Under the pieces are notes generated by a model. That model saw nothing but the letters and a program-made list of their open reading frames with translations, did no database searches and was not told the origin of the DNA. DNA of 63,131 nucleotides, filler included, from an uncultured Myxococcia bacterium (GTDB lineage Bacteria; CAZTWC01): NCBI GenBank assembly GCA_964617105.1. It is 3 parts of 3 records of this genome, joined end to end, with 100 filler letters (N's around TTAATTAATTAA, not from the genome) between each part and the next. Parts side by side here need not be neighbours in the genome. Positions count along the whole stretch, not along the records: positions 1 to 21,669 come from CAZTWC010000030.1; 2 more parts are not named here. One strand, given 5' to 3'. Positions 1 to 63,131 of this stretch are shown piece after piece. Position 1 is the first letter of the stretch. Each line of letters starts with the position of its first letter. The position numbers and the translations under genes were made by a program.

Positions 1-18
1 GTGAATTTTCTCTTTCAT
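1..18 (-). CDS. rpmE: 50S ribosomal protein L31, 5' end only (runs off window)
   Basis: Minus strand ATG AAA GAG AAA ATT CAC = MKEKIH, the typical L31 N-terminus; GGAGGT RBS upstream; canonical rho-rpmE order. Confidence 0.8.
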
Positions 19-108
19 TATAATCTACCTCCGACTCAATAAAATATTCAGAGAAGTATTTTTATAGCATTTTTAACCGGTATGGTCAAGCCCAAGACCA
101 GCCAATCT

Positions 109-1409
109 TTATGAATTCATCATCGCGAAAAATTCATCGGAATTTTCGGTTTTACTGACCTTATCGAGCAAAAATTCTATTGAATCGATAACGTTCAATG
201 GATGAAGTATCTGGCGCAATACCCAAATCTTATGCAGTCTATCCTTATCCATCAATAAGTCTTCGCGCCGGGTGCCAGATTTGTTGATATCCAGGCATGG
301 ATAGATCCTCTTTTCCATTAGTTTTCTATCCAAATGCAACTCCGAGTTTCCAGTGCCTTTGAACTCCTCAAAGATAACTTCGTCCATGCGGCTGCCAGTA
401 TCTATCAAAGCTGTAGCAATAATAGTAAGGCTGCCTCCCTCTTCCACGTTACGGGCGGCGCCGAAAAACCTCTTGGGTTTGTGAAGGGCATTGGAATCGA
501 CACCACCAGACAATATTTTACCTGATGGCGGAACCACAGTATTGTAAGCCCGGGCCAACCTGGTGATGGAATCGAGCAGAATTACCACATCTCTTTTGTG
601 CTCAACCAGTCTTTTGGCTTTTTCCAAAACGATCTCTGCCACCTGGACATGACGTTGAGCCGGTTCGTCAAAAGTTGAAGAAATCACCTCCGCCTTAACG
701 GAACGCTGCATCATAGTCACTTCTTCCGGCCGTTCATCTATCAGCAGTACAATGGTAAAAATTTCTTTGTGATTGGCGGTGATAGCATTGGCAATATTTT
801 GCAGCAAAACTGTTTTTCCAGTACGGGGCGGCGCCACAATTAAAGCCCTCTGTCCCTTGCCCAGGGGCACCAAAAGATCAATAATACGGGTTGAGTAATT
901 TTTGGAAGTATATTCCAACAACAATTTATCCTCTGGAAAAAGCGGCGTAAGGCTATCGAAAAATATCTTTTCTCTGGATTTTTCAGGATTCTCAAAGTTT
1001 ACTGTCTCTACCTTTAAAAGGGCAAAGTATCTCTCCCCTTCCTTGGGTTGGCGGATTTGGCCAGAAACGGTATCGCCGGTGCGTAAATTAAAACGCCTTA
1101 TCTGGGATGGAGAAACGTAGATATCGTCGGGGCCAGGAAGATAGTTGTAGTCTGGTGCACGCAAAAAACCAAATCCATCGGGCAAGATCTCCAGAACTCC
1201 TTCATCATAAATGACTCCATTTTTGCGGTTTGAGCCTGCAATACTGCCAAAATTAACTCTTGCTTCCGCATGCCACTGGGACTATCTACTCCCAAATCTT
1301 TGGCAAGAACAGCTAATTCTGCCGCTTTTCTGTCTTTCAACTCTTTTAAGTTCAAACGATTGACATCTGAACGAAAATTCCGTTGGCTGTCATAAGTTCT
1401 GTCATTCAT
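109..1409 (-). CDS. rho: Transcription termination factor Rho (split by a frameshift at ~1220-1224)
   Basis: N-terminal ORF (LNLKELK...MRKQELI...QAQTAK) plus ORF 109-1185 ([15 protein letters not shown] Walker [16 protein letters not shown]). Adding one A restores [29 protein letters not shown] before ATG at 1409. Confidence 0.95.
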
Positions 1410-1678
1410 CGACACGGACCTCACTCTCTATAGGTTTGTAAAATAAATATGGAATGTATTTAAGAGATTCAATGAACATTTCTAGATTATAAATAATATA
1501 CCGTTAACCTTATTGGCATCTGTCTGAAGGATTCAACGCCAGTGAATTTTAAGAGTCCTGACAAATGTAGGTAAATCACATAATTTGATCGAATTTAAAA
1601 ATGATTTTTTAACCCGTAATGACTGTGATTTTGTAATAGGGAATTTACCAGGAACAGAAAGGTTGTAAATTTCGATTG

Positions 1679-1706
1679 ATTATATTGTGTTTTCTGTGGT
1701 TGTCAA
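1679..1706 (-). promoter_or_regulatory. sigma70-type promoter of rho
   Basis: Perfect TTGACA (1701-1706)-N16-TATAAT (1679-1684) on the minus strand, ~265 nt upstream of the rho ATG. Confidence 0.8.
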
Positions 1707-1768
1707 GTATTTTTTTCTATTAGGGATTTTCAACTACATATTTTTCAATTTACCACCTCAATACCTCT

Positions 1769-1788
1769 CAGGCTTTTACAGGCTTTTA
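1769..1788. repeat. 10-bp direct repeat CAGGCTTTTA x2 between the divergent rho and murG promoters
   Basis: Seen directly; possible regulator binding site. Confidence 0.5.
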
Positions 1789-1814
1789 TAAGTGTTCATC
1801 CTGAAATCATTTTT

Positions 1815-1842
1815 TTGACTTTATAGCTACTGGAGTTATGTT
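1815..1842 (+). promoter_or_regulatory. Putative sigma70 promoter of murG-mraY
   Basis: TTGACT-N16-TATGTT upstream of GGAGG RBS and ATG 1886. Confidence 0.5.
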
Positions 1843-1885
1843 TAAATAATTGGAAAAAATCAAGGCCTTTTGGGGAGGATTTTTA

Positions 1886-3907
1886 ATGACAGGAGAAAAG
1901 TTAAAAGTGGTTTTGACTGGCGGCGGCACTGGCGGCCATGTTTATCCATCTCTGGCTATTTCTAACATTCTGGAACAAAAAAAGATGGTGCAGGATATCC
2001 TTTATCTGGGTGCCAGAGGTAAGGCAGAAGAAAAAATTGTTCCCCGTCATAATATCAATATCTCCTATGTTCGCACCGCACCGGTGGCAGGACTTTCCCC
2101 CATTAATAAACTTCGCTCTTTAGCCATCATTGCCATCGGAGTGATACAAGCGATAAAAAAACTTATTGCCTTCAAACCCCAATTGATAATTGGAACTGGT
2201 GGATATGCGTCAGCACCAATAATTTTTGCGGCATTTATACTAAAGCCATTTTTAAAGTTAAAAATAATCCTGGAAGAACAAAATCTCATGCCCGGCTTAC
2301 TAAACAAAGCCGCTTCACTTTTGGCTGATGTGGTACTGCTCAATTACCGGGAGAGTAACTATTTTGTTTGGAGCAGCAGATGTATTCAAGTGGGATACCC
2401 GGTTCGCAAAGCCTATGGTCAGTCCTCTGAGTCCAAAAACCAACTGAAAGTTAAATTGGGGATACCAGAACATAAGAAATTAGTGCTGGTTCAGGGCGGT
2501 TCTCTGGGTTCAAGAAGCATAAACCGCGCTTTGGCTGGAATCATCAAGCACCTGTCTGCCAATGATAACATCTATATTGTTCACAGCATTGGACTGGCTG
2601 AAAACGATAGTTATCATGCCCTCCAGGATACTCGAAATAAAATGACTGGTAGTCTTGGAAATTCTTTTAATCCGGAAAAATTTGAAGCCTATAATCAGCA
2701 GGGAGAAATTTTTTATCGCGGTTTCCAATATATCCACAACATCTTCCAATGGCAAAAAGCGGCAGATTTGATTATAAGCCGGGCTGGAGCTGGCTCTTTG
2801 GCTGAGATAAACGCTTTGGGCAAAGCTGCATTAGTGGTTCCCAAAAAAGGGTTGCCCGGTGACCATCAAGAACTTAATGCCATAAGCATTGCCGAAAAAA
2901 ATGCCTGCCAGGTGATTTTTGAAAAAACTGACCCGGATACCAAAATAGATATCCTGGATAAAAAAGAGTTCTTCTCCTCCATAACCGACTTGATTAGTAA
3001 CCCTCAGCGTTTAAACGAATTGGCCAAAAACTCGGCTGATAATTTTCACCACAGTTATGTGGATGATATCTTCAATGCCGTGCAAAAAACCATCAAAGGA
3101 GAAGAACATGATTACCTGCTTCAAATCGATCCTCCCCAATTTGTCAAACTACAGTTTCAATTTGACAACCTGATAGCCTACCTGGATAACCTGTATAACC
3201 GCAATTCACCGGCAGAGGTTGAACAGAACCTCTATTACAGATTTTATAACCACAAAATCCCTGAATACCTGGAGAGCACTAAATATTTGATCCAGAATAA
3301 AGGTATCAAACTGGTAGGCACCTTGAAAAGGTATGATTATTATCCCTATCTCCTGGAAAACTTTTGTGATTATCAAGGATACCTGCGGCGTAATATCCTG
3401 ATTGGTTTCAAAAAAGCGGATAAATTCTATCCACTGTTTAAAGAGGCGGTAATTAAAGGATTATCTGACCCCTATTATGAAACACGCCGGGAAGCCATCT
3501 CCCTTTTTATCCGTTTTCATACTCACTTGAAAAATGAAGACCAAATCAATAACTCCATTCTCCAAATGCTGCCCAAAAAACTTGAGAGTTTTGAAGTTAT
3601 ATCCCAGGCCATTAAAGCCGCTGTTTTGATTTTACCGGAGATAGAATTTGTTAAAATTGCCTCACCCTTTTGTCAGGATAGAAATTTAAAGTTACGTCAG
3701 GCGTTACTAGACGCCGTTAAGTTGGGAATCAACCACAACAGGTTCTCAAATAGTCATAATATTTTTATCTTGTTAAACCGAATGTTGATCAGCACCTCTG
3801 AATTTTTACCAAAATTTAAAATAAAGGAAAATTTCAACCAGGTGATTAACAGCCTTAACCAAACCGGAGAAACAAACCAGGTTTCAGGATCAGCACTAAG
3901 GAAATAA
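1886..3907 (+). CDS. murG: MurG-family glycosyltransferase with ~270-aa C-terminal helical (HEAT-like) extension
   Basis: TGGGTGGHVYP, GTGGYAS, EQN, GGSLGS, SRAGAGS and HQELNA motifs; start placed at ATG 1886 after GGAGG. Confidence 0.88.
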   Translation: MTGEKLKVVLTGGGTGGHVYPSLAISNILEQKKMVQDILYLGARGKAEEKIVPRHNINISYVRTAPVAGLSPINKLRSLAIIAIGVIQAIKKLIAFKPQLIIGTGGYASAPIIFAAFILKPFLKLKIILEEQNLMPGLLNKAASLLADVVLLNYRESNYFVWSSRCIQVGYPVRKAYGQSSESKNQLKVKLGIPEHKKLVLVQGGSLGSRSINRALAGIIKHLSANDNIYIVHSIGLAENDSYHALQDTRNKMTGSLGNSFNPEKFEAYNQQGEIFYRGFQYIHNIFQWQKAADLIISRAGAGSLAEINALGKAALVVPKKGLPGDHQELNAISIAEKNACQVIFEKTDPDTKIDILDKKEFFSSITDLISNPQRLNELAKNSADNFHHSYVDDIFNAVQKTIKGEEHDYLLQIDPPQFVKLQFQFDNLIAYLDNLYNRNSPAEVEQNLYYRFYNHKIPEYLESTKYLIQNKGIKLVGTLKRYDYYPYLLENFCDYQGYLRRNILIGFKKADKFYPLFKEAVIKGLSDPYYETRREAISLFIRFHTHLKNEDQINNSILQMLPKKLESFEVISQAIKAAVLILPEIEFVKIASPFCQDRNLKLRQALLDAVKLGINHNRFSNSHNIFILLNRMLISTSEFLPKFKIKENFNQVINSLNQTGETNQVSGSALRK

Positions 3908-3920
3908 CTAATAATCCATA

Positions 3921-3956
3921 CACCGTAAAAAACACAGTAAAAAACACAGTAAAAAA
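3921..3956. repeat. 12-bp tandem repeat CAC(C/A)GTAAAAAA x3 in the murG-mraY spacer
   Basis: caccgtaaaaaa cacagtaaaaaa cacagtaaaaaa. Confidence 0.85.
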
Positions 3957-3972
3957 TTCGAGGTATCTATTT

Positions 3973-5085
3973 ATGATAAAATGGTTAATCGAAGCCCTCC
4001 AAGCAGGCGGCATTGATCCCGGATTTTTCCGGCTCATAGATTACATAACTTTTCGCGCCATGATGGTAGCGCTGACAGCCCTGGCCTTTAACCTTATTTG
4101 GGGACATAAAATAATCTGTTATTTGCATAACCATGGGATGAAAGATTCCTCCGGAGACTTCCAGGCGCTCAATGTTCACTCAAAACGAGGCACGCCCACT
4201 GCCGGAGGTATAATGATAATGGCAGCCACCATTTTTTCCTTGCTCTTATGGGCCGATCTCAGCAATCTAATTCTTTTGATACTGCTCAGTTCCATCATCT
4301 ATTTTGGTCTGGTTGGTTTTTTTGATGATTTTCTCAAAAGCCGGTATAAATCCTCACTTACCGGACTTAGTCAAATCGGTAAAACTTCACTGATTTTACT
4401 TTATATTGTTCCCTTTGCCCTCTTTTTTGTATCTTCTTATAATCCGTTGCCGGAAGAGATTAAAACCTCTATCTATTTACCCTTTCTTAGCGACTCGGTG
4501 CTCGACCTGGGGCCAATATTGTTTGTTCTGTTTATTATTTTTACCATGTTTGCCATTATCAATGCAGTTAACATCTCCGACGGGATGGATGGACTATTAG
4601 GCGGACTATCATTTATCTCAGTATCAGTTTACGCTTTATTTGCCTATATCATTGGCAGCGAAATCCTGGCTAAACATTTTCTTTTTCCCCATATACCCGG
4701 GAGCATAGAAATAACGGTATTCGGGGCGGCTTTGGTGGGAAGTATTTTGGGATTTTTGTGGTATAATTTTTATCCAGCCGAAGTTTTTATGGGTGACACT
4801 GGTTCACTAGCACTGGGTAGTTCCCTGGGGTTAATGAGTTTTTTCTTAAAGCAGGAATTTCTTTTCTTAATAGTCGGTGGTATTTTTGTGCTGGAGATAT
4901 TTACCTCTCTTTTGAACGACAAATTAGCCAACCGATCTAGTTTCGGACGGCGTATCGTACATCGAGCACCCTTTCATTATACAATCACTCATCGGGGAGT
5001 GGCTGAGCCCAAAGCAGTATTCAGGTTACTGGCCGCAGCCATCATTCTGGCCCTGATATCACTTCTCTCAATTAAAATCCGGTAA
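3973..5085 (+). CDS. mraY: Phospho-N-acetylmuramoyl-pentapeptide transferase (MraY), HHH motif altered
   Basis: YITFRA, KRGTPTAGG, GFFDD, NAVNISDGMDGL and PAEVFMGDTGSLALG motifs; multiple TM helices. Confidence 0.9.
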   Translation: MIKWLIEALQAGGIDPGFFRLIDYITFRAMMVALTALAFNLIWGHKIICYLHNHGMKDSSGDFQALNVHSKRGTPTAGGIMIMAATIFSLLLWADLSNLILLILLSSIIYFGLVGFFDDFLKSRYKSSLTGLSQIGKTSLILLYIVPFALFFVSSYNPLPEEIKTSIYLPFLSDSVLDLGPILFVLFIIFTMFAIINAVNISDGMDGLLGGLSFISVSVYALFAYIIGSEILAKHFLFPHIPGSIEITVFGAALVGSILGFLWYNFYPAEVFMGDTGSLALGSSLGLMSFFLKQEFLFLIVGGIFVLEIFTSLLNDKLANRSSFGRRIVHRAPFHYTITHRGVAEPKAVFRLLAAAIILALISLLSIKIR

Positions 5086-5093
5086 AAAAAGGC

Positions 5094-5122
5094 AAAAAAA
5101 AACCTCCCAATAAATTGGAAGG
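5094..5122 (-). terminator. Intrinsic terminator closing the minus-strand non-coding transcript
   Basis: Minus strand CCTTCCAA-TTTA-TTGGGAGG followed by T9; includes a U-G pair valid only on the minus strand. Confidence 0.8.
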
Positions 5123-6218
5123 CCCTTTGAATTCGAAAAATAGATGATCAAATTACAAAATTTGGAGCTTTAACGTTTTCCCAACCAAATGGCTTCGTCT
5201 GGTATTAACTATACAATCGCACAATTAAACCTGACAGAGTCTCTCTTACGGTTTCTTGAACTTTTAGAGTTTTCAAAATTGCATCTAGTCAGTTACCTGA
5301 CATCTGCCCTAACGTTTCTACGTCTCCGCAGTTTTCGATTCAATTTCTATTTCGTCTTATCTTTAATAAAAAAGTTAAAACGAAAACCTCTTGTAGCCTT
5401 TCGCGCCGTTTCAGAGATTTTTACCTCCGATTGTTTTCCTAGCTTCTGATTATTTATCTCCGATTCCTCTTTGGCAATCTCTTGCCGCCATGAAATCGAA
5501 AGCCTTGTCAACAAAAACCTAACGGTTATTATTAACATCCCTGTCGGGCGAAATTCTTTAAGATAATCCCCTAAAGGTTTACCTTAAACTTCCCAGGCCT
5601 GTCGCCAGATTACGCTAACCCTTCTTGTGGGTCCATGATGGTTTCCCCTTCAGACAACGTTTCAGGCAGTAGCTCTCGATACTGCTTTCGAAACCTCTAT
5701 TTGCTTTTCCAGCAACCTTAGGCTGTTCTCTCTGAAGTCCTTTGGCATACAACCTTGTCTCTCGACTCAGTCTTAAGCCTAGTGCCATCTTCGACCTTTG
5801 CCCCTGGAGTTTTCCCTCTAGCAAACATTTTGAATCAGTTTCCCGACTCTGCCGCTCATGCCGTTTTGCACGGTTGCAACGGTTTACCTTCTACTAGATC
5901 CTTTGCTTACAGACCTGACAACCAACCAAGGTTAATCGTCAAACTGCATAGGCCAGTTCCTCCTTCGACTGTTGAGGGCTTTCATGGTTTTAATCCAAAA
6001 GTCAATCTTACTCTGCTTCCAGAGTGTACCTTCCTGCTCTTCACCTTGCTGTGATTTAACACCGCGCTAGTGGGACCTTCAAGGTTTTGTTCCTGACTCC
6101 CAGACAGATTCGGTTTTGCAACCTCCTCTTGACCATCCTAACCTTCTGGAGCATACTGTCTATCACTGTTAGGCGATACACAATTTAGCCCACTTTGATT
6201 TCGACCATCTGCGAAAGC
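5094..6218 (-). ncRNA. Candidate large (~1.1 kb) highly structured non-coding RNA of unknown family
   Basis: No credible ORF. Minus-strand hairpins with GNRA/GNRAA loops at 5288-5301, 5318-5331, 5473-5486, 5666-5685, 5701-5715, 5757-5766, 5861-5873 and 6112-6123. Long stems with U-G pairs at 5350-5385 and 5506-5537. Promoter upstream and terminator downstream. Confidence 0.72.
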
Positions 6219-6224
6219 AATTAA

Positions 6225-6253
6225 ACACTCTCATAATCATTATTTTCTGTCAA
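6225..6253 (-). promoter_or_regulatory. sigma70-type promoter for the candidate ncRNA
   Basis: TTGACA (6248-6253)-N17-GAGTGT (6225-6230) with extended -10 TG. The -10 keeps the A-11 and T-7 positions but is otherwise non-consensus. AT-rich UP-like tract upstream. Confidence 0.6.
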
Positions 6254-6488
6254 GCCCTTTTTCAATAAAATTTATTTTTATTATAACTATCGTATATTAT
6301 TGGAAATATACTGCACTTTTTCGCTTAAAATATGATGACTCAATATTTTTTTTACAACAATTGTATTCTTATAAGATTAAAAACGGAACTACTTTATTAA
6401 TATTTATCTCCTGGTTGCACCAACACCCTGGTTGTGTTAATGATATTTATTGTTCTGTTTCATTAATAATATCTTCATAATTTGTCTT

Positions 6489-7277
6489 ATGAGAAATTTT
6501 TTAGATAAAGTTGTCCTGATAACTGGCGCCTCTTCCGGAATCGGTTCTGCTTTGGCCAAAGATTTTGCCCGGCAAGGTGCCAAACTGGTTTTAACCGCCC
6601 GCCGGCTCGATCGACTTAAAGCCCTGGCTCTTGAACTAGGTGAAGAGAGAACCCTGTCTATTCCATGCGATGTTACTTCTGATACTGATCTACAGACCGT
6701 TGTTGCCGAAGTAAAGAAAAAGTGGGGCAAAATCGATGTGGTAATTGCCAATGCCGGCTTTGGCATTCAAGGTAATCTTGAAAAACTCGCTCTGGAAGAT
6801 TATCGTCGCCAGATGGAAACCAATGTTTTTGGCCTATTACGTACTGTTTATGCTACTCTGGATGAATTAAAAAAGAACCGGGGACGCTTGGCCATCATGG
6901 GCAGTGTGGCCGGTTATATCAGCACACCAGGGGCATCCGCCTATGCCATGAGTAAATTTTGCCTCTGCGCCCTCAGCCAGTCATTGTGGGTAGAACTGGC
7001 TGATTACGGAATCGCGGTAACCCTAATAAATCCCGGTTATGTTGCTTCAGAGATCAGGCATAAGAATAACCGGGAAAAATTATATCTCTCGAGTAAAGAC
7101 CCGGTGCCGCCCTGGCTGGTGATGCCAACTGATAAAGCCTCAAAACAGATGATTAAAGCCATATATAAAAGGAAAAAAGAGATTACAATCACCAATCACG
7201 GAAAAATTTTGGTTTGGCTGCAACGCCATTTCCCCGGGCTGATGCGATATTTTATCAGCAAATTCAACCGGGAGTAA
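6489..7277 (+). CDS. SDR family NAD(P)-dependent oxidoreductase
   Basis: TGASSGIG, NAG and YAMSK (YxxxK) motifs; ATG at 6489. Confidence 0.92.
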   Translation: MRNFLDKVVLITGASSGIGSALAKDFARQGAKLVLTARRLDRLKALALELGEERTLSIPCDVTSDTDLQTVVAEVKKKWGKIDVVIANAGFGIQGNLEKLALEDYRRQMETNVFGLLRTVYATLDELKKNRGRLAIMGSVAGYISTPGASAYAMSKFCLCALSQSLWVELADYGIAVTLINPGYVASEIRHKNNREKLYLSSKDPVPPWLVMPTDKASKQMIKAIYKRKKEITITNHGKILVWLQRHFPGLMRYFISKFNRE

Positions 7278-7292
7278 GAGGTACACAAATAT

Positions 7293-8582
7293 ATGGCCCT
7301 AATAAAATCTACTTCTAAAACTCCGAAAAAATCTTTCCGGCTCAATCAACTGGTTACTTTTTTTATCACCTGGCTCAGTTATGCCGCCTATTATCTAACC
7401 CGAAAAAACTTCAGCGTAGTCAAAAGTACCCTAAAAGAGCAATTGGGCGTTTCGGTAATACATCTCGGTTATATAGATACCATCTACCTGGCGCTCTATT
7501 CGGTGGGACAATTTATCAACGGTGGGCTGGGCGACAAGTTTGGGCCAAAAAAAATCATCTTTGTGGGTATGGTATGCTCGGCTTTATGCTCCTGCCTCTT
7601 TGGTCTTTCCAACGGCTTTCTGCTCTTTGCTCTGTTCTTTGGTCTAAACGGATATTTCCAGTCCACCGGCTGGCCCAATAATGTAAAGGCAATGACTCCC
7701 TGGTTTACAGACCGGCAACGGGGCAAAGTAATGGGACTTTGGTGCACCAACTACCAGGTTGGCGGCCTGGCGGCCACTGCTCTGGCCTCTTTTTTACTAC
7801 AACAGTACGGATGGCGTTCAACTTTTCTAACACCAGCCACTCTGGTTGCTGTCGTAGCGCTAATGGTGCTGATTTTTCTAAAAGAAAAACCCTCTGACCT
7901 GGACGCTGAAAATATTGACACCAGAGAAAACAGTCTACCAGATTCAGCCCAAACGATTGAAGAGAGTTCAAACCAGAGTATTTTTTCCATGCTTAAAATA
8001 CCTGCTCTCTTGAGTTTTGGTCTCTCCTATTTCGGTCTTAAACTGATCCGTTACAGCCTGCTATTCTGGCTGCCCTTCTATCTGAACACAGTGCTGGGAT
8101 ATCCACGTCATACTGCCGGTTATATGTCAATCTCCTTTGAAATTGGTGGTATTTTCGGGGCAATATTCACCGGTTGGCTGTCGGATAACTACTTTAGCCA
8201 CAATCGGGTCCGGCTGTTGGTGCCGATGTTGTTGGGATTGGCCTTAGCCCTTTTCATCTACCCTCAAGTGGGGAACTTGAGCCCCATGGCCAATATCCTC
8301 TCCATGGCCCTGGTAGGTATGTTGCTGGTGGGGCCGGACTCCCTGATCTCCGGTGCCTGCGCCCAGGATATTGGCGGTAATCTCAAAGCCGCATCAGTAG
8401 CAGGTATTATCAATGGTATTGGCTCTGTTGGCGCTATCTGCCAGGGAATGGTTACCGCTTTTATCAGCCGGAAATGGGGCTGGAATTTCCTGTTTTACTT
8501 CTTTGTGCTGGTGGCAACCTTCTCATCTCTTGTTCTTTTACCCTTGGCTCTAAAATCAAAGTTAAAAAAAGAAACTTCCTAA
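7293..8582 (+). CDS. MFS transporter, OPA (GlpT/UhpC sugar-phosphate) family
   Basis: YYLTRKNFS, GLNGYFQSTGWP, WF..RQRG motifs; about 12 TM segments. Confidence 0.88.
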   Translation: MALIKSTSKTPKKSFRLNQLVTFFITWLSYAAYYLTRKNFSVVKSTLKEQLGVSVIHLGYIDTIYLALYSVGQFINGGLGDKFGPKKIIFVGMVCSALCSCLFGLSNGFLLFALFFGLNGYFQSTGWPNNVKAMTPWFTDRQRGKVMGLWCTNYQVGGLAATALASFLLQQYGWRSTFLTPATLVAVVALMVLIFLKEKPSDLDAENIDTRENSLPDSAQTIEESSNQSIFSMLKIPALLSFGLSYFGLKLIRYSLLFWLPFYLNTVLGYPRHTAGYMSISFEIGGIFGAIFTGWLSDNYFSHNRVRLLVPMLLGLALALFIYPQVGNLSPMANILSMALVGMLLVGPDSLISGACAQDIGGNLKAASVAGIINGIGSVGAICQGMVTAFISRKWGWNFLFYFFVLVATFSSLVLLPLALKSKLKKETS

Positions 8583-8583
8583 G

Positions 8584-10227
8584 ATGAAGAGATATGCTTT
8601 TTTACCTACGCTGGTTTTTCTGTTTTTTATCTACCAATTCTGTTCAGGAAAATTGGAAAAATCAGCCCTGGGCCAAGATCTCCCCTGTCCTCCAAATCAA
8701 ATCGCCTGCTGGCAAAAACTTATCCAGCAACCAAAAACCACCGACCAGTTGGAACCTGTTTTACAGCAAATAAAAACCCTGTCCAGGGAAAAACCGGAGA
8801 ACCGGAGCTGGCAATTACTGTTGGCCAAAACTTACCTCACTGACAACAACCACTTTTGGGCCCGCAACATCTTAAACCGCTATTTAGAACTAAAACCTGC
8901 TGACTGTGAGGTTATCTCCTGGCTGGCCTGGATCAGCCTGGCTGAAGGTGACTTGGAGGGAGCCACCGACCTGCTGCAGAGAGCTAATTGTGGTTTTGCA
9001 AAACCAGGAGCAACTAAATTAACTAAACAAAATCAAAAGTTAAAAGCGCTTACTGTCAGATTGCAACTCTTAAGGGCTCTGCTAAATTACCTCCGGCAAA
9101 AGCCGGCTGAAGCTATGAACTACCTGGAGGAATCTCTCCTCTATAATCATATTTTTCATGAAGATCTGCTCTTACGACGTTACAGCGGAAATTTGCTACA
9201 GTTCAAACACTTTTCCCCACTCTCTATTCGCCTGGATGGAACCCTGGGGTACACCACCAATGCCCTGGGAAGTTTTCCGGCTGATACTGCTGCTTCAGAG
9301 GATAGTTCAGCCAGTTCTCTGGCCCAAATATTCCTTTGGCTTCAGTTTATCCCCTTCCATTATCCACTCTTTGATCCAGTATTGGAAGGAGATATGCGTG
9401 CACAATGGTTTTCAGCCCAAAAGGCTAGTTCAATTAACTATCTTGATCTTTCCGCCAGGCCGGGGATAATTATATCTAACCTGGGTCCCCGGATTACCAT
9501 AAACTATAATCTTCAAACCCTGTTTCTGCTTATGGGAGACAAGTATAAAAAATCAAAACCCATCCTTTTTTTCGAGGCTCACCGAATAGAATTAGAATTT
9601 ATGGGGAAAGGATTTTCTGCCTTTTTAGCCGGTGGCAAACGATTATTCCGAGAGATGACCCGAAATCGGTGGGAAGTTGAAAGTTGGCTGGGAAATTTTT
9701 TTCGACCAATGTCAAACCTCAGTTTAACTACTGCTCTGGCTTTAAAATTTCACCAGGCTGATAATCAGGCCTATAACCTTTACGGTCTAAAGGGATTAGC
9801 TTCATTTAAATACCAGATAAACCGTGATCTATATTCCCGTATTGGCTCAGTGCTGGGCTGGGATTATTATCCCCAATCAAAAGAATTTTTCCAGCCCAAT
9901 AAAATTCGGCGGGATATTTTACTCAAACTTTCCTCCAGCCTTTGGTATAGACTATGGCGGCAATGGCGCCTGGGAATCACCTATGAATACTCCCAACGCT
10001 TTTCAACCGCTCTAAAATACAAATTCATTGATCAAAGATTACTATTTAAAACCTTTTGGCAAGGTAATTTTGACCCCTGGGAGCCCCAGGCTATTTCCGT
10101 AAAAAATCATGTAGAGATGGATTATGGTTTAAAAGAGGAACTTGAGCAGGGGGATTTACAAGACCGGATATCGGATCTCCTGCGTCAAGATGAAGCCAGC
10201 CGGCGGGGTTCATCCTGTTTAGAATAG
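8584..10227 (+). CDS. Exported TPR protein with predicted C-terminal outer-membrane beta-barrel
   Basis: Signal peptide, TPR-like helices, then amphipathic aromatic-rich beta strands (GYTTN, LGITYEYSQRFS). Confidence 0.55.
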   Translation: MKRYAFLPTLVFLFFIYQFCSGKLEKSALGQDLPCPPNQIACWQKLIQQPKTTDQLEPVLQQIKTLSREKPENRSWQLLLAKTYLTDNNHFWARNILNRYLELKPADCEVISWLAWISLAEGDLEGATDLLQRANCGFAKPGATKLTKQNQKLKALTVRLQLLRALLNYLRQKPAEAMNYLEESLLYNHIFHEDLLLRRYSGNLLQFKHFSPLSIRLDGTLGYTTNALGSFPADTAASEDSSASSLAQIFLWLQFIPFHYPLFDPVLEGDMRAQWFSAQKASSINYLDLSARPGIIISNLGPRITINYNLQTLFLLMGDKYKKSKPILFFEAHRIELEFMGKGFSAFLAGGKRLFREMTRNRWEVESWLGNFFRPMSNLSLTTALALKFHQADNQAYNLYGLKGLASFKYQINRDLYSRIGSVLGWDYYPQSKEFFQPNKIRRDILLKLSSSLWYRLWRQWRLGITYEYSQRFSTALKYKFIDQRLLFKTFWQGNFDPWEPQAISVKNHVEMDYGLKEELEQGDLQDRISDLLRQDEASRRGSSCLE

Positions 10228-11297
10228 TTCCCATCCGAGCACCTGGAATGTTTATCCCGAGATTCCGATTCCCGTCCCAACTCTCGATACAATAAAATTC
10301 CGCCAATAGTAACATTCACATACAACGTGCAAAACCGCCATAATATGGTATAAATCGGGGCCAGGGAATTTTGTATCATGGTTCCCATTAATATCAGGGA
10401 AGAAACCTCGGCTAAGCCTGCCGCTCCCGGAGTGGGACTAAAGTAGTTGAGCAGTATAATTAAAAGTTGAATATACATTACCTCCAAAACATTTACCTCT
10501 ACCCCTAATCCCCTTAAAAGAAAGTAGGGGATCACAAAACGTTTGGCAAAAAACAGGCAGGTGCATATAAAACCCAATAAAAAAGCCAACTTGCCTCGGC
10601 GTATCATCAACAATACCGATTCCCGATAAACCAGAAGTCCTTTTCTGATCTTTTCTAACCCTTTTTTTCCCAGACCTTTTTTATCACTCCATAACCCGCT
10701 CCTTCTAATACCTTTATATATAAAGGCCAAAAAATAGGAGATGGGACCTGGAAAAAAGACCGAAAAAAGAAACATCGAACTAAAAGAGGCTACGATTATT
10801 GCCGCACTTTTTAGCATCAAGTGAAAATGGGCTGCCATGTTGGGAGGAATAAAAAAAGAAACCGTTACCAGGCAGGAGGTTAAAAAGAGCAAAGTGCAGA
10901 TAAAAGTCAGCAAGGCGCCGGAAGTGGCCTGAGAAATCGAAATACCGTCACGGGTAATGAAATAGATCTGAGCGATACCTCCGCCGGTTTGGGATGGAGT
11001 GGCGGCGCCCAGGAAAATATTGCCGTATTCCGCTTTTACCGAAGTTAAATAGGTCATGCGAGGATTGATGGTTTTTACGATAGCATAGTTGCGTAAACCG
11101 CCAATAAATCCCTCCAGCCAGGATAAGCCCAGAGCAACCAATAAAAAATATATATTGCTGCGACTAAAAATTTCGGCCCAGCGTAAAGATCCCTCGCTCC
11201 TTTCTCCTCCAAAGGAGTAAAAAAATATTCCCAGTTGAGCAATCAGCGAAATAATTACAAATATTTTTATACCCAGGAGTATTTTTTTTTTATCCAT
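10185..11297 (-). CDS. Lysylphosphatidylglycerol synthase TM-domain / flippase-like (UPF0104) membrane protein
   Basis: ATPSQTGG, SPTPGAAGLAE and LWRF motifs; multiple TM helices. Confidence 0.85.
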   Translation of the reverse strand: MDKKKILLGIKIFVIISLIAQLGIFFYSFGGERSEGSLRWAEIFSRSNIYFLLVALGLSWLEGFIGGLRNYAIVKTINPRMTYLTSVKAEYGNIFLGAATPSQTGGGIAQIYFITRDGISISQATSGALLTFICTLLFLTSCLVTVSFFIPPNMAAHFHLMLKSAAIIVASFSSMFLFSVFFPGPISYFLAFIYKGIRRSGLWSDKKGLGKKGLEKIRKGLLVYRESVLLMIRRGKLAFLLGFICTCLFFAKRFVIPYFLLRGLGVEVNVLEVMYIQLLIILLNYFSPTPGAAGLAEVSSLILMGTMIQNSLAPIYTILWRFCTLYVNVTIGGILLYRELGRESESRDKHSRCSDGNYSKQDEPRRLASS

Positions 11298-11489
11298 AGT
11301 ATTTTGAAATTAACGATAGGTTTAACTCCCGGCACTTTAACCCGGTGAAACAGTTCTGCTCCGGTTGGAAGCCGGATTGCATCGGGTGAATGTCAGGTTG
11401 ATAAATATGACCATTATAATAATCATTTTGCAAGATATTTTTGTCAATTCTTTTTTAGTGAGGGTTCTATTTTTTAATCTAAATAGAGC

Positions 11490-11552
11490 TTGTAATAACT
11501 CCATAAATAATATACATTGTAGACTTTAAGAAAATGAATGAGTATTCATTCA
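11490..11552 (+). promoter_or_regulatory. fadN promoter with FadR(YsiA/TetR)-type palindromic operator
   Basis: TTGTAA-N17-TACATT (11490-11518) followed by TGAATGAGTATTCATTCA (11535-11552), matching the TGAATGANTANTCATTCA box. Confidence 0.75.
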
Positions 11553-11723
11553 GTACTTGTTGGGCTCAGCTTTACTGGGGCTGAAGAACTTAGCCCCCCT
11601 CAATAACTACCTTAATTGTTCATCCGGGAATTCACTTTGTTGTTAAATTAGGATGAACACCTCCTAGTAATATAGGGGATATTACTAGCGGGATTATTAA
11701 CCCATAATTGTGGAGGAGTTGCA

Positions 11724-14135
11724 ATGACCCGAGAAATCAAAAAAGTCGCAGTACTTGGTGGCGGTATCATGGGAAGCGGTATCGCAGCCCATTTGGCCAA
11801 CGCCGGTATCCCTTCCGTAATTCTCGACATCGTACCCAGAGAGTTAACCGAGCACGATAAATCTGCCGGGATTGGTACCGATAGTCCAGCATTTCGGAAC
11901 AGATTTTCCCAGGCTGGAATTCAAAATGCTCTCAAGGCCAGACCGGCCGCCTTTTATCACAAATCTTTCGCCAATATGATCCAGGCAGGAAACTATGAAG
12001 ATAACATGGATATGCTTCAAGAAGTTGACTGGGTGGTAGAAGCGGTAGTAGAAAACCTGGATATCAAGAAAAAGGTATTTGAAAGCGTAGAGAAAAATGT
12101 CCGCCCGGGCACCCTGGTAACCTCCAACACCTCTGGAATACCACTTAGAGATATGCTGGAAGGACGTGGCGAAGATTTCCGCCGCCATTTCTTTATTACT
12201 CACTTTTTCAATCCAGTTCGTTACCTTAAATTATTAGAATTGGTTCAAGGCACTGAAACCTCAGAAGAGGTGGTTCAGAATTTTGCCAGTTTCGGCGAAA
12301 ACGTGCTTGGCAAAGGTATAGTGTGGGCCAAAGATACCCCCAGTTTTATCGGCAACCGTATCGGCATCTTTGCTATTATGAATACGGTTAAATGGATGAT
12401 GGATGGTGAATATAAAATAGAAGAGGTAGACAAACTCTTTGGACCGCCCATGGGCCGTCCAAAGAGTGCTGCCTTCAGAACCGCCGACCTGGTGGGAATA
12501 GATACTTTTTTACATGTGGCCGACAACTGCTACAAAGATTTACCAGATGATGAAGCCCGGGATATTTTCAAGGCGCCCCAGTTTATGCGCACCATGATGG
12601 ACAAAGGATGGTTAGGCAGCAAGGCAAAACAAGGCTTTTACAAGAAAGACAAAGATGAAAAGGGCAAAAGGGTTATCCTCTCCATGGATTACAATACCAT
12701 GGACTATAATCCTCAGGTAAAAGTTAAATACAAGAGTCTCAAAGATGCTAAAAAGTTTAATAGCCTGGGTGAGCGTATAAAACATCTGGTTTGGTCAGAA
12801 GACCGGGGCGGAGAGATCGCCTGGAAGGTTACCAGAGACACCCTGCTCTATTCCGCCCGCCGTATTCCAGAGATAGCCGATGATGTGGTTAATATTGACA
12901 ACGGTATGAAATGGGGTTTTGGTTGGGAAATGGGACCCTTTGAAACCTGGGATGCCATCGGCCTTAAAGAGTCGGTAGAAAGAATGGAAAAAGAGGGTTT
13001 TGAAATTCCCTCCCTGGTGGAAGACGTGCTGAAAAAGGGCGGCGGTGCTTTCTACACTCGTAAAGAGGGCAGCCGCTATTTCTTTGATGTGGGTAAAAAA
13101 GATTTCCAACTGGAACCCAAGAGATCTTACAGCATTGAACTTTTGGGGCTCAAAGAGAAAGAGAAAGTTGTGTTGAAAAACGACAGCACCAACTTAATCG
13201 ACCTGGGTGATGGAGTTGCTTGTCTGGAGTTCAACAGCAAAATGAACGCTATTGACGATGACATTATCCAAATGATGTTTGATGCTGAAAAAGAAGTGAA
13301 AAAGAATTTTGAGGGTCTGGTTATCGGTAATCAGGCAGATCACTTTTCAGTAGGCGCCAACCTGTTTATGATCTCTCTGGCAATTCAAAACAAAGAGTGG
13401 GACAGACTGGGAACGATGGTGGATGGATTCCAACAGGCAAACCAGTTAATGAAATACTGTGACTTCCCCACGGTTTCAACTCCCCACGGTATGGTACTGG
13501 GCGGCGGCTGCGAAGTTTGCCTGGGCACTAACGCTATAATAGCCTGCGGTGAAACTTACATGGGCTTGGTAGAAGTGGGCGCTGGTGTTATCCCGGCGGG
13601 CGGCGGCTGTAAAGAGATGCTAATTAGAAATCTGGGTGGAGTTAAAAGCGATACCGAAGTAGATATTTTCTCTTTTGCCAGAAGAGCCTTTATGACCCTG
13701 GGCATGGCCAAAGTGGCCACCAGTGGAGTGGAAGCCCAAGATCTAAGTTTCCTGAGTCCTACTGATAAAATTACCATCAACAAAGACAGGCTTCTATTTG
13801 AAGCCAAACAAATGGTGTTGGGTATGGCCAGAGCAGGATTCACCCCTCCCAGGGTAAGAACCGATATTAGAGTTGCCGGAGAAACCGGTTACGCCAATCT
13901 TTGCTATGGCGTAAATTCCATGAAGGAATCTGGTTGGATATCTGAATACGATGAATTTATCGGCAAAAAACTGGCCTATGTCCTGTGCGGCGGAGATGTG
14001 CCTTATGATACCAAAGTGGATGAAGATCATCTCCTGGCCTTGGAAAAAGAGGCTTTCTTGAGTCTCTGCGGACAACAAAAAACCTTGGATAGGATGCAAT
14101 CCCTGGTGATGACTGGCAAGCCATTACGCAATTAG
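11724..14135 (+). CDS. fadN: 3-hydroxyacyl-CoA dehydrogenase / enoyl-CoA hydratase (FadN-type)
   Basis: GGGIMGSG, EAVVE, SNTSG and HFFNP motifs; C-terminal crotonase domain (LGGGCE, GLVEVGAG). Confidence 0.93.
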   Translation: MTREIKKVAVLGGGIMGSGIAAHLANAGIPSVILDIVPRELTEHDKSAGIGTDSPAFRNRFSQAGIQNALKARPAAFYHKSFANMIQAGNYEDNMDMLQEVDWVVEAVVENLDIKKKVFESVEKNVRPGTLVTSNTSGIPLRDMLEGRGEDFRRHFFITHFFNPVRYLKLLELVQGTETSEEVVQNFASFGENVLGKGIVWAKDTPSFIGNRIGIFAIMNTVKWMMDGEYKIEEVDKLFGPPMGRPKSAAFRTADLVGIDTFLHVADNCYKDLPDDEARDIFKAPQFMRTMMDKGWLGSKAKQGFYKKDKDEKGKRVILSMDYNTMDYNPQVKVKYKSLKDAKKFNSLGERIKHLVWSEDRGGEIAWKVTRDTLLYSARRIPEIADDVVNIDNGMKWGFGWEMGPFETWDAIGLKESVERMEKEGFEIPSLVEDVLKKGGGAFYTRKEGSRYFFDVGKKDFQLEPKRSYSIELLGLKEKEKVVLKNDSTNLIDLGDGVACLEFNSKMNAIDDDIIQMMFDAEKEVKKNFEGLVIGNQADHFSVGANLFMISLAIQNKEWDRLGTMVDGFQQANQLMKYCDFPTVSTPHGMVLGGGCEVCLGTNAIIACGETYMGLVEVGAGVIPAGGGCKEMLIRNLGGVKSDTEVDIFSFARRAFMTLGMAKVATSGVEAQDLSFLSPTDKITINKDRLLFEAKQMVLGMARAGFTPPRVRTDIRVAGETGYANLCYGVNSMKESGWISEYDEFIGKKLAYVLCGGDVPYDTKVDEDHLLALEKEAFLSLCGQQKTLDRMQSLVMTGKPLRN

Positions 14136-14196
14136 TTGATATCAAAAGGATTGTAAGATTACAAAAAACTAATTAAAGATAATAGGAGTAGATATC

Positions 14197-15366
14197 ATGA
14201 GAGAAGCAGTAATCGTTGCCGCTTGCCGGACAGCCTCCGGCAGGGCTAAAAAAGGTACCTTGCGCCATACCCGGCCAGATGATATGACCGCCTGGGTGCT
14301 GGAAGAGGTTATAAATAGAGCGGATGGAATTAAAAAGGAAGATGTTGACGATATTATCATAGGCTGCGCTATGCCCGAGGGTGAACAGGGAATGAACGTG
14401 GCCCGTATCGCCTCCTTCAGAGCCGGTTTTCCGGTGGCTGTGCCCGCCATGACCGTTAACCGTTTCTGTACATCAGGACTGCAGACCATTGCTCTGGCCG
14501 CCCAGAATATTATCTGTGGTTTAAACGACACCATCATTGCCGGCGGAGTGGAAAGTATGACCATGGTGCCCATGGGTGGTAATAAGCCCTGCATAAACCC
14601 CTATCTCATTAATAACTGGCCAGAAACTTACATGGCTATGGGTACTACCGCTGAAGTGGTTGCCAAAAAATACGGTATCACCAGAGAGATGCAGGATGAA
14701 TTCGCTTACAACAGCCACATGAAAGCCACCAAGGCCATTGAACAGGGTAAATTCAAGGGAGAGATCCTGCCCATTGATGTACGTTTTTATGATGACCAGA
14801 AAAAAGCCTGGCAGGAAACCACCTTTGATACTGATGAGTGTGTCCGGCCAGACACCACCAAGGAGGGACTGGCCAGATTGAGACCAGTCTTCGATCCCAA
14901 GGGAACCGTTACCGCCGGAACCGCCTCACCCATGAACGACGGCGCTGCAGCAGTGCTGGTTATGGAGCGGAAACTGGCGGAAAAGAGAGGGCTCAAACCG
15001 CTGGTTAAATTCCGTAATTTTCAGGTAGGCGGTGTAGCTCCGGAAGAGATGGGCATTGGACCCACCGTAGCTATCCCCAAACTTCTGGAAAAAGAGGGGC
15101 TCAAACTGGGAGACATCGGCGTAATCGAACTTAACGAAGCCTTTGCCGCTCAGAGTTTGGCCTGTCTGAAACTCCTGGAAATGGATGGGAAAAATGTCAA
15201 TGTCAACGGCGGTGCCATTGCTCTGGGGCATCCCCTGGGCGGAACCGGCACTAAACTCTCGGTATCCATTATTAACGAAATGTTAAGAGAAGACCATCAG
15301 TATGGCATGGTGAGCATGTGCATTGGTGGTGGCATGGGAGCTGCCGGACTATTTGAGAAAGTCTAA
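14197..15366 (+). CDS. fadA: Acetyl-CoA C-acyltransferase (thiolase)
   Basis: [18 protein letters not shown] and MCIGGG motifs. Confidence 0.95.
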
Positions 15367-15417
15367 AATTAACTTCTAGCAACGAAGTTAATTCTCAAAC
15401 AGACACCGGAAAATTAT

Positions 15418-15466
15418 TCGGGATCTATTTTGTTCCAGGCGATTGAAATAGATCCCGATTTTTTTT
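15418..15466 (+). terminator. Intrinsic terminator after fadA (convergent with pta)
   Basis: 13-bp stem TCGGGATCTATTT/AAATAGATCCCGA plus T-run; a second 10-bp inverted repeat lies at 15367-15393. Confidence 0.75.
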
Positions 15467-17588
15467 ACTTTTCCCCGGCCTGCATAGCAGTGATGGCTAT
15501 GGTATTGATAATGTCGGGAACAGTACAACCCCGGCTTAAGTCGTTTACCGGTTTGTTTAAACCCTGGATTACCGGACCGATAGCCACCGCCTTAGCCGAT
15601 CTCTGAACCGCCTTGTAGGTGTTGTTGCCAGTATTCAGATCAGGAAAAATAAATACGGTGGCATTGCCCGCCACCTGGCTGCCCGGCAATTTTTTGGCTG
15701 CCACCGAGGGCTCTATAGCAGCATCGTATTGAATAGGGCCCTCCACCAACAAATCCGGATTTTGACTTTTCACTATTTTTACCGCCTCTTTTACTTTTTC
15801 TACATCTTTACCCTGGCCAGATTCACCGGTTGAATAGGAGAGCATAGCCACCCGTGGTTCAATTCCGAACTGGGCCGCTGTTTCAGCGCTGGAGATGGCT
15901 ATTTGAGCCAGTTGTTTGGCATCGGGATTGGGATTTACCGCACAGTCACCATAAATCAAGACTTTATCGGACAGGCACATTAAAAACACACTGGACACCA
16001 AGGATATTCCCGGTTTGGTCTTTACAAATTCCAAAGCCGGCCGCAAAGTGTGCCGGGTGGTATTTACCGACCCGGAAACCATTCCATGGGCATCTCCTTT
16101 ATATACCATCATGGTGCCAAAAGCGGTATGGTCACTAATGATATCCTGAGCCATCTCTTGAGTAATCCCTTTATGCTTACGTAATTCCCAGTAAGTCTGG
16201 GCATAATCGTCAAATTTCTCACTCTTATTAGGTTCTATTATGGTGTAATCCTCAAGATCCAATTCCAGGGTTTTGATTTTCATGGCTATCTTGGCAGGAT
16301 CACCCAACAGGACCACATCAACGATCTTTCTCTGAATCAGGTATTCGGCTCCCCGTAAGATCCTCTCCTCCTCGCCCTCAGGCAAAACTATTGTCCGGCG
16401 TTTATTCCTGGCCATCTGTAGCAATTTGTGCTGGAACAATTTGGGGGTTACCCGTGGATGTCGTTCGATATCCATCTTTTTTTTCAGTTCATCAGGATTG
16501 ATATACTTCTCAAATACCTGTTGAGCCAAATTGATCTTTTTCTGGTCATTGGGAGAAAAACTGGGAGGAATTTCCTTTACTCTTATAGCGGTCTGATAGG
16601 TATTGTATGGAACTGCCAAGATAGGGACTCTCAAAGATGTCAAACTCTTGATTAAATTACACACCCTTTCGTTGGGTTCCAGTTGGCCGGTCAGCAAAAT
16701 CCCGGAAACCTTGGGCATGTCGGAGGAAAAAAATGTCAATAGAGTGGTCAGCAGAATATCCACCCGGTCTCCAGGAGTTATTACCATGGTGCCATAGTCG
16801 ATATAGGGCAGTAAATTGCTAATATTCATAGCACCGATAATGTAATCGGCGATATAGTTATTCAATGACTTTTCACCAAAAAGCACTTTGGCGTTAAAAT
16901 ACTCCTTTAACTCCACCACCCGGTGACGGCCTAAAAGAGGCATCTCCGGCACCATCATCAATACCTTGTTATTGTCGGAAAATAGTTGGTCAGTTATGGT
17001 TTTACGGAATTTGTCCAACACCTGAGAATGTATCCGGTTCACTATTACGCCGAATATTTCACACCCTTTCTCCTCAAAAGCCTCCATCTGCAGCCTGACG
17101 TAGTCCACCACCTCCTCTTCAGTTCGTCCGGCACCGTTACATATCAAAAGTACGGGAGCATCGATATTGGCAGCCACAACGGTATTGATATCAAATTCAA
17201 GCGCAGTAGAAACATCGGTATAGTCGGTACCCGAACAGAGGACAAAATCGAAACGCGATTCATATTCTTTGTATTTATCAACTATTTTATCTAATAGGTC
17301 CTCCTGCCGTCCAGAAGAGATAAGCCTCTTGGCCTCCTCCAAGGTACAGGCATACATCTCCTCCGGCTGACTGTCCACCTGGTAAGTCTTTTGAATCAGT
17401 TCGATATCCCGATCAAGTTTACAGCAGTCAATATTATTTTTATCTTCGTTGTTATCGATTTTTTTGATAATGGGTCTAAAAAATCCCACCCGTTGTATAT
17501 AACGCTCCAGTAAACCCATTAAGCCTACTTCAACAGCAATTTTTCCGGTATGAGCTTCTGTGTTGGCAATATATAAACTCTTTAACAT
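15465..17588 (-). CDS. pta: Phosphate acetyltransferase (long form with BioD-like and DRTGG domains)
   Basis: VITPGDR, VLPEG, GDCAVNPNP, FPDLNTGNNTYK and NDLSRGC motifs. Confidence 0.96.
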   Translation of the reverse strand: MLKSLYIANTEAHTGKIAVEVGLMGLLERYIQRVGFFRPIIKKIDNNEDKNNIDCCKLDRDIELIQKTYQVDSQPEEMYACTLEEAKRLISSGRQEDLLDKIVDKYKEYESRFDFVLCSGTDYTDVSTALEFDINTVVAANIDAPVLLICNGAGRTEEEVVDYVRLQMEAFEEKGCEIFGVIVNRIHSQVLDKFRKTITDQLFSDNNKVLMMVPEMPLLGRHRVVELKEYFNAKVLFGEKSLNNYIADYIIGAMNISNLLPYIDYGTMVITPGDRVDILLTTLLTFFSSDMPKVSGILLTGQLEPNERVCNLIKSLTSLRVPILAVPYNTYQTAIRVKEIPPSFSPNDQKKINLAQQVFEKYINPDELKKKMDIERHPRVTPKLFQHKLLQMARNKRRTIVLPEGEEERILRGAEYLIQRKIVDVVLLGDPAKIAMKIKTLELDLEDYTIIEPNKSEKFDDYAQTYWELRKHKGITQEMAQDIISDHTAFGTMMVYKGDAHGMVSGSVNTTRHTLRPALEFVKTKPGISLVSSVFLMCLSDKVLIYGDCAVNPNPDAKQLAQIAISSAETAAQFGIEPRVAMLSYSTGESGQGKDVEKVKEAVKIVKSQNPDLLVEGPIQYDAAIEPSVAAKKLPGSQVAGNATVFIFPDLNTGNNTYKAVQRSAKAVAIGPVIQGLNKPVNDLSRGCTVPDIINTIAITAMQAGEK

Positions 17589-17654
17589 GACTGCATCTCC
17601 TTTTTAAGCACAAAAAGAATTTCCAATATTTTCCACTATCTAGTGTATATTACA

Positions 17655-18539
17655 TTACATCCCCCGGTCTCCGATGACATCGTCCATCCGGGTAAATATT
17701 TGCCGCAAAATCTCTCCGGCGTTGTTTTCGCTATCCAGAACAATAGGACGTCCAGTATCGGCTGAGGCAGCAGTTTCCGGCGAGATGGGGATGGCTCCTA
17801 AAAAGGGAATATTTTCCTCTTCAGCCAACTCTTTAACCCTATCTTTGGAGTACAACTCTATCTCTTTTTGGCAATGGGGACAGTGCAGATTACTCATATT
17901 CTCAATCAACCCCAGGATGGGCAACCCCACTTTACGGCAAAAAGTGATCGATTTACGCACCGCGTCTATCACCACATTCTGTGGAGAACCAACAATAACT
18001 GCCGGGCAACTCTTGCCTAATAATTGAGCTATGGTAAGGGGTTCGTCGCCAGTGCCGGGGGGACAATCCACAAAGAGATAATCCATATCGCCCCACTGAG
18101 TATCACGAATAAACTGCCGGATCACCCCCATTTTCATAGGTCCCCGCCATATTACTGCTGTGGCTTTGTTTTTTAGTAAAATCCCCATTGAAATAACCTT
18201 TAGACCCCAGGCGGTTTCCAGTGGATAGATGGTTGATTGAAAAGCTCTGGCCATTTTGCCGGTAAGTCCCAGCATGGCAGGCGTGGTTGGGCCATGGATA
18301 TCAATATCCATTAAACCGGCTGATTTACCTGCCATAGAAGCAGCAGTGGCCAAATTTACCGCAACCGTGGATTTTCCCACCCCTCCTTTGCCGCTCATAA
18401 CTATAACCTTATGTTTTATCTGGGACAATTGTTTTTCCAGGGTTTCCTGCTCACGTTTCTCGGTTTCAGAAATATTCCCATTCTCTTTCTTGACAGAGCT
18501 CTTTCCCTCTTTATGTTGAAACCCTTCTTTTTCCGCCAT
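17655..18539 (-). CDS. apbC: Mrp/NBP35/ApbC Fe-S cluster carrier ATPase
   Basis: SGKGGVGKST, WRGP, DCPPGTGDE, ENMS and CPHC motifs; AGGAG RBS before ATG 18539. Confidence 0.92.
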   Translation of the reverse strand: MAEKEGFQHKEGKSSVKKENGNISETEKREQETLEKQLSQIKHKVIVMSGKGGVGKSTVAVNLATAASMAGKSAGLMDIDIHGPTTPAMLGLTGKMARAFQSTIYPLETAWGLKVISMGILLKNKATAVIWRGPMKMGVIRQFIRDTQWGDMDYLFVDCPPGTGDEPLTIAQLLGKSCPAVIVGSPQNVVIDAVRKSITFCRKVGLPILGLIENMSNLHCPHCQKEIELYSKDRVKELAEEENIPFLGAIPISPETAASADTGRPIVLDSENNAGEILRQIFTRMDDVIGDRGM

Positions 18540-18863
18540 TTTTAAACTCCTTAAATAAGTCCTGAAATTAGAAATTAGCCCGAAAATCAAGGCAGTGGAT
18601 AACTGGCGAATCCCGAGATAATAACTAATTTTTGGTTATAAATAACCCACACAGTGATATATCTTTCTAACCTCTGACATAGGTGGTGATTACAGCGTAA
18701 AAATTATACCGTAAGGAGATATATCTTGCAATAAATTTTAGGTTTTAGTTTATATGCCCCAAGAAGGGTTATGCGGAAGGTTTACTGGTATTGGTAGAAA
18801 TTAATTAGTGGCCATTTTGGAATCAACTTGGTCGCTAAAATTGCCGGAGGTTAATACCATAAC

Positions 18864-19142
18864 CTAGTCTTCATTTAAGGCTTCTCTGAGTACCTGGCTG
18901 GGTTTGAAGGTTAAAACCCGTCGGGAAGAGATCTCTAGTTCCTCACCGGTTTGAGGGTTTCTACCTATTCGGGGGGTTTTATCGTGTAGATTGAAACTGC
19001 CAAAGCCAGATATTTTCAGGCTTTCACCGCTAGCCAATACTTCTTTTATAGATGTAAAAAATACTTCTACTAGTTCGGCTGATTCTGCTCTGGAAAAGCC
19101 AAAAGTCTCATAAATTTTTTCGATCAAATCCGCTTTGGTCAT
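18864..19142 (-). CDS. ihfA: Integration host factor subunit alpha
   Basis: MTKADL, KISGFG, GRNPQTGE and TFKPS motifs. Confidence 0.9.
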   Translation of the reverse strand: MTKADLIEKIYETFGFSRAESAELVEVFFTSIKEVLASGESLKISGFGSFNLHDKTPRIGRNPQTGEELEISSRRVLTFKPSQVLREALNED

Positions 19143-19440
19143 TTTATTGTTCCTATATCATTAAAAAAGGGAAAGCGCAGTATTTTTATAAGCGATTGAA
19201 TAAACTAATTATATCGCAGGAACAGATTCAATTGTCAAGCATTTTTAACAACTTTTTTCTCCGCATAATAAATGGTATATTTGATTCAGAGAAACCAACA
19301 AAATACTAAAACCTACATACTCTGTTAAAACTTAGAGCTCCCTTAATCTCACTCTAAAAATCCAGTTGCAACAAAACCACTAAAGTGTTATTATTATTAA
19401 TAAAGTAAAATATTGTTTAATCAAAAAGGCAAAACAGCAA

Positions 19441-20583
19441 ATGGCAGAAACGGAAAAAAATATTGAAAAACGTATTATGAGTCTCATCCGCGACTTGAGA
19501 GATGAAGATGACTTTATACGTTTCAGAGCCACAGAAATGTTGGGATGGATGGGTGCTGATGCGGTTGATTATTTAATCGATACAATGGATGACCGCAACG
19601 AAGATTTGTGCTGGTGGATTACCAAAGCCCTGGTAGAGTTGGGTGAAACTGTGGTTGAGCCGCTAATTAAAGCCTTGTGGAATAAAAACCCGGTAGTGCA
19701 GGAGAAAGTTGCCGATGCTCTGGGGCAGATAGGGGATCACCGTGCCATAGAACCCTTAAAGATTTTACTGGAAAGTAATAATGAACCTCTACGATTCAGA
19801 GCGGCAATATCACTGGGGATGATGGGTGAAGAGGATGCAATCCAACCACTAATCCAATCACTTGATGACCTGGATCTGTATATAAGAGAAAAGGCTTTGG
19901 ATGCCCTGGGTCAAATAGGTAAACCAGCAGTAACACCACTTTTGTCCTCTTTGAGCGACAATGACCCGGTGGTCAGAGAAAGTGTAGCGGATGCTCTGGG
20001 CAGAATCGGCGATAGAAGAGCAATAAAACCTTTAATAAATATGTTGGCAGATAGAGATAGATACGTTCGATTTAATGTTATCGAAGTGTTGGTCAGACTG
20101 GGAAGCAAATCTATCGACTATTTAATTGAAGCCCTTGAAGATAAAAACCCAAAAATTAAAGAACACTCTGCAGAGGCTATTGGTAAAATAGGTGACACCA
20201 GAGCAGTTACCTCTTTGTTTAAACTTTTAAACGACAGTGAAAAGCCGGTACGCCTGGCTGTTACTGGAGCCTTAGGACAATTAGGAGACAAAAGAGCAGT
20301 AGCCCCTTTGATCAATGCTTTAAAGGGCAATAACTGGCAAGTCAGATTTAATATAGTGGTGTCCCTGGGACAAATTGGTCATAACGATGCTGCTTTACCG
20401 CTTATAAAAATGCTCTCCGATAAAAACGATTATCTCCGGGAAATAGCTGCTGAAGCCCTGGGACAAATAAGGGATAAAAGTGCTATTAAACCTCTACAAG
20501 AGATGCTAAAAAGAGAGGACCAAAACGAATTTCTCAAAGAAAATATCTATCTTGCCCTGCAAAAAATAGAGCGTGGTGATTAA
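19441..20583 (+). CDS. HEAT-repeat (PBS lyase-like) protein
   Basis: About 11 repeats of VR..AA.ALG.IGD..A..PL. Confidence 0.9.
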   Translation: MAETEKNIEKRIMSLIRDLRDEDDFIRFRATEMLGWMGADAVDYLIDTMDDRNEDLCWWITKALVELGETVVEPLIKALWNKNPVVQEKVADALGQIGDHRAIEPLKILLESNNEPLRFRAAISLGMMGEEDAIQPLIQSLDDLDLYIREKALDALGQIGKPAVTPLLSSLSDNDPVVRESVADALGRIGDRRAIKPLINMLADRDRYVRFNVIEVLVRLGSKSIDYLIEALEDKNPKIKEHSAEAIGKIGDTRAVTSLFKLLNDSEKPVRLAVTGALGQLGDKRAVAPLINALKGNNWQVRFNIVVSLGQIGHNDAALPLIKMLSDKNDYLREIAAEALGQIRDKSAIKPLQEMLKREDQNEFLKENIYLALQKIERGD

Positions 20584-20729
20584 CTCTTTCTTGTCAACCT
20601 GGCATTAAAATGCAGGGAATTCTTTTCGTTCTTAAAAATTCCTTGAAAATAAATTAATTGGTCTATAGTCTATAACTATTCTTACGACTTACGCCCCTAT
20701 TAGGGAAAATATCAGCGAGGATCTTTATT

Positions 20730-21669
20730 ATGACTACCAATAAAACCCAATACGATCTGGTATACAGCCAACAGGATTTAGGCGAAGTATCATCGCCCAG
20801 GTATTACGATCTTACCCAGCATCTCGTTCCAGTGGCAGGTATGTTAAAACGGGAAGTATGGCCTTCTAAAATGTTCACCATCAAACTGGAATTGAAAGAA
20901 TTTGAGAAACATAATCCAGACCAACCGGTTTTCGATGCCTCTCAAGGAGATGGTGGCCTCAGTTTGGGCGGTATACCCCCCATTGAACTGGCTGAAGCCC
21001 TAAAAAAATTCCTGCCAGAACACCAATCCACTAAATATGGCGATCCGGTTGGACGCCAGGATGTCCGCTTAGCTATCTTTCAAAATTACTATGGTTTTGA
21101 TTCAAACTCAAACCTGAGCCCCGACAATATAATCATTGGTGACGGCGGCCGAGACTTGCTGCAAAAATGGTATCAACTGGTAATGCAAGATGAAAGTCGC
21201 TATGGCGATGATATCCTGGTTTCAGCTGCCCCCTGGGGCTCCTATCCCCAGGGGTCATATATCAATGGACTGAATATGATCATGGCACCCGGAGAGCCGG
21301 AAAATGCCTTTAAAATCAGCCGCCAGGCAATTATGGAAGCCATCCAGTATTCTGCTCGCCAGGATAGAAAAGTGGTAGGGGTTATCTTTACCAGTCCCGA
21401 TAATCCAACCGGCAATTATTCACAACCCGAGGAATTGATAGATCTGATTGAGTTTAGTGTTAAAAAAGGTATTAAACATGTTTTTGTAGACCTGATGTAC
21501 CAGTCGGTAACCGATTCTCAAGTGGGACGTTACGATTTGAACAATCTCTATCAAACTCTCACCAAAGAAGCGCAGCAAGCGGTTATTTTCATGGATGGTC
21601 TCACCAAGTCAGCCGGTGCTTCCAACCTGCGAAATGCTCACCTGGTGGTAGGCAATAATCTTTGGGTAA
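20730..21669 (+). CDS. PLP-dependent aminotransferase class I/II, truncated at contig end
   Basis: SPDNPTG, DLMY and DGLTKS..ASNLR (PLP lysine) motifs. Confidence 0.8.
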
Positions 21670-21769
21670 NNNNNNNNNNNNNNNNNNNNNNNNNNNNNNN
21701 NNNNNNNNNNNNNTTAATTAATTAANNNNNNNNNNNNNNNNNNNNNNNNNNNNNNNNNNNNNNNNNNNN
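21670..21769. other. Artificial contig-join spacer
   Basis: N44-TTAATTAATTAA-N44 (stop codons in all frames). Confidence 0.97.
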
Positions 21770-21771
21770 TC

Positions 21772-22602
21772 AACCACCGTTTTAAAAGCCACAGCGGCAT
21801 TGGTCAATTTGCTAAGTACTGCAGGGAGATGGATGCCGCCATCCAACCTGACACCGCCACTGTAACCGATCTGTTCAGCCAATCCTCCCAAAATCTGGCC
21901 TTTAAAAACTCGGATGAGGGCACATTGTCAAAAGAGGTTGAAAAAATCATTGTTAAAGGATTCAAACCATACCTGGAAATGCTGCTTAAAGGCCCAAAAG
22001 ACTCGGATGAAAAACAGTTTCACCAAGATCTGCTGGCCCAATTCGACCAATTTCGAATTTTGTCTCCTCACCGGCGCGGCCGGCTGGGGGTAAATGGTCT
22101 CAACCAACAAGTTGAAATACTGCTTGATCAGGCTTTGGATCAATTGGGAAAGAACAAATTATCACTGGGCATAAACCAGTTCTACATTGGTCGCCCCATT
22201 TTGATCCGCCAAAACGACTATGAACAAAATCTGTTTAATGGTGATGTGGGTATAGTTGTGGATTCAAAAATGGTGACGTCCAAACCGGGACATTCAAAAC
22301 GGGTGGTTTTTCCAGATCCAGTTCAGGGGGTGCGCTATATCTCTACCAGCAAGCTTCCTCCAAAACACCAGACCGTGTTTGCCATGACCATTCACAGTGC
22401 TCAAGGATCGGAATTTGGTCACGCTATGGTAGTATTGCCGAAAAAAATATCTCCGCTGATTACCAGAGAGATGATCTACACTGGAGTCACTCGTGGTAAA
22501 GAGAGAATGACCATGGTGGGAAACCAGAAAATCCTGGAAAAGGGGCTTGTGGCAAAAATTCAGCGGGCATCGGGGTTGAAACAACTGTTGTGGGAGTTAT
22601 AG
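21772..22602 (+). CDS. recD: RecD (exonuclease V alpha) C-terminal fragment, 5'-truncated
   Basis: In-frame NHRFKSHSGIG upstream of the ORF; GRPILIRQNDY, NGDVG, AMTIHSAQGSEF and YTGVTR motifs. Confidence 0.88.
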   Translation, partial: NHRFKSHSGIGQFAKYCREMDAAIQPDTATVTDLFSQSSQNLAFKNSDEGTLSKEVEKIIVKGFKPYLEMLLKGPKDSDEKQFHQDLLAQFDQFRILSPHRRGRLGVNGLNQQVEILLDQALDQLGKNKLSLGINQFYIGRPILIRQNDYEQNLFNGDVGIVVDSKMVTSKPGHSKRVVFPDPVQGVRYISTSKLPPKHQTVFAMTIHSAQGSEFGHAMVVLPKKISPLITREMIYTGVTRGKERMTMVGNQKILEKGLVAKIQRASGLKQLLWEL

Positions 22603-25170
22603 AACCTTCTCCAGCCGCACAGTGGGGATTAGAGGCAAACCATCTTCCAGTTTCAGCAGGGAGTTGACACTGCCCTGACTGAAGTGACCCGGCATAAAAA
22701 CTATCCCGGAATTGATCTTATCGTCCAACTCCACCTTAGCCTTTACCGCATTTTTTCGACTAGTTACATTCACGTTTTCACCCTCAACCAGTTGATACTT
22801 TTCTGCATCTTGAGGATTCAACAGGACTATATTTTCCCCCTCCACCTCCATGAGTGCCGGATTAGCGGTAGACATGGTGCCGGAATGGTGCAACAGATTG
22901 CCGCCCACCAAAAAGAGGGGATAGCGGGCGTGGGTTTTCTCTTTCAACGGCGCATTATCCATGGAAGCAAACTTCAATTCCGGCACCTCTGCCCTGAAAA
23001 CCTGCCCCAGGTCGATACTGTAGCCATTGGCCATCTCGGCTATCTCCAGCATCACTTCATCGGCGCTCTGATAGGAAAAATGGTTGCCCATCTTATCGGA
23101 CAACTCTTTGATAATCAACCAGTCTAGTTTGGCTTCGCCAGGAGATTTAACCGCAGCAGTTATTCTCTGCAGCCGGTGCTCCATATTGGTAAAAGTTCCG
23201 TTTTTCTCTGCCCACATGGCAGCCGGAAAAACCAGGTGAGCTTTATTAACCGTGTCGGTGAGCAACGCATCCTGCACCAGGAGAAACTCCAAACTATCCA
23301 AAGCCTTTTCCACTCTCTCACGATCCGGAAAATTGACCAGCGGATTTTCACCCATAATATAGAGGGCTTTGATTTCGCCATTGATAATCCCTTCTATAAT
23401 CTGCTCAGCATCAAAATTTTCTATCAGCGGAGCCACTTCGGTTTCCCATTTATCGATAAAAGGTTTTGGGTCGGTGCTGTACCCGGGCAGGTGACTGCCG
23501 CTTACGCCCATATCCAGCGCCCCCTGAACATTGCAGAACTCACGGGCAAAAATAACATTGGGCAAGCCGTTGGTAACTGCTCCAGCCACCATGGCCAAAT
23601 TCAAAACCGCTTTTAAGGTGTCTGCGCTTTTAGTGTTTTCGCTAATCCCTTTGGAAATTGCCAAAACCGGCATTTGGGCAGCACCGATTTGGTCCGCTAT
23701 TTGCTCAACAGTTTCAGCCGAAATACCGGTATCTTTTTCAATTTGTTTGGGGGTAAAGTCCTTGACTGATTTTTTTAACTCCTCGAAATTGCTGATTTTT
23801 TTCGCCTGGCTAAGATCGCACATTTTCTTATCTATAAGAAGTTTAATCAGCGCCTTGACCAACGGCAGAGTAGCACCGGGATTTATTAAAGGAGCCAGGC
23901 TGGAGAATTTGTTCAACTTGGTGACTCTGCTGTTGACCGTAATCAAATTACAACCATCTTTGTGCCTGGGATTGTAGAACAACTTGAGCGCCATAACCGG
24001 ACTGAAATCACTGAGTTCCGACTCAAACACCAGGTTCAGGTCTGATTGATCCAGCAACGTGAGGGGATGGGCTGCCTGGTTGACACCGCAGCACTCTTTC
24101 AAGGCTTCTTGCCATAAATTTTGACCATAGGCGGCCACTGAACCGATTTTGCCGCTAGGCACAGTGGAGCGGATAAATTTTTGCAAAAGATAGTTGTCTT
24201 CGTTGGTGCAGCGAGGAGAACCAATCGCAGCTATTGCTCCAGCACCATGATTATCAATAATTTTCTGGAAGTTATTGGCAGCCTCAGCATAGGCTGTTTT
24301 CCACTCGATTTTTTTCAATTCACCACTTTTAGGGTCTCGGCGCAGAGGTTGTTTCAAGCGATCTTTATGTTGAAATACCTGGTATCCGAAACGTCCTTTA
24401 CCGCAAAGGTTGCCATTATTGACTCCAGTGCCGATGGTTGAAGTTATCCGTTTTACCAGATTGTGTTCCTTCTCTAAATTGATACTGCAGCCCACACCGC
24501 AGTAACCGCAGGTGGAAGGCTTCTTGGTCAGCAACCAGGGACGGCTTTGATATTTAAAAGGTTTACTTAATAACGCCCCCACCGGACAGGTAGAGATACA
24601 CTGGCCGCAAAATTCGCAATCCAGCGGTTCTCCGTAAGACGGCTGCACTTCGGTTTCGTGGCTGCGGTTAACCAGACCAATGGCGCCAACACCTTGAACC
24701 TCTTCGCATATACGGACACACTTAGCACAGACAATGCAGCGATTGGAGTTACGTTCTACCAACGGGGCTCGACTGTCGGCGGGTTTTGCATGTCTCTCAT
24801 CCTTGATGCGCACATCCCAGGTGAGATATTTATGGACCATATCCTGAAAGTCACAGGCTCCGGCTGAATCACAAACCGGGCAATCCAAAGGATGTTTAAT
24901 AGATAGAACTTCGATTATAGTACCACGCAGACGGTTGATGGTTTCGTTTTCAGTAGTGACCTTCATGCCGTCATTAGCAGGGGTGGAGCAGGAGGCAATT
25001 AGCCGTGGGGCTCCTTCCACTTGCACCAGGCACATCCGGCAAGCCCCGTAAAGATGCAGACGGGGGTCGTGACAGAGAGTGGGGATATCGACGCCAGCCT
25101 TATTAGCCGCTTCCAGGATAGTTACTCCATCTTCTACTTCTACCTTGATGCCGTCAATGGTTACTTGCAT
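22597..25170 (-). CDS. NuoG/SfrA-like Fe-S oxidoreductase subunit (molybdopterin oxidoreductase fold, no Mo-ligand Cys)
   Basis: 2Fe-2S (PTLC, GACRMC), HPLDCPVCD, CIVCAKCVRIC, CEFCGQCISTCPVG and CGYCGVGC...LCGKGRFG motifs. Confidence 0.85.
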   Translation of the reverse strand: MQVTIDGIKVEVEDGVTILEAANKAGVDIPTLCHDPRLHLYGACRMCLVQVEGAPRLIASCSTPANDGMKVTTENETINRLRGTIIEVLSIKHPLDCPVCDSAGACDFQDMVHKYLTWDVRIKDERHAKPADSRAPLVERNSNRCIVCAKCVRICEEVQGVGAIGLVNRSHETEVQPSYGEPLDCEFCGQCISTCPVGALLSKPFKYQSRPWLLTKKPSTCGYCGVGCSINLEKEHNLVKRITSTIGTGVNNGNLCGKGRFGYQVFQHKDRLKQPLRRDPKSGELKKIEWKTAYAEAANNFQKIIDNHGAGAIAAIGSPRCTNEDNYLLQKFIRSTVPSGKIGSVAAYGQNLWQEALKECCGVNQAAHPLTLLDQSDLNLVFESELSDFSPVMALKLFYNPRHKDGCNLITVNSRVTKLNKFSSLAPLINPGATLPLVKALIKLLIDKKMCDLSQAKKISNFEELKKSVKDFTPKQIEKDTGISAETVEQIADQIGAAQMPVLAISKGISENTKSADTLKAVLNLAMVAGAVTNGLPNVIFAREFCNVQGALDMGVSGSHLPGYSTDPKPFIDKWETEVAPLIENFDAEQIIEGIINGEIKALYIMGENPLVNFPDRERVEKALDSLEFLLVQDALLTDTVNKAHLVFPAAMWAEKNGTFTNMEHRLQRITAAVKSPGEAKLDWLIIKELSDKMGNHFSYQSADEVMLEIAEMANGYSIDLGQVFRAEVPELKFASMDNAPLKEKTHARYPLFLVGGNLLHHSGTMSTANPALMEVEGENIVLLNPQDAEKYQLVEGENVNVTSRKNAVKAKVELDDKINSGIVFMPGHFSQGSVNSLLKLEDGLPLIPTVRLEKVL

Positions 25171-25350
25171 GGTTATTTTTCCTTACTTTAAGCCGATTGC
25201 TCCGGGTTACAAATAGGGTTGAACAATTTATTACAATTGACGGACTGGTAAAAAGGAGATTTTGCAACTTTTCACGAGATTGTCAAAATTAGTTGATACT
25301 ATCAAATGATCTTATTATGTCAAGTGAGTTTCGAGGATTTATAAGCGCCC

Positions 25351-27975
25351 TTACTTCTGACCAGCGTCACGTTGCATGAGTTTGATGGTCTGCATCAACA
25401 CTTCGGTGGTGATAGGTGTACCTTTGAGCATACTCTGGACATCATTGGCTTTGGAATCACTTATTTGTTTAGTAAAAATCTGGTAGGTAGAGATGCCAGC
25501 ATATAGGATGATGGGATACAGGCCACACCCCTGGCAAGCGAGAGGATCTTCTCTGAACATAGAACTCTGGTGAAATACTTTTTTAAAATCGGTCTGGAGA
25601 AGATCAACACTCAACTGTTGTTCCCACAACTCTACAGCATTTTCAGGAGACTCTTTGATCAAATCCGGTTCAGTGGCGAACTGGGACAGGATTACATATT
25701 CACCGATATTATGCATTAAACCTATAGCCTGCGCCAGGTAGGGGAGAGCATCTTCTTCCGGGTCACGCTGCTTAATGCTTCTGGCCAAATAGAAACAGGA
25801 TTGGGCAATAAGAGAGGTCCTCTTGTTGTAATTTTTCATCATTTTACCCAATTCGGCATCAACTTTATAGAGCCGTTCGGTCTCATCAAAAACGGAAAAA
25901 TACATCTTCAGGTGTTCAATCCCAAATTTTCTCAAAATCTCCTCGAAGTTGAGCCCCTTTTCCAGCGACTCGAAGATCAAGGCTGCGGAAAACTTACATA
26001 TATAATAAAAAACAATGGGCACCTTGTTTATCACTGCAGCCAATTGAGGCGTGCTCTGATCGCCTTTCTCCATTATGTCCAGCACTTTGGAAAGTAATTT
26101 ATCCAAAATTTTAGGCTGCGACCATTCATAGAGCAGGTAGTCCTTGTCTTTGTTATCGTGCTCCATCATATCCATCAAAGAGGAGATATCAATATCTTGG
26201 GGTTTGGTGGTGGCCACACTTTTTCCATCTTTGGCGTCATCAACAATGGTTTGCATTCTGGCTTTGGGAAGTTGGGACATACAACTTTTCAGATATTGGT
26301 CCATAACTCCCAGCCGCCTGGCGAATTGCTTATCTTCACCAAACATAGGACCGTAACGGGAACTGAGCCTCAGAATGAAACCTTCCAACACTGGGGTGAG
26401 AACATTGTTGATGTCGATATTCAACTCCGCCAGCAGAGATACTGTATCAGAGGGGATATAGTTATATCCATGATCCAAACAGATACCGGCTCCGCTGATC
26501 AACAAATCGGCCAGGATTACTAACTTAAGGTAATTGGATTCAATCTCTGTTGATTTAGGCTGGTCATGATACTGCACCACTTCGATTACTTTTTCCTGAA
26601 AATCGATAGACTCCAGGTAATCAACTCCAAAATCAATATGAAAGGGATAGACAATAGCCTTAATGGCTTCGAGGTTATCTACTGCATCTTCAATTTCTTT
26701 CTTGTGGTCCAGGGCCTGTAAGATTATCACTTCACCGATATTGATGGTCAATCCACAGAGAAAGAGGAGATCGTAATTAATCCGCTGGGAATATTTCTCA
26801 GCCAAAGCCAGGGACAACTCTGCCACCGCCAGGCTTTTAAAAGAGGCGTCCTTGAGCATACTCTCTATTTGCGGATGCTGGGCGGTGTACAGACCACTCA
26901 ATACCATCAGGGAGATCATCTTTTTCAGATTCTGGATGCCCAGTTTTAATATCGCCTTATCAATAGAGGTAATCTTTTCTCCCCTGGAGTAATAGGTACT
27001 GTTGCTGACTTTGATCAGCAGGGTGGAAAAAGCCTGATCCTGCCTCACCGCCAAACTTAGTTTGTCAATGCGAATATCCGGGTCGTCCAACTGGCTCAAA
27101 AGCGGCAGGATCGATTCACTGCGGCAGTGGGGAGTAAAACTGGTACGTATTAAGTATTCCCTGAAAGGGAGAACAATTTCGGTTAAATCGCCAGGAAACA
27201 CATGCCGGGGGTCATCCAGGATCTGGGTCTCCTGATCCATGGCAGCCTTCTCATTCTCATCCTTGTCGAGATCCATCTCAAATACATAATCGCACTGGGT
27301 ACAGATTATCTCCTCTTTGGGGATCTTGGCCAGGCACTTAGGACACCTTTTTTTAACCACCCGTTTGGGAGCCTGAGCTCTTTTTCGCTCGTATTCCCGG
27401 AACAAATTATTGATGATAGAGGAGATCTCTACCGGGGTGAATGGCGCCACAATCACATCGTCCACGCCCAACTCTTTTTTCCCTTTTTCCGAAACTCCCT
27501 TGGTAGAAGCAAGTACGCCCAGCACCGGAAAAATATCTTTGGAAATGGAGGTTACATTTTTTAAGATAATCCCCCTGCCCTTTTCAATGATAAATTTGCG
27601 CCAGTGGAAGTTAAACAGTTTTTCGATGTCGATTTTTGAGTATTTGAAGGTTTCTTCCCTGTTAACTATCTCATCAGCGTGCTTGATCTCTATCCCTTTT
27701 TGCAACAAGTATTTTTTAAAGGAGCGCAGCATATCCTTATTGTCAATCATGGGGGAGATAATCTCACTGGCCGTGCGTCTTAAGTGCTCCTCCTCCACAA
27801 TCATCAGAGCCGGGGGGTCATCAGCGACAATACTCTGTACTCGGTCCAAATTTTGAATAATGGGAGTGTCGTATTTGTCTCTTAGTGCTTGCCGGATGGT
27901 TTCCGCCATAACCTGGTTGTAAAACCAAATTAATATAGTAATTTTGGGACAATCATCGAGGGATTTTTTCATCAT
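25351..27975 (-). CDS. Multi-domain signalling protein: degenerate receiver-like region, zinc ribbon, two HDOD domains
   Basis: CPKC..CTQC; DQAFSTLLIKVSNSTYY...ITSIDKAILKLG, GL..NIGE; second degenerate HDOD (GLMHNIGE). Confidence 0.7.
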   Translation of the reverse strand: MMKKSLDDCPKITILIWFYNQVMAETIRQALRDKYDTPIIQNLDRVQSIVADDPPALMIVEEEHLRRTASEIISPMIDNKDMLRSFKKYLLQKGIEIKHADEIVNREETFKYSKIDIEKLFNFHWRKFIIEKGRGIILKNVTSISKDIFPVLGVLASTKGVSEKGKKELGVDDVIVAPFTPVEISSIINNLFREYERKRAQAPKRVVKKRCPKCLAKIPKEEIICTQCDYVFEMDLDKDENEKAAMDQETQILDDPRHVFPGDLTEIVLPFREYLIRTSFTPHCRSESILPLLSQLDDPDIRIDKLSLAVRQDQAFSTLLIKVSNSTYYSRGEKITSIDKAILKLGIQNLKKMISLMVLSGLYTAQHPQIESMLKDASFKSLAVAELSLALAEKYSQRINYDLLFLCGLTINIGEVIILQALDHKKEIEDAVDNLEAIKAIVYPFHIDFGVDYLESIDFQEKVIEVVQYHDQPKSTEIESNYLKLVILADLLISGAGICLDHGYNYIPSDTVSLLAELNIDINNVLTPVLEGFILRLSSRYGPMFGEDKQFARRLGVMDQYLKSCMSQLPKARMQTIVDDAKDGKSVATTKPQDIDISSLMDMMEHDNKDKDYLLYEWSQPKILDKLLSKVLDIMEKGDQSTPQLAAVINKVPIVFYYICKFSAALIFESLEKGLNFEEILRKFGIEHLKMYFSVFDETERLYKVDAELGKMMKNYNKRTSLIAQSCFYLARSIKQRDPEEDALPYLAQAIGLMHNIGEYVILSQFATEPDLIKESPENAVELWEQQLSVDLLQTDFKKVFHQSSMFREDPLACQGCGLYPIILYAGISTYQIFTKQISDSKANDVQSMLKGTPITTEVLMQTIKLMQRDAGQK

Positions 27976-28043
27976 TTTTTACTTTAGTTAATTTATTACC
28001 AAAAAAAACAAATATACTTAAACATAAATAACATTAATTTGAT

Positions 28044-29405
28044 TTATTTGTCAAATGACCAAAACTTTTGAACAGCCAAATCCATAGCCTGCTTTTTTGT
28101 GGAAACCACCCCTTCTAATTGAGCGTCCTCCATCTCTCTTAAAATTGTGGCAAAGAGAGGTCCGGGACTAAAACCAATAGCGATTAAATCTCTGCCGTTC
28201 AACAGGGGTTTTGGCTCTCCTTCCTGTTTTTCCTCATCCTCTTTTAATCTGGTCAACTGCTGATGACAAAAGCGATAATTGGCTAATTTTTTATGACTAG
28301 CTAAACAATCGGCCCGGTGCAACTCCAGGTGTTTAGAAAAATTCTCCTGTTTTAAAAACCGTTTTAAGGTGCTGAGTTTCATTTTTTGAACATCCATAAA
28401 ACGCATATGCTGGAGTATCATTTGTTTTACCAAATTTGTTTGCCATTTGGCCAAACGGAACCGTTGGCATATTTTTTCCGCTATTTCCGCCCCTACTTTT
28501 GCATGTTGATTGAATCTTATCCGATCTCCATCTTTTTCTGCAGTAGCCGGTTTGCCAATATCGTGTAGCATAGCAGCCACTAAAAGTTCATCAGCCACCC
28601 GGGTATCCAAAGCATCGAGAGTGTTACAAGTATGAGTAAAAACATCTCCTTCCGGGTGAAATTGAGGCGGTTGCTGCATACCGATTAAAGCGGTAACTTC
28701 CGGTAGAATATTTTCTAGAAGCGCGGTATTTTGCAAATGTCGTAAGCCCTGTCCCCGACCATAATTCAAAATTTTAAATAATTCATCCCGCTTACGCTCC
28801 CAACTAATCCTGCTTATATTGGGAGCTAACTGAGTAATACTTTTTTCTACTCCCGGAGCCAGTTTAAAAGATAGTTGCCAGGAAAACCTGATAGCCCGCA
28901 TCATTCGCAAAAAATCTTCCTGAAATCGTTCTGTTGGTTTGCCAATGGTTCTGATTATCCTTTTTTTAATATCTGCCTGACCATCCACATAATCAATAAC
29001 CCGGTTGGCGCTGGGATCAAAAAAGAGGCCGTTGACAGTAAAATCGCGTCTCAAAGCGTCCTGCCGTTCCTCTACAAAGGTAACAGACTCTGGATGGCGT
29101 CCGTCCTGGTAGATTCCGTCACAACGGAAAGTGGCTACTTCCATTTGCTGGTCAGACAGGATCACCTTTACCACCCCAAATTGCGCTCCCACCATAACAG
29201 TGCGGGAAAACAGCGCTTCCACTTGACTCGGATGGGCATCGGTAGCAATATCGTAGTCTCTGGGTGCCCGACCCAAAATCATATCACGTACGCATCCTCC
29301 GGTTAAATACCCTTTGTACCCGTTTTGCTGCAAGGTATTAACTATAGCAATGGCTTGTGAGTATCCACGGCTGCATAGAGGTTGATGTAGAATTTTTCCT
29401 TCCAT
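28044..29405 (-). CDS. cca: CCA tRNA nucleotidyltransferase with HD domain
   Basis: GGCVRD, DYDIAT, RRDFTVN, EDFLRMMRAIRF, HPEGDV..HT and LHDIGKP motifs. Confidence 0.92.
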   Translation of the reverse strand: MEGKILHQPLCSRGYSQAIAIVNTLQQNGYKGYLTGGCVRDMILGRAPRDYDIATDAHPSQVEALFSRTVMVGAQFGVVKVILSDQQMEVATFRCDGIYQDGRHPESVTFVEERQDALRRDFTVNGLFFDPSANRVIDYVDGQADIKKRIIRTIGKPTERFQEDFLRMMRAIRFSWQLSFKLAPGVEKSITQLAPNISRISWERKRDELFKILNYGRGQGLRHLQNTALLENILPEVTALIGMQQPPQFHPEGDVFTHTCNTLDALDTRVADELLVAAMLHDIGKPATAEKDGDRIRFNQHAKVGAEIAEKICQRFRLAKWQTNLVKQMILQHMRFMDVQKMKLSTLKRFLKQENFSKHLELHRADCLASHKKLANYRFCHQQLTRLKEDEEKQEGEPKPLLNGRDLIAIGFSPGPLFATILREMEDAQLEGVVSTKKQAMDLAVQKFWSFDK

Positions 29406-29645
29406 TTACCTAAATCATACTATCTATTGATGTAATAGGCAATAAAACTCCCCTGTTAACTATTTTTCGGCTTAGGTGGTAAAAACTTGATTTTTTCAAA
29501 TATCACTGTTATATAATTATAGGTTTAAAATGATATAATTTTTATTCGGTAGAGGTTAACTCTCTGACTGAGAATTTGCGATGAAGTTAATTCCCGTAAT
29601 GGATATTAAACAAACAAATTATAATATTTTAGTTCGGAGGTAACT

Positions 29646-30722
29646 ATGGCTGAAACAAGTAGCAATCCACAAAATCCACTGGATGATATGGACGATTTCG
29701 ATTACCAACCAGGAGCCAGCAAAAAAAAGACCATGATTATCTTGGCGGTGATGGCTGTGGTGATTGTAGGCGGGTCAATTGCTTACTATATTTCTTCCAT
29801 GATTCCCGAAGAAGCAATTAATATGTCTAAAGAAGCCCGAAAACATTATTACCGCGACTCGCTAACCGAATTTAAAGTGGCTGAAGAAAAATACCAAAAG
29901 GCCATCCAAGTGGCGGGCGGTAATTATCCAGATGCTACAGCCATGCTGGCTAATGTTTTTATCACCAGAGGTGAGTATATGTCATTGATTGCCTCTGAAA
30001 AGAAGAAAAAGTATGACCGCATGGTCAAACTTATGGAACAGGACCCAAAACTTTTCCCGGAGGAAGAGGTTAAAAAGTTTGCCGCCGAGATTGAGGAACA
30101 GTTTAAGAAAGCCAGTTCCGAAAAAGAGAAGGGATTCAAACTGATTAAAGAGGTGATGAGTTTGGCAGCGGAGAATTTTACCATTCAACTCTCTATGGCC
30201 GATTATTACCGGATAAAAGAGGAATACTCAAAACTTAATGATATTTATTACAATGCCGATATTCTGGATCCCAGCGCTGGCATTCTCTTTTATGTCAAGG
30301 GTGCGGTAACCCTGCAAAAATATGGCTCCTCCAAAAAAAATGCTGCAAAATTACACGAAGCCAAATCGTTATTGAAAAAAGCAGTAGATCAAAAACCAGA
30401 CATGTTAAAAGGAAGGGTAAAACTTGCCATCGTGTATAGCAAATTGAAAGAGTATGAGAATGCTTATCACGAAACTGAAAAGATTTTAAAAGATAATCCC
30501 GACCATGAAGTAGCCAAATTAATGAGAGAAAACCTGTTGTACCAGTTGGAACTGGATAAGAAACAGGCAGAAGCAAACAGACAAATCATCGATGCACTGA
30601 AAAAAGAGAAAGAGGAGTCCAAAACCGAGCAAGAAAAAAAGATTGAAGAGGCGGAAAAAGAGATTGAGAAGAAAAAATCCCAAAAAAAACCGCGGCGCAG
30701 AAGAGGCAGAAAAAAACGGTAA
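29646..30722 (+). CDS. Membrane-anchored TPR protein with charged C-terminal tail
   Basis: Single TM near the N-terminus, TPR-like helices, K/E coiled coil and R-rich end; GGAGG RBS. Confidence 0.65.
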   Translation: MAETSSNPQNPLDDMDDFDYQPGASKKKTMIILAVMAVVIVGGSIAYYISSMIPEEAINMSKEARKHYYRDSLTEFKVAEEKYQKAIQVAGGNYPDATAMLANVFITRGEYMSLIASEKKKKYDRMVKLMEQDPKLFPEEEVKKFAAEIEEQFKKASSEKEKGFKLIKEVMSLAAENFTIQLSMADYYRIKEEYSKLNDIYYNADILDPSAGILFYVKGAVTLQKYGSSKKNAAKLHEAKSLLKKAVDQKPDMLKGRVKLAIVYSKLKEYENAYHETEKILKDNPDHEVAKLMRENLLYQLELDKKQAEANRQIIDALKKEKEESKTEQEKKIEEAEKEIEKKKSQKKPRRRRGRKKR

Positions 30723-30767
30723 AAGGTAAAACTTCAAGATAATAATCCTTGGCAATTCGAAATTTCG

Positions 30768-30801
30768 ATCCCCGTTTCCGGTATGGAAGCGGGGATTTTT
30801 T
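30768..30801 (+). terminator. Intrinsic terminator
   Basis: ATCCCCGTTTCC-GGTAT-GGAAGCGGGGAT plus T-run. Confidence 0.8.
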
Positions 30802-30820
30802 ACATGGAGAGATACTATAG

Positions 30821-32640
30821 ATGAAGAAAAGCAAATTTTATGCTGGTTTTATAGCCTTGAGCTTTTTATTGTGCTTTTTTCTTTTATTGTCAGCCTGTGA
30901 CGAGGATGAAGAAATTACCTCTGGCCATCCCCGCATCTCAACTAATCCCAGGTCGGTTGATTTCGGAGAGGTCACCAAAGGTGATGAGATTGAACTCTCT
31001 TTGATAATTAGCAATCAAGGCGGAGCCACCTTAGAAATAACTTCCAAACGTTTAGAGTTTGCCGGTAACTTTTCAGCGGAACTGGATAAGATCCCTGCCA
31101 CCTTGGAACCTCAGCAGAGTGTGACTATTAAAATCAAATTCAACGCTCCGGAAACTTTGCGCAAATACGGAACTACTCTTTTTATCGAAAGTAATGATCC
31201 CGCCAACCCTGAATATGCTGTCAGCATCGATGCTCTTGTGGTATTGCAGGCTATTCCCAAGATACGGGTTATATGTATACCGCCGGGTATAGAGAGTGAG
31301 GNNNNNNNNNNGAAAATGGAACCGATAACTGTATCCTGTTAAATTTCGGCAATGTTAAACAGACCGGCCAGGTGGAAGCAAAAATATCGGTATCAAATAT
31401 GGGCAGCGGCACCCTGGTAATCACCCAGGTAGATTTAAACAGTCAAGGCTCCAATAATCCCTTCTCTTTTAAAGAGCAAGTGCAGGTTCCATTTTCTCTT
31501 CGCAGGTACGAAAAAAACGTGATCAGTCTTTTGTACACCCCTTCCACTGCCACCTCCGATACCGGAACTGTAGTATTTAAGACCAATGATCAACAGCATA
31601 AACAATGGACTATCAATATTTGGGCGGGTAATCCGGCCGGTAAAATTCAAATTTGTGTTTTTGTTCAAGACGGCAACAAAGAGTGTAACAATTTGTCCAT
31701 AACTTTTCCGGAAACTGCACTTAATAAGAGTGCTTCAGCCAGGCTATTGGTAGGCAATATCGGGGTGGGTGATTTGCTGGTAAATTCTATCAAAACCAAT
31801 ACCACTGGTGGTGGAGATCAGGTTTTTGAGGTAAATTCTCCACAGGCAGCCCCCTTTACCCTTAAATCTCAAAGCGAAGTGGAATTATCGGCAAATTACA
31901 AACCGGTCAAAGCGGGCCAAGATAAGGGAACATTGACAGTGGAAAGCGATGACCCGGACAATCCCAAAATGGAAATAAAATTGGCGGGAGGCCAATTTCC
32001 GGACATTGATATCGCCCCTTCGGTGTTGGCTTTTGGTAAAATTGATATCGGCAAAAGTGCCGAACTGGCCATTACTATTTCCAATAGCGGCAGAGCGGAC
32101 CTGATCATCGACAAAGTGCAGTTGCAACAAAATTCTTCGGATGAATTCAGCATCCCTGCTCTGGAGTCTTCCCTGCCCTATACTATTGCTCCTCAGAATT
32201 CAAAAGATTTTATGGTAAGATATGAAAGTAAATATGCCACTGCCAACAAGATGGCTACTCTGGAAATATCCAGCAACGATCCGGATCTCAGTGAAAATCC
32301 ATATCTGATCAATGTTTCAGCCCAATCAGAAGTGAATTTGCCGCCAGTGGCGAACATAACCGTTCCCAACGATGTTATTTACGGTTATGACCTGCAAACT
32401 CCAACAGATATAATGCTAGATGGAAGTAAAAGTTCTGATAGAGAGGGCAGTCCCCTGACCTACAAGTGGGAGATGATCAAAAAGCCGCTTGGAAGCAAAT
32501 CGGATCTAGCCTCTACTGACAAGGTGTCCACCACATTTAAAGCAGATCAGTGGGGCAGTTACACTATCGGACTGATAGTTTTCGACAATTATAAGCAGGC
32601 CAGTGGACAGGCCACCAAAAGCCTTAGCATTAACCAGTAA
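30821..32640 (+). CDS. Lipoprotein with 4 ASH/choice-of-anchor-D Ig-like repeats and C-terminal PKD-like domain (one gene split by a 10-N gap at 31302-31311)
   Basis: Lipobox LSAC; repeated F(G)...I.N.G...L.I...S(N/D)D(P); sequence after the gap (ENGTDNCILLNFGNV) is in frame with ORF 31372; LDGSKSSD..G..LTYKW. Confidence 0.8.
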
Positions 32641-32843
32641 AACTGATTGAAAACCAGGCTGAATATTTTTCAGGACAATGACTAATTATCATAATTTCTT
32701 TGCTTGACTTTTTAAATCTGTTGGTATAGTATTTTTATGTTCTAAATTCATTATACTTAACTAGATAGGACTCTTGACTTCGATCAAGGGATCAAGTCAA
32801 CTTCTTTTATTTCTTGAATATAGAGAAAGGAAGGGATTAACCA

Positions 32844-33230
32844 GTGCCAGTTACACCAGAAATGAAAATATTGATTGTAGATGACTTCTCTACCATGAGA
32901 AGAATTATCAAAAATATTCTCAAACAATTGGGATTCACAAATGTAATAGAAGCGGATGACGGTACTACTGGACTGGACAAACTCCGTTCTGAACCGGTAG
33001 ATTTTGTTATTTTAGATTGGAATATGCCTAAAATGACCGGTATTGAGCTATTACGTACCATGAGAGCCGATGAAGCATTAAAAGGTATTCCGGTTTTAAT
33101 GGTTACTGCGGAAGCCCAAAAAGAGAACGTGGTAGAAGCTGTCCAGGCTGGAGTCAATAACTATATTGTCAAGCCTTTTACTGCTGAAACCATGAAAGAA
33201 AAAATTGATAAGATTTTTATTAATCGCTAA
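32844..33230 (+). CDS. cheY: Chemotaxis response regulator CheY
   Basis: [24 protein letters not shown] and YIVKPF motifs. Confidence 0.93.
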
Positions 33231-33285
33231 ATTCTCGCTATGCTTTCGATATAATTGCTATTCCAGGCTATCGAAATAGTATCAG

Positions 33286-33969
33286 TTATAGACGCTCGCT
33301 ATCACGATAACTGATATAGCAGTCATTTCCCACAATAATATGATCTAAAAAGCGGCTAGAAAATATTTCAGCCGCTTTTTTTAACTGCTGAGTAAAACTA
33401 TCATCCTGATAACTAGGTGAAGAATCGCCGGAAGGATGGTTATGAACAATTATCATTCCAACGGCTGATTCCTCCAAAACCAGGGCGAATATTTCCCGTA
33501 TTGATGCATGGCAATAATTGTACCCACCCTCAGCCAAAAGCACCTCTTTGATAAGTCGGTTTTTATTATCCAAAAGAAGAAGATAGACTTGCTCTTTTTT
33601 CATCCCTTTAAAACGAAGGTGAAAACGGCGATATACCTGTAAACTGCTACAAAATGAAAACCCTGGAGTATATTTTTCCTCTTCAAGGCGTTGGGCCAAT
33701 TCAAAGGCTGCTTTTACACAACATACTTTTGCCGGTCCCATCCCTTTGATTTTTAGCAATTGGGATGATTTAGACTGGGACAAATTGGCCAGAGATTTTG
33801 TATTGGAGATCAAATTTCTGGCCAACTGAATAGCATCTATTTTGTAACTGCCGCCGTTTCGCAACAAAATGCCTAAAAGTTCTGCATTAGTCAATGATTC
33901 CGCCCCGTTTTTCAAAAGCCGTTCCCGGGGACGTAGATTTTGGGGCCAATGTTTAATTGAATAAGCCAT
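33286..33969 (-). CDS. radC: RadC / UPF0758 JAB-domain protein
   Basis: RPRERL, HhH (KGMGPAK), HNHPSGD..PS..D and LDHIIVG motifs; start at ATG 33969. Confidence 0.92.
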   Translation of the reverse strand: MAYSIKHWPQNLRPRERLLKNGAESLTNAELLGILLRNGGSYKIDAIQLARNLISNTKSLANLSQSKSSQLLKIKGMGPAKVCCVKAAFELAQRLEEEKYTPGFSFCSSLQVYRRFHLRFKGMKKEQVYLLLLDNKNRLIKEVLLAEGGYNYCHASIREIFALVLEESAVGMIIVHNHPSGDSSPSYQDDSFTQQLKKAAEIFSSRFLDHIIVGNDCYISYRDSERL

Positions 33970-33984
33970 ACTCAGTTCCTTTAT

Positions 33985-34000
33985 AGCAATATATGTGCCA
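33985..34000 (-). promoter_or_regulatory. sigma54 (-24/-12) promoter upstream of radC
   Basis: Minus strand TGGCAC-ATATA-TTGCT, matching the consensus. Confidence 0.6.
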
Positions 34001-34062
34001 TTCACTAATATAACCACCTCCTTCGCAGCATGACTCACTGTGCAGGTTAGAAGCTAAATGAA

Positions 34063-34127
34063 GTGTCCGGACACTGTCCAGGACTGTCAAATTATATTTG
34101 ACAAAAAATCAGAAATAGACATATAAT
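34063..34127. promoter_or_regulatory. Palindromes GTGTCCGGACAC and TGTCAAAT-TAT-ATTTGACA plus sigma70 promoter for the HDOD gene
   Basis: Inverted repeats at 34063-34074 and 34085-34103; TTGACA (34098)-N18-TATAAT (34122). Confidence 0.6.
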
Positions 34128-34255
34128 AAATTCCTTTTAGAAAATAATAAGATTTTGTAGGAAACTTTAAAATTCAACCTGGATTTTCCATCTAAAAATC
34201 TGGTTGGTACCGATTAGTAAAAGCCTCTTGTAGATAGACGGATTGGGGTAAAAAA

Positions 34256-35167
34256 ATGCGAAAAGTTGCTGATTCTAACGATTTTGATCTTTTTCTCGAT
34301 GAAGACCTGGAACGCAAACAGAAAATTGACAAACTTTTAGGTAAAGTTGAAAAACTCGATATGCTACCCCAGGTGGCCCAAAAGATCATGGCGCTAACTA
34401 ATGATCCCAGGTCGAAAATAACCGATTTGGAAAAAGCCATAAATTCAGACCAGGCCTTGATGGCCAAAATACTGATGATTTCTAACTCTGCAATTTATGG
34501 GTTGGAACGAGAAGTTAAAACCTTACGCAGAGCCATAGTGGTGTTGGGGTTCAAAGAACTGAAAGATATTGCTATCTCTGCAGCACTTCTGGATATGTAT
34601 GGACGGATTGGAGAAATTGCCCTGGCCAATTGGGATCATGCGGTAGGAGTTGCTATCTCTGCCCGGGTAATCTCTTTGCAGACTGAAGAGATCGAGACTG
34701 ATGAAACCTTTATCGCAGGTCTTATGCACGATTTGGGCAAAGTGATATTTTATAAATTATGCCCCGATGACTACCAGAAAGTTTTCAGGGCCTACAATGA
34801 TCGCGAAGGCGATTCTATTACCGTGGAAGAAAATATATTTGGTTTTAACCATACCGAACTGGGCGCAGCTGTAGCCAGATTTTGGAATTTTTCCGATGTG
34901 ATTCAAAAGGTAGTTCGCTTTCACCACTCCCCAGTCGCCACCTATAGTAACAATTTTACCCTGATGGAGAAATGGACAGTGGCTATTGTCAATCTGGCTG
35001 ACCGTTTTTGCCACAAATTAGGGATAGGCCTGAAGTATCCAGAGCCAAACATCAATCTTTTTAACTCCGAAGCCAACAAAATATTAAAACTAGAAGAGGA
35101 TCGAATTCAGTGGGTCACTGAAACTATCAAAATGAGATTTTTTGAAGATAAGTCGCTGTTCATGTAA
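34256..35167 (+). CDS. HDOD domain protein
   Basis: LPQVA, DQALMAKIL..SNSA.Y, AIVVLG, W.HA, AGLMHDLGK, HTELG and HHSP motifs. Confidence 0.92.
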   Translation: MRKVADSNDFDLFLDEDLERKQKIDKLLGKVEKLDMLPQVAQKIMALTNDPRSKITDLEKAINSDQALMAKILMISNSAIYGLEREVKTLRRAIVVLGFKELKDIAISAALLDMYGRIGEIALANWDHAVGVAISARVISLQTEEIETDETFIAGLMHDLGKVIFYKLCPDDYQKVFRAYNDREGDSITVEENIFGFNHTELGAAVARFWNFSDVIQKVVRFHHSPVATYSNNFTLMEKWTVAIVNLADRFCHKLGIGLKYPEPNINLFNSEANKILKLEEDRIQWVTETIKMRFFEDKSLFM

Positions 35168-35235
35168 AATTCAACCGAAAACCAACTTAAATCTAACCCA
35201 ACCTGACCCCGGACCGTGAAAGGAATTAAGTAACC

Positions 35236-36015
35236 ATGTTAACCCTGACCGATACCCCAGCTGAACTGGACGATCTGGCCCAAAATATGAAAAGTTTACT
35301 TCGGGATGTTTTAGACGCTATCCCTCCAAAAAAAATTAATGCTACTATTAACGCTCAAGAAGAACCTCTTACCTACGACAACACCTCTATCTACTATATC
35401 AAAGACGGTGTTTTTAAACTGTTTTGCGGCGGCAAACTGGTGAGATTTTTCATGGAAGGGGATCTGGTAGGTTTGGAAAGATTTTTTGGTTATTCGAACA
35501 ATGTTCAAGTGGTCAATGAATTCGGCGCCCTGGTAGATATTTATCACGGACCTACCTTTTATAAAAATCTCTATAGAAGCAATGATGCCTGGAAAAAGTG
35601 GGAACAATATACAGCCGCCCAAATTTATCTAACCGAACAAATAGCCGCCCTCTATATAAGTGAAGATATTAAGCCCAGTATCTCAATGCAAAACTTCGCC
35701 CCCGGCGATGTGATTATTGAAGAGGGAAGTATGGCCGAAGATATCTACGATATGATAAACGGAGTGGCGGATGTCTTTTTTGAAGACAAAAAAGTGGGTG
35801 AGGTCGGAGCAAAAGAGGTATTCGGAGAAATCAGTTTTCTCACCGGTCAAAAACGATCCGCCAGCATGATCGCCCAGACTCCCTGTCTGGTTTCGGTAAT
35901 CAAAGGATGTGAATTCAAACTGCTGATGAAATACCGGCCCCAACTGGTATTAAAGATAGCCAGGGGATTGGCTAAACGGGTAGTTGATCTCAATTTAAAA
36001 GTTGCCAACCTCTAA
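35236..36015 (+). CDS. Tandem cyclic-nucleotide-binding domain protein
   Basis: C-terminal FGEISFLTGQKRSAS motif; degenerate N-terminal cNMP domain. Confidence 0.8.
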   Translation: MLTLTDTPAELDDLAQNMKSLLRDVLDAIPPKKINATINAQEEPLTYDNTSIYYIKDGVFKLFCGGKLVRFFMEGDLVGLERFFGYSNNVQVVNEFGALVDIYHGPTFYKNLYRSNDAWKKWEQYTAAQIYLTEQIAALYISEDIKPSISMQNFAPGDVIIEEGSMAEDIYDMINGVADVFFEDKKVGEVGAKEVFGEISFLTGQKRSASMIAQTPCLVSVIKGCEFKLLMKYRPQLVLKIARGLAKRVVDLNLKVANL

Positions 36016-36042
36016 TATACATTTTTTTTTATCATATAACCT

Positions 36043-38025
36043 ATGCCTATTGATCAGCCCACAATTCTTACTATCGACGATGAACCCATTGTTATTATGG
36101 CCTTGAAACTCTGCCTGGAGGACGAAGGATATCAAATTTTCTCAGCCCCAAATGGGAAAGAGGGGTTAGAGATTTTTAAGCAAATCAATCCACAAATTAT
36201 TATATTAGACTTGAAAATGCCTGTTATGAACAGCATGAAATTCCTGGAAAATATTGATCATAATCCTCAGGATTCGTACGCCATTATTGTCCTTACCGGT
36301 CATGGAGACAATGAAGATGATGTGGAAAAATGCTTTTCCAGAGGGGTTAGCGCTTTTGTCCGTAAACCATTTAGTGAAATTGAGTTAAAAGGCTCTATTA
36401 GAAACTCGCTGGCTCTGCTTCAATACCAAAGAGAATTGTCAGACGCCGAAAACAAAACCGCAATCGCCAGCCAGGCCAAAAGTGAATTTCTGGCTAATAT
36501 GAGTCACGAAATTCGTACCCCGTTGAATGTTATTTTAGGAATGGCGGACTTGTTATTGGATTCTGAATTGAACCGGGCACAGCAAATTTATGTCCGCTCT
36601 TTTCAGAAAGCCGGAATAAATTTGCTGAACATTATCAGGGGCATTTTCGATCTCACCAAAATTGAGAAAAATCAACTGGCCATTGCCAGAGAGGTATTTG
36701 ATCTTTGTGACTTGATTAAAAGAGTGTCTGATATCACAGCGATTAGCGCTCATGGCAAAGGTCTGGAGATGATCTGCCGTATCGAATCAGGACTTCCTCA
36801 CTTTCTGGAAGGCGACCCTTTCCGAATACGGCAAGTTCTGCTTTACCTGCTGGACAATGCAGTGAAATTCACAACCCATGGAGAAATAATCCTGGATGTA
36901 AAAAAATGTAGTAAAAATAGCGGGTCCAAAAATATATCGCTCATGTTTTCGGTGCGAGACACGGGAGTGGGTATTGCTCCTGACAAACTACAAAATATTT
37001 TTCAAGTGTTTTCGCAAGGAGATATCTCTTCCAGCAAACAGCACCAGGGGGCAGGCCTGGGCTTGACCTTAGCCCAAAAATTAACCCTTCTGATGAACGG
37101 ACAAATAGAAGTAACGTGCCCTCAATCGGGAGGTACTATCTTCAATTTCACCCTGCCCTTAGATCGGTTAGAAACAAAAAAGCCAACCAAAATTGCTGAT
37201 TTAAACCTGAATGGGATAAACATCCTCTTAGCAGAAGAGAACCAAACCAACAGTAATTACCTGGCAGAAATAATACTAGGCTGGGGCGCCAAAGTGGCTA
37301 CAAGCCATAGTTGCGAAGCCAGTTATTCATTACTGGAAAAATCCAGTTTCGATTTAATCTTAATAGATAGCAAATTGACCGGTTCGGGTTGCCAAAATTT
37401 TCTGCAGTTCTTAAATGAGCATACCGGGGATAAAAAGCCCCGGACCATTATCATGCTACCTTCCAACTTTTCCAAACAGCAAATCCAAAATATCAGCAAT
37501 TGTAATGATACCGACTATCTGCTCAAGCCTATAAAATTGGATGAACTACAGGACAAAATATTTCAAAGCCTTTCTATGCCAATGCAAGCCTCTGTAAATA
37601 TGGTGGATAGAGTGGATAAAACATCAAAAAATGGCAGTCCACCAAAGCCGAAAATCCTATTAGCAGAAGATTCTGAAGATAATGTTCTTCTGGCCCTGGC
37701 TTTTTTAAAAAAGGTTGTCAGCTCGATAGAGGTGGCAAAAAATGGTCAAGAAGCAGTGGAAAAATTTAAAGATGGTAATTTTGACCTGGTTTTGATGGAT
37801 ATGCAGATGCCAATAATGGATGGATATGAAGCCACCAAAAAAATCAGAGAAATTGAAGCCGAAAGAGGGGGCAAAAAAACGCCGATTATAGCTTTGACCG
37901 CCTATGCCCTGGACGAAGAAGAGCGCAAGAGCCTGGCAGCAGGATGTGAAGTTCACATGCCCAAACCGTTCAAGAAAAAAATGTTAATTGAAACAATTCA
38001 ATCTATTCTCTCAACGAATAACTGA
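36043..38025 (+). CDS. Hybrid histidine kinase (REC-HisKA-HATPase-REC-REC)
   Basis: FLANMSHEIRTPLN, DTGVGI and GAGLGL motifs; receiver domains. Confidence 0.92.
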   Translation: MPIDQPTILTIDDEPIVIMALKLCLEDEGYQIFSAPNGKEGLEIFKQINPQIIILDLKMPVMNSMKFLENIDHNPQDSYAIIVLTGHGDNEDDVEKCFSRGVSAFVRKPFSEIELKGSIRNSLALLQYQRELSDAENKTAIASQAKSEFLANMSHEIRTPLNVILGMADLLLDSELNRAQQIYVRSFQKAGINLLNIIRGIFDLTKIEKNQLAIAREVFDLCDLIKRVSDITAISAHGKGLEMICRIESGLPHFLEGDPFRIRQVLLYLLDNAVKFTTHGEIILDVKKCSKNSGSKNISLMFSVRDTGVGIAPDKLQNIFQVFSQGDISSSKQHQGAGLGLTLAQKLTLLMNGQIEVTCPQSGGTIFNFTLPLDRLETKKPTKIADLNLNGINILLAEENQTNSNYLAEIILGWGAKVATSHSCEASYSLLEKSSFDLILIDSKLTGSGCQNFLQFLNEHTGDKKPRTIIMLPSNFSKQQIQNISNCNDTDYLLKPIKLDELQDKIFQSLSMPMQASVNMVDRVDKTSKNGSPPKPKILLAEDSEDNVLLALAFLKKVVSSIEVAKNGQEAVEKFKDGNFDLVLMDMQMPIMDGYEATKKIREIEAERGGKKTPIIALTAYALDEEERKSLAAGCEVHMPKPFKKKMLIETIQSILSTNN

Positions 38026-38152
38026 ATCTTCAATGAAGTAAAGATAGTTGTAAGATATAAAATGGCATAGTATTATATAAATTTTGGCTAAAATAGTTCT
38101 AGTCAATCAGGGTGAACACTACATATTTTATAGAAATTAATAAGGATAATAT

Positions 38153-39118
38153 ATGGCAAATGACAACATTCAAGCCCAGATTGTAGTTGCCGATGACAAT
38201 CCCCAGAACCTGGAACTTTTATCCAACCTGCTGTCCATGGAAAATTTTCAAGTAATCGAGGCAGAAGACGGCGAAGAGGCTCTAAGAAAAATAGACCCCA
38301 ATCAAACCGACTTGATTATTTTGGACATTATGATGCCGAAGATGGACGGATACGAGGCCTGTAGACGGTTAAAGGAACGCCCCGAAACCAGGTTTATCCC
38401 GGTTATTTTACTTACCGCCCTTGATGATCTTTCCAACCGGATTAAGGGATTTGAAGTCAATGCTGAGGACTACCTGGTCAAACCCTTTAATCGCTTTGAA
38501 CTTATCGCCCGGGTAAAATCACTAATTAAGATGAGGCGGCTGGTTAAAATGCTGGATGACGCCGAGAGTGTTATTTTCTCCCTGGCCAAGGCGGTTGAGG
38601 CCAAGGACAGTTATACTGAGGGGCACATTGAAAGAGTAAGTAACTTTGCGGTCTCCCTGGGCAGAGAGTTAAATCTGAGCAAAGCGGAAACTTTTGCCCT
38701 TCGCCGTGGTGGCATACTCCATGATGTAGGCAAAATCGGTATTCGCGATTCGATTCTAAACAAACCGGGCCGGCTTACCGATCAAGAACGCGACGAAATG
38801 ACGAAACACCCGGTAATCGGCGAACAAATCTGTAGCCCATTGCGCTCCATGGATCGCGCCTTGTTGGCAATTATCAGGGGCCATCACGAAAAATTGGATG
38901 GCACCGGTTATCCCGATAAGTTAAGGGCTGAAGAGATTTCTGTGGTTACCAGAATTATGTCCATTGTGGATGTTTATGACGCCCTCACCTCCGATCGCCC
39001 ATACCGGAAAGGGATGACCAGCGAACGCGCCTTTGAAATACTCTATATTGAGTCTAAAAAAGGATGGTGGGATACGGAGATACTAGATAAATTCAGTCAA
39101 TTGATCAATGGGAGTTGA
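38153..39118 (+). CDS. Response regulator with HD-GYP c-di-GMP phosphodiesterase domain (RpfG-like)
   Basis: REC domain plus LHDVGK, HHEKLDGTGYP and DVYDAL..DRPY motifs. Confidence 0.93.
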   Translation: MANDNIQAQIVVADDNPQNLELLSNLLSMENFQVIEAEDGEEALRKIDPNQTDLIILDIMMPKMDGYEACRRLKERPETRFIPVILLTALDDLSNRIKGFEVNAEDYLVKPFNRFELIARVKSLIKMRRLVKMLDDAESVIFSLAKAVEAKDSYTEGHIERVSNFAVSLGRELNLSKAETFALRRGGILHDVGKIGIRDSILNKPGRLTDQERDEMTKHPVIGEQICSPLRSMDRALLAIIRGHHEKLDGTGYPDKLRAEEISVVTRIMSIVDVYDALTSDRPYRKGMTSERAFEILYIESKKGWWDTEILDKFSQLINGS

Positions 39119-39136
39119 ACAATCATATTTATTTTC

Positions 39137-41467
39137 TTGATCTGCCTTATACTCTTTTTACCGCAGCCTGGTCAGGCATTCAAATACTCTTCCAACTACC
39201 AACTAGCCAATTCCAACAACATCTATACTTCTTTGAGTTACTTAAACAATCACTATATCCTCAGGGAGGAGAGAACTTTGCCGAAGATGTTTTGGCAAGG
39301 ACTGGAAAATCTCCAGACTGGATTACTGCCACTGGTGATAACCAGAAAAAATCAGGGCGGCGAAATTATTGCTCGTCACGCTGCTCTCTCTTTTGCGTTA
39401 CCTTCTGAAACCACCATTGAGTCATACGTGAAGTTATGTCGGGAACTGTTTGACTTTATCCAGGCCAATGTTGATTATTCCCTGGCGGCTCCTTTTCTGG
39501 AGAAACTATTTTTAGACGGAATGCTAAAAGATGACCAATACTCTTTTGCATTAACCCCCGGGGCTTATAGGAACTTCAGGACATCCTTAAAAGGCTCCTA
39601 TTATGGCGTGGGAATGGTGATTGGTATCCGCAACCACCAGTTGATTATTGTATCCCCTTTTCCCGGTTCACCAGCTGAACGGGCCGGATTGCAAGGAGGT
39701 GATATTATTAATCAGGTAAATGGAATATCTACTCTTAATATGTCGGTTAACGAGGCTTCAGCCCGGATTAGAGGACCTGAGGGAACTTACGTTAAATTAC
39801 GAATTGGACGGGACAATGGAACCAAGGAGCGTGATTTTCGGGTTAAGAGAGAAAAAATTGAGTTAAAAAATGTAGAATCCACCCGGCTGGCCGAAGATAA
39901 AATCGGCTATATTAAAATCAAACGTTTTGAAGGAAACACTGATAAAGAGGTCAAAAAACACCTTCTTAAACTACATGGAGGAAAGATTAAAGGACTTATC
40001 ATTGATTTACGCAACAATTCAGGAGGGTTGCTCTCTCAGGCAATTAGAGTAACTGACATGTTTTTAACTGAGGGGGTGATTGTAAGCACTTATAAAGGCA
40101 ACCCTATCTCTACTGCCAACTTGAAAATGTTTAGAGCGGCAAATAGAAAAATAGTGGGAAAAGATATACCCCTGGTGGTGTTGATTAATAAAGGCACCGC
40201 TTCTGGGGCGGAAATTATGGCTGGAGCACTAAAGGTTAACAGGCAGGCTATTTTGGTGGGAACCAATAGTTTTGGCAAAGGGACTGTGCAAGAGATATTC
40301 CGCCTGAACCACGGCCTGGCCCTGCGAATTACCACCGCCCTGTTCCGGGTGGGTGATAAGAGATTCATCCACTCTCGCGGTATTGCACCCCACTTAACCA
40401 TCAAAGAAGTGGATATGATCAGGGGAATTGAAATCTCTATGCTGCCGGATCGGTTAAAAGAGAACAGTTCTCCAACCCCTTTTGATCATTGGGCTATTGC
40501 TGAAGAGAAGAAAGATGCACCGCTATTAAGGGTAGTAAAAATATCCGGCACTACTAAAATGTTTCAGGAGACCAGGAAGAAGAATCTGCAAGACAGATTG
40601 GCCGCAGACTTTGAAGTAGAGGTGGCCCAGAATATATTGCTCCAAATTACTCAAACCCAAAGCAGCGGCCAGAATACTTGGCCTTCACAGTATGGTAATA
40701 GAAACAAAATCGTCCCACTTTTACAGGGAACTGTCAAAGCAGTGGATAAGATAGAGAAAGAGCAGGAGGAAAAATTAAAGAAGTTGTTGGCTAAAAGGGA
40801 AATAGATTGGCGTAGTAACAGCAAAGACAAAGGCTGCCTGGGAAAAGAGGCTCTGATAAAACAAAAGAGATATGTAGTGGTTAAAAGCGGCCAATGCTGC
40901 CAGGGTAATTTTACTATCTTTAACCGTGGAAAAACCTTGAATAAGTTGATTGTATTGACAAAATCCAACAATCCCTGGTTGAACTCGCGGGAGATATTGG
41001 TGGGTGCACTAAAAAAGGGCCAGAATAAGAGCGTGACCTGGCCAATGTATATTCCTACCAGGGCTGAAAGCAGAGAACCCATAACCTTGAAAATCTATGA
41101 CCAGAATCTGTGTTTGGTGGGGGAGTCCACCTTTTATGCCCGGGTGAAGTCCAGCCATACCTACTCCTTCCAGAAGCCGTTAATCAGGCTGGAGTTTCCC
41201 GGGGAAGAGGATGTAAAAAATATATCCATAGATAACAAAAGGGTGATTGCCTATGTTGAAGATGAAACTGGACTGAAGGACGCCTGCCTGTTTATCGGTG
41301 AAAAAAAAATGGATTGCCTGTATTATTCTCCAGAGGACAATTCATTGCCAAAGCAATATCGCCTGGAAGCGGAAATACCAGAGAAATTTCAACCGGATAA
41401 AAACTGGGTCAAGGTAATAGCCTGTAACCAGGATAATAAGTGCCAAACTAAGAGAGTTTACTATTAG
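39137..41467 (+). CDS. S41 family carboxyl-terminal protease with PDZ domain and long C-terminal extension (start uncertain)
   Basis: GVGMVI PDZ, IDLRNNSGGLL, TASGAE (catalytic Ser) and SFGKGTVQ (catalytic Lys) motifs. Confidence 0.85.
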   Translation: MICLILFLPQPGQAFKYSSNYQLANSNNIYTSLSYLNNHYILREERTLPKMFWQGLENLQTGLLPLVITRKNQGGEIIARHAALSFALPSETTIESYVKLCRELFDFIQANVDYSLAAPFLEKLFLDGMLKDDQYSFALTPGAYRNFRTSLKGSYYGVGMVIGIRNHQLIIVSPFPGSPAERAGLQGGDIINQVNGISTLNMSVNEASARIRGPEGTYVKLRIGRDNGTKERDFRVKREKIELKNVESTRLAEDKIGYIKIKRFEGNTDKEVKKHLLKLHGGKIKGLIIDLRNNSGGLLSQAIRVTDMFLTEGVIVSTYKGNPISTANLKMFRAANRKIVGKDIPLVVLINKGTASGAEIMAGALKVNRQAILVGTNSFGKGTVQEIFRLNHGLALRITTALFRVGDKRFIHSRGIAPHLTIKEVDMIRGIEISMLPDRLKENSSPTPFDHWAIAEEKKDAPLLRVVKISGTTKMFQETRKKNLQDRLAADFEVEVAQNILLQITQTQSSGQNTWPSQYGNRNKIVPLLQGTVKAVDKIEKEQEEKLKKLLAKREIDWRSNSKDKGCLGKEALIKQKRYVVVKSGQCCQGNFTIFNRGKTLNKLIVLTKSNNPWLNSREILVGALKKGQNKSVTWPMYIPTRAESREPITLKIYDQNLCLVGESTFYARVKSSHTYSFQKPLIRLEFPGEEDVKNISIDNKRVIAYVEDETGLKDACLFIGEKKMDCLYYSPEDNSLPKQYRLEAEIPEKFQPDKNWVKVIACNQDNKCQTKRVYY

Positions 41468-41546
41468 ATTTTATTCTTTACTCTTCTTAAGCCATTGGGC
41501 ATTATTGGGTATAATGGAACAGTAATATTATTTTCAGGAGAAGAAT

Positions 41547-42602
41547 ATGAAGAATATTATTTCTATTTTGTTGGTAAAAATATTTATAGGAATGGCTATT
41601 TTTATCCTTTGCTGTCAAGGGATTAGTGTATTTGCCCTGGCCCAAGGAAAGCAATTGGGAGATAACAGCAAAATCAGCGCAGATCGTTTGGAGCAGATAA
41701 AAGAGCAGATGCAAAAAAGGCTTGAAGGTAATCCCAATGATGCCAAAGCCTACAACGACCTGGGTTTTGCCCTCTACCAACTGGGAAACAAAGAAAATGG
41801 ACGAAATTCAATCAAAAAAGCGGTGAACCTCGATGATACCAATGCTGATTATCGCTACAATCTGGCCTGGATTTTCTTTATGCAAAACAATAACAACAGG
41901 GCAGAACAACATTGCCGGAAAGTGATAAGTATCAACAGCAATCACGCCAGGGCACATAATCTGCTTGGACTTATATTAATGGGTAAAAAACGGTGGCAAA
42001 ACGCAGTCAAGGAATTTGAACAAGCGATTAAGAGCGAACCAGGCTTTGCGCACGCCTGGAGCAACCTGGGTAAAGCCTGCACCGAGATGAAAAATTTTAT
42101 TCGGGCAATATCAGTTCTTAAACGAGCGATCTCCCTGGATGACCGCCTGTTTGAGACCCATTTCAATCTAGCGGTTGCCTTTCAGGCCAAAGCGGATTAT
42201 GCTAAGGCGGTTTCGGTGCTGCAAAAGGCAAAATCTACTTTTCCTGATAAACCGGAACTCTTGTTCGCCTTAGCCAGGGTTTATGCCAGGTGGGGAAAGT
42301 GTAATCTGGCCTTACCACATTTCAACCAGGCTTTGAAGCAAGGAATTAAAGCCCTGGATTGCTACCTGGAGATGGGCAGTTGCCACTACAAATTGAAAAA
42401 ATGGTGTAAGGCAGCGGGAAGTTATGGCCGGGCCATTGAGGCCGATAGTATAGACCCTCGAGGCTATTACGGTTTGGGTTTAGCCCTGGCGGCTGAAGGC
42501 AAAAAGCAAAAAGCCATTAAAAATTTCAAACAGGTTATAGAGTTTGATAGCAGTGGAATTTGGGCTAAAAAAGCAATAGATAAAATGAAAAGATTACACT
42601 GA
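41547..42602 (+). CDS. Exported tetratricopeptide repeat protein
   Basis: Signal peptide; about 8 34-aa TPR repeats (A...LG..Y). Confidence 0.9.
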   Translation: MKNIISILLVKIFIGMAIFILCCQGISVFALAQGKQLGDNSKISADRLEQIKEQMQKRLEGNPNDAKAYNDLGFALYQLGNKENGRNSIKKAVNLDDTNADYRYNLAWIFFMQNNNNRAEQHCRKVISINSNHARAHNLLGLILMGKKRWQNAVKEFEQAIKSEPGFAHAWSNLGKACTEMKNFIRAISVLKRAISLDDRLFETHFNLAVAFQAKADYAKAVSVLQKAKSTFPDKPELLFALARVYARWGKCNLALPHFNQALKQGIKALDCYLEMGSCHYKLKKWCKAAGSYGRAIEADSIDPRGYYGLGLALAAEGKKQKAIKNFKQVIEFDSSGIWAKKAIDKMKRLH

Positions 42603-42610
42603 GGTGATAG

Positions 42611-43430
42611 ATGCGGCTGACAGTTTTATGGTTTTTCATATTGCAGTGTTTCATCTCGAGAATGGCTTTTGGCCAGAATAATACCCAGGAACAATTGGCT
42701 TCGGTGGACAATCTGATAGTCAAAGAAGATTTTAAGACAGCCATTGACAGGTTGCAAAAATTGTTGAAAAAAAAAGACTGGCCGCTGTTGAGAGCAAAGT
42801 TAGCTCAAGTGTATTTGCAAAAAGGCGATTGCCGGCAGGCATTGCCCAATTTTCAAACAGCCTATAAACACGGTTTAAAAAATCAAAACCTGGAGTTTGG
42901 GTTAGCTCTTTGCCTGCTAAAAACCGGGGAACTTAAATCTGCCAAAAAACATCATAATGCCTACCTGGACAAATATCCCGATGATTATGACGCTAAGGTA
43001 AACCTGGCCATAATAAATCACAAATTGGGCCAAACCCAAAAGGCTATAAAGCAACTGCAGGCTATTGTAGACCAAAAGAGACATTACCAGGCCCTTTTGA
43101 ACCTGGGCCTTCTCCTTTTTGAAAGCCATCCGCAGTCGGCGTTGGACCATTTTTTAGAAGCAACCAGAGTTGAGCAAAATACCCAACTGGATAAAAAAAT
43201 TGGCATCTTACTATACAGGCTAAATAAATATCCTCGAGCGGAAAAATATTTGCTCAAGAGCCTCTTTCAGGAGCATAAGGAAAAGAGCGAAATTTGTTTT
43301 ATGCTGGCCAATATCTATTTTACCCGGGAAGAATTTAAACTGGCAGAAAAATATTATCTTAAGGTGGTGCAAAAAAATCCATCCTTTCCTGGAGTTCACG
43401 CCAACCTGGGAATAGTCTATTACCAACAGG
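42611..43430 (+). CDS. Exported TPR protein, truncated at contig end
   Basis: Signal peptide and TPR repeats; runs into the N spacer. Confidence 0.85.
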
Positions 43431-43530
43431 NNNNNNNNNNNNNNNNNNNNNNNNNNNNNNNNNNNNNNNNNNNNTTAATTAATTAANNNNNNNNNNNNNN
43501 NNNNNNNNNNNNNNNNNNNNNNNNNNNNNN
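43431..43530. other. Artificial contig-join spacer
   Basis: N44-TTAATTAATTAA-N44. Confidence 0.97.
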
Positions 43531-43532
43531 CA

Positions 43533-44261
43533 AAACCAGCCAAACCAGCAAAACCTGTTAAACCGTCGAGCCCAAAAGAGAATAAAAACACCCAAAAAAT
43601 TGGGGAAATACCAGGGAAAGACTCGGAAAAAAAAGATGTTGACAAAGATAAAAAACCCGCCCAGACAAAAACCCGCCAGGCAAAAAAAGCGCCAAACAGG
43701 CGTTCTGAAAAGTCAAAAAAGCCGGTAAAAGGGGGCGTAAAACCCGATAAAGAGATAAAAGGGAAAAAGATAACAGACCTGGAGCAATTTCTGCAGACCC
43801 AGATAGCCCATAGAATAGTTGAAATGGATGATTTGGAAATAAAAACCTTGCTAACCTGTCTACTGTCAAAAATGGAGTATCACCAAATCTCATTTTTCAA
43901 AAATTATGGGCAGAAAGATCAAAATATTATCTTGACCGGCAAACTGCAGGCCGGCATGTTTCCCTTACCGGCTCTTATTGTAGCCCGGCGTGATACTGAT
44001 TCTATTACCAGATACTTTTTAAAACAGGTTCGGCGGGAGGCATCCAAGGCGCAAGCCGCTTTTGTTTTAGTATTTTGCCTAAGTCATAACCCGGAGATAT
44101 TGATCAGCGACCTGGAAAATTCCAAAAAACTACCGGTTATGTTTTATAACCTGGAGCAATTTGTCCAATTACTGTTTAAAACCGGTTTGGGCATATCCAG
44201 CCGCCAGGTAAAACTGTCAGAATCCGGACCGCTCTTTTTTCCCGGCCTCAAGGGAATCTAA
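43533..44261 (+). CDS. 5'-truncated protein: Lys/Pro-rich linker plus degenerate Mrr-type restriction-endonuclease-like domain
   Basis: Frame open from the contig start (KPAKPAKPVKP...) into ORF 43824; LLSKMEY...LEQFVQLLFKTGLGI resembles Mrr_cat framing motifs. Confidence 0.5.
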   Translation, partial: KPAKPAKPVKPSSPKENKNTQKIGEIPGKDSEKKDVDKDKKPAQTKTRQAKKAPNRRSEKSKKPVKGGVKPDKEIKGKKITDLEQFLQTQIAHRIVEMDDLEIKTLLTCLLSKMEYHQISFFKNYGQKDQNIILTGKLQAGMFPLPALIVARRDTDSITRYFLKQVRREASKAQAAFVLVFCLSHNPEILISDLENSKKLPVMFYNLEQFVQLLFKTGLGISSRQVKLSESGPLFFPGLKGI

Positions 44262-44933
44262 TTGGACTTAATTATAGTTAAAAAACTGGGGTGTATAAAT
44301 TACCTCCAGGCTCTTTCCTTGCAGCGGCAGACTAGAGATGCCGTAATATCTGACAGTGCACCTGACACCCTCCTGCTTCTAGAGCATTTTCCGGTAATAA
44401 CCCTGGGAAATAACGCTAATGAAAGCAATATTCTTTTGTCCCGGCAGGAATTGGATTCCAGGAGTATAGACGTTCACCAAACTGACCGGGGAGGTGATGT
44501 TACTTTTCATGGCCCTGGCCAACTGATATGTTACCCTATTTTCAATATCGCCAGGATGAAGTTAGGAATTAAAAATTTCGTGCGGCTCCTGGAAAATTCA
44601 GTAATCCATATGCTGGCTGATTTCAAAGTGACTGGTATCAGGCGTAAAGAGGCGCCCGGAATCTTTGTAGGAGAAAAAAAAATATCCTTTTTGGGTTTAA
44701 ACTTAAAAAAAGGGGTAACTATGCACGGCCTATCTATAAATATAAATATGGACCTGAAATTTTTCGACTTGATCAATCCCTGCGGTTTTTCCCATCTTGA
44801 GGTTACCTCTTTAGCAGAAATAACCGGCCAACAGACTAATCCCTGGAAAATAGCAGAAAACTGGCTGGAAAAACTAAAAAGACTTTTACCTGGCTGTGGT
44901 TTTCTCGATGGTCTTTTGAGCGCGACTCTTTAA
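44262..44933 (+). CDS. lipB: Lipoyl(octanoyl) transferase
   Basis: LEHFPVITLG, DRGGDVTFHGPGQ, HGLSIN and INPCG motifs. Confidence 0.95.
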   Translation: MDLIIVKKLGCINYLQALSLQRQTRDAVISDSAPDTLLLLEHFPVITLGNNANESNILLSRQELDSRSIDVHQTDRGGDVTFHGPGQLICYPIFNIARMKLGIKNFVRLLENSVIHMLADFKVTGIRRKEAPGIFVGEKKISFLGLNLKKGVTMHGLSININMDLKFFDLINPCGFSHLEVTSLAEITGQQTNPWKIAENWLEKLKRLLPGCGFLDGLLSATL

Positions 44934-45383
44934 AAGGGCGTTGAGCAACAACTTTACTTTGGGAAAAGTTTTTAAAATAGTCTGAATATCTTTTTCCATA
45001 AAGGCTATGGTTTCAACTGTATTCAACGCGGTTATAGTTGCAGTCCTTTTTTGTCCGGTCAAAAGGGCCACCTCCCCAAAAACAGCGCCTCTTCCCAGAG
45101 TGGCCAACTCTATTTTTTTCCGATCGGAATCTCTGATAGTGGTGACTTGCACGTTACCACTCTTAATAAGATAAAAACGGTCACCTTTCTCCCCTTCATT
45201 GCAGATCACTTTCCGCCCGTCAAATTTAAACAGCCTACCTTTTGAAATAAGAAAACGTCGTCCGTCCTGACTTAACGATTTAAACAAATGGGAACTCTCT
45301 ACAAAGGCGCTGGCAGGAAGATCTCCCCAGATCGATTCGCCCATAGTTTCGCCATTAATCATACTTTTTTCTTCTTGAGCCAT
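44886..45383 (-). CDS. Cyclic nucleotide-binding domain protein
   Basis: EGEKGD.FYLI.SG and FGEVALLTGQKRTAT motifs; GAGGAG RBS before ATG 45383. Confidence 0.88.
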   Translation of the reverse strand: MAQEEKSMINGETMGESIWGDLPASAFVESSHLFKSLSQDGRRFLISKGRLFKFDGRKVICNEGEKGDRFYLIKSGNVQVTTIRDSDRKKIELATLGRGAVFGEVALLTGQKRTATITALNTVETIAFMEKDIQTILKTFPKVKLLLNALLKSRAQKTIEKTTAR

Positions 45384-45597
45384 GAGTCTCCTCTTATTCG
45401 ACAATAAAAAGTTAGAATACAATATATTTATTATATCACTTTTTTCTAGCCTCGCAAGGATAAAAATAGCTGGCAATTTCACAGCTTATTTGATAATCTT
45501 TTGGATAACTTTTCGCTGAATTTCCTGTGGAGTTCAGAGGATTTCTGTTTTGAAGTTGATAAGATAGTTAAATCTGTATTCAAATAGTGGTGATACT

Positions 45598-46068
45598 ATG
45601 AACGTTAGAATGAAAAAAATCCTGGTGCCTATTGATTTTTCTGCCGGCGCCAAACTGGCTTTTTCTTACGCCGCCCTCTTTGCCATGGAATACAACGCTG
45701 AACTTTATATTCTCAACGTAGTGGATACCGCAGTCGACAGAAGTCTAGTTTTTGACCTGGATTCCATAGAGGAAGAATGGCTCCAGGAACAGGTTGAAAT
45801 CGCTGAAAAAAAGATGGAAGAATTCATGGATGAAAATGCTCACGATGTCACTATTACCCCGGCAGTAAGAATCGGTGAACCGGTCAAGGAGATTATCGCC
45901 TTTTGTAAAATGGAACAAATAGAGTTAATCGTTATCGGAGCAAACGGCATTGATGGCTTCAAACCAGCCTGGTTGGGTGGAACTGCTTACGCAATTTTGC
46001 GCAATGCACCTTGCCCGGTCTTTTCAGTAAAACCGCAGGAGAGAGAAATCCTCCCCGAGTACTCCTGA
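45598..46068 (+). CDS. Universal stress protein
   Basis: KILVPIDFS, LIVIGA.G and LGGTA..ILRNAPCPV motifs. Confidence 0.92.
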   Translation: MNVRMKKILVPIDFSAGAKLAFSYAALFAMEYNAELYILNVVDTAVDRSLVFDLDSIEEEWLQEQVEIAEKKMEEFMDENAHDVTITPAVRIGEPVKEIIAFCKMEQIELIVIGANGIDGFKPAWLGGTAYAILRNAPCPVFSVKPQEREILPEYS

Positions 46069-46088
46069 CTCAAAACAAAACTGCGTAG

Positions 46089-46469
46089 GTGATAACATTG
46101 AATTCCATAGAGTACCAGAGCCAGGTGGAAGAATCCGGCCAAAAAGGATGGGTGCAATTTCAGGTACCCCAGGACGATAATTTCAAAGACTGGCTTCAGC
46201 GGAGGCTGCTGTTTAAATTTCTGGACGGTGAGAGAATTGGTGATTGTGTCATTTCGGTGGCTAAATTGCAAAATCGATTTATCAAGGTAAAATTGCATCA
46301 CCCCAAGTTGGGTTACCGGGTTATTAACCATCTATTGCCCCCGGATATTCAAGAGGATGTGACTATCAAGGTAAAATGGGATATGAAAATTTTATCCCTT
46401 TTTCTTGATGATGTTGAAAAGGCAGTGTCGGAGAATGTACTACCGTTAGCCTTCTCCTGGAATACCTAG
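46089..46469 (+). CDS. Hypothetical protein
   Basis: 126-aa ORF co-directional with usp; no recognisable motif. Confidence 0.55.
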   Translation: MITLNSIEYQSQVEESGQKGWVQFQVPQDDNFKDWLQRRLLFKFLDGERIGDCVISVAKLQNRFIKVKLHHPKLGYRVINHLLPPDIQEDVTIKVKWDMKILSLFLDDVEKAVSENVLPLAFSWNT

Positions 46470-46562
46470 GCGGTTTAGAACAGTGCATATGCGTTGTTCT
46501 AAACCACCTAAGATTACAGTGGGACAACGACGTTTTTTTTGATTTTTGGAGGTCTTCTCTCA

Positions 46563-47591
46563 ATGTACTATAGAATTATAAGTTGGTTGAGCCTAACTAT
46601 TTTTTGCTTTGTAGTCTTTCAAGCAAATTTCTGCCTGGCCAAAAAAAAGAAAAGAATCAAGATAAAATTCGGCTCTATTGTTCCTGAAGGCACCCCCTGG
46701 GCGGATACTGCAAAATGGATTAAAAAACGAGTGGAAAAAGTAAGTAAAAAGAAATTTAAAGTCAAAATATATCTGGGTGGAATCTTAGGCGGCGAAAAAG
46801 CCCTGACCCGGCGCTGCAAAAAAGGTAGCTTGCAGATTTACGGCGGCAGCGTAGGAGCGATAGCCACCATGGTGCCTATGCTCGATATGCTGGAGTTGCC
46901 TTTTGTATACAACACCCTGGATGAAACAGATTTTGTGCTCGATAAAGTGGCTGACAAAGAACTCAAGAAAGCCTTGTACGACGGTGGTTATAAATTGATG
47001 GAATGGGCTGAAAATGGCTGGCGAAATTTTGCCTCTAACAAAAGATTTATTAAATCACCCCAGGATCTTAAGGGTTTGAAAATGCGCGCTCAGGAACACC
47101 CTAACTATATTGCCACCTGGAAGGCTTTTGGTGCTTCGCCTCTGCCCATTGCTGTGCCTGAAGTTTTAAGTTCGCTGCAGACCGGTGTGGTGGACGGGTT
47201 TGACCAAACTCTGCTCTTCACTTTTGCCTCCTCCTGGTACCAGGGAATCAAATACTACTCCATCTCCCGTCATATCCACCAGGGCGGTCTGATTGCTATA
47301 AGCAGAAAATTCTGGGATTCTCTATCTCCGGATTTACAGGCGGTATTGATGAAAAATACTGACAAGGAAACCAGGATTTTTCGTAGAAAAGTCCGGAAGT
47401 TAAGTCCAATATTATTAAAAAACATACAAAATGCGGGAATAAACGTCTATCGACTCTCCGATCAGGAACGCCAGAGTTTTGCCAAATTGGCTATGAAAGT
47501 ACACACCACATATCTGGCCAACGCCTCTCCAAAAATAATAAAAATCTACAAAAAAATCATGGCCGCCCTGAAAAAACGGCGGGGCAAGTAA
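46563..47591 (+). CDS. dctP: TRAP transporter substrate-binding protein DctP family
   Basis: Signal peptide; P.GTPW, GG.LGGE, ENGWR, DLKGLKMR and LQTGVVDG motifs. Confidence 0.9.
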   Translation: MYYRIISWLSLTIFCFVVFQANFCLAKKKKRIKIKFGSIVPEGTPWADTAKWIKKRVEKVSKKKFKVKIYLGGILGGEKALTRRCKKGSLQIYGGSVGAIATMVPMLDMLELPFVYNTLDETDFVLDKVADKELKKALYDGGYKLMEWAENGWRNFASNKRFIKSPQDLKGLKMRAQEHPNYIATWKAFGASPLPIAVPEVLSSLQTGVVDGFDQTLLFTFASSWYQGIKYYSISRHIHQGGLIAISRKFWDSLSPDLQAVLMKNTDKETRIFRRKVRKLSPILLKNIQNAGINVYRLSDQERQSFAKLAMKVHTTYLANASPKIIKIYKKIMAALKKRRGK

Positions 47592-47609
47592 AACTCTATC
47601 ATTAGCACT

Positions 47610-50099
47610 ATGAAAACCTGTTTTTCGATTCAGGTATATATGAGAAAATATTATCTAACACTAACTATTATACTTTTTTTTATGCTAACCAGCATAGGCT
47701 GGGCTGGAAATCTTCGCCCTAATCTTGCCATTACTGCCCATGGAGAAGTCCCATCGGAAATAATTTCACCATCTGTCAACCTCAATCAATTACATAATCA
47801 GTTACAAGAGAACAAATCCCGGTTAGAACAATTACGCCTGAGCCAAAACCAGATAAACCGGAGACTTAAAGCTGCCGGATTAACCACGGCGAACGGCATT
47901 TATATGCTAAAAGTAAGGGGTGAGTTACCACCCCTGTGGCCTATAAAAAATCAGGTAAAACTGAACCAACAAAAGATGGCATCCCTACAGTTACTATTGC
48001 TAGACCTGGAGGAATCGGGAGTAAAAGGGGCCGGTCATCCACGTAAAAAACTGATAGAGCAATATAAACTCTATTTTGAAAAGTTAGCTGATCTGGCCGC
48101 CATTCAACAGTCAATTGTTTCAGAAAGTCAATTGCTACTTGGCCATATTAACCAAAATATACTGTGGATCCAAAGCACCGCCTGGCCACGATTTTCCGAT
48201 TTCAATAAAGTCAAAGCCGGGCTTTGGTGGATTTTAGGGCCAAAAGCTATACAGAAAATGGGTCATTACCTGGGTAGGCAACTGCTCTTATCTCCTTTTC
48301 TTTACTTGTTGTTGATATTTTATCTGGTTCTGGGTCTGTTTATAAAAAAAAGGATTTGGGTCAAGTTCGAGAGCCTCCTGCCCCATTTGTCCTGGTCACA
48401 TAAAGTGGCAGTTTTAGAAACCCTTTACGCCTTTTTTCTCTCTTTGCTGTTGGCTGCCTGGCGACCTTTTATTCTACTGTTTTTTGCCTGGATAATTGAG
48501 CACTCTTTGGCTGCTCCAGGCCAGGTAAGATCACTGGCTGCCGGATTAAAAGTCGGAGCATTGGTATTTTTCAGCCTGGATTGGGCAAAAATACTTTGGC
48601 AGGATAAAGGGATCATCGAAAGTATCTATCAAATAGATTTACCCCAACCGGTCGCTTTTGCCGAAAAAATAAAACAAATGGAATTTATCATGGTGCCTTT
48701 GGCCACCCTGACTGGCGCTATTCATTGGCAAAGCCAAAGCATCTATATCAATTCTATTGGTCGGCTGTTGTTCCTCCTGGGCATGCTGGCGCTGGCTATT
48801 TACGGCCACTGGCTACTAGTTGAGTTCAAGGGGGTCTTATCATATTTTGTCAATAAAAACCGCTGGTGGAATAAGAAATGGTATCTGATTTCCTGGGGAA
48901 TGGGAGTGATACTTCCTCTGTTTCTGGCAACTTTAGCCTTTGTAGGCTACTATCACACTGCCAGGGAACTGTTGTTTCTGCTCTTTCTTTCCATCTGGTT
49001 TGTAGGCTCCTTACTACTTTTATATGCCACCCTGGCCCATTGGCTGAATATTTACCGAAAAAAGGTTGAACAACAGCAGGAAAAGATATCTACTCTGGCC
49101 GCCTTTGACACCCAGTTGAAAAAATTAGTAAAAATTATTTTAATAATCAGCCTGGTGGCAGGATTAGCGTTTATTTGGAAAAATGTGTTGCCTGCCTTTA
49201 AAATTTTCAACCACGTGGTAATCTACAACTACCAAACTATAGAGCAGGAGAAAGGCATTCAGGGAGAAATGATTAAGGTAGCCAGGGATGTGCCTATAAC
49301 CCTGGCTCATCTGCTTTTGGCTGGACTACTCATTTTTTTGACTTTTTTTATGGCAAAAAATTTACCTCCTTTACTGGAGGGCACCTTGCTTCAGTTGGTG
49401 CCACTGGATCACGGTGGGCGCTATGCCCTGTGTTCGGTGTTTCGGTACACCATTATTATTGTTGGCATTGTGAGCACTCTGACCACGGTGGGAATAGCCT
49501 GGGAAGATATCCACTGGCTGGTAGCCGCTGTTTCTGTGGGGTTAGGTTTCGGCCTGCAGGAAATTTTCGCCAATTTTATTTCCGGCCTCATCATCTTTAT
49601 TGAGCGGCCAATCAGGGTGGGTGACACAGTGACCATTGGTAATATAAGCGGCACTGTAACCAGAATTCGTATTCGCGCCACTACTATCCGCGACTGGGAC
49701 CGGAAAGAATTAATCGTGCCCAACAAGGAGTTTATCACCGGCCAGTTGATCAACTGGAGTCTATCGGACACGGTTTTGCGACTGGAGATAAAGGTGGGAA
49801 TAGCCTACGGTTCCGACACCAAGCTGGCCCGAAAACTATTATTGGAGATTGCCCAACAACATAGGTTGATACTTTCCGACCCAGAACCCCAGGCTTTCTT
49901 TATGAGTTTTGGAGATAATACTCTCGATTTTTCTATGCGGGTTTATATTAATGATATAGATAACCTGCTGCAAGTAAGACACGAACTACATGAAGAGATT
50001 GATCGGCTTTTCCGGGATGCCAACATAGAGATCGCTTTTCCCCAGCGCGATCTCCATATCCGAACTTGCCAGACCCCTTTGCCTGTCAAAATTAATTGA
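47610..50099 (+). CDS. Large mechanosensitive channel (MscS/MscK-like)
   Basis: VGLGFGLQEIFANFISG, ERPIRVGD, IVPNKEFITG and IAFPQRDLH motifs. Confidence 0.92.
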   Translation: MKTCFSIQVYMRKYYLTLTIILFFMLTSIGWAGNLRPNLAITAHGEVPSEIISPSVNLNQLHNQLQENKSRLEQLRLSQNQINRRLKAAGLTTANGIYMLKVRGELPPLWPIKNQVKLNQQKMASLQLLLLDLEESGVKGAGHPRKKLIEQYKLYFEKLADLAAIQQSIVSESQLLLGHINQNILWIQSTAWPRFSDFNKVKAGLWWILGPKAIQKMGHYLGRQLLLSPFLYLLLIFYLVLGLFIKKRIWVKFESLLPHLSWSHKVAVLETLYAFFLSLLLAAWRPFILLFFAWIIEHSLAAPGQVRSLAAGLKVGALVFFSLDWAKILWQDKGIIESIYQIDLPQPVAFAEKIKQMEFIMVPLATLTGAIHWQSQSIYINSIGRLLFLLGMLALAIYGHWLLVEFKGVLSYFVNKNRWWNKKWYLISWGMGVILPLFLATLAFVGYYHTARELLFLLFLSIWFVGSLLLLYATLAHWLNIYRKKVEQQQEKISTLAAFDTQLKKLVKIILIISLVAGLAFIWKNVLPAFKIFNHVVIYNYQTIEQEKGIQGEMIKVARDVPITLAHLLLAGLLIFLTFFMAKNLPPLLEGTLLQLVPLDHGGRYALCSVFRYTIIIVGIVSTLTTVGIAWEDIHWLVAAVSVGLGFGLQEIFANFISGLIIFIERPIRVGDTVTIGNISGTVTRIRIRATTIRDWDRKELIVPNKEFITGQLINWSLSDTVLRLEIKVGIAYGSDTKLARKLLLEIAQQHRLILSDPEPQAFFMSFGDNTLDFSMRVYINDIDNLLQVRHELHEEIDRLFRDANIEIAFPQRDLHIRTCQTPLPVKIN

Positions 50100-50132
50100 A
50101 CTTGTACCTGATTGTGCTATAGTAATATAGAT

Positions 50133-53100
50133 ATGAAACTCTCTTTAAAAGCCAAAATGATTCTGGCAATTTCCAGCCTGGTGGTATTGATCTCCCTATT
50201 CCAGGTGATATATTTTCCTCAACATGGAAAAAATATCGCTCTGCAGGGTTTTTACAGATCGGTTAAGGACCTGACGGAACTTATCGCCTTTGGGGTCGGA
50301 ATGGGTCTGGAGTTTGAACAAAAACAGGCTTGCCGTGACGCTTTTGCCGGAGCCTCCAAAAACAAACAATTGCGTTACATCTTGGTTATAGACGATCAAG
50401 AAGAGATATTTGTCTCCTTTCAGAAAGAGAAAGCCGATCTTGAACCTCCCTATAAGATGGTCAAAAAGCCTGTTTTATGGGAGCGGAAAAACCTGCTCAA
50501 TATATCGGTACCGGTATGGTCCAATGAGAAAATAATCGGCACCATAATAGCGGGTTTCTCTCTTACTGAAATAAAAGATCAGGCACAACGCGACTTGTGG
50601 CGAGCCATTCTAATGAGTTTACTGGTTTTAGTCCTGGGATTGGTTTTTGCCAATTATCTGGGGCGGAGGATATCTTCCCCAATTCTGGAGGTGACCAATG
50701 CCGCCCATGCCATTGCCTCTGATGATTTGCAACACCACAAACTGAGCATCAACTCCCAGGACGAAATCGGTTCTATGGCCCTCTCCTTTAATAAGATGCA
50801 AGACAACCTGATAAACCTTTACCAACAGGCCCAAATTATCGCCCTGGGAGATCTGTCCAGCCCCAAATTATTCTCCGAGTCCAGCGGCGATTTGGGCTCT
50901 ACTTTTGCCAGGATGGTGGCCTCTCTGAAAAACTTAGCCCTTCAGGCCGATGCCATTGAGCGAGGGGATTTCAATGCCCAAATTTTGGCAGAAAAAACCG
51001 AAGGTGACCTGGGTAAATCTTTTGCCAGGATGATCGCCAGTTTACAAAAATTGGCCCTTCAGGCCGATGCCATTGAGCGGGGGGACTTCAATGCCCAAAT
51101 TTTGACAGAAAAGATCGAGGGCAACCTGGGTGAATCTTTCAGTAAAATGGTAATAAGTTTAAAAAAGATGGCCCGACAGGCCAATATTATCCAGCGCGGC
51201 GACTTCCAAAATCCTCTGCTGAAGGAGATAGTAATTGGTGAACTGGGCCAAGTGCTCCATAATCTGGCCACTTCGCTCAACGAGGCTACCGAGGATAACC
51301 TGCGGCACAATTGGCTAATAACCGGTCAAATTCAACTTAACGAGCAGATGCGCGGGGATTTGAACCTGGATATTTTTGCCGAGCGAGTGATCACTTTTTT
51401 GTCACAATACTTGGAGGCTCAAATTGGTGCTTTTTACCTGCTGGTAAATGATTACCTCAGGTTGGCCGGCAATTACGCCGGCAATAAAAAAGTAAGTCTT
51501 AACCAGCGGATTACTCTAGGCGATGGTTTGGTTGGACAGGCTGCTCTGGAACAAAAAATGATCACCGCCTCCGATCTGCCAGAAGATTACCTACAAATAA
51601 CCTCTGGTATTGGAGAGGCATCTCCCCGCTACCTGGTGGTATTTCCGGTCACCTATGAAAATCAAATAACCGGAGTGATAGAGTTGGGCTTTTTCCAACC
51701 TATAGAATATGCCAAAATAGAACTTTTAAACCTGGTGATGGAGAATATTACGGTATGCGCCAGGTCTACCCAGGCCCGCATTAAAACAGTGGATCTTTTA
51801 GAAGAAACCCAACGTCAAACCGAGGAATTGCAGACTTCCAACGATCAGTTGGCAGAAAAGAGCCGGCAATTGACTCTCCGCAAGCAAGAAGCGGACGCTA
51901 AGAACCTGGAGTTGGAGAGGGCCAGGAAAGATTTGGAAAATACCGCAATTAAGCTAGAGCAAGCCAACAAATACAAGTCAGAATTTTTGGCCAACATGTC
52001 TCACGAATTGCGTACTCCTTTAAACAGTATGTTGCTGATTACATACAATATGGCCAAAAACATGGAAGGTAACCTCACCAAACGGCAACTTGAATGGGTC
52101 AACATTATCCAGAGCAGTGGCAATGACCTGCTGAACCTGATTAACGAGATACTCGATCTAGCCAGGATAGAAGCAGGGAAAATGGTAATTAATTTCCATA
52201 GTGTATCAATATCTCAACTGATGAAGAGTTTGACCAATACCTTTAAACTCACTGCTCAGCAAAAAAATGTGCAGTTTATAACCAATATTCATCCTGACAT
52301 ACCTACCGACATTATCACCGACCGCAAAAGGCTTGAACAAATACTTATAAACCTGCTGGCCAACGCCTTTAAATTTACTCAGCAGGGCCAAGTGAAAATC
52401 GATCTTAGCCCCCTGCCAAAAGAGGTCAAGTTTTTCCGCAAGGATCTATCCTGGAAAAATATCATGTCCATCTCCATCTCCGACACCGGCATTGGCATTC
52501 CAACTGATAAGAGAGATTTGATTTTTAAAGCCTTTCAACAGGTGGAAGAGGGGACGTCTAAGCGATACGGCGGGACTGGACTCGGGTTATCCATCTCCAA
52601 AGAGTTGTCAGAACTTCTGGGCGGTGAAATCCACCTGGAAAGTCAGGAGGGTGAAGGTAGCATTTTTACGATATATTTGCCCTTTAAACCAACAAAAATG
52701 CCGGATAAGCCTGAAGATGATTTACAAAAAATCAAAATGATAACTAAAATTGAAGACCAACAGGCTGAGATTCCAAAGGCAGAACATACATTTAATGGGA
52801 ACCATCAATTGAAAAACCACGATATAAATGGCGACCAAAAAAGGATCCTGGTGATAGAAAAAAATATTGAACTGGCCAGGTGGCTGGGCGAAAAATGCCA
52901 GGAAAGGGGATACAAATACCTGGAAGCCTCTACCGGGGAAGAGGGGATAATGCTAACCAGCCGTTATGAACTGGCAGGCGTGATAATTGATTTACATCTT
53001 CCCGGTATGAACGGCCAGGCGGTTTTGGGCAACTTGAAGGAGGATGTTAAAACCCGCCATATTCCGGTTTATCTGATCTCTGAGCAGGAATTGGACAAAG

Positions 53101-54029
53101 AGAAGGAGGAGAAAGAGCGGCTGTTATCTCTTCAAAATGGAGCCCTGGGCTTTGCCAGCGGACCATGGCAGGAAGCCAAAATCGATGATTTACTGGATCA
53201 AATAGTAAAATCTATCTCCCAGAAGTCCAACCAGGTGCTGCTGGTAGAAGATAATCGCAATCTGCGAAGAGCCATTGTAGAGGTAATCAGCATGGAGGGG
53301 ATAGTGATCAAGGAGGTGGATAGTGGAGAAAAAGCCTTAGAAAATATTCGGCAGGAGCCCTTTGACTGTATTATTCTTGATTTGGGACTTCCCGATATTA
53401 GCGGCTTGGAACTTCTGCGTCGTCTGGAAAAAGAGGAAAATCTTTTTGTTCCGCCTATCGTGGTTTATACAGGCAGAGACCTGAGCAGGAAAGATGAGAT
53501 GGAGTTGCGTCATTTTTCCGATTCCATTATTATCAAGGGCGTCAAATCTCAGAAACGGCTGTTGGATGAAGTGAGCAAGTTTCTGCACCTTAAAGTGGAC
53601 AGGATGCCTGATAACCAGCAACGAATTATCACTCAATTGCATAACGAATACAGAGAACTGGTGGACACAAAAGTACTGTTGGTGGATGATGATATGCGTA
53701 ACCTGATTATTCTTTCCAACTTGTTGCAGGATAGTGGAATAAAAGTATTTGAAGTAGCCGATGGACAGCAGGGATTGGACACTTTAGACAGGGAAGAAAT
53801 AGACCTGATGATTGTTGACATTATGATGCCGATTATGGACGGTTATCAGGTAATCACCAAAGTAAGAGAACAGAAACGGTTTAAGAATTTGCCCATTATC
53901 GCCCTCACCGCCAAAGCTATGGATGAGGACAGGGAAAAATGTCTTCAGGCTGGCGCCAATGAATATCTGGCAAAGCCAGTGGACATGGAGAAACTATTCG
54001 CTATTATGCGGAGATTGACAAATGGATGA
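50133..54029 (+). CDS. Membrane hybrid histidine kinase (TM-poly-HAMP-GAF-HisKA-HATPase-3xREC)
   Basis: Two TM helices, HAMP repeats, GEG/GDGLVGQAA GAF, FLANMSHELRTPLN and GGTGLGL motifs; three receivers. Confidence 0.92.
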   Translation: MKLSLKAKMILAISSLVVLISLFQVIYFPQHGKNIALQGFYRSVKDLTELIAFGVGMGLEFEQKQACRDAFAGASKNKQLRYILVIDDQEEIFVSFQKEKADLEPPYKMVKKPVLWERKNLLNISVPVWSNEKIIGTIIAGFSLTEIKDQAQRDLWRAILMSLLVLVLGLVFANYLGRRISSPILEVTNAAHAIASDDLQHHKLSINSQDEIGSMALSFNKMQDNLINLYQQAQIIALGDLSSPKLFSESSGDLGSTFARMVASLKNLALQADAIERGDFNAQILAEKTEGDLGKSFARMIASLQKLALQADAIERGDFNAQILTEKIEGNLGESFSKMVISLKKMARQANIIQRGDFQNPLLKEIVIGELGQVLHNLATSLNEATEDNLRHNWLITGQIQLNEQMRGDLNLDIFAERVITFLSQYLEAQIGAFYLLVNDYLRLAGNYAGNKKVSLNQRITLGDGLVGQAALEQKMITASDLPEDYLQITSGIGEASPRYLVVFPVTYENQITGVIELGFFQPIEYAKIELLNLVMENITVCARSTQARIKTVDLLEETQRQTEELQTSNDQLAEKSRQLTLRKQEADAKNLELERARKDLENTAIKLEQANKYKSEFLANMSHELRTPLNSMLLITYNMAKNMEGNLTKRQLEWVNIIQSSGNDLLNLINEILDLARIEAGKMVINFHSVSISQLMKSLTNTFKLTAQQKNVQFITNIHPDIPTDIITDRKRLEQILINLLANAFKFTQQGQVKIDLSPLPKEVKFFRKDLSWKNIMSISISDTGIGIPTDKRDLIFKAFQQVEEGTSKRYGGTGLGLSISKELSELLGGEIHLESQEGEGSIFTIYLPFKPTKMPDKPEDDLQKIKMITKIEDQQAEIPKAEHTFNGNHQLKNHDINGDQKRILVIEKNIELARWLGEKCQERGYKYLEASTGEEGIMLTSRYELAGVIIDLHLPGMNGQAVLGNLKEDVKTRHIPVYLISEQELDKEKEEKERLLSLQNGALGFASGPWQEAKIDDLLDQIVKSISQKSNQVLLVEDNRNLRRAIVEVISMEGIVIKEVDSGEKALENIRQEPFDCIILDLGLPDISGLELLRRLEKEENLFVPPIVVYTGRDLSRKDEMELRHFSDSIIIKGVKSQKRLLDEVSKFLHLKVDRMPDNQQRIITQLHNEYRELVDTKVLLVDDDMRNLIILSNLLQDSGIKVFEVADGQQGLDTLDREEIDLMIVDIMMPIMDGYQVITKVREQKRFKNLPIIALTAKAMDEDREKCLQAGANEYLAKPVDMEKLFAIMRRLTNG

Positions 54030-55377
54030 AAAAAACAAAAATCTTGTGTCAAAAATCTTACTGGTGGATGACAAAAAGAGCAACTTAACTGCTCTGGATA
54101 GTTTGTTGAGTAGAGAGTTAGAGTATGCCAAATTATTTTTCGCCCAGAGTGGCAATGAAGCGCTTAAACTTACTCTACAAAATCGTTTCTCCTTGATATT
54201 GCTGGATGTTCAGATGCCGGTGATGGATGGATACGAAGTGGCGGAATACTTACGCTACAAAACTAAAACTAAACATATCCCAATAGTCTTTCTCACCGCT
54301 GCTTATGCTGATGAGTTTCACATTTTCAAGGGATATGAATTGGGGGCTCTAGACTATATTGTCAAGCCTTTTAACCCGATAATTTTACTTAACAAGGTGC
54401 GTATTTTTATCCAACTGGACAGACAAAGAATGCGGTTAGAGCAAGAGATAATTGTGCGTCATAATGCTGAACAATCTTTATGCCAGGCTAATGAGCAATT
54501 AGAGGAGCGGGTAAAAGAAAGAACCGTGGAATTGGAGGATACCAACTTAAAACTTCAAACTGAAATAAAGGAACGTGAACTTACCCAATCTCAATTGAAA
54601 GACGCTTATGACAATTTAAGTCAGACACATAATACTTTGAAGGATACTCAAGCCCAACTGATCCAGGCTGGAAAAATGGCTGCCCTGGGAGAACTTGGCG
54701 CTGGCATCGCCCACGAACTAAACCAACCTCTGACTGCTATCGTGGGATTTTCCAAACTGATGTTAAATACCGATGACCAAAAATCCAAAACCACCAAACT
54801 TTTAAACATAATCTACCAGCAGGGGCTTCGTATGGCTGACATTATCGACAAGATTGTGGCCTTTTCCCGCCCCCAAAAAATGGCTATCACTTCTATGGAT
54901 ATCCGCACGGTTATCAACGATTGCCTGGCCTTGTTGGAGGCTCAGTTAAAAAACAGGAATATTGAACATCCCCTTGATTTTCCCAAAAATTTCCCCCTGG
55001 TAATGGGAGTTCCCAATCATTTGCAGCAAATATTTCTAAACTTGATAAACAATGCCAGAGACGCTGTCTGCAGCCACTGGCACCAAAAAATTGGTGGCAA
55101 AATCGTCGTCAAGGGAAGAATCAAAGATGATGATGTGGCCGAAATTATAATTAGCGATAATGGTCTGGATATCCCCGATGATAATGTTGACAAACTCTTT
55201 GACCCATTTTTTACCACCAAAGGGCCTGACAAGGGTACTGGATTGGGGCTGTCTATCTCTTACCGAATTCTACAAGAGATGAATGGCGACCTGTTTTTCC
55301 GCCGTGGTGTGGATAATGAAAAGCAGTTCGTGGTGCAGTTACCAATCCAAACCCAGCAGGGCGCGCTACCACTCTAA
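54022..55377 (+). CDS. Response regulator receiver-histidine kinase (NtrB-like)
   Basis: LLDVQMP, AGIAHELNQP, NARDA and PFFTTK..GTGLGL motifs. Confidence 0.92.
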   Translation: MDEKNKNLVSKILLVDDKKSNLTALDSLLSRELEYAKLFFAQSGNEALKLTLQNRFSLILLDVQMPVMDGYEVAEYLRYKTKTKHIPIVFLTAAYADEFHIFKGYELGALDYIVKPFNPIILLNKVRIFIQLDRQRMRLEQEIIVRHNAEQSLCQANEQLEERVKERTVELEDTNLKLQTEIKERELTQSQLKDAYDNLSQTHNTLKDTQAQLIQAGKMAALGELGAGIAHELNQPLTAIVGFSKLMLNTDDQKSKTTKLLNIIYQQGLRMADIIDKIVAFSRPQKMAITSMDIRTVINDCLALLEAQLKNRNIEHPLDFPKNFPLVMGVPNHLQQIFLNLINNARDAVCSHWHQKIGGKIVVKGRIKDDDVAEIIISDNGLDIPDDNVDKLFDPFFTTKGPDKGTGLGLSISYRILQEMNGDLFFRRGVDNEKQFVVQLPIQTQQGALPL

Positions 55378-55808
55378 CCCGCCATTAGATTGCTGGAGGC
55401 TTTGGCCAACAAATTGCCATGTCTATCGGTAACAGCCACTTCAACCAGACAAAGATTTTTGCCCCGGTCAATCAGTTTACCAACCCCGTAAATTTCATCG
55501 ACCTTTGCAGCCCGCAGAAAATTGATTTTTGTTTCAATTATAGAAAGAGAACTCGGTAAAGGAAAAAGAGGAATAACTGCCGAGGCGGTAGCCACTTCAA
55601 CCAGAGCACTAATACCGCCGGCAGCAACTTTCTGACCCAACAGTTGTGAGTTATGAGAAGTAACAAGCCGGCAGTAGGACTCACCCGGTAAAAGTTCGTT
55701 GATGCTTATTCCCAGAGAACGGGCATAAGGGGATTCGTTAACCTCCTGTCGAAACTGATTTAGCTCGGATTGGGAAATTCTAAAATAGAGTTCGCTTTCT
55801 TCTTCCAT
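55374..55808 (-). CDS. PaaI/hotdog-fold thioesterase (degenerate HGG motif)
   Basis: SPYARSLGI, AAGGISALVE and ETKINFLRA motifs. Confidence 0.75.
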   Translation of the reverse strand: MEEESELYFRISQSELNQFRQEVNESPYARSLGISINELLPGESYCRLVTSHNSQLLGQKVAAGGISALVEVATASAVIPLFPLPSSLSIIETKINFLRAAKVDEIYGVGKLIDRGKNLCLVEVAVTDRHGNLLAKASSNLMAG

Positions 55809-55865
55809 TAGTTGTCTGCCAATAAGAAGGCTAAAAATGCCGGGTTATATGGATGGAAAGTTTGT

Positions 55866-56504
55866 TCACCGAAAAAACGGGTTGTAACTCTTTTCCCGTC
55901 CCACATCAGTATAGGGACCGTGTCCGGGAAAAAGGCGGTAATCCTCGGGCAGGGAAAATATCTGAGTTTTGATAGAGTTGATCAATTGGCTGTGTGAGCA
56001 GCCGGGGAAATCGGTCCGGCCAATAGAACCTTGAAAAATGGAGTCACCCACAAAAACCATTTTTTGCGCCTCCTCCTTCAGACAGATACCGCCTGGTGAA
56101 TGGCCCGGAGTATGCATAACCTGTAGAGTTATCTCCCCCACTTTTATCTGGTCTCCATGTTCCAGCATTTGATCTGGTGCAGGTGAATTTTTTACCGTAA
56201 GGCCAAACATTAAGGCTGCCTTGGTTAAATGCCCCAGGTGGTCACTGTCCAGAGAATGCACCAACAACCGGGCGCCGGTGGCATCCTTCAGATCCCGGTT
56301 ACCGCCACAATGATCAAAATGACTATGGGTATTGATTATGGTGGATAACTGCAATTGATACTGATTGAGCAGAGCGAGAATTTTATCAACATGACCGCCT
56401 GGGTCAATAACCAACGCCTCTTTGGTGGTTTTATCGCCCAGAAGATAACAGTTTACCGCCAGAGGACCCGTTTCCAAATGCTTAAAAATTATTGAATTTT
56501 CCAT
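55866..56504 (-). CDS. MBL-fold metallo-hydrolase (glyoxalase II-like, YcbL/GloC)
   Basis: THSHFDH, HTPGHSPG, GD..F.GSIGRTD and PGHG motifs. Confidence 0.92.
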   Translation of the reverse strand: MENSIIFKHLETGPLAVNCYLLGDKTTKEALVIDPGGHVDKILALLNQYQLQLSTIINTHSHFDHCGGNRDLKDATGARLLVHSLDSDHLGHLTKAALMFGLTVKNSPAPDQMLEHGDQIKVGEITLQVMHTPGHSPGGICLKEEAQKMVFVGDSIFQGSIGRTDFPGCSHSQLINSIKTQIFSLPEDYRLFPGHGPYTDVGREKSYNPFFR

Positions 56505-56521
56505 TTAACCTATACCAGTTA

Positions 56522-57802
56522 TTAATATCTATACGCAATACCAATCCCGCTCCCGTTGTGAGCCAAATATGGCGTCAGGGAAGAGTTGGACGATTCAGCC
56601 GTGGGCTCACTCTTTTCCAGGATAGCGTCAAAGGTAAAAAACAGTACTGAAATAATAGCGCTGCCGGCAGCGCCAACCATCAAGGCATTGGTAGTCAGCA
56701 CTCTGGTTTCAGTTTCCTGACGAAAATTTTTGGCATCTAACTTGGTCGTAGCGGCATCGTATTTATCGTGAGATTCTTTGGCCAAATACCCGAAAGCACC
56801 GCTGCCGGCTCCGGCGGCCACGCCGATCCCCAGAGCAACCCAACCCCAGGTATCCAGTGAATACTTACTGACGCCAGAAATCTTCAACGCTTTTAAGGGG
56901 ATTAGTTTTACATCTACCAGCAACTCCTCGCTTACCCTTAGGTTCACGCCCCCTTTCCAGGTGATATATCCATCTTTGCGCACCAGCAGATCATGTTTAC
57001 CAGCCTTGATGATCATCGCCTTGTCAAAGGGACTTTTACCTTTCAAATTTCCATCAACCAGAACTTCCGCCCCAGCCTGATTTACTTTTAAAATAAGAGC
57101 ACCAGTGGTGGCCCGAGTTTTGCCGGTTATAATCATATAGGCCAAGTCACGAGCCATCTCTATTAGAACCTCTTCACCACCGCGCACATTTTTGCTCTCT
57201 CGCCTCTCCACAGACGCCCGCTTAATGTTTATCAATTTTAACTGCAATACATATTCGACGCCCATTTTACCCAGAGAACCGGCTATAATCCGATCTGCGC
57301 CCAAAGCCCCACCCAGATCAGCCAGGCAGGAATCATCCTGGCAACCCAGCATCTGTTTTTGCTGTTCGTGCTCCAGCATAGATTTGATATCATCACTGCT
57401 GATCACCTCAAATTGTTTCAATTTGTTAATCTGGTTTACAATTATCCCGGTAACTGTGGCGGCTAATTCCGGTTTTACCCCCCGATTTTTCAAATCGGGT
57501 ATAGCCACTTTCATTTTTTTCTCTTTTGGCTTGGCCTTTTTAGCAGGCTTGGCTTCCGGCTTTTTTTCGAGTGCTGGTTTTGCCAAGGGCGCTGGTTGCT
57601 CTTTTACCGCCTTTTTTTCTTTGGTAGTTGGCTGAGTCTGAGGGGCTGGCTGCTCTTTAACAGATGGCGGTTCCGGCGTTGCAGGCTGCTCAGGAGTAGT
57701 GGTCTGCGGTTGTTCCGGCTGTTTCTGATCTGCCTGAGCCAAAGCGCAAAAGAAAGAAAGAGACATAAAAATGACCAATAAAATATATATTTTCTTTATC
57801 AT
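56522..57802 (-). CDS. Exported protein with Pro/Lys-rich linker, TolB-N/CsgG-like domain and PEGA domain
   Basis: Signal peptide; GC.DDSCLA.LGGALGAD and GAEVLVDG..KG.SP motifs; C-terminal glycine-rich hydrophobic helices. Confidence 0.75.
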   Translation of the reverse strand: MIKKIYILLVIFMSLSFFCALAQADQKQPEQPQTTTPEQPATPEPPSVKEQPAPQTQPTTKEKKAVKEQPAPLAKPALEKKPEAKPAKKAKPKEKKMKVAIPDLKNRGVKPELAATVTGIIVNQINKLKQFEVISSDDIKSMLEHEQQKQMLGCQDDSCLADLGGALGADRIIAGSLGKMGVEYVLQLKLINIKRASVERRESKNVRGGEEVLIEMARDLAYMIITGKTRATTGALILKVNQAGAEVLVDGNLKGKSPFDKAMIIKAGKHDLLVRKDGYITWKGGVNLRVSEELLVDVKLIPLKALKISGVSKYSLDTWGWVALGIGVAAGAGSGAFGYLAKESHDKYDAATTKLDAKNFRQETETRVLTTNALMVGAAGSAIISVLFFTFDAILEKSEPTAESSNSSLTPYLAHNGSGIGIAYRY

Positions 57803-57804
57803 TT

Positions 57805-58623
57805 CTATTCACCTTCGTTTTGGCGATTATAAGACCCCTGCCTGCGCTGATATCCATTGTTTCGTCCGTCACGCCCACGCCCACCGCCATCATATCGGCG
57901 TGACCCACCACGATGGCGTCCATCGGGACGTCCATCATAGCGATGTGGTCCTTGTCCTCTGGAACTACTTACATATTTATGTTTAACCCCAATCTCTACC
58001 GCCCAGATATCTCCCCCTTTAATCTCCCGGATCAGATCTTGCTGGGTTTCCACCGGATTTTTAAAGGTGGTGCCCACCTGGCCAATTTCATCGAAATTGT
58101 TACTGGCATCGCTGCCGCCTACACTAGATACCCGCATATTATAAGCGGCTTCAACCGCCATATCGTTAAACCCCTTCTGACAACGGAAGTTTACCACTTC
58201 GATGGCATCAAAATCGCGCAGACTGAATATTCGATCTCCACAAACAACCTGGTTCCGCTTGTCAAAAGGATGGGATATTATACAGCAGCCCTCCTCTTCA
58301 GTAATGCTATCAATTACCTGCTGGGTATCCAAAGTTTCAGATGTACTGATAGACCATCCATATTTTTCAAAAACATCAAATGGTTTTGGCAAAAAGAATA
58401 CTAATCTGGCAATTTTGGTGGTTATTTCATATCCAAAAAAAGTTTTTACTCCCAATCTTTCCCCTTCCTGACGTATTTTTTCGATATCTTCGGGGTTATA
58501 GGGGTGATTGTTGGTAAAAGCGATTCCATCCAACCCTGCCTCCTGGACGTGTTGAATAATCTGCGTGGCGCTCAAGTGGCAATCGGGATTCATGTCGCTG
58601 TGGATGTGTAGATCGATAATCAA
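57805..58623 (-). CDS. PHP-domain protein with degenerate metal sites and RG/RGG-rich C-terminal tail
   Basis: IDLHIHS, AFTNNH, GYEI, SHPF and GGSDAS motifs; TTG start at 58623 with GAGGA RBS. Confidence 0.75.
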   Translation of the reverse strand: MIIDLHIHSDMNPDCHLSATQIIQHVQEAGLDGIAFTNNHPYNPEDIEKIRQEGERLGVKTFFGYEITTKIARLVFFLPKPFDVFEKYGWSISTSETLDTQQVIDSITEEEGCCIISHPFDKRNQVVCGDRIFSLRDFDAIEVVNFRCQKGFNDMAVEAAYNMRVSSVGGSDASNNFDEIGQVGTTFKNPVETQQDLIREIKGGDIWAVEIGVKHKYVSSSRGQGPHRYDGRPDGRHRGGSRRYDGGGRGRDGRNNGYQRRQGSYNRQNEGE

Positions 58624-58776
58624 TGTTTTGTCCTCTATAAAAATGTAAGGTTTATAGTATAATTCTTTATTAAAACAAAAACCGTAAAAAATGGCAAACA
58701 ATTTTCGACACTCAAACTACAATTCGACATTGCCTGAACACATTTATGTTGACATTGGGTTTCTTATAAAACATAG

Positions 58777-58829
58777 TACCTAAAATCAGCAACTACCTCT
58801 GTCCGCGAGCCAGTTGCTGGTTTTAGGTA
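58777..58829 (+). other. 18-bp inverted repeat (hairpin) just downstream of a TTGACA-N17-CATAGT promoter
   Basis: TACCTAAAATCAGCAACT / AGTTGCTGGTTTTAGGTA with one U-G pair on the plus strand; promoter at 58749-58777. Confidence 0.65.
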
Positions 58830-58880
58830 GTAACTGTTGTTTGTTATCACCCTGTGGTTGCGAGTTATCTATTCAAAATT

Positions 58881-59402
58881 ATGGAAAAATATACCCAGCA
58901 ATATGTAACCGATCTATATAAATTTTTACGCCGGCAAATTATCAGCCGAATTGACAAAAATTCACCCACCCGAAGACTGGTAAAGCAGATTCCCATCAAC
59001 GGATTAGAATTGGCTAAAAACATCCTTGCCGATTTATCCTCTGATTTGAAAAAAAATATTTTACGGAGCATGTGCGCCAAAAATCCAGCCATAGCCATAT
59101 TATTATCGGACGAAAGAATATCGCTTAAAGATATTCGTTACCTGAATAATCAAGATGTCTTTTTCGTGATGCGGGAATTAAAAGACCTGGAGATAATCTA
59201 CCTGCTACGTCATTCAAGCCCACAGTTGGTTAAAAAAATATTATCGGCTTTATCTAGTCAACGCAGCCGGGATCTAAAAAAAGGACTTTTACATTGTCAA
59301 TTTTTGGAGAACGAAGAGGCCATGGAAATAAAAAACCGGATAATCCATGTGCTCAATGATTTATACCGGAATAACAAAATAACCCTGGCTCCCATTAAAT
59401 AG
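58881..59402 (+). CDS. Stand-alone FliG C-terminal-like protein
   Basis: SLKDIRYLNNQDVFFVMREL...QLVKKILSALSSQRSRDL...IIHVLNDL...KI parallels the FliG_C pattern. Confidence 0.55.
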   Translation: MEKYTQQYVTDLYKFLRRQIISRIDKNSPTRRLVKQIPINGLELAKNILADLSSDLKKNILRSMCAKNPAIAILLSDERISLKDIRYLNNQDVFFVMRELKDLEIIYLLRHSSPQLVKKILSALSSQRSRDLKKGLLHCQFLENEEAMEIKNRIIHVLNDLYRNNKITLAPIK

Positions 59403-59456
59403 GCTACAGGTGCCAAAGGCATCAGGGGTTGTGAATATAAAACTTGGAGGTTTGCC

Positions 59457-60512
59457 ATGAAAAGCAAAATAAAAAACCTTGGAATTCTCACCGGCGGTGG
59501 GGACTGTCCCGGACTAAACGCTGCTATTAGAGGGGTTATTCGCAAAGGATACACCAGCGGTCTAAAGGTCTATGGAATTTGTAACGGCTGGGAAGGATTG
59601 ATGCAGGAAAAAATAATGCCTCTCAATATCAACATGATTTCCGGATTGCAGCAGAGAGGTGGTAGTTTACTCGGCACCTCCCGGTTCAATCCTCTGGCAA
59701 CGCCCGATGGACTGAACACTATCATCTCCAACCTGGAAAAACACTCCATTGATGCCTTGATCACCCTGGGTGGTCGCAATACCCTCAAGGTGGCTGAAAA
59801 ATTATCCGATAATGGAGTGAAACTGGTAGGCATACCCAAAACCATAGAAAATGAGATTGTGGGAACCGACATCTCCATCGGTTTTGAAACCGCGGTAAAT
59901 GTTGCTACCCAGACCATAGACCAGATCCATAATACCGCTCGCTCCTCCAATAAAAATTTTATTGTCGAGGTGGTGGGCCGGCAAACCGGGTGGGTTGCAA
60001 CCTTCTCCGGGCTGGCTGGTGGGGCGGATGCCATCCTGATCCCTGAACGTCCCTTTAGTTTCAGTAAACTAAACTCCTTACTGGAGAAACGTTATCGCCG
60101 GGGAAAAAGTTATTCCATTATTGTCATTGCCACGGGCGCAACTATTCGTTCGGATGATACCGATGAAGAGCAGGTCTTTACCTCTTCATCCCGGGTGGAT
60201 CCTTTTGGCAACGTCAGGCTGGGCGGTATTGCGAACTTTTTGGCCAATGAAATAGAAAATAAAACCGGACTAGAAACCAGATCGACCGCCCTGGGTTACA
60301 TCCAGCGCGGCGCTGATCCCATCGCCGCTGACCGCATTATGGCTTCCCGGCTTAGTGTAGCGGCTGTGGAAATGGCTCTGGACGGGTTATTCGGTAAAAT
60401 GGCCTCTATCAATGGTGGCAAAATCGTGGAAGTACCCATAAAAGATCTGGAAAACCAGGTTAAATATGTATCCTCTGAACTGTATTCCACCGCTTCCCTA
60501 TTCTTCGGATAA
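59457..60512 (+). CDS. pfkA: 6-phosphofructokinase family protein with substituted catalytic motifs
   Basis: LTGGGDCPGLNAAIR, GGSLLGTSR, GIPKTI, DPFGNVRLGG and LGYIQRG motifs; GGRNT, TIENE, VVGR and IATG are deviant. Confidence 0.85.
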   Translation: MKSKIKNLGILTGGGDCPGLNAAIRGVIRKGYTSGLKVYGICNGWEGLMQEKIMPLNINMISGLQQRGGSLLGTSRFNPLATPDGLNTIISNLEKHSIDALITLGGRNTLKVAEKLSDNGVKLVGIPKTIENEIVGTDISIGFETAVNVATQTIDQIHNTARSSNKNFIVEVVGRQTGWVATFSGLAGGADAILIPERPFSFSKLNSLLEKRYRRGKSYSIIVIATGATIRSDDTDEEQVFTSSSRVDPFGNVRLGGIANFLANEIENKTGLETRSTALGYIQRGADPIAADRIMASRLSVAAVEMALDGLFGKMASINGGKIVEVPIKDLENQVKYVSSELYSTASLFFG

Positions 60513-60538
60513 TTGAGCAACAGTTAACGGGAAAAATT

Positions 60539-61078
60539 ATGACTGACCAGCAAAATAACGACACGATAATCAAGCGATACAGTAACCGAAAACTATACGA
60601 CACCTCCTCGAGCCGGTATGTCATCCTGGAGGAGATCGCCGACATGATCAGAAATGGTACTGATATAAAGGTAATACACAATAAGACCGGAGAGGATTTG
60701 ACCAAAATCACCCTCACTCAAATTATCCTGGAAGAGGAAAAAAAGAAAGATGTGGTGCCTTTAAAATTGTTGAAAGGGCTCATCAGGCACCCGGGAGATA
60801 CCATATCAGAATTTTTTCAGCAAAAATTATCCGATCCTGTGGGTAATATTATTGGCAATATGCATAAAACGATTGATGACTTATTGGTCAAAGTGGATGA
60901 CCAACTTTTAGCCAAACTGGACGGGAAAATAGAACGGGCCCTGGACAGTGCAAATCCTATCCCCTCCTTGCGGCAGGAGGTATCATTTTTGCGCAAAAAA
61001 ATCGAAATGTTGGAGAATAAATTGCTAAAACTTGCCGACCGGGAGACTGCTCCTGATAACCAGAAGGAGACAGAGTGA
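60539..61078 (+). CDS. PhaR-like polyhydroxyalkanoate synthesis regulator DNA-binding domain protein
   Basis: IIKRYSNRKLYDT..SRYV.L and KTGEDLT..TLTQII motifs. Confidence 0.85.
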   Translation: MTDQQNNDTIIKRYSNRKLYDTSSSRYVILEEIADMIRNGTDIKVIHNKTGEDLTKITLTQIILEEEKKKDVVPLKLLKGLIRHPGDTISEFFQQKLSDPVGNIIGNMHKTIDDLLVKVDDQLLAKLDGKIERALDSANPIPSLRQEVSFLRKKIEMLENKLLKLADRETAPDNQKETE

Positions 61079-61542
61079 ATTGCGATAAAAAAAGGATTGA
61101 TTTGTTTGCCACTGTGGCCAATTTGTTCGCATCCAAAATACTATACCATAAACTTCTGGGACTTGAGGTGATTAAATATGGGCCTGATGAGGTCCTGCTC
61201 GGCTTTGACTGGCGGCCGGAACTAGTCGGCAACCCCGCTCAAAATATCCTTCACGGAGGAGTGACCTCTTCGGTTCTTGATGTGGCTGGTGGATTGAAAG
61301 CCATAGGTGAACGGATCAAACAGATTCAGCCTGCTTCTCTGGAGGAATTACAAAAACAATTAGCCGGTGTGGGCACCATCGACTTACGGGTAGATTACCT
61401 GCGGCCGGGGCGTGGAAAACGCTTCGAAGCCACCGCTAAGATTATCCGGGCCGGCAACAAAATCTGCGTCTGCCGTATGCAGATGAAAAACCAGCAGGGA
61501 TTGGAAATCGCTGTTGGAACCGGCACCTACCTGGTGGGCTAA
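61075..61542 (+). CDS. PaaI/YigI-like acyl-CoA thioesterase
   Basis: LVGNP...LHGGV..SVLD and TIDLRVDYLRPG motifs. Confidence 0.9.
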   Translation: MNCDKKRIDLFATVANLFASKILYHKLLGLEVIKYGPDEVLLGFDWRPELVGNPAQNILHGGVTSSVLDVAGGLKAIGERIKQIQPASLEELQKQLAGVGTIDLRVDYLRPGRGKRFEATAKIIRAGNKICVCRMQMKNQQGLEIAVGTGTYLVG

Positions 61543-61566
61543 ATACACTGAGGAGACCACATACCA

Positions 61567-63131
61567 ATGAAATTGGAAGATATATTAGCGCAGCCTTATA
61601 TCCTGGCTGACGGCGCCATGGGTACCTATTTAATCAGCAAGGGTTACACCTCTGCACAACAATTGGATATGATCAATATTACCCACCCTGAAATAGTAGC
61701 ACAAATACACGGGGAATATATTGATGCTGGGGCGAGTTTAATCGAAACCAATACTTTTTCAGCCAACTGTTTCAAACTGGCCGCCCATGGGCACCAAGAT
61801 CAAGTTTATCTGGTCAACAAGATGGGAGGAATTATCGCCCGCCGGGCAGCAGAAAAAAAAGGCGACAAGGGAAAAGAAATTATGGTGGGAGGCAGCATCG
61901 GTCCTATGGGAAAAATGTTGGCCCCGATTGGAAAAATAACCGAGGAGGAAGCAACAGAATCTTTTAGGCAGCAAGTGCACGGCTTAATTGCTGGAGGCGT
62001 GGATCTGCTGATTATCGAAACTTTTACCGATTTGCAGGAATTGGGCCTGGCGATCAAAGTAGTCAAAGAGATAACCGACTTGCCTATAGCGGCCCACAAA
62101 ACCTTTATCGAAAGCGGTAACAAAATTATCGGCGAGTTACCGGCTCAGGTTGCAAATTTTTTGCGCGAAAAGGGCGCTGATATAATCGGCGCCAACTGCA
62201 CGGTGGGTCCCCAGAGGATGCTGCAAATTATAGGTAGTATTCGACAGGCGGTTGGAGAAATGCCCCTCTCGGCTTTTCCCAATGCCGGCTTGCCGCGCCG
62301 CACCAGAGAGATGATAACCTATACCACCACCCCTGAATATATGGCTGAATATGCCATAAAACTGGTGCAAGCCGGGGTGAAGATTATCGGTGGATGCTGC
62401 GGCACCACTCCAAAGCATATTTATGCCATTAAACAGGCTTTAGCCAGCCTGGCAGAGATCCGGGTGATCTCTCCGGAAAAAATCAAAGCGGAGATTAAGG
62501 AGCAGGAGGCTCTGGGGGATGAAAGACAGAAAGTGGACTCCCAACTGAGCCAAACGATTAAAAAACAAAAAGTAATTACGGTAGAATTGGATCTGCCCCA
62601 GGGGATCGATATCTCCTCTTGCCTGGAGGGAGCCAGTTATTTAAAAGCCCACGGTTTTCACGGAGTAAATATCCCCGACGGGGCCAGAGCGCGCCTTAGA
62701 ATGAGCCCTATTGTCACCGCCCATCTGGTCAATAAAAACGTAGGCATCGAACCTATTTTACATTTTACCTGCCGAGATCGGAATTTGCTGGGACTGCAGT
62801 CAGAACTGATGGGAGCCTGCGCTCTGGGAATCATGAATATTTTAGCCATCAGTGGTGACCCGGCTAATATTGGCGACTATCCTGATGCCACCAGTGTCTT
62901 TGATGTGGACTCTCTGGGGCTGGTAAAAATATTAAGTAAAATGAACGAAGGATACGATTTGGCGGATAATCCCATCGGTAAAAATATTAACTTTTTTATT
63001 GGTGTAGCAGTCAATTTAACCGCCAACGATTTTGAGTTTGAACTGGACCGCTTTTTTCAAAAAGTTGAATTGGGTGCCCAGTTCGCTATCAGTCAGCCGG
63101 TATATGAGCCGGAGATTTTGGAGCGGTTTCT
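61567..63131 (+). CDS. yitJ: Bifunctional homocysteine S-methyltransferase / methylenetetrahydrofolate reductase, runs off window (absent from the ORF track)
   Basis: MKLEDILAQPYILADGAMGT, ETNTF, GANC, PNAG, IGGCCGTTPKHI, HFTCRDRNLLGLQ and SGDP motifs; GAGGAG RBS. Confidence 0.9.
   Translation, partial: MKLEDILAQPYILADGAMGTYLISKGYTSAQQLDMINITHPEIVAQIHGEYIDAGASLIETNTFSANCFKLAAHGHQDQVYLVNKMGGIIARRAAEKKGDKGKEIMVGGSIGPMGKMLAPIGKITEEEATESFRQQVHGLIAGGVDLLIIETFTDLQELGLAIKVVKEITDLPIAAHKTFIESGNKIIGELPAQVANFLREKGADIIGANCTVGPQRMLQIIGSIRQAVGEMPLSAFPNAGLPRRTREMITYTTTPEYMAEYAIKLVQAGVKIIGGCCGTTPKHIYAIKQALASLAEIRVISPEKIKAEIKEQEALGDERQKVDSQLSQTIKKQKVITVELDLPQGIDISSCLEGASYLKAHGFHGVNIPDGARARLRMSPIVTAHLVNKNVGIEPILHFTCRDRNLLGLQSELMGACALGIMNILAISGDPANIGDYPDATSVFDVDSLGLVKILSKMNEGYDLADNPIGKNINFFIGVAVNLTANDFEFELDRFFQKVELGAQFAISQPVYEPEILERF

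What the first reader, a model, noticed from the sequence alone, without database searches (positions are those of the whole stretch)
5094..6253. Candidate giant (~1.1 kb) structured non-coding RNA with its own promoter and terminator
Seen: between mraY and the SDR operon lies ~1.15 kb with no credible ORF, bracketed on the minus strand by TTGACA-N17-(TG)GAGTGT and a U9 intrinsic terminator. Inside are many hairpins whose loops read as GNRA/GNRAA only on the minus strand: GUCAG-GUAA-CUGAC (5288-5301), CUGCG-GAGA-CGUAG (5318-5331), GGCAA-GAGA-UUGCC nested in CGAUUUC/GGAAUCG (5461-5498), GCAGUAUC-GAGA-GCUACUGC nested in GUUUCG/UGAAAC (5659-5694), UUGCU-GGAAA-AGCAA (5701-5715), GUC-GAGA-GAC (5757-5766), CCGU-GCAAA-ACGG (5861-5873) and GGUU-GCAA-AACC (6112-6123), plus a 14-position stem (5506-5537). 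Most wobble pairs are G-U on the minus strand (A-C on plus), which sets the orientation; one stem (5804-5821) is an exception. Established: this profile is typical of large ornate bacterial RNAs (GOLLD, ROOL, OLE, HEARO, MISL). I cannot see hallmarks of RNase P, tmRNA, SRP, 6S, rRNA or group II introns. Inference: an undescribed or very divergent giant ncRNA, longer than typical members of those classes.
Basis: partly seen in the sequence, partly recalled or inferred. Interest (0 to 1): 0.92.

Follow-up and report, generated by a model that had tools for sequence, protein, structure and literature searches.

The report
New giant modular bacterial RNA gene
The gene-free gap holds a real, heavily transcribed gene for a folded RNA of about 1,100 bases that makes no protein, matches no catalogued RNA family, recurs in two other uncultured bacteria, and seems built from repeated copies of one folding unit.

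Summary
Window 5094-6253 has no credible ORF and carries a minus-strand RNA gene. Whole-RNA fold z is -7.9 on minus and -2.1 on plus. GNRA-capped hairpins number 7 against 1.6 expected. Rfam 15 gives nothing (best E about 1).

Three seawater metatranscriptome runs from one study hold contigs only on 5180-6211, up to 1028 nt at 100% identity and depth 18-57. They have zero cover on the flanking mraY-like and SDR genes, which a DNA run covers evenly. The same runs hold diverged relatives at depth 12-231.

Two full-length homologues were found in species-representative genomes (G722, G728; nhmmer E 1e-67 and 1e-69; 56-57% identity). Pairs predicted from the window sequence alone show 46 compensatory double changes in G722 (25% of changed pairs; null 10.5%). 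On a consensus structure, 79 of 330 pairs change on both sides (shuffles 31 +/- 4).

A model of the 167-nt conserved core also hits the adjacent upstream stretch in all three RNAs, and a third copy in two. The RNA is therefore partly a tandem array of one multi-helix module.

Function is unknown. My best guess is an abundant trans-acting scaffold RNA. Limits: only two independent lineages, no strand-specific reads, narrow distribution.

The parts
6248..6253 (-). -35 box TTGACA
   Evidence: Read directly. By my reading, both homologues have TTGCAT in the same register. The scan tool does not list it.
6225..6233 (-). Extended -10: TG, one base, then GAGTGT (a weak hexamer that keeps A at position 2 and T at position 6)
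   Evidence: It lies 17 nt after TTGACA and 8 nt before the first conserved block. That is the same distance as TATAAC in L046 and L047. This is inferred, not mapped.
5094..6218 (-). Predicted primary transcript, 1125 nt
   Evidence: The start is inferred about 7 nt after the -10 box and the end at the U9 of the terminator. nhmmer aligns positions 33-1126 of the 1160-nt query to L045.
5184..6211 (-). Stretch held as one 1028-nt contig in an RNA-Seq run
   Evidence: run X3 record 9, 100% identical, depth 46.6. X6 covers 5330-6197 (depth 18). X5 pieces cover 5180-6129. The flanks 3500-5083 and 6236-7800 have depth 0 in all three RNA runs and 1.2-9.1 by bin in DNA run X1. Contigs do not give the strand.
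5975..6220 (-). 5' domain, about 245 nt, with several covarying helices
   Evidence: Helix 6101-6093/6005-5997 has 3 pairs changed on both sides. Hairpin 6025-6010 has a conserved GAAG loop and 3 of 6 pairs changed on both sides. The closing helix 6220-6206/5974-5960 is uncertain because it competes with the P1/P2 stems of module A.
5799..5970 (-). Module A, a diverged copy of the core module
   Evidence: Model R1, built from module B only, hits it at 20 bits (E 3e-4) in the window, 34.7 bits (E 1e-8) in L046 and 33.4 bits in L047. It contains helix 5897-5888/5827-5818 (5 pairs changed on both sides) and the GAAA hairpin 5849-5832.
5630..5796 (-). Module B, the most conserved core: 167 nt, 53 pairs, three-way and multi-helix junctions
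   Evidence: BLAST core identity is 72%. Alignment A2 has 88% mean column identity. R1 scores 185.9 bits. Helices 5737-5728/5657-5648, 5715-5711/5705-5701 and 5789-5785/5641-5637 covary.
5399..5629 (-). Central hairpin cluster, with the invariant 16-mer GCCCGACAGGGAUGUU at 5549-5534 and conserved block 5427-5395
   Evidence: Helix 5593-5586/5557-5550 has 4 pairs changed on both sides. Helix 5548-5546/5541-5539 is invariant. Helix 5431-5423/5418-5410 is kept. Blocks 5395-5427 and 6006-6041 are the only parts shared at 80% or more with the most diverged RNA-run relative.
5259..5398 (-). Module C, a probable third and more degenerate copy
   Evidence: Model R2, built from modules A and B, scores 23.6 bits (E 1e-6) in the window and 28 bits (E 7e-8) at the homologous place in L046. 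It is not listed in L047 at E <= 0.01. It contains hairpin 5301-5288 (GUAA loop, 3 pairs changed on both sides) and CGU-AGAA-ACG.
5140..5258 (-). 3' conserved segment, including GGGAAAACGUU..GCUCC at 5182-5164
   Evidence: It is conserved in all three sequences. RNA-run contigs stop at 5184 and 5180, so whether it belongs to the mature RNA is not shown.
5094..5128 (-). Intrinsic terminator: 14-pair hairpin plus U9
   Evidence: it is the only terminator-like site in 4800-6700. It is not conserved in L046, which has none.

Best explanation
Window 5094-6218 (minus strand) is a stand-alone gene for a large structured non-coding RNA. About 1030 nt is seen in RNA contigs, and up to 1125 nt lies between the predicted start and the terminator. 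It belongs to an RNA family that Rfam 15 does not hold.

Shown:
- It is transcribed far above its neighbours.
- It has full-length homologues in two other uncultured bacteria and several diverged relatives in the same seawater RNA libraries.
- Its helices are kept by compensatory changes, and no reading frame is kept.
- It contains at least two, probably three, copies of one module of about 165 nt. The module has two closing stems, a long arm, a 10-pair helix enclosing two hairpins, and junction strands conserved within each module position across the three genomes (GGUCGAAG, CAAAGGA, GGGGAAA).

Inferred:
- It runs from an extended -10 promoter near 6230 to the terminator at 5128-5094.
- It acts in trans, since no gene follows it on its strand and its neighbours differ in all three genomes.

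Mechanism I commit to (about 40%): it is an abundant, stable architectural RNA. Its repeated modules each present the same surface, making it a multivalent scaffold for a protein or small partner, or for self-assembly through loop-helix contacts, as OLE, ROOL and GOLLD do. The confidence value given is for the identity claim (a real, new, structured ncRNA gene), not for the mechanism.
For: Not a known family:
- Rfam gives 0 matches at gathering score and a best E of about 1. The homologue contigs give nothing on the RNA.

Structure and strand:
- Whole-RNA z is -7.93 on minus (MFE -322.1 against -269.2 +/- 6.7) and -2.12 on plus.
- GNRA hairpins number 7 against 1.57, with 0 of 500 shuffles reaching 7; the plus strand has 0.

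Expression:
- RNA runs X3, X5 and X6 have depth in only 8, 8 and 7 of 30 bins, all within 5084-6235.
- The DNA run X1 has depth in 30 of 30 bins.

Homologues:
- BLAST found 2 of 401 genomes in one phylum sample.
- nhmmer then aligned positions 33-1126 and 35-1114 of 1160, at E 1.2e-69 and 1.3e-67.

Covariation from the window's own single-sequence MFE, tested on G722:
- 110 pairs are unchanged, 53 changed on one side, 46 changed on both sides, 85 broken and 76 gapped.
- Double changes are 25% of changed pairs, against a null of 10.5%.
- 71% of pairs are canonical, against 38-44% when the partner is slid.
- The opposite strand keeps 37% of changed pairs, against a null of 34%.

Consensus structure:
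- 92.4% of cells pair, against 37-47% when slid.
- 79 of 330 pairs change on both sides, against 31.3 +/- 4.3 in shuffles (0 of 500) and 5-19 when slid.

Modules:
- In the six-module alignment 96% of cells pair and 34 of 53 pairs change on both sides (0 of 500 shuffles; 3-8 when slid).

Not coding:
- Mismatches show no 3-base phase.
- Only 1 or 2 of the 11-12 gap runs in each homologue are multiples of 3.
- The longest open frames are 41-110 aa. Pfam finds nothing.

Not RNase P or 6S:
- G722 and G728 carry both elsewhere, above cut-off.
Against: - Only three genomic sequences exist, and G722 and G728 are 93% alike. All covariation therefore rests on one deep split, and one event can be counted twice.
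- The consensus structure was derived from the same three sequences, and the module alignment is fitted to its model. Both lean towards pairing.
- The table of substitutions in RNA-run relatives was inconclusive against the window MFE. Of the 40 listed changes, 15 were unpaired, 11 kept a pair and 14 broke one. Many further changes were not shown.
- RNA evidence is from contigs. These give no strand, no ends and no true level. The runs were also chosen because they hold this stretch, and all three RNA runs are from one study.
- RNA contigs stop at 5184 and 5180, about 90 nt short of the terminator.
- The window's -10 hexamer is weak and the scan tool does not list this promoter. No terminator is found in L046.
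- Distribution is narrow: 2 of 22 genomes in the class of G722, 2 of 151 by covariance model in the phylum sample, and none in 401 + 272 + 20 other genomes.
- The homologues sit on short contigs (5.1 and 5.2 kb) of assembled genomes, so mis-binning cannot be excluded. GC does fit.
- Nothing here bears directly on function.
Confidence: 0.88

Rival explanations
1. It is a multivalent regulatory decoy. The repeated modules would each sequester one copy of an RNA-binding regulator or of a polymerase or ribosome component, as CsrB-type RNAs do with CsrA, 6S does with RNA polymerase, and OLE is proposed to do with RpsU.
For: Tandem modules carry a conserved junction strand containing AAGGA. It is CAAAGGAC in module B and GCAAAGGAUC in module A, in all three genomes. 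Abundance is very high relative to the neighbours. It is a stand-alone gene with variable neighbours. The likeness of AAGGA to the CsrA site is recalled, not tested.
Against: Each module has about 50 conserved pairs and several junctions. That is far more architecture than known decoy RNAs need. The AAGGA strands lie in junctions, not hairpin loops. 6S RNA is already present in G722 and G728. No candidate partner gene is linked.
Confidence: 0.2
2. It is a large ribozyme, either self-processing or acting in trans. On this view its size and conserved junctions serve an active site.
For: From general knowledge, recalled: most bacterial RNAs of this size and structural complexity with known function are ribozymes or ribonucleoprotein cores. 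There are invariant stretches of 16 nt at 5697-5682 and 5549-5534. RNA contigs end near 5180-5184, before the terminator, which could be a processing site.
Against: There is no match to any group I, group II, RNase P or small-ribozyme model. It is not inserted in a gene and has no flanking repeats. A tandem-module build is not typical of known ribozymes. The contig ends are weak evidence, coming from one study and an AU-rich stretch.
Confidence: 0.12
3. It is an accessory RNA of a phage or other mobile element, spread by transfer as GOLLD and ROOL are.
For: Distribution is patchy, at 2 of 22 genomes in one class. The window's host is no closer to G722 and G728 than to the rest of that phylum. 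Rho identity is 76% to them and up to 80% elsewhere, and MraY is 36-37%. The neighbours differ in all three genomes.
Against: The window's 63 kb contains no tRNA. There are no flanking direct or inverted repeats. Of the genes I scanned with Pfam, none looked phage-like or like an integrase. There is no BLAST match in 50,697 phage or 72,556 plasmid records. Three viral-contig scans gave nothing real: 0, 0, and 9 chance hits, of which 0 of 9 match the model.
Confidence: 0.08
4. It is not a functional RNA. On this view it is a decayed gene, an mRNA for small proteins, or a long leader or antisense transcript.
For: Short ORFs exist on both strands, up to 99 aa.
Against: No frame is conserved, indels break frames and mismatches have no codon phase. 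Pfam finds nothing. No gene lies downstream on the minus strand before the convergent mraY-type gene. Compensatory changes keep the helices.
Confidence: 0.02

Closest known systems
GOLLD RNA (RF01998)
   Same: Both are very large, ornate, multi-domain bacterial RNAs of unknown function found in marine samples. Both combine a conserved part with more variable parts. Size and context are from passages of PMC12286853.
   Different: There is no model match. This RNA sits in a chromosomal setting that is not phage-like, with no tRNA in 63 kb. GOLLD lies in prophages near tRNA islands. This RNA is longer (about 1030-1125 nt against 'many over 800'). It is built partly of tandem module copies. Whether it oligomerises is untested.
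ROOL RNA (RF03087)
   Same: Both are large structured RNAs that can be extremely abundant. ROOL is said to be as abundant as 16S rRNA in one strain (PMC12286853 passage). No protein partner is known for either.
   Different: There is no model match. ROOL is 659 nt in the solved example and lies in prophages near tRNAs. Here the size is about 1.1 kb and there is no phage context.
OLE RNA
   Same: Both are chromosomal, highly expressed, ornate RNAs thought to act as the core of a larger complex (abstracts of PMC3413148 and PMC12265935).
   Different: There is no model match. By recall, OLE is about 600 nt, is found in Gram-positive extremophiles and anaerobes, and is linked to its partner genes. 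This RNA is in uncultured marine bacteria near one Gram-negative-type phylum, and no conserved neighbour gene was found.
Tandem-domain RNAs such as tandem riboswitch aptamers, and CsrB-type repeat RNAs (recalled)
   Same: Both repeat one structural unit within a single transcript, which suggests multivalent binding.
   Different: The unit here is about 165 nt with about 50 pairs. That is much larger than a CsrB hairpin. The RNA is a stand-alone gene, not a leader. No homology was tested or expected.

Membership tests
GOLLD (RF01998) | Match to the family covariance model at its gathering score | tested here: not met
   cmscan of the whole window at gathering score gave 0 matches. E-value mode on 4900-6600 up to E 10 gave no GOLLD row. 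The homologue contigs gave none up to E 1.
GOLLD / ROOL | Encoded in phages or prophages, often next to tRNA islands (PMC12286853 passages) | tested here: not met
   There are 0 tRNA genes in the 63-kb window and in L046 and L047. The neighbours are cell-wall, SDR, MFS, FHA and Rieske genes. There was no phage BLAST match.
ROOL (RF03087) | Match to the family covariance model | tested here: not met
   no row.
OLE | Match to the family covariance model | tested here: not met
   no row.
OLE | Linked partner genes (oapA and others; recalled) | not tested
   The neighbours were scanned with Pfam only. No gene is shared between the window and the homologue contigs. No specific Oap search was run.
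RNase P RNA, 6S RNA, tmRNA, rRNA, group I/II introns | Match to the Rfam model, or to ARAGORN for tmRNA | tested here: not met
   G722 and G728 carry RNase P RNA (317 and 312 bits) and 6S (84 bits) elsewhere. tmRNA was not found above cut-off in those two assemblies, but the 1-kb RNA has no ARAGORN tmRNA call.
Descriptive class: large ornate bacterial ncRNA | Over 500 nt, non-coding, many conserved helices supported by compensatory changes | tested here: met
   The support comes from only two independent lineages.
Descriptive class: large ornate bacterial ncRNA | Transcribed as a discrete abundant RNA | tested here: inconclusive
   RNA-library contigs cover only this stretch, at depth 18-57, with 0 on the flanks. 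Contigs give no strand, ends or true level.

The most novel reading that the evidence does not exclude
This is a new class of giant bacterial RNA, the longest non-ribosomal structured RNA class I know of (recalled). It would have grown by serial duplication of one fold of about 165 nt and be among the most abundant transcripts of its marine hosts. It would work as a multivalent assembly: either an RNA-only higher-order particle like the ROOL and GOLLD cages, or a scaffold that binds several copies of one partner.
Probability: 0.35. Interest if true: 0.92.

Novelty: categorically new. Interest (0 to 1): 0.84.

Why it matters
Large, intricately folded bacterial RNAs without a known job are rare, and each one found so far has opened new biochemistry. 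ROOL and GOLLD proved to be RNA-only cages and OLE a dimer (PMC12286853, abstract and passages).

This one is bigger than those. It sits in an ordinary chromosomal setting rather than a phage. It is transcribed far above its neighbours in seawater RNA libraries, alongside several diverged relatives at similar or higher depth.

It also shows how such an RNA can be built, from repeated copies of one module. That gives a unit of about 165 nt small enough for probing, ligand screens and structure work.

Only two independent lineages support the fold so far, and the function is untested.

Tried and rejected
Searches for relatives that found nothing real:
- No genome is held for the window.
- Synteny route: MraY relatives in genome contigs (14 loci, at most 40% identity) and metagenome contigs (12 loci, best L015 at 63%) carry no RNA homologue.
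- BLAST in phages and plasmids: none.
- Viral contigs patterns: 0, 0, and 9 chance matches (0 of 9 match model R2).
- Genome samples without a real hit. The Bacteroidota-type phylum of G001 gave 9 of 401 hits at E <= 0.01, all 23-42 nt and at chance level. The WOR-3-type phylum gave 1 of 272, a 31-nt match inside a 572-aa ORF. Ten single genomes gave none. The classes of G411 (0 of 2) and G769 (0 of 18) gave none.

Host placement:
- It is unresolved. MraY is at most 42% identical to 82 sampled genomes. Rho is at most 80% identical in 151 genomes.
- Cluster look-up gave no names.

Other tests:
- The substitution-table test against the window MFE was inconclusive.
- Weak extra module hits that do not agree between genomes are treated as hints only: window 5590-5441 and 5245-5165, L046 3025-3186 and L047 3448-3608.
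- Earlier findings of this scan: nothing on this genome or sequence, and two unrelated notes by words.

Literature:
- Five full-text searches found no description of such an RNA. Supplements are closed, so candidate lists in supplements of motif-discovery papers could still hold it.

Parts of the RNA runs without cover, and the contig stop at 5180-5184, are recorded as observations only.
Full report
**The region**

The stretch lies between a Glycos_transf_4 (MraY-type) gene at 3973-5085 (+) and a short-chain dehydrogenase gene that starts near 6487 (+). A GT28 (MurG-type) gene lies upstream of the first. An MFS transporter and a TPR protein follow the second.

Inside 5094-6253 the longest ORF is 99 aa, and six ORFs tested against Pfam gave nothing below E 0.1. 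On the plus strand the stretch has higher GC than its AT-rich flank at 6150-6450 and a steady negative GC skew, so the minus strand is purine-rich.

**Is the observation more than chance?**

Yes.
- Hairpins capped by GNRA with stems of at least 4 pairs number 7 on the minus strand. Five hundred dinucleotide shuffles give 1.57 +/- 1.22, and none reaches 7. The plus strand has 0. No other 1160-nt tile of the 63-kb window has more.
- Minus-strand fold z-scores of 200-nt tiles starting at 5100-5800 are -1.9 to -4.2. The plus strand is mostly near 0.
- For 5184-6218 as a whole, z is -7.93 on minus and -2.12 on plus.
- The terminator hairpin with U9 at 5128-5094 is the only terminator-like site in 4800-6700.
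Its -10 is weak, and the scan tool lists a different, equally weak pair.

**Known families**

- Rfam 15 gives no match at gathering score in the whole window.
- In E-value mode on 4900-6600, no match falls below E of about 1. The listed rows are terminator-like or chance hits.
- ARAGORN finds no tRNA or tmRNA in the window.
- No direct or inverted repeats flank the stretch.

**Transcription**

Eight public runs from two studies hold the stretch. Three are RNA-Seq metatranscriptomes of seawater, all from one study. I laid three RNA runs and one DNA run on 3500-7800.

- The DNA run covers all 30 bins, at mean depths of 1.2 to 9.1.
- The RNA runs cover only bins within 5084-6235 (8, 8 and 7 of 30) and nothing on either neighbouring gene.
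- Run X3 holds a single 1028-nt contig identical to 5184-6211 at depth 46.6.
- X6 holds 5330-6197 at depth 18.
- X5 holds identical pieces from 5180 to 6096 at depths 13-57.

The flanks act as the silent control that the tool asks for. This is therefore RNA, not carried-over DNA.

Limits: contigs give neither strand nor true ends nor level. The runs were found with this stretch, and all three RNA runs come from one study. The contigs stop at 5184 and 5180, about 90 nt before the terminator, and I cannot say whether that is processing or thin cover of an AU-rich tail.

**Relatives in the same RNA libraries**

One search also laid contigs that match only in part, at 80-95%.
- One, at depth 118 in X3 and 231 in X5, shares only 5395-5427 and 6006-6041, with 565 letters between them where the window has 578.
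- Others share 5732-5820 (depth 144.5), 5829-5911 plus 6002-6033 (depth 29.9), 5587-5755 and 5796-6129.

Several diverged versions of about the same length are therefore transcribed there.

From the printed loose ends I read two hairpins by eye.
- Window GAGUCGG-GAAA-CUGAUUC (5849-5832) is GAAUUUG-GAAA-CAAAUUC in one relative, with two pairs changed on both sides.
- Window UUGCU-GGAAA-AGCAA (5715-5701) is CUAUCU-UCG-AGAUAG in another, with four pairs changed on both sides between conserved flanks.

A formal test of the 40 listed substitutions against the window's MFE was inconclusive: 15 unpaired, 11 pair-keeping and 14 pair-breaking. Many changes were not shown by the tool.

**Genomic homologues**

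The gene-neighbour route failed. The best MraY relative (L015, 63%) has no such RNA beside it. Blind BLAST of the RNA found nothing real in 401 genomes of one phylum or 272 of another.

In a 401-genome sample of the phylum that holds G003 and G004, two genomes matched: G722 at E 1e-23 and G728 at E 8e-22. nhmmer then aligned almost the whole RNA, positions 33-1126 and 35-1114 of the 1160-nt query, at E 1.2e-69 and 1.3e-67.

- Identity is 56-57% to the window and 93% between the two.
- Each of these genomes has one copy.
- Rfam finds nothing on their contigs either.
- Both genomes carry ordinary RNase P RNA and 6S RNA elsewhere. The new RNA is therefore not a stand-in for those.

**Fold conservation**

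To avoid circularity I first predicted pairs from the window sequence alone and asked how they fare in G722.
- Of 370 pairs, 110 are unchanged, 53 changed on one side and still pair, 46 changed on both sides and still pair, 85 are broken and 76 fall in gaps.
- Double changes are 25% of changed pairs, against 10.5% for random complementary column pairs.
- 71% of pairs are canonical in G722, against 38-44% when the partner is slid by 1-3 columns.
- On the opposite strand, changed pairs are kept no more often than the null (37% against 34%), and one-sided changes that keep pairing fall from 53 to 29. This is the G-U signature of the minus-sense RNA.

On the RNAalifold consensus of the three sequences (330 pairs in 57 helices), one search gives:
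- 92.4% of cells pair, against 84.7% in shuffles and 37-47% when slid.
- 79 pairs change on both sides, against 31.3 +/- 4.3 in shuffles (0 of 500) and 5-19 when slid.

That structure was derived from these sequences, so it leans towards pairing. With G722 and G728 so alike, everything rests on one deep split.

Best-supported helices, in window coordinates:
- 5897-5888/5827-5818
- 5737-5728/5657-5648
- 5715-5711/5705-5701
- 6025-6020/6015-6010
- 6101-6093/6005-5997
- 5593-5586/5557-5550
- 5301-5297/5292-5288
- 5789-5785/5641-5637

Four GNRA loops are conserved:
- GUAA at 5296-5293
- GAGA at 5763-5760
- GAGA at 5677-5674
- GAAA at 5842-5839

The GAAA stem differs completely in the window, in G722 and in one RNA-run relative.

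**Not coding**

- Mismatches between the window and G722 show no 3-base phase in five gap-free blocks.
- Gap runs are 2, 8, 5, 14, 22, 9, 17, 4, 1, 9 and 25.
- The longest stop-free frames are 41-110 aa and differ between genomes.

**Internal repeats**

A covariance model of the most conserved 167 nt (5796-5630, here called module B) was built from the three genomes. It also matches the stretch directly upstream in each RNA, over the model's whole length:
- L046 at 34.7 bits (E 1e-8)
- L047 at 33.4 bits
- window 5970-5799 at 20 bits (E 3e-4)

In the six-module alignment, 96% of cells pair and 34 of 53 pairs change on both sides (0 of 500 shuffles; 3-8 when slid). This comes with the caveat that the alignment is fitted to the model.

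A model of both modules finds a third copy at homologous places in two of the three genomes. It scores 23.6 bits (E 1e-6) at window 5398-5259 and 28 bits at L046 3703-3829. It is not listed in L047 at E <= 0.01. Weaker hits elsewhere do not agree between genomes, and I leave them as hints.

The RNA is therefore, at least in part, a tandem array of one multi-helix module, with a 5' domain and a central hairpin cluster.

One conflict remains. The consensus fold pairs the 5' end (6220-6206) with 5974-5960, while the module model uses part of the same strand for module A's closing stems.

**Context and host**

- Neighbours differ in all three genomes. In the window they are cell-wall and SDR genes. 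In G722 they are an unknown 398-aa gene and a Rieske oxygenase. In G728 they are an FHA-domain gene and a 23S-rRNA-IVP-family gene. Nothing is shared with the window.
- By my reading, both homologues have TTGCAT, 16 nt, TATAAC ending 8 nt before the first conserved block. This is the same register as the window's boxes. The scan tool does not list it, and it finds no terminator in L046.
- The window's host is not close to G722 and G728. MraY is 36-37% identical. Rho is 76% identical, against 75-80% across 151 genomes of that phylum, 67% to G001 and 61% to G002.
- The RNA was found in 2 of 22 genomes of the class of G722 by BLAST and by model, and in 2 of 151 of the phylum sample by model.
- Either the gene is old and mostly lost, or it moves between lineages, or the short homologue contigs (5.1 and 5.2 kb) are mis-binned. 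Their GC fits their genomes.
- I found no phage or plasmid link.

**What it most likely does**

Shown: it is a stand-alone, abundant, structured, non-coding RNA with repeated modules.

Inferred: it acts in trans.

My best guess (about 40%) is an architectural RNA whose repeated modules offer the same surface several times. That would make it a scaffold for several copies of one partner, or for self-assembly through loop-helix contacts, as seen in OLE, ROOL and GOLLD (PMC12286853, abstract and passages).

Rivals:
- a multivalent decoy for a regulator (about 20%)
- a large ribozyme (about 12%)
- a mobile-element accessory RNA (about 8%)

Coding, leader or decay readings are about 2%.

**Novelty**

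The RNA is not a member of any Rfam 15 family. Five full-text searches found no description. Supplementary lists of candidate motifs could not be read.

I rate it a new RNA class. It resembles the known large ornate RNAs in kind. It differs in size, chromosomal setting and tandem-module build.

Noticed in passing
window 1850-3907 (+): The MurG-type ORF is 685 aa, but the two GT28 domains cover only residues 20-404. About 280 C-terminal residues have no Pfam match.
   Followed up: no
L047 about 4400-4560 (downstream of the RNA in G728); also L046 about 3990-4130: Just after the RNA, G728 has a run of short direct repeats (units like TTTTCGGAC/TTCGG). Both contigs then share a conserved stretch of about 90 nt with a GC-rich inverted repeat. 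This may be another small element.
   Followed up: no
L046 about 2890-2910 and L047 about 3310-3330: Both homologues have the same T6-C-A9/10 run about 45 nt upstream of the putative -35 box.
   Followed up: no
RNA runs X3 and X5, laid on window 5395-6041: Diverged relatives of the RNA reach higher contig depth (118, 144 and 231) than the window's own RNA (13-57) in the same libraries.
   Followed up: partly
G722 and G728 whole genomes: The tmRNA model RF00023 gave only tRNA-sized hits below cut-off in both assemblies. RNase P and 6S were found normally. The assemblies are fragmented, so this may be a gap.
   Followed up: no
L015 (metagenome contig, MraY 63% identical): The closest MraY relative has 29% GC, against 43% in the window. 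It has a 1183-aa ORF upstream of mraY and no RNA gene downstream.
   Followed up: partly
window 25351-27975, 34256-35167, 36043-39118, 54022-55377: The window is rich in HDOD and HD-GYP-type domains, response regulators and hybrid histidine kinases.
   Followed up: no
L047 4966-5047 (-): A strong hairpin hits several microRNA precursor models at E 0.003-0.3. This is surely a chance likeness of a bacterial hairpin.
   Followed up: no
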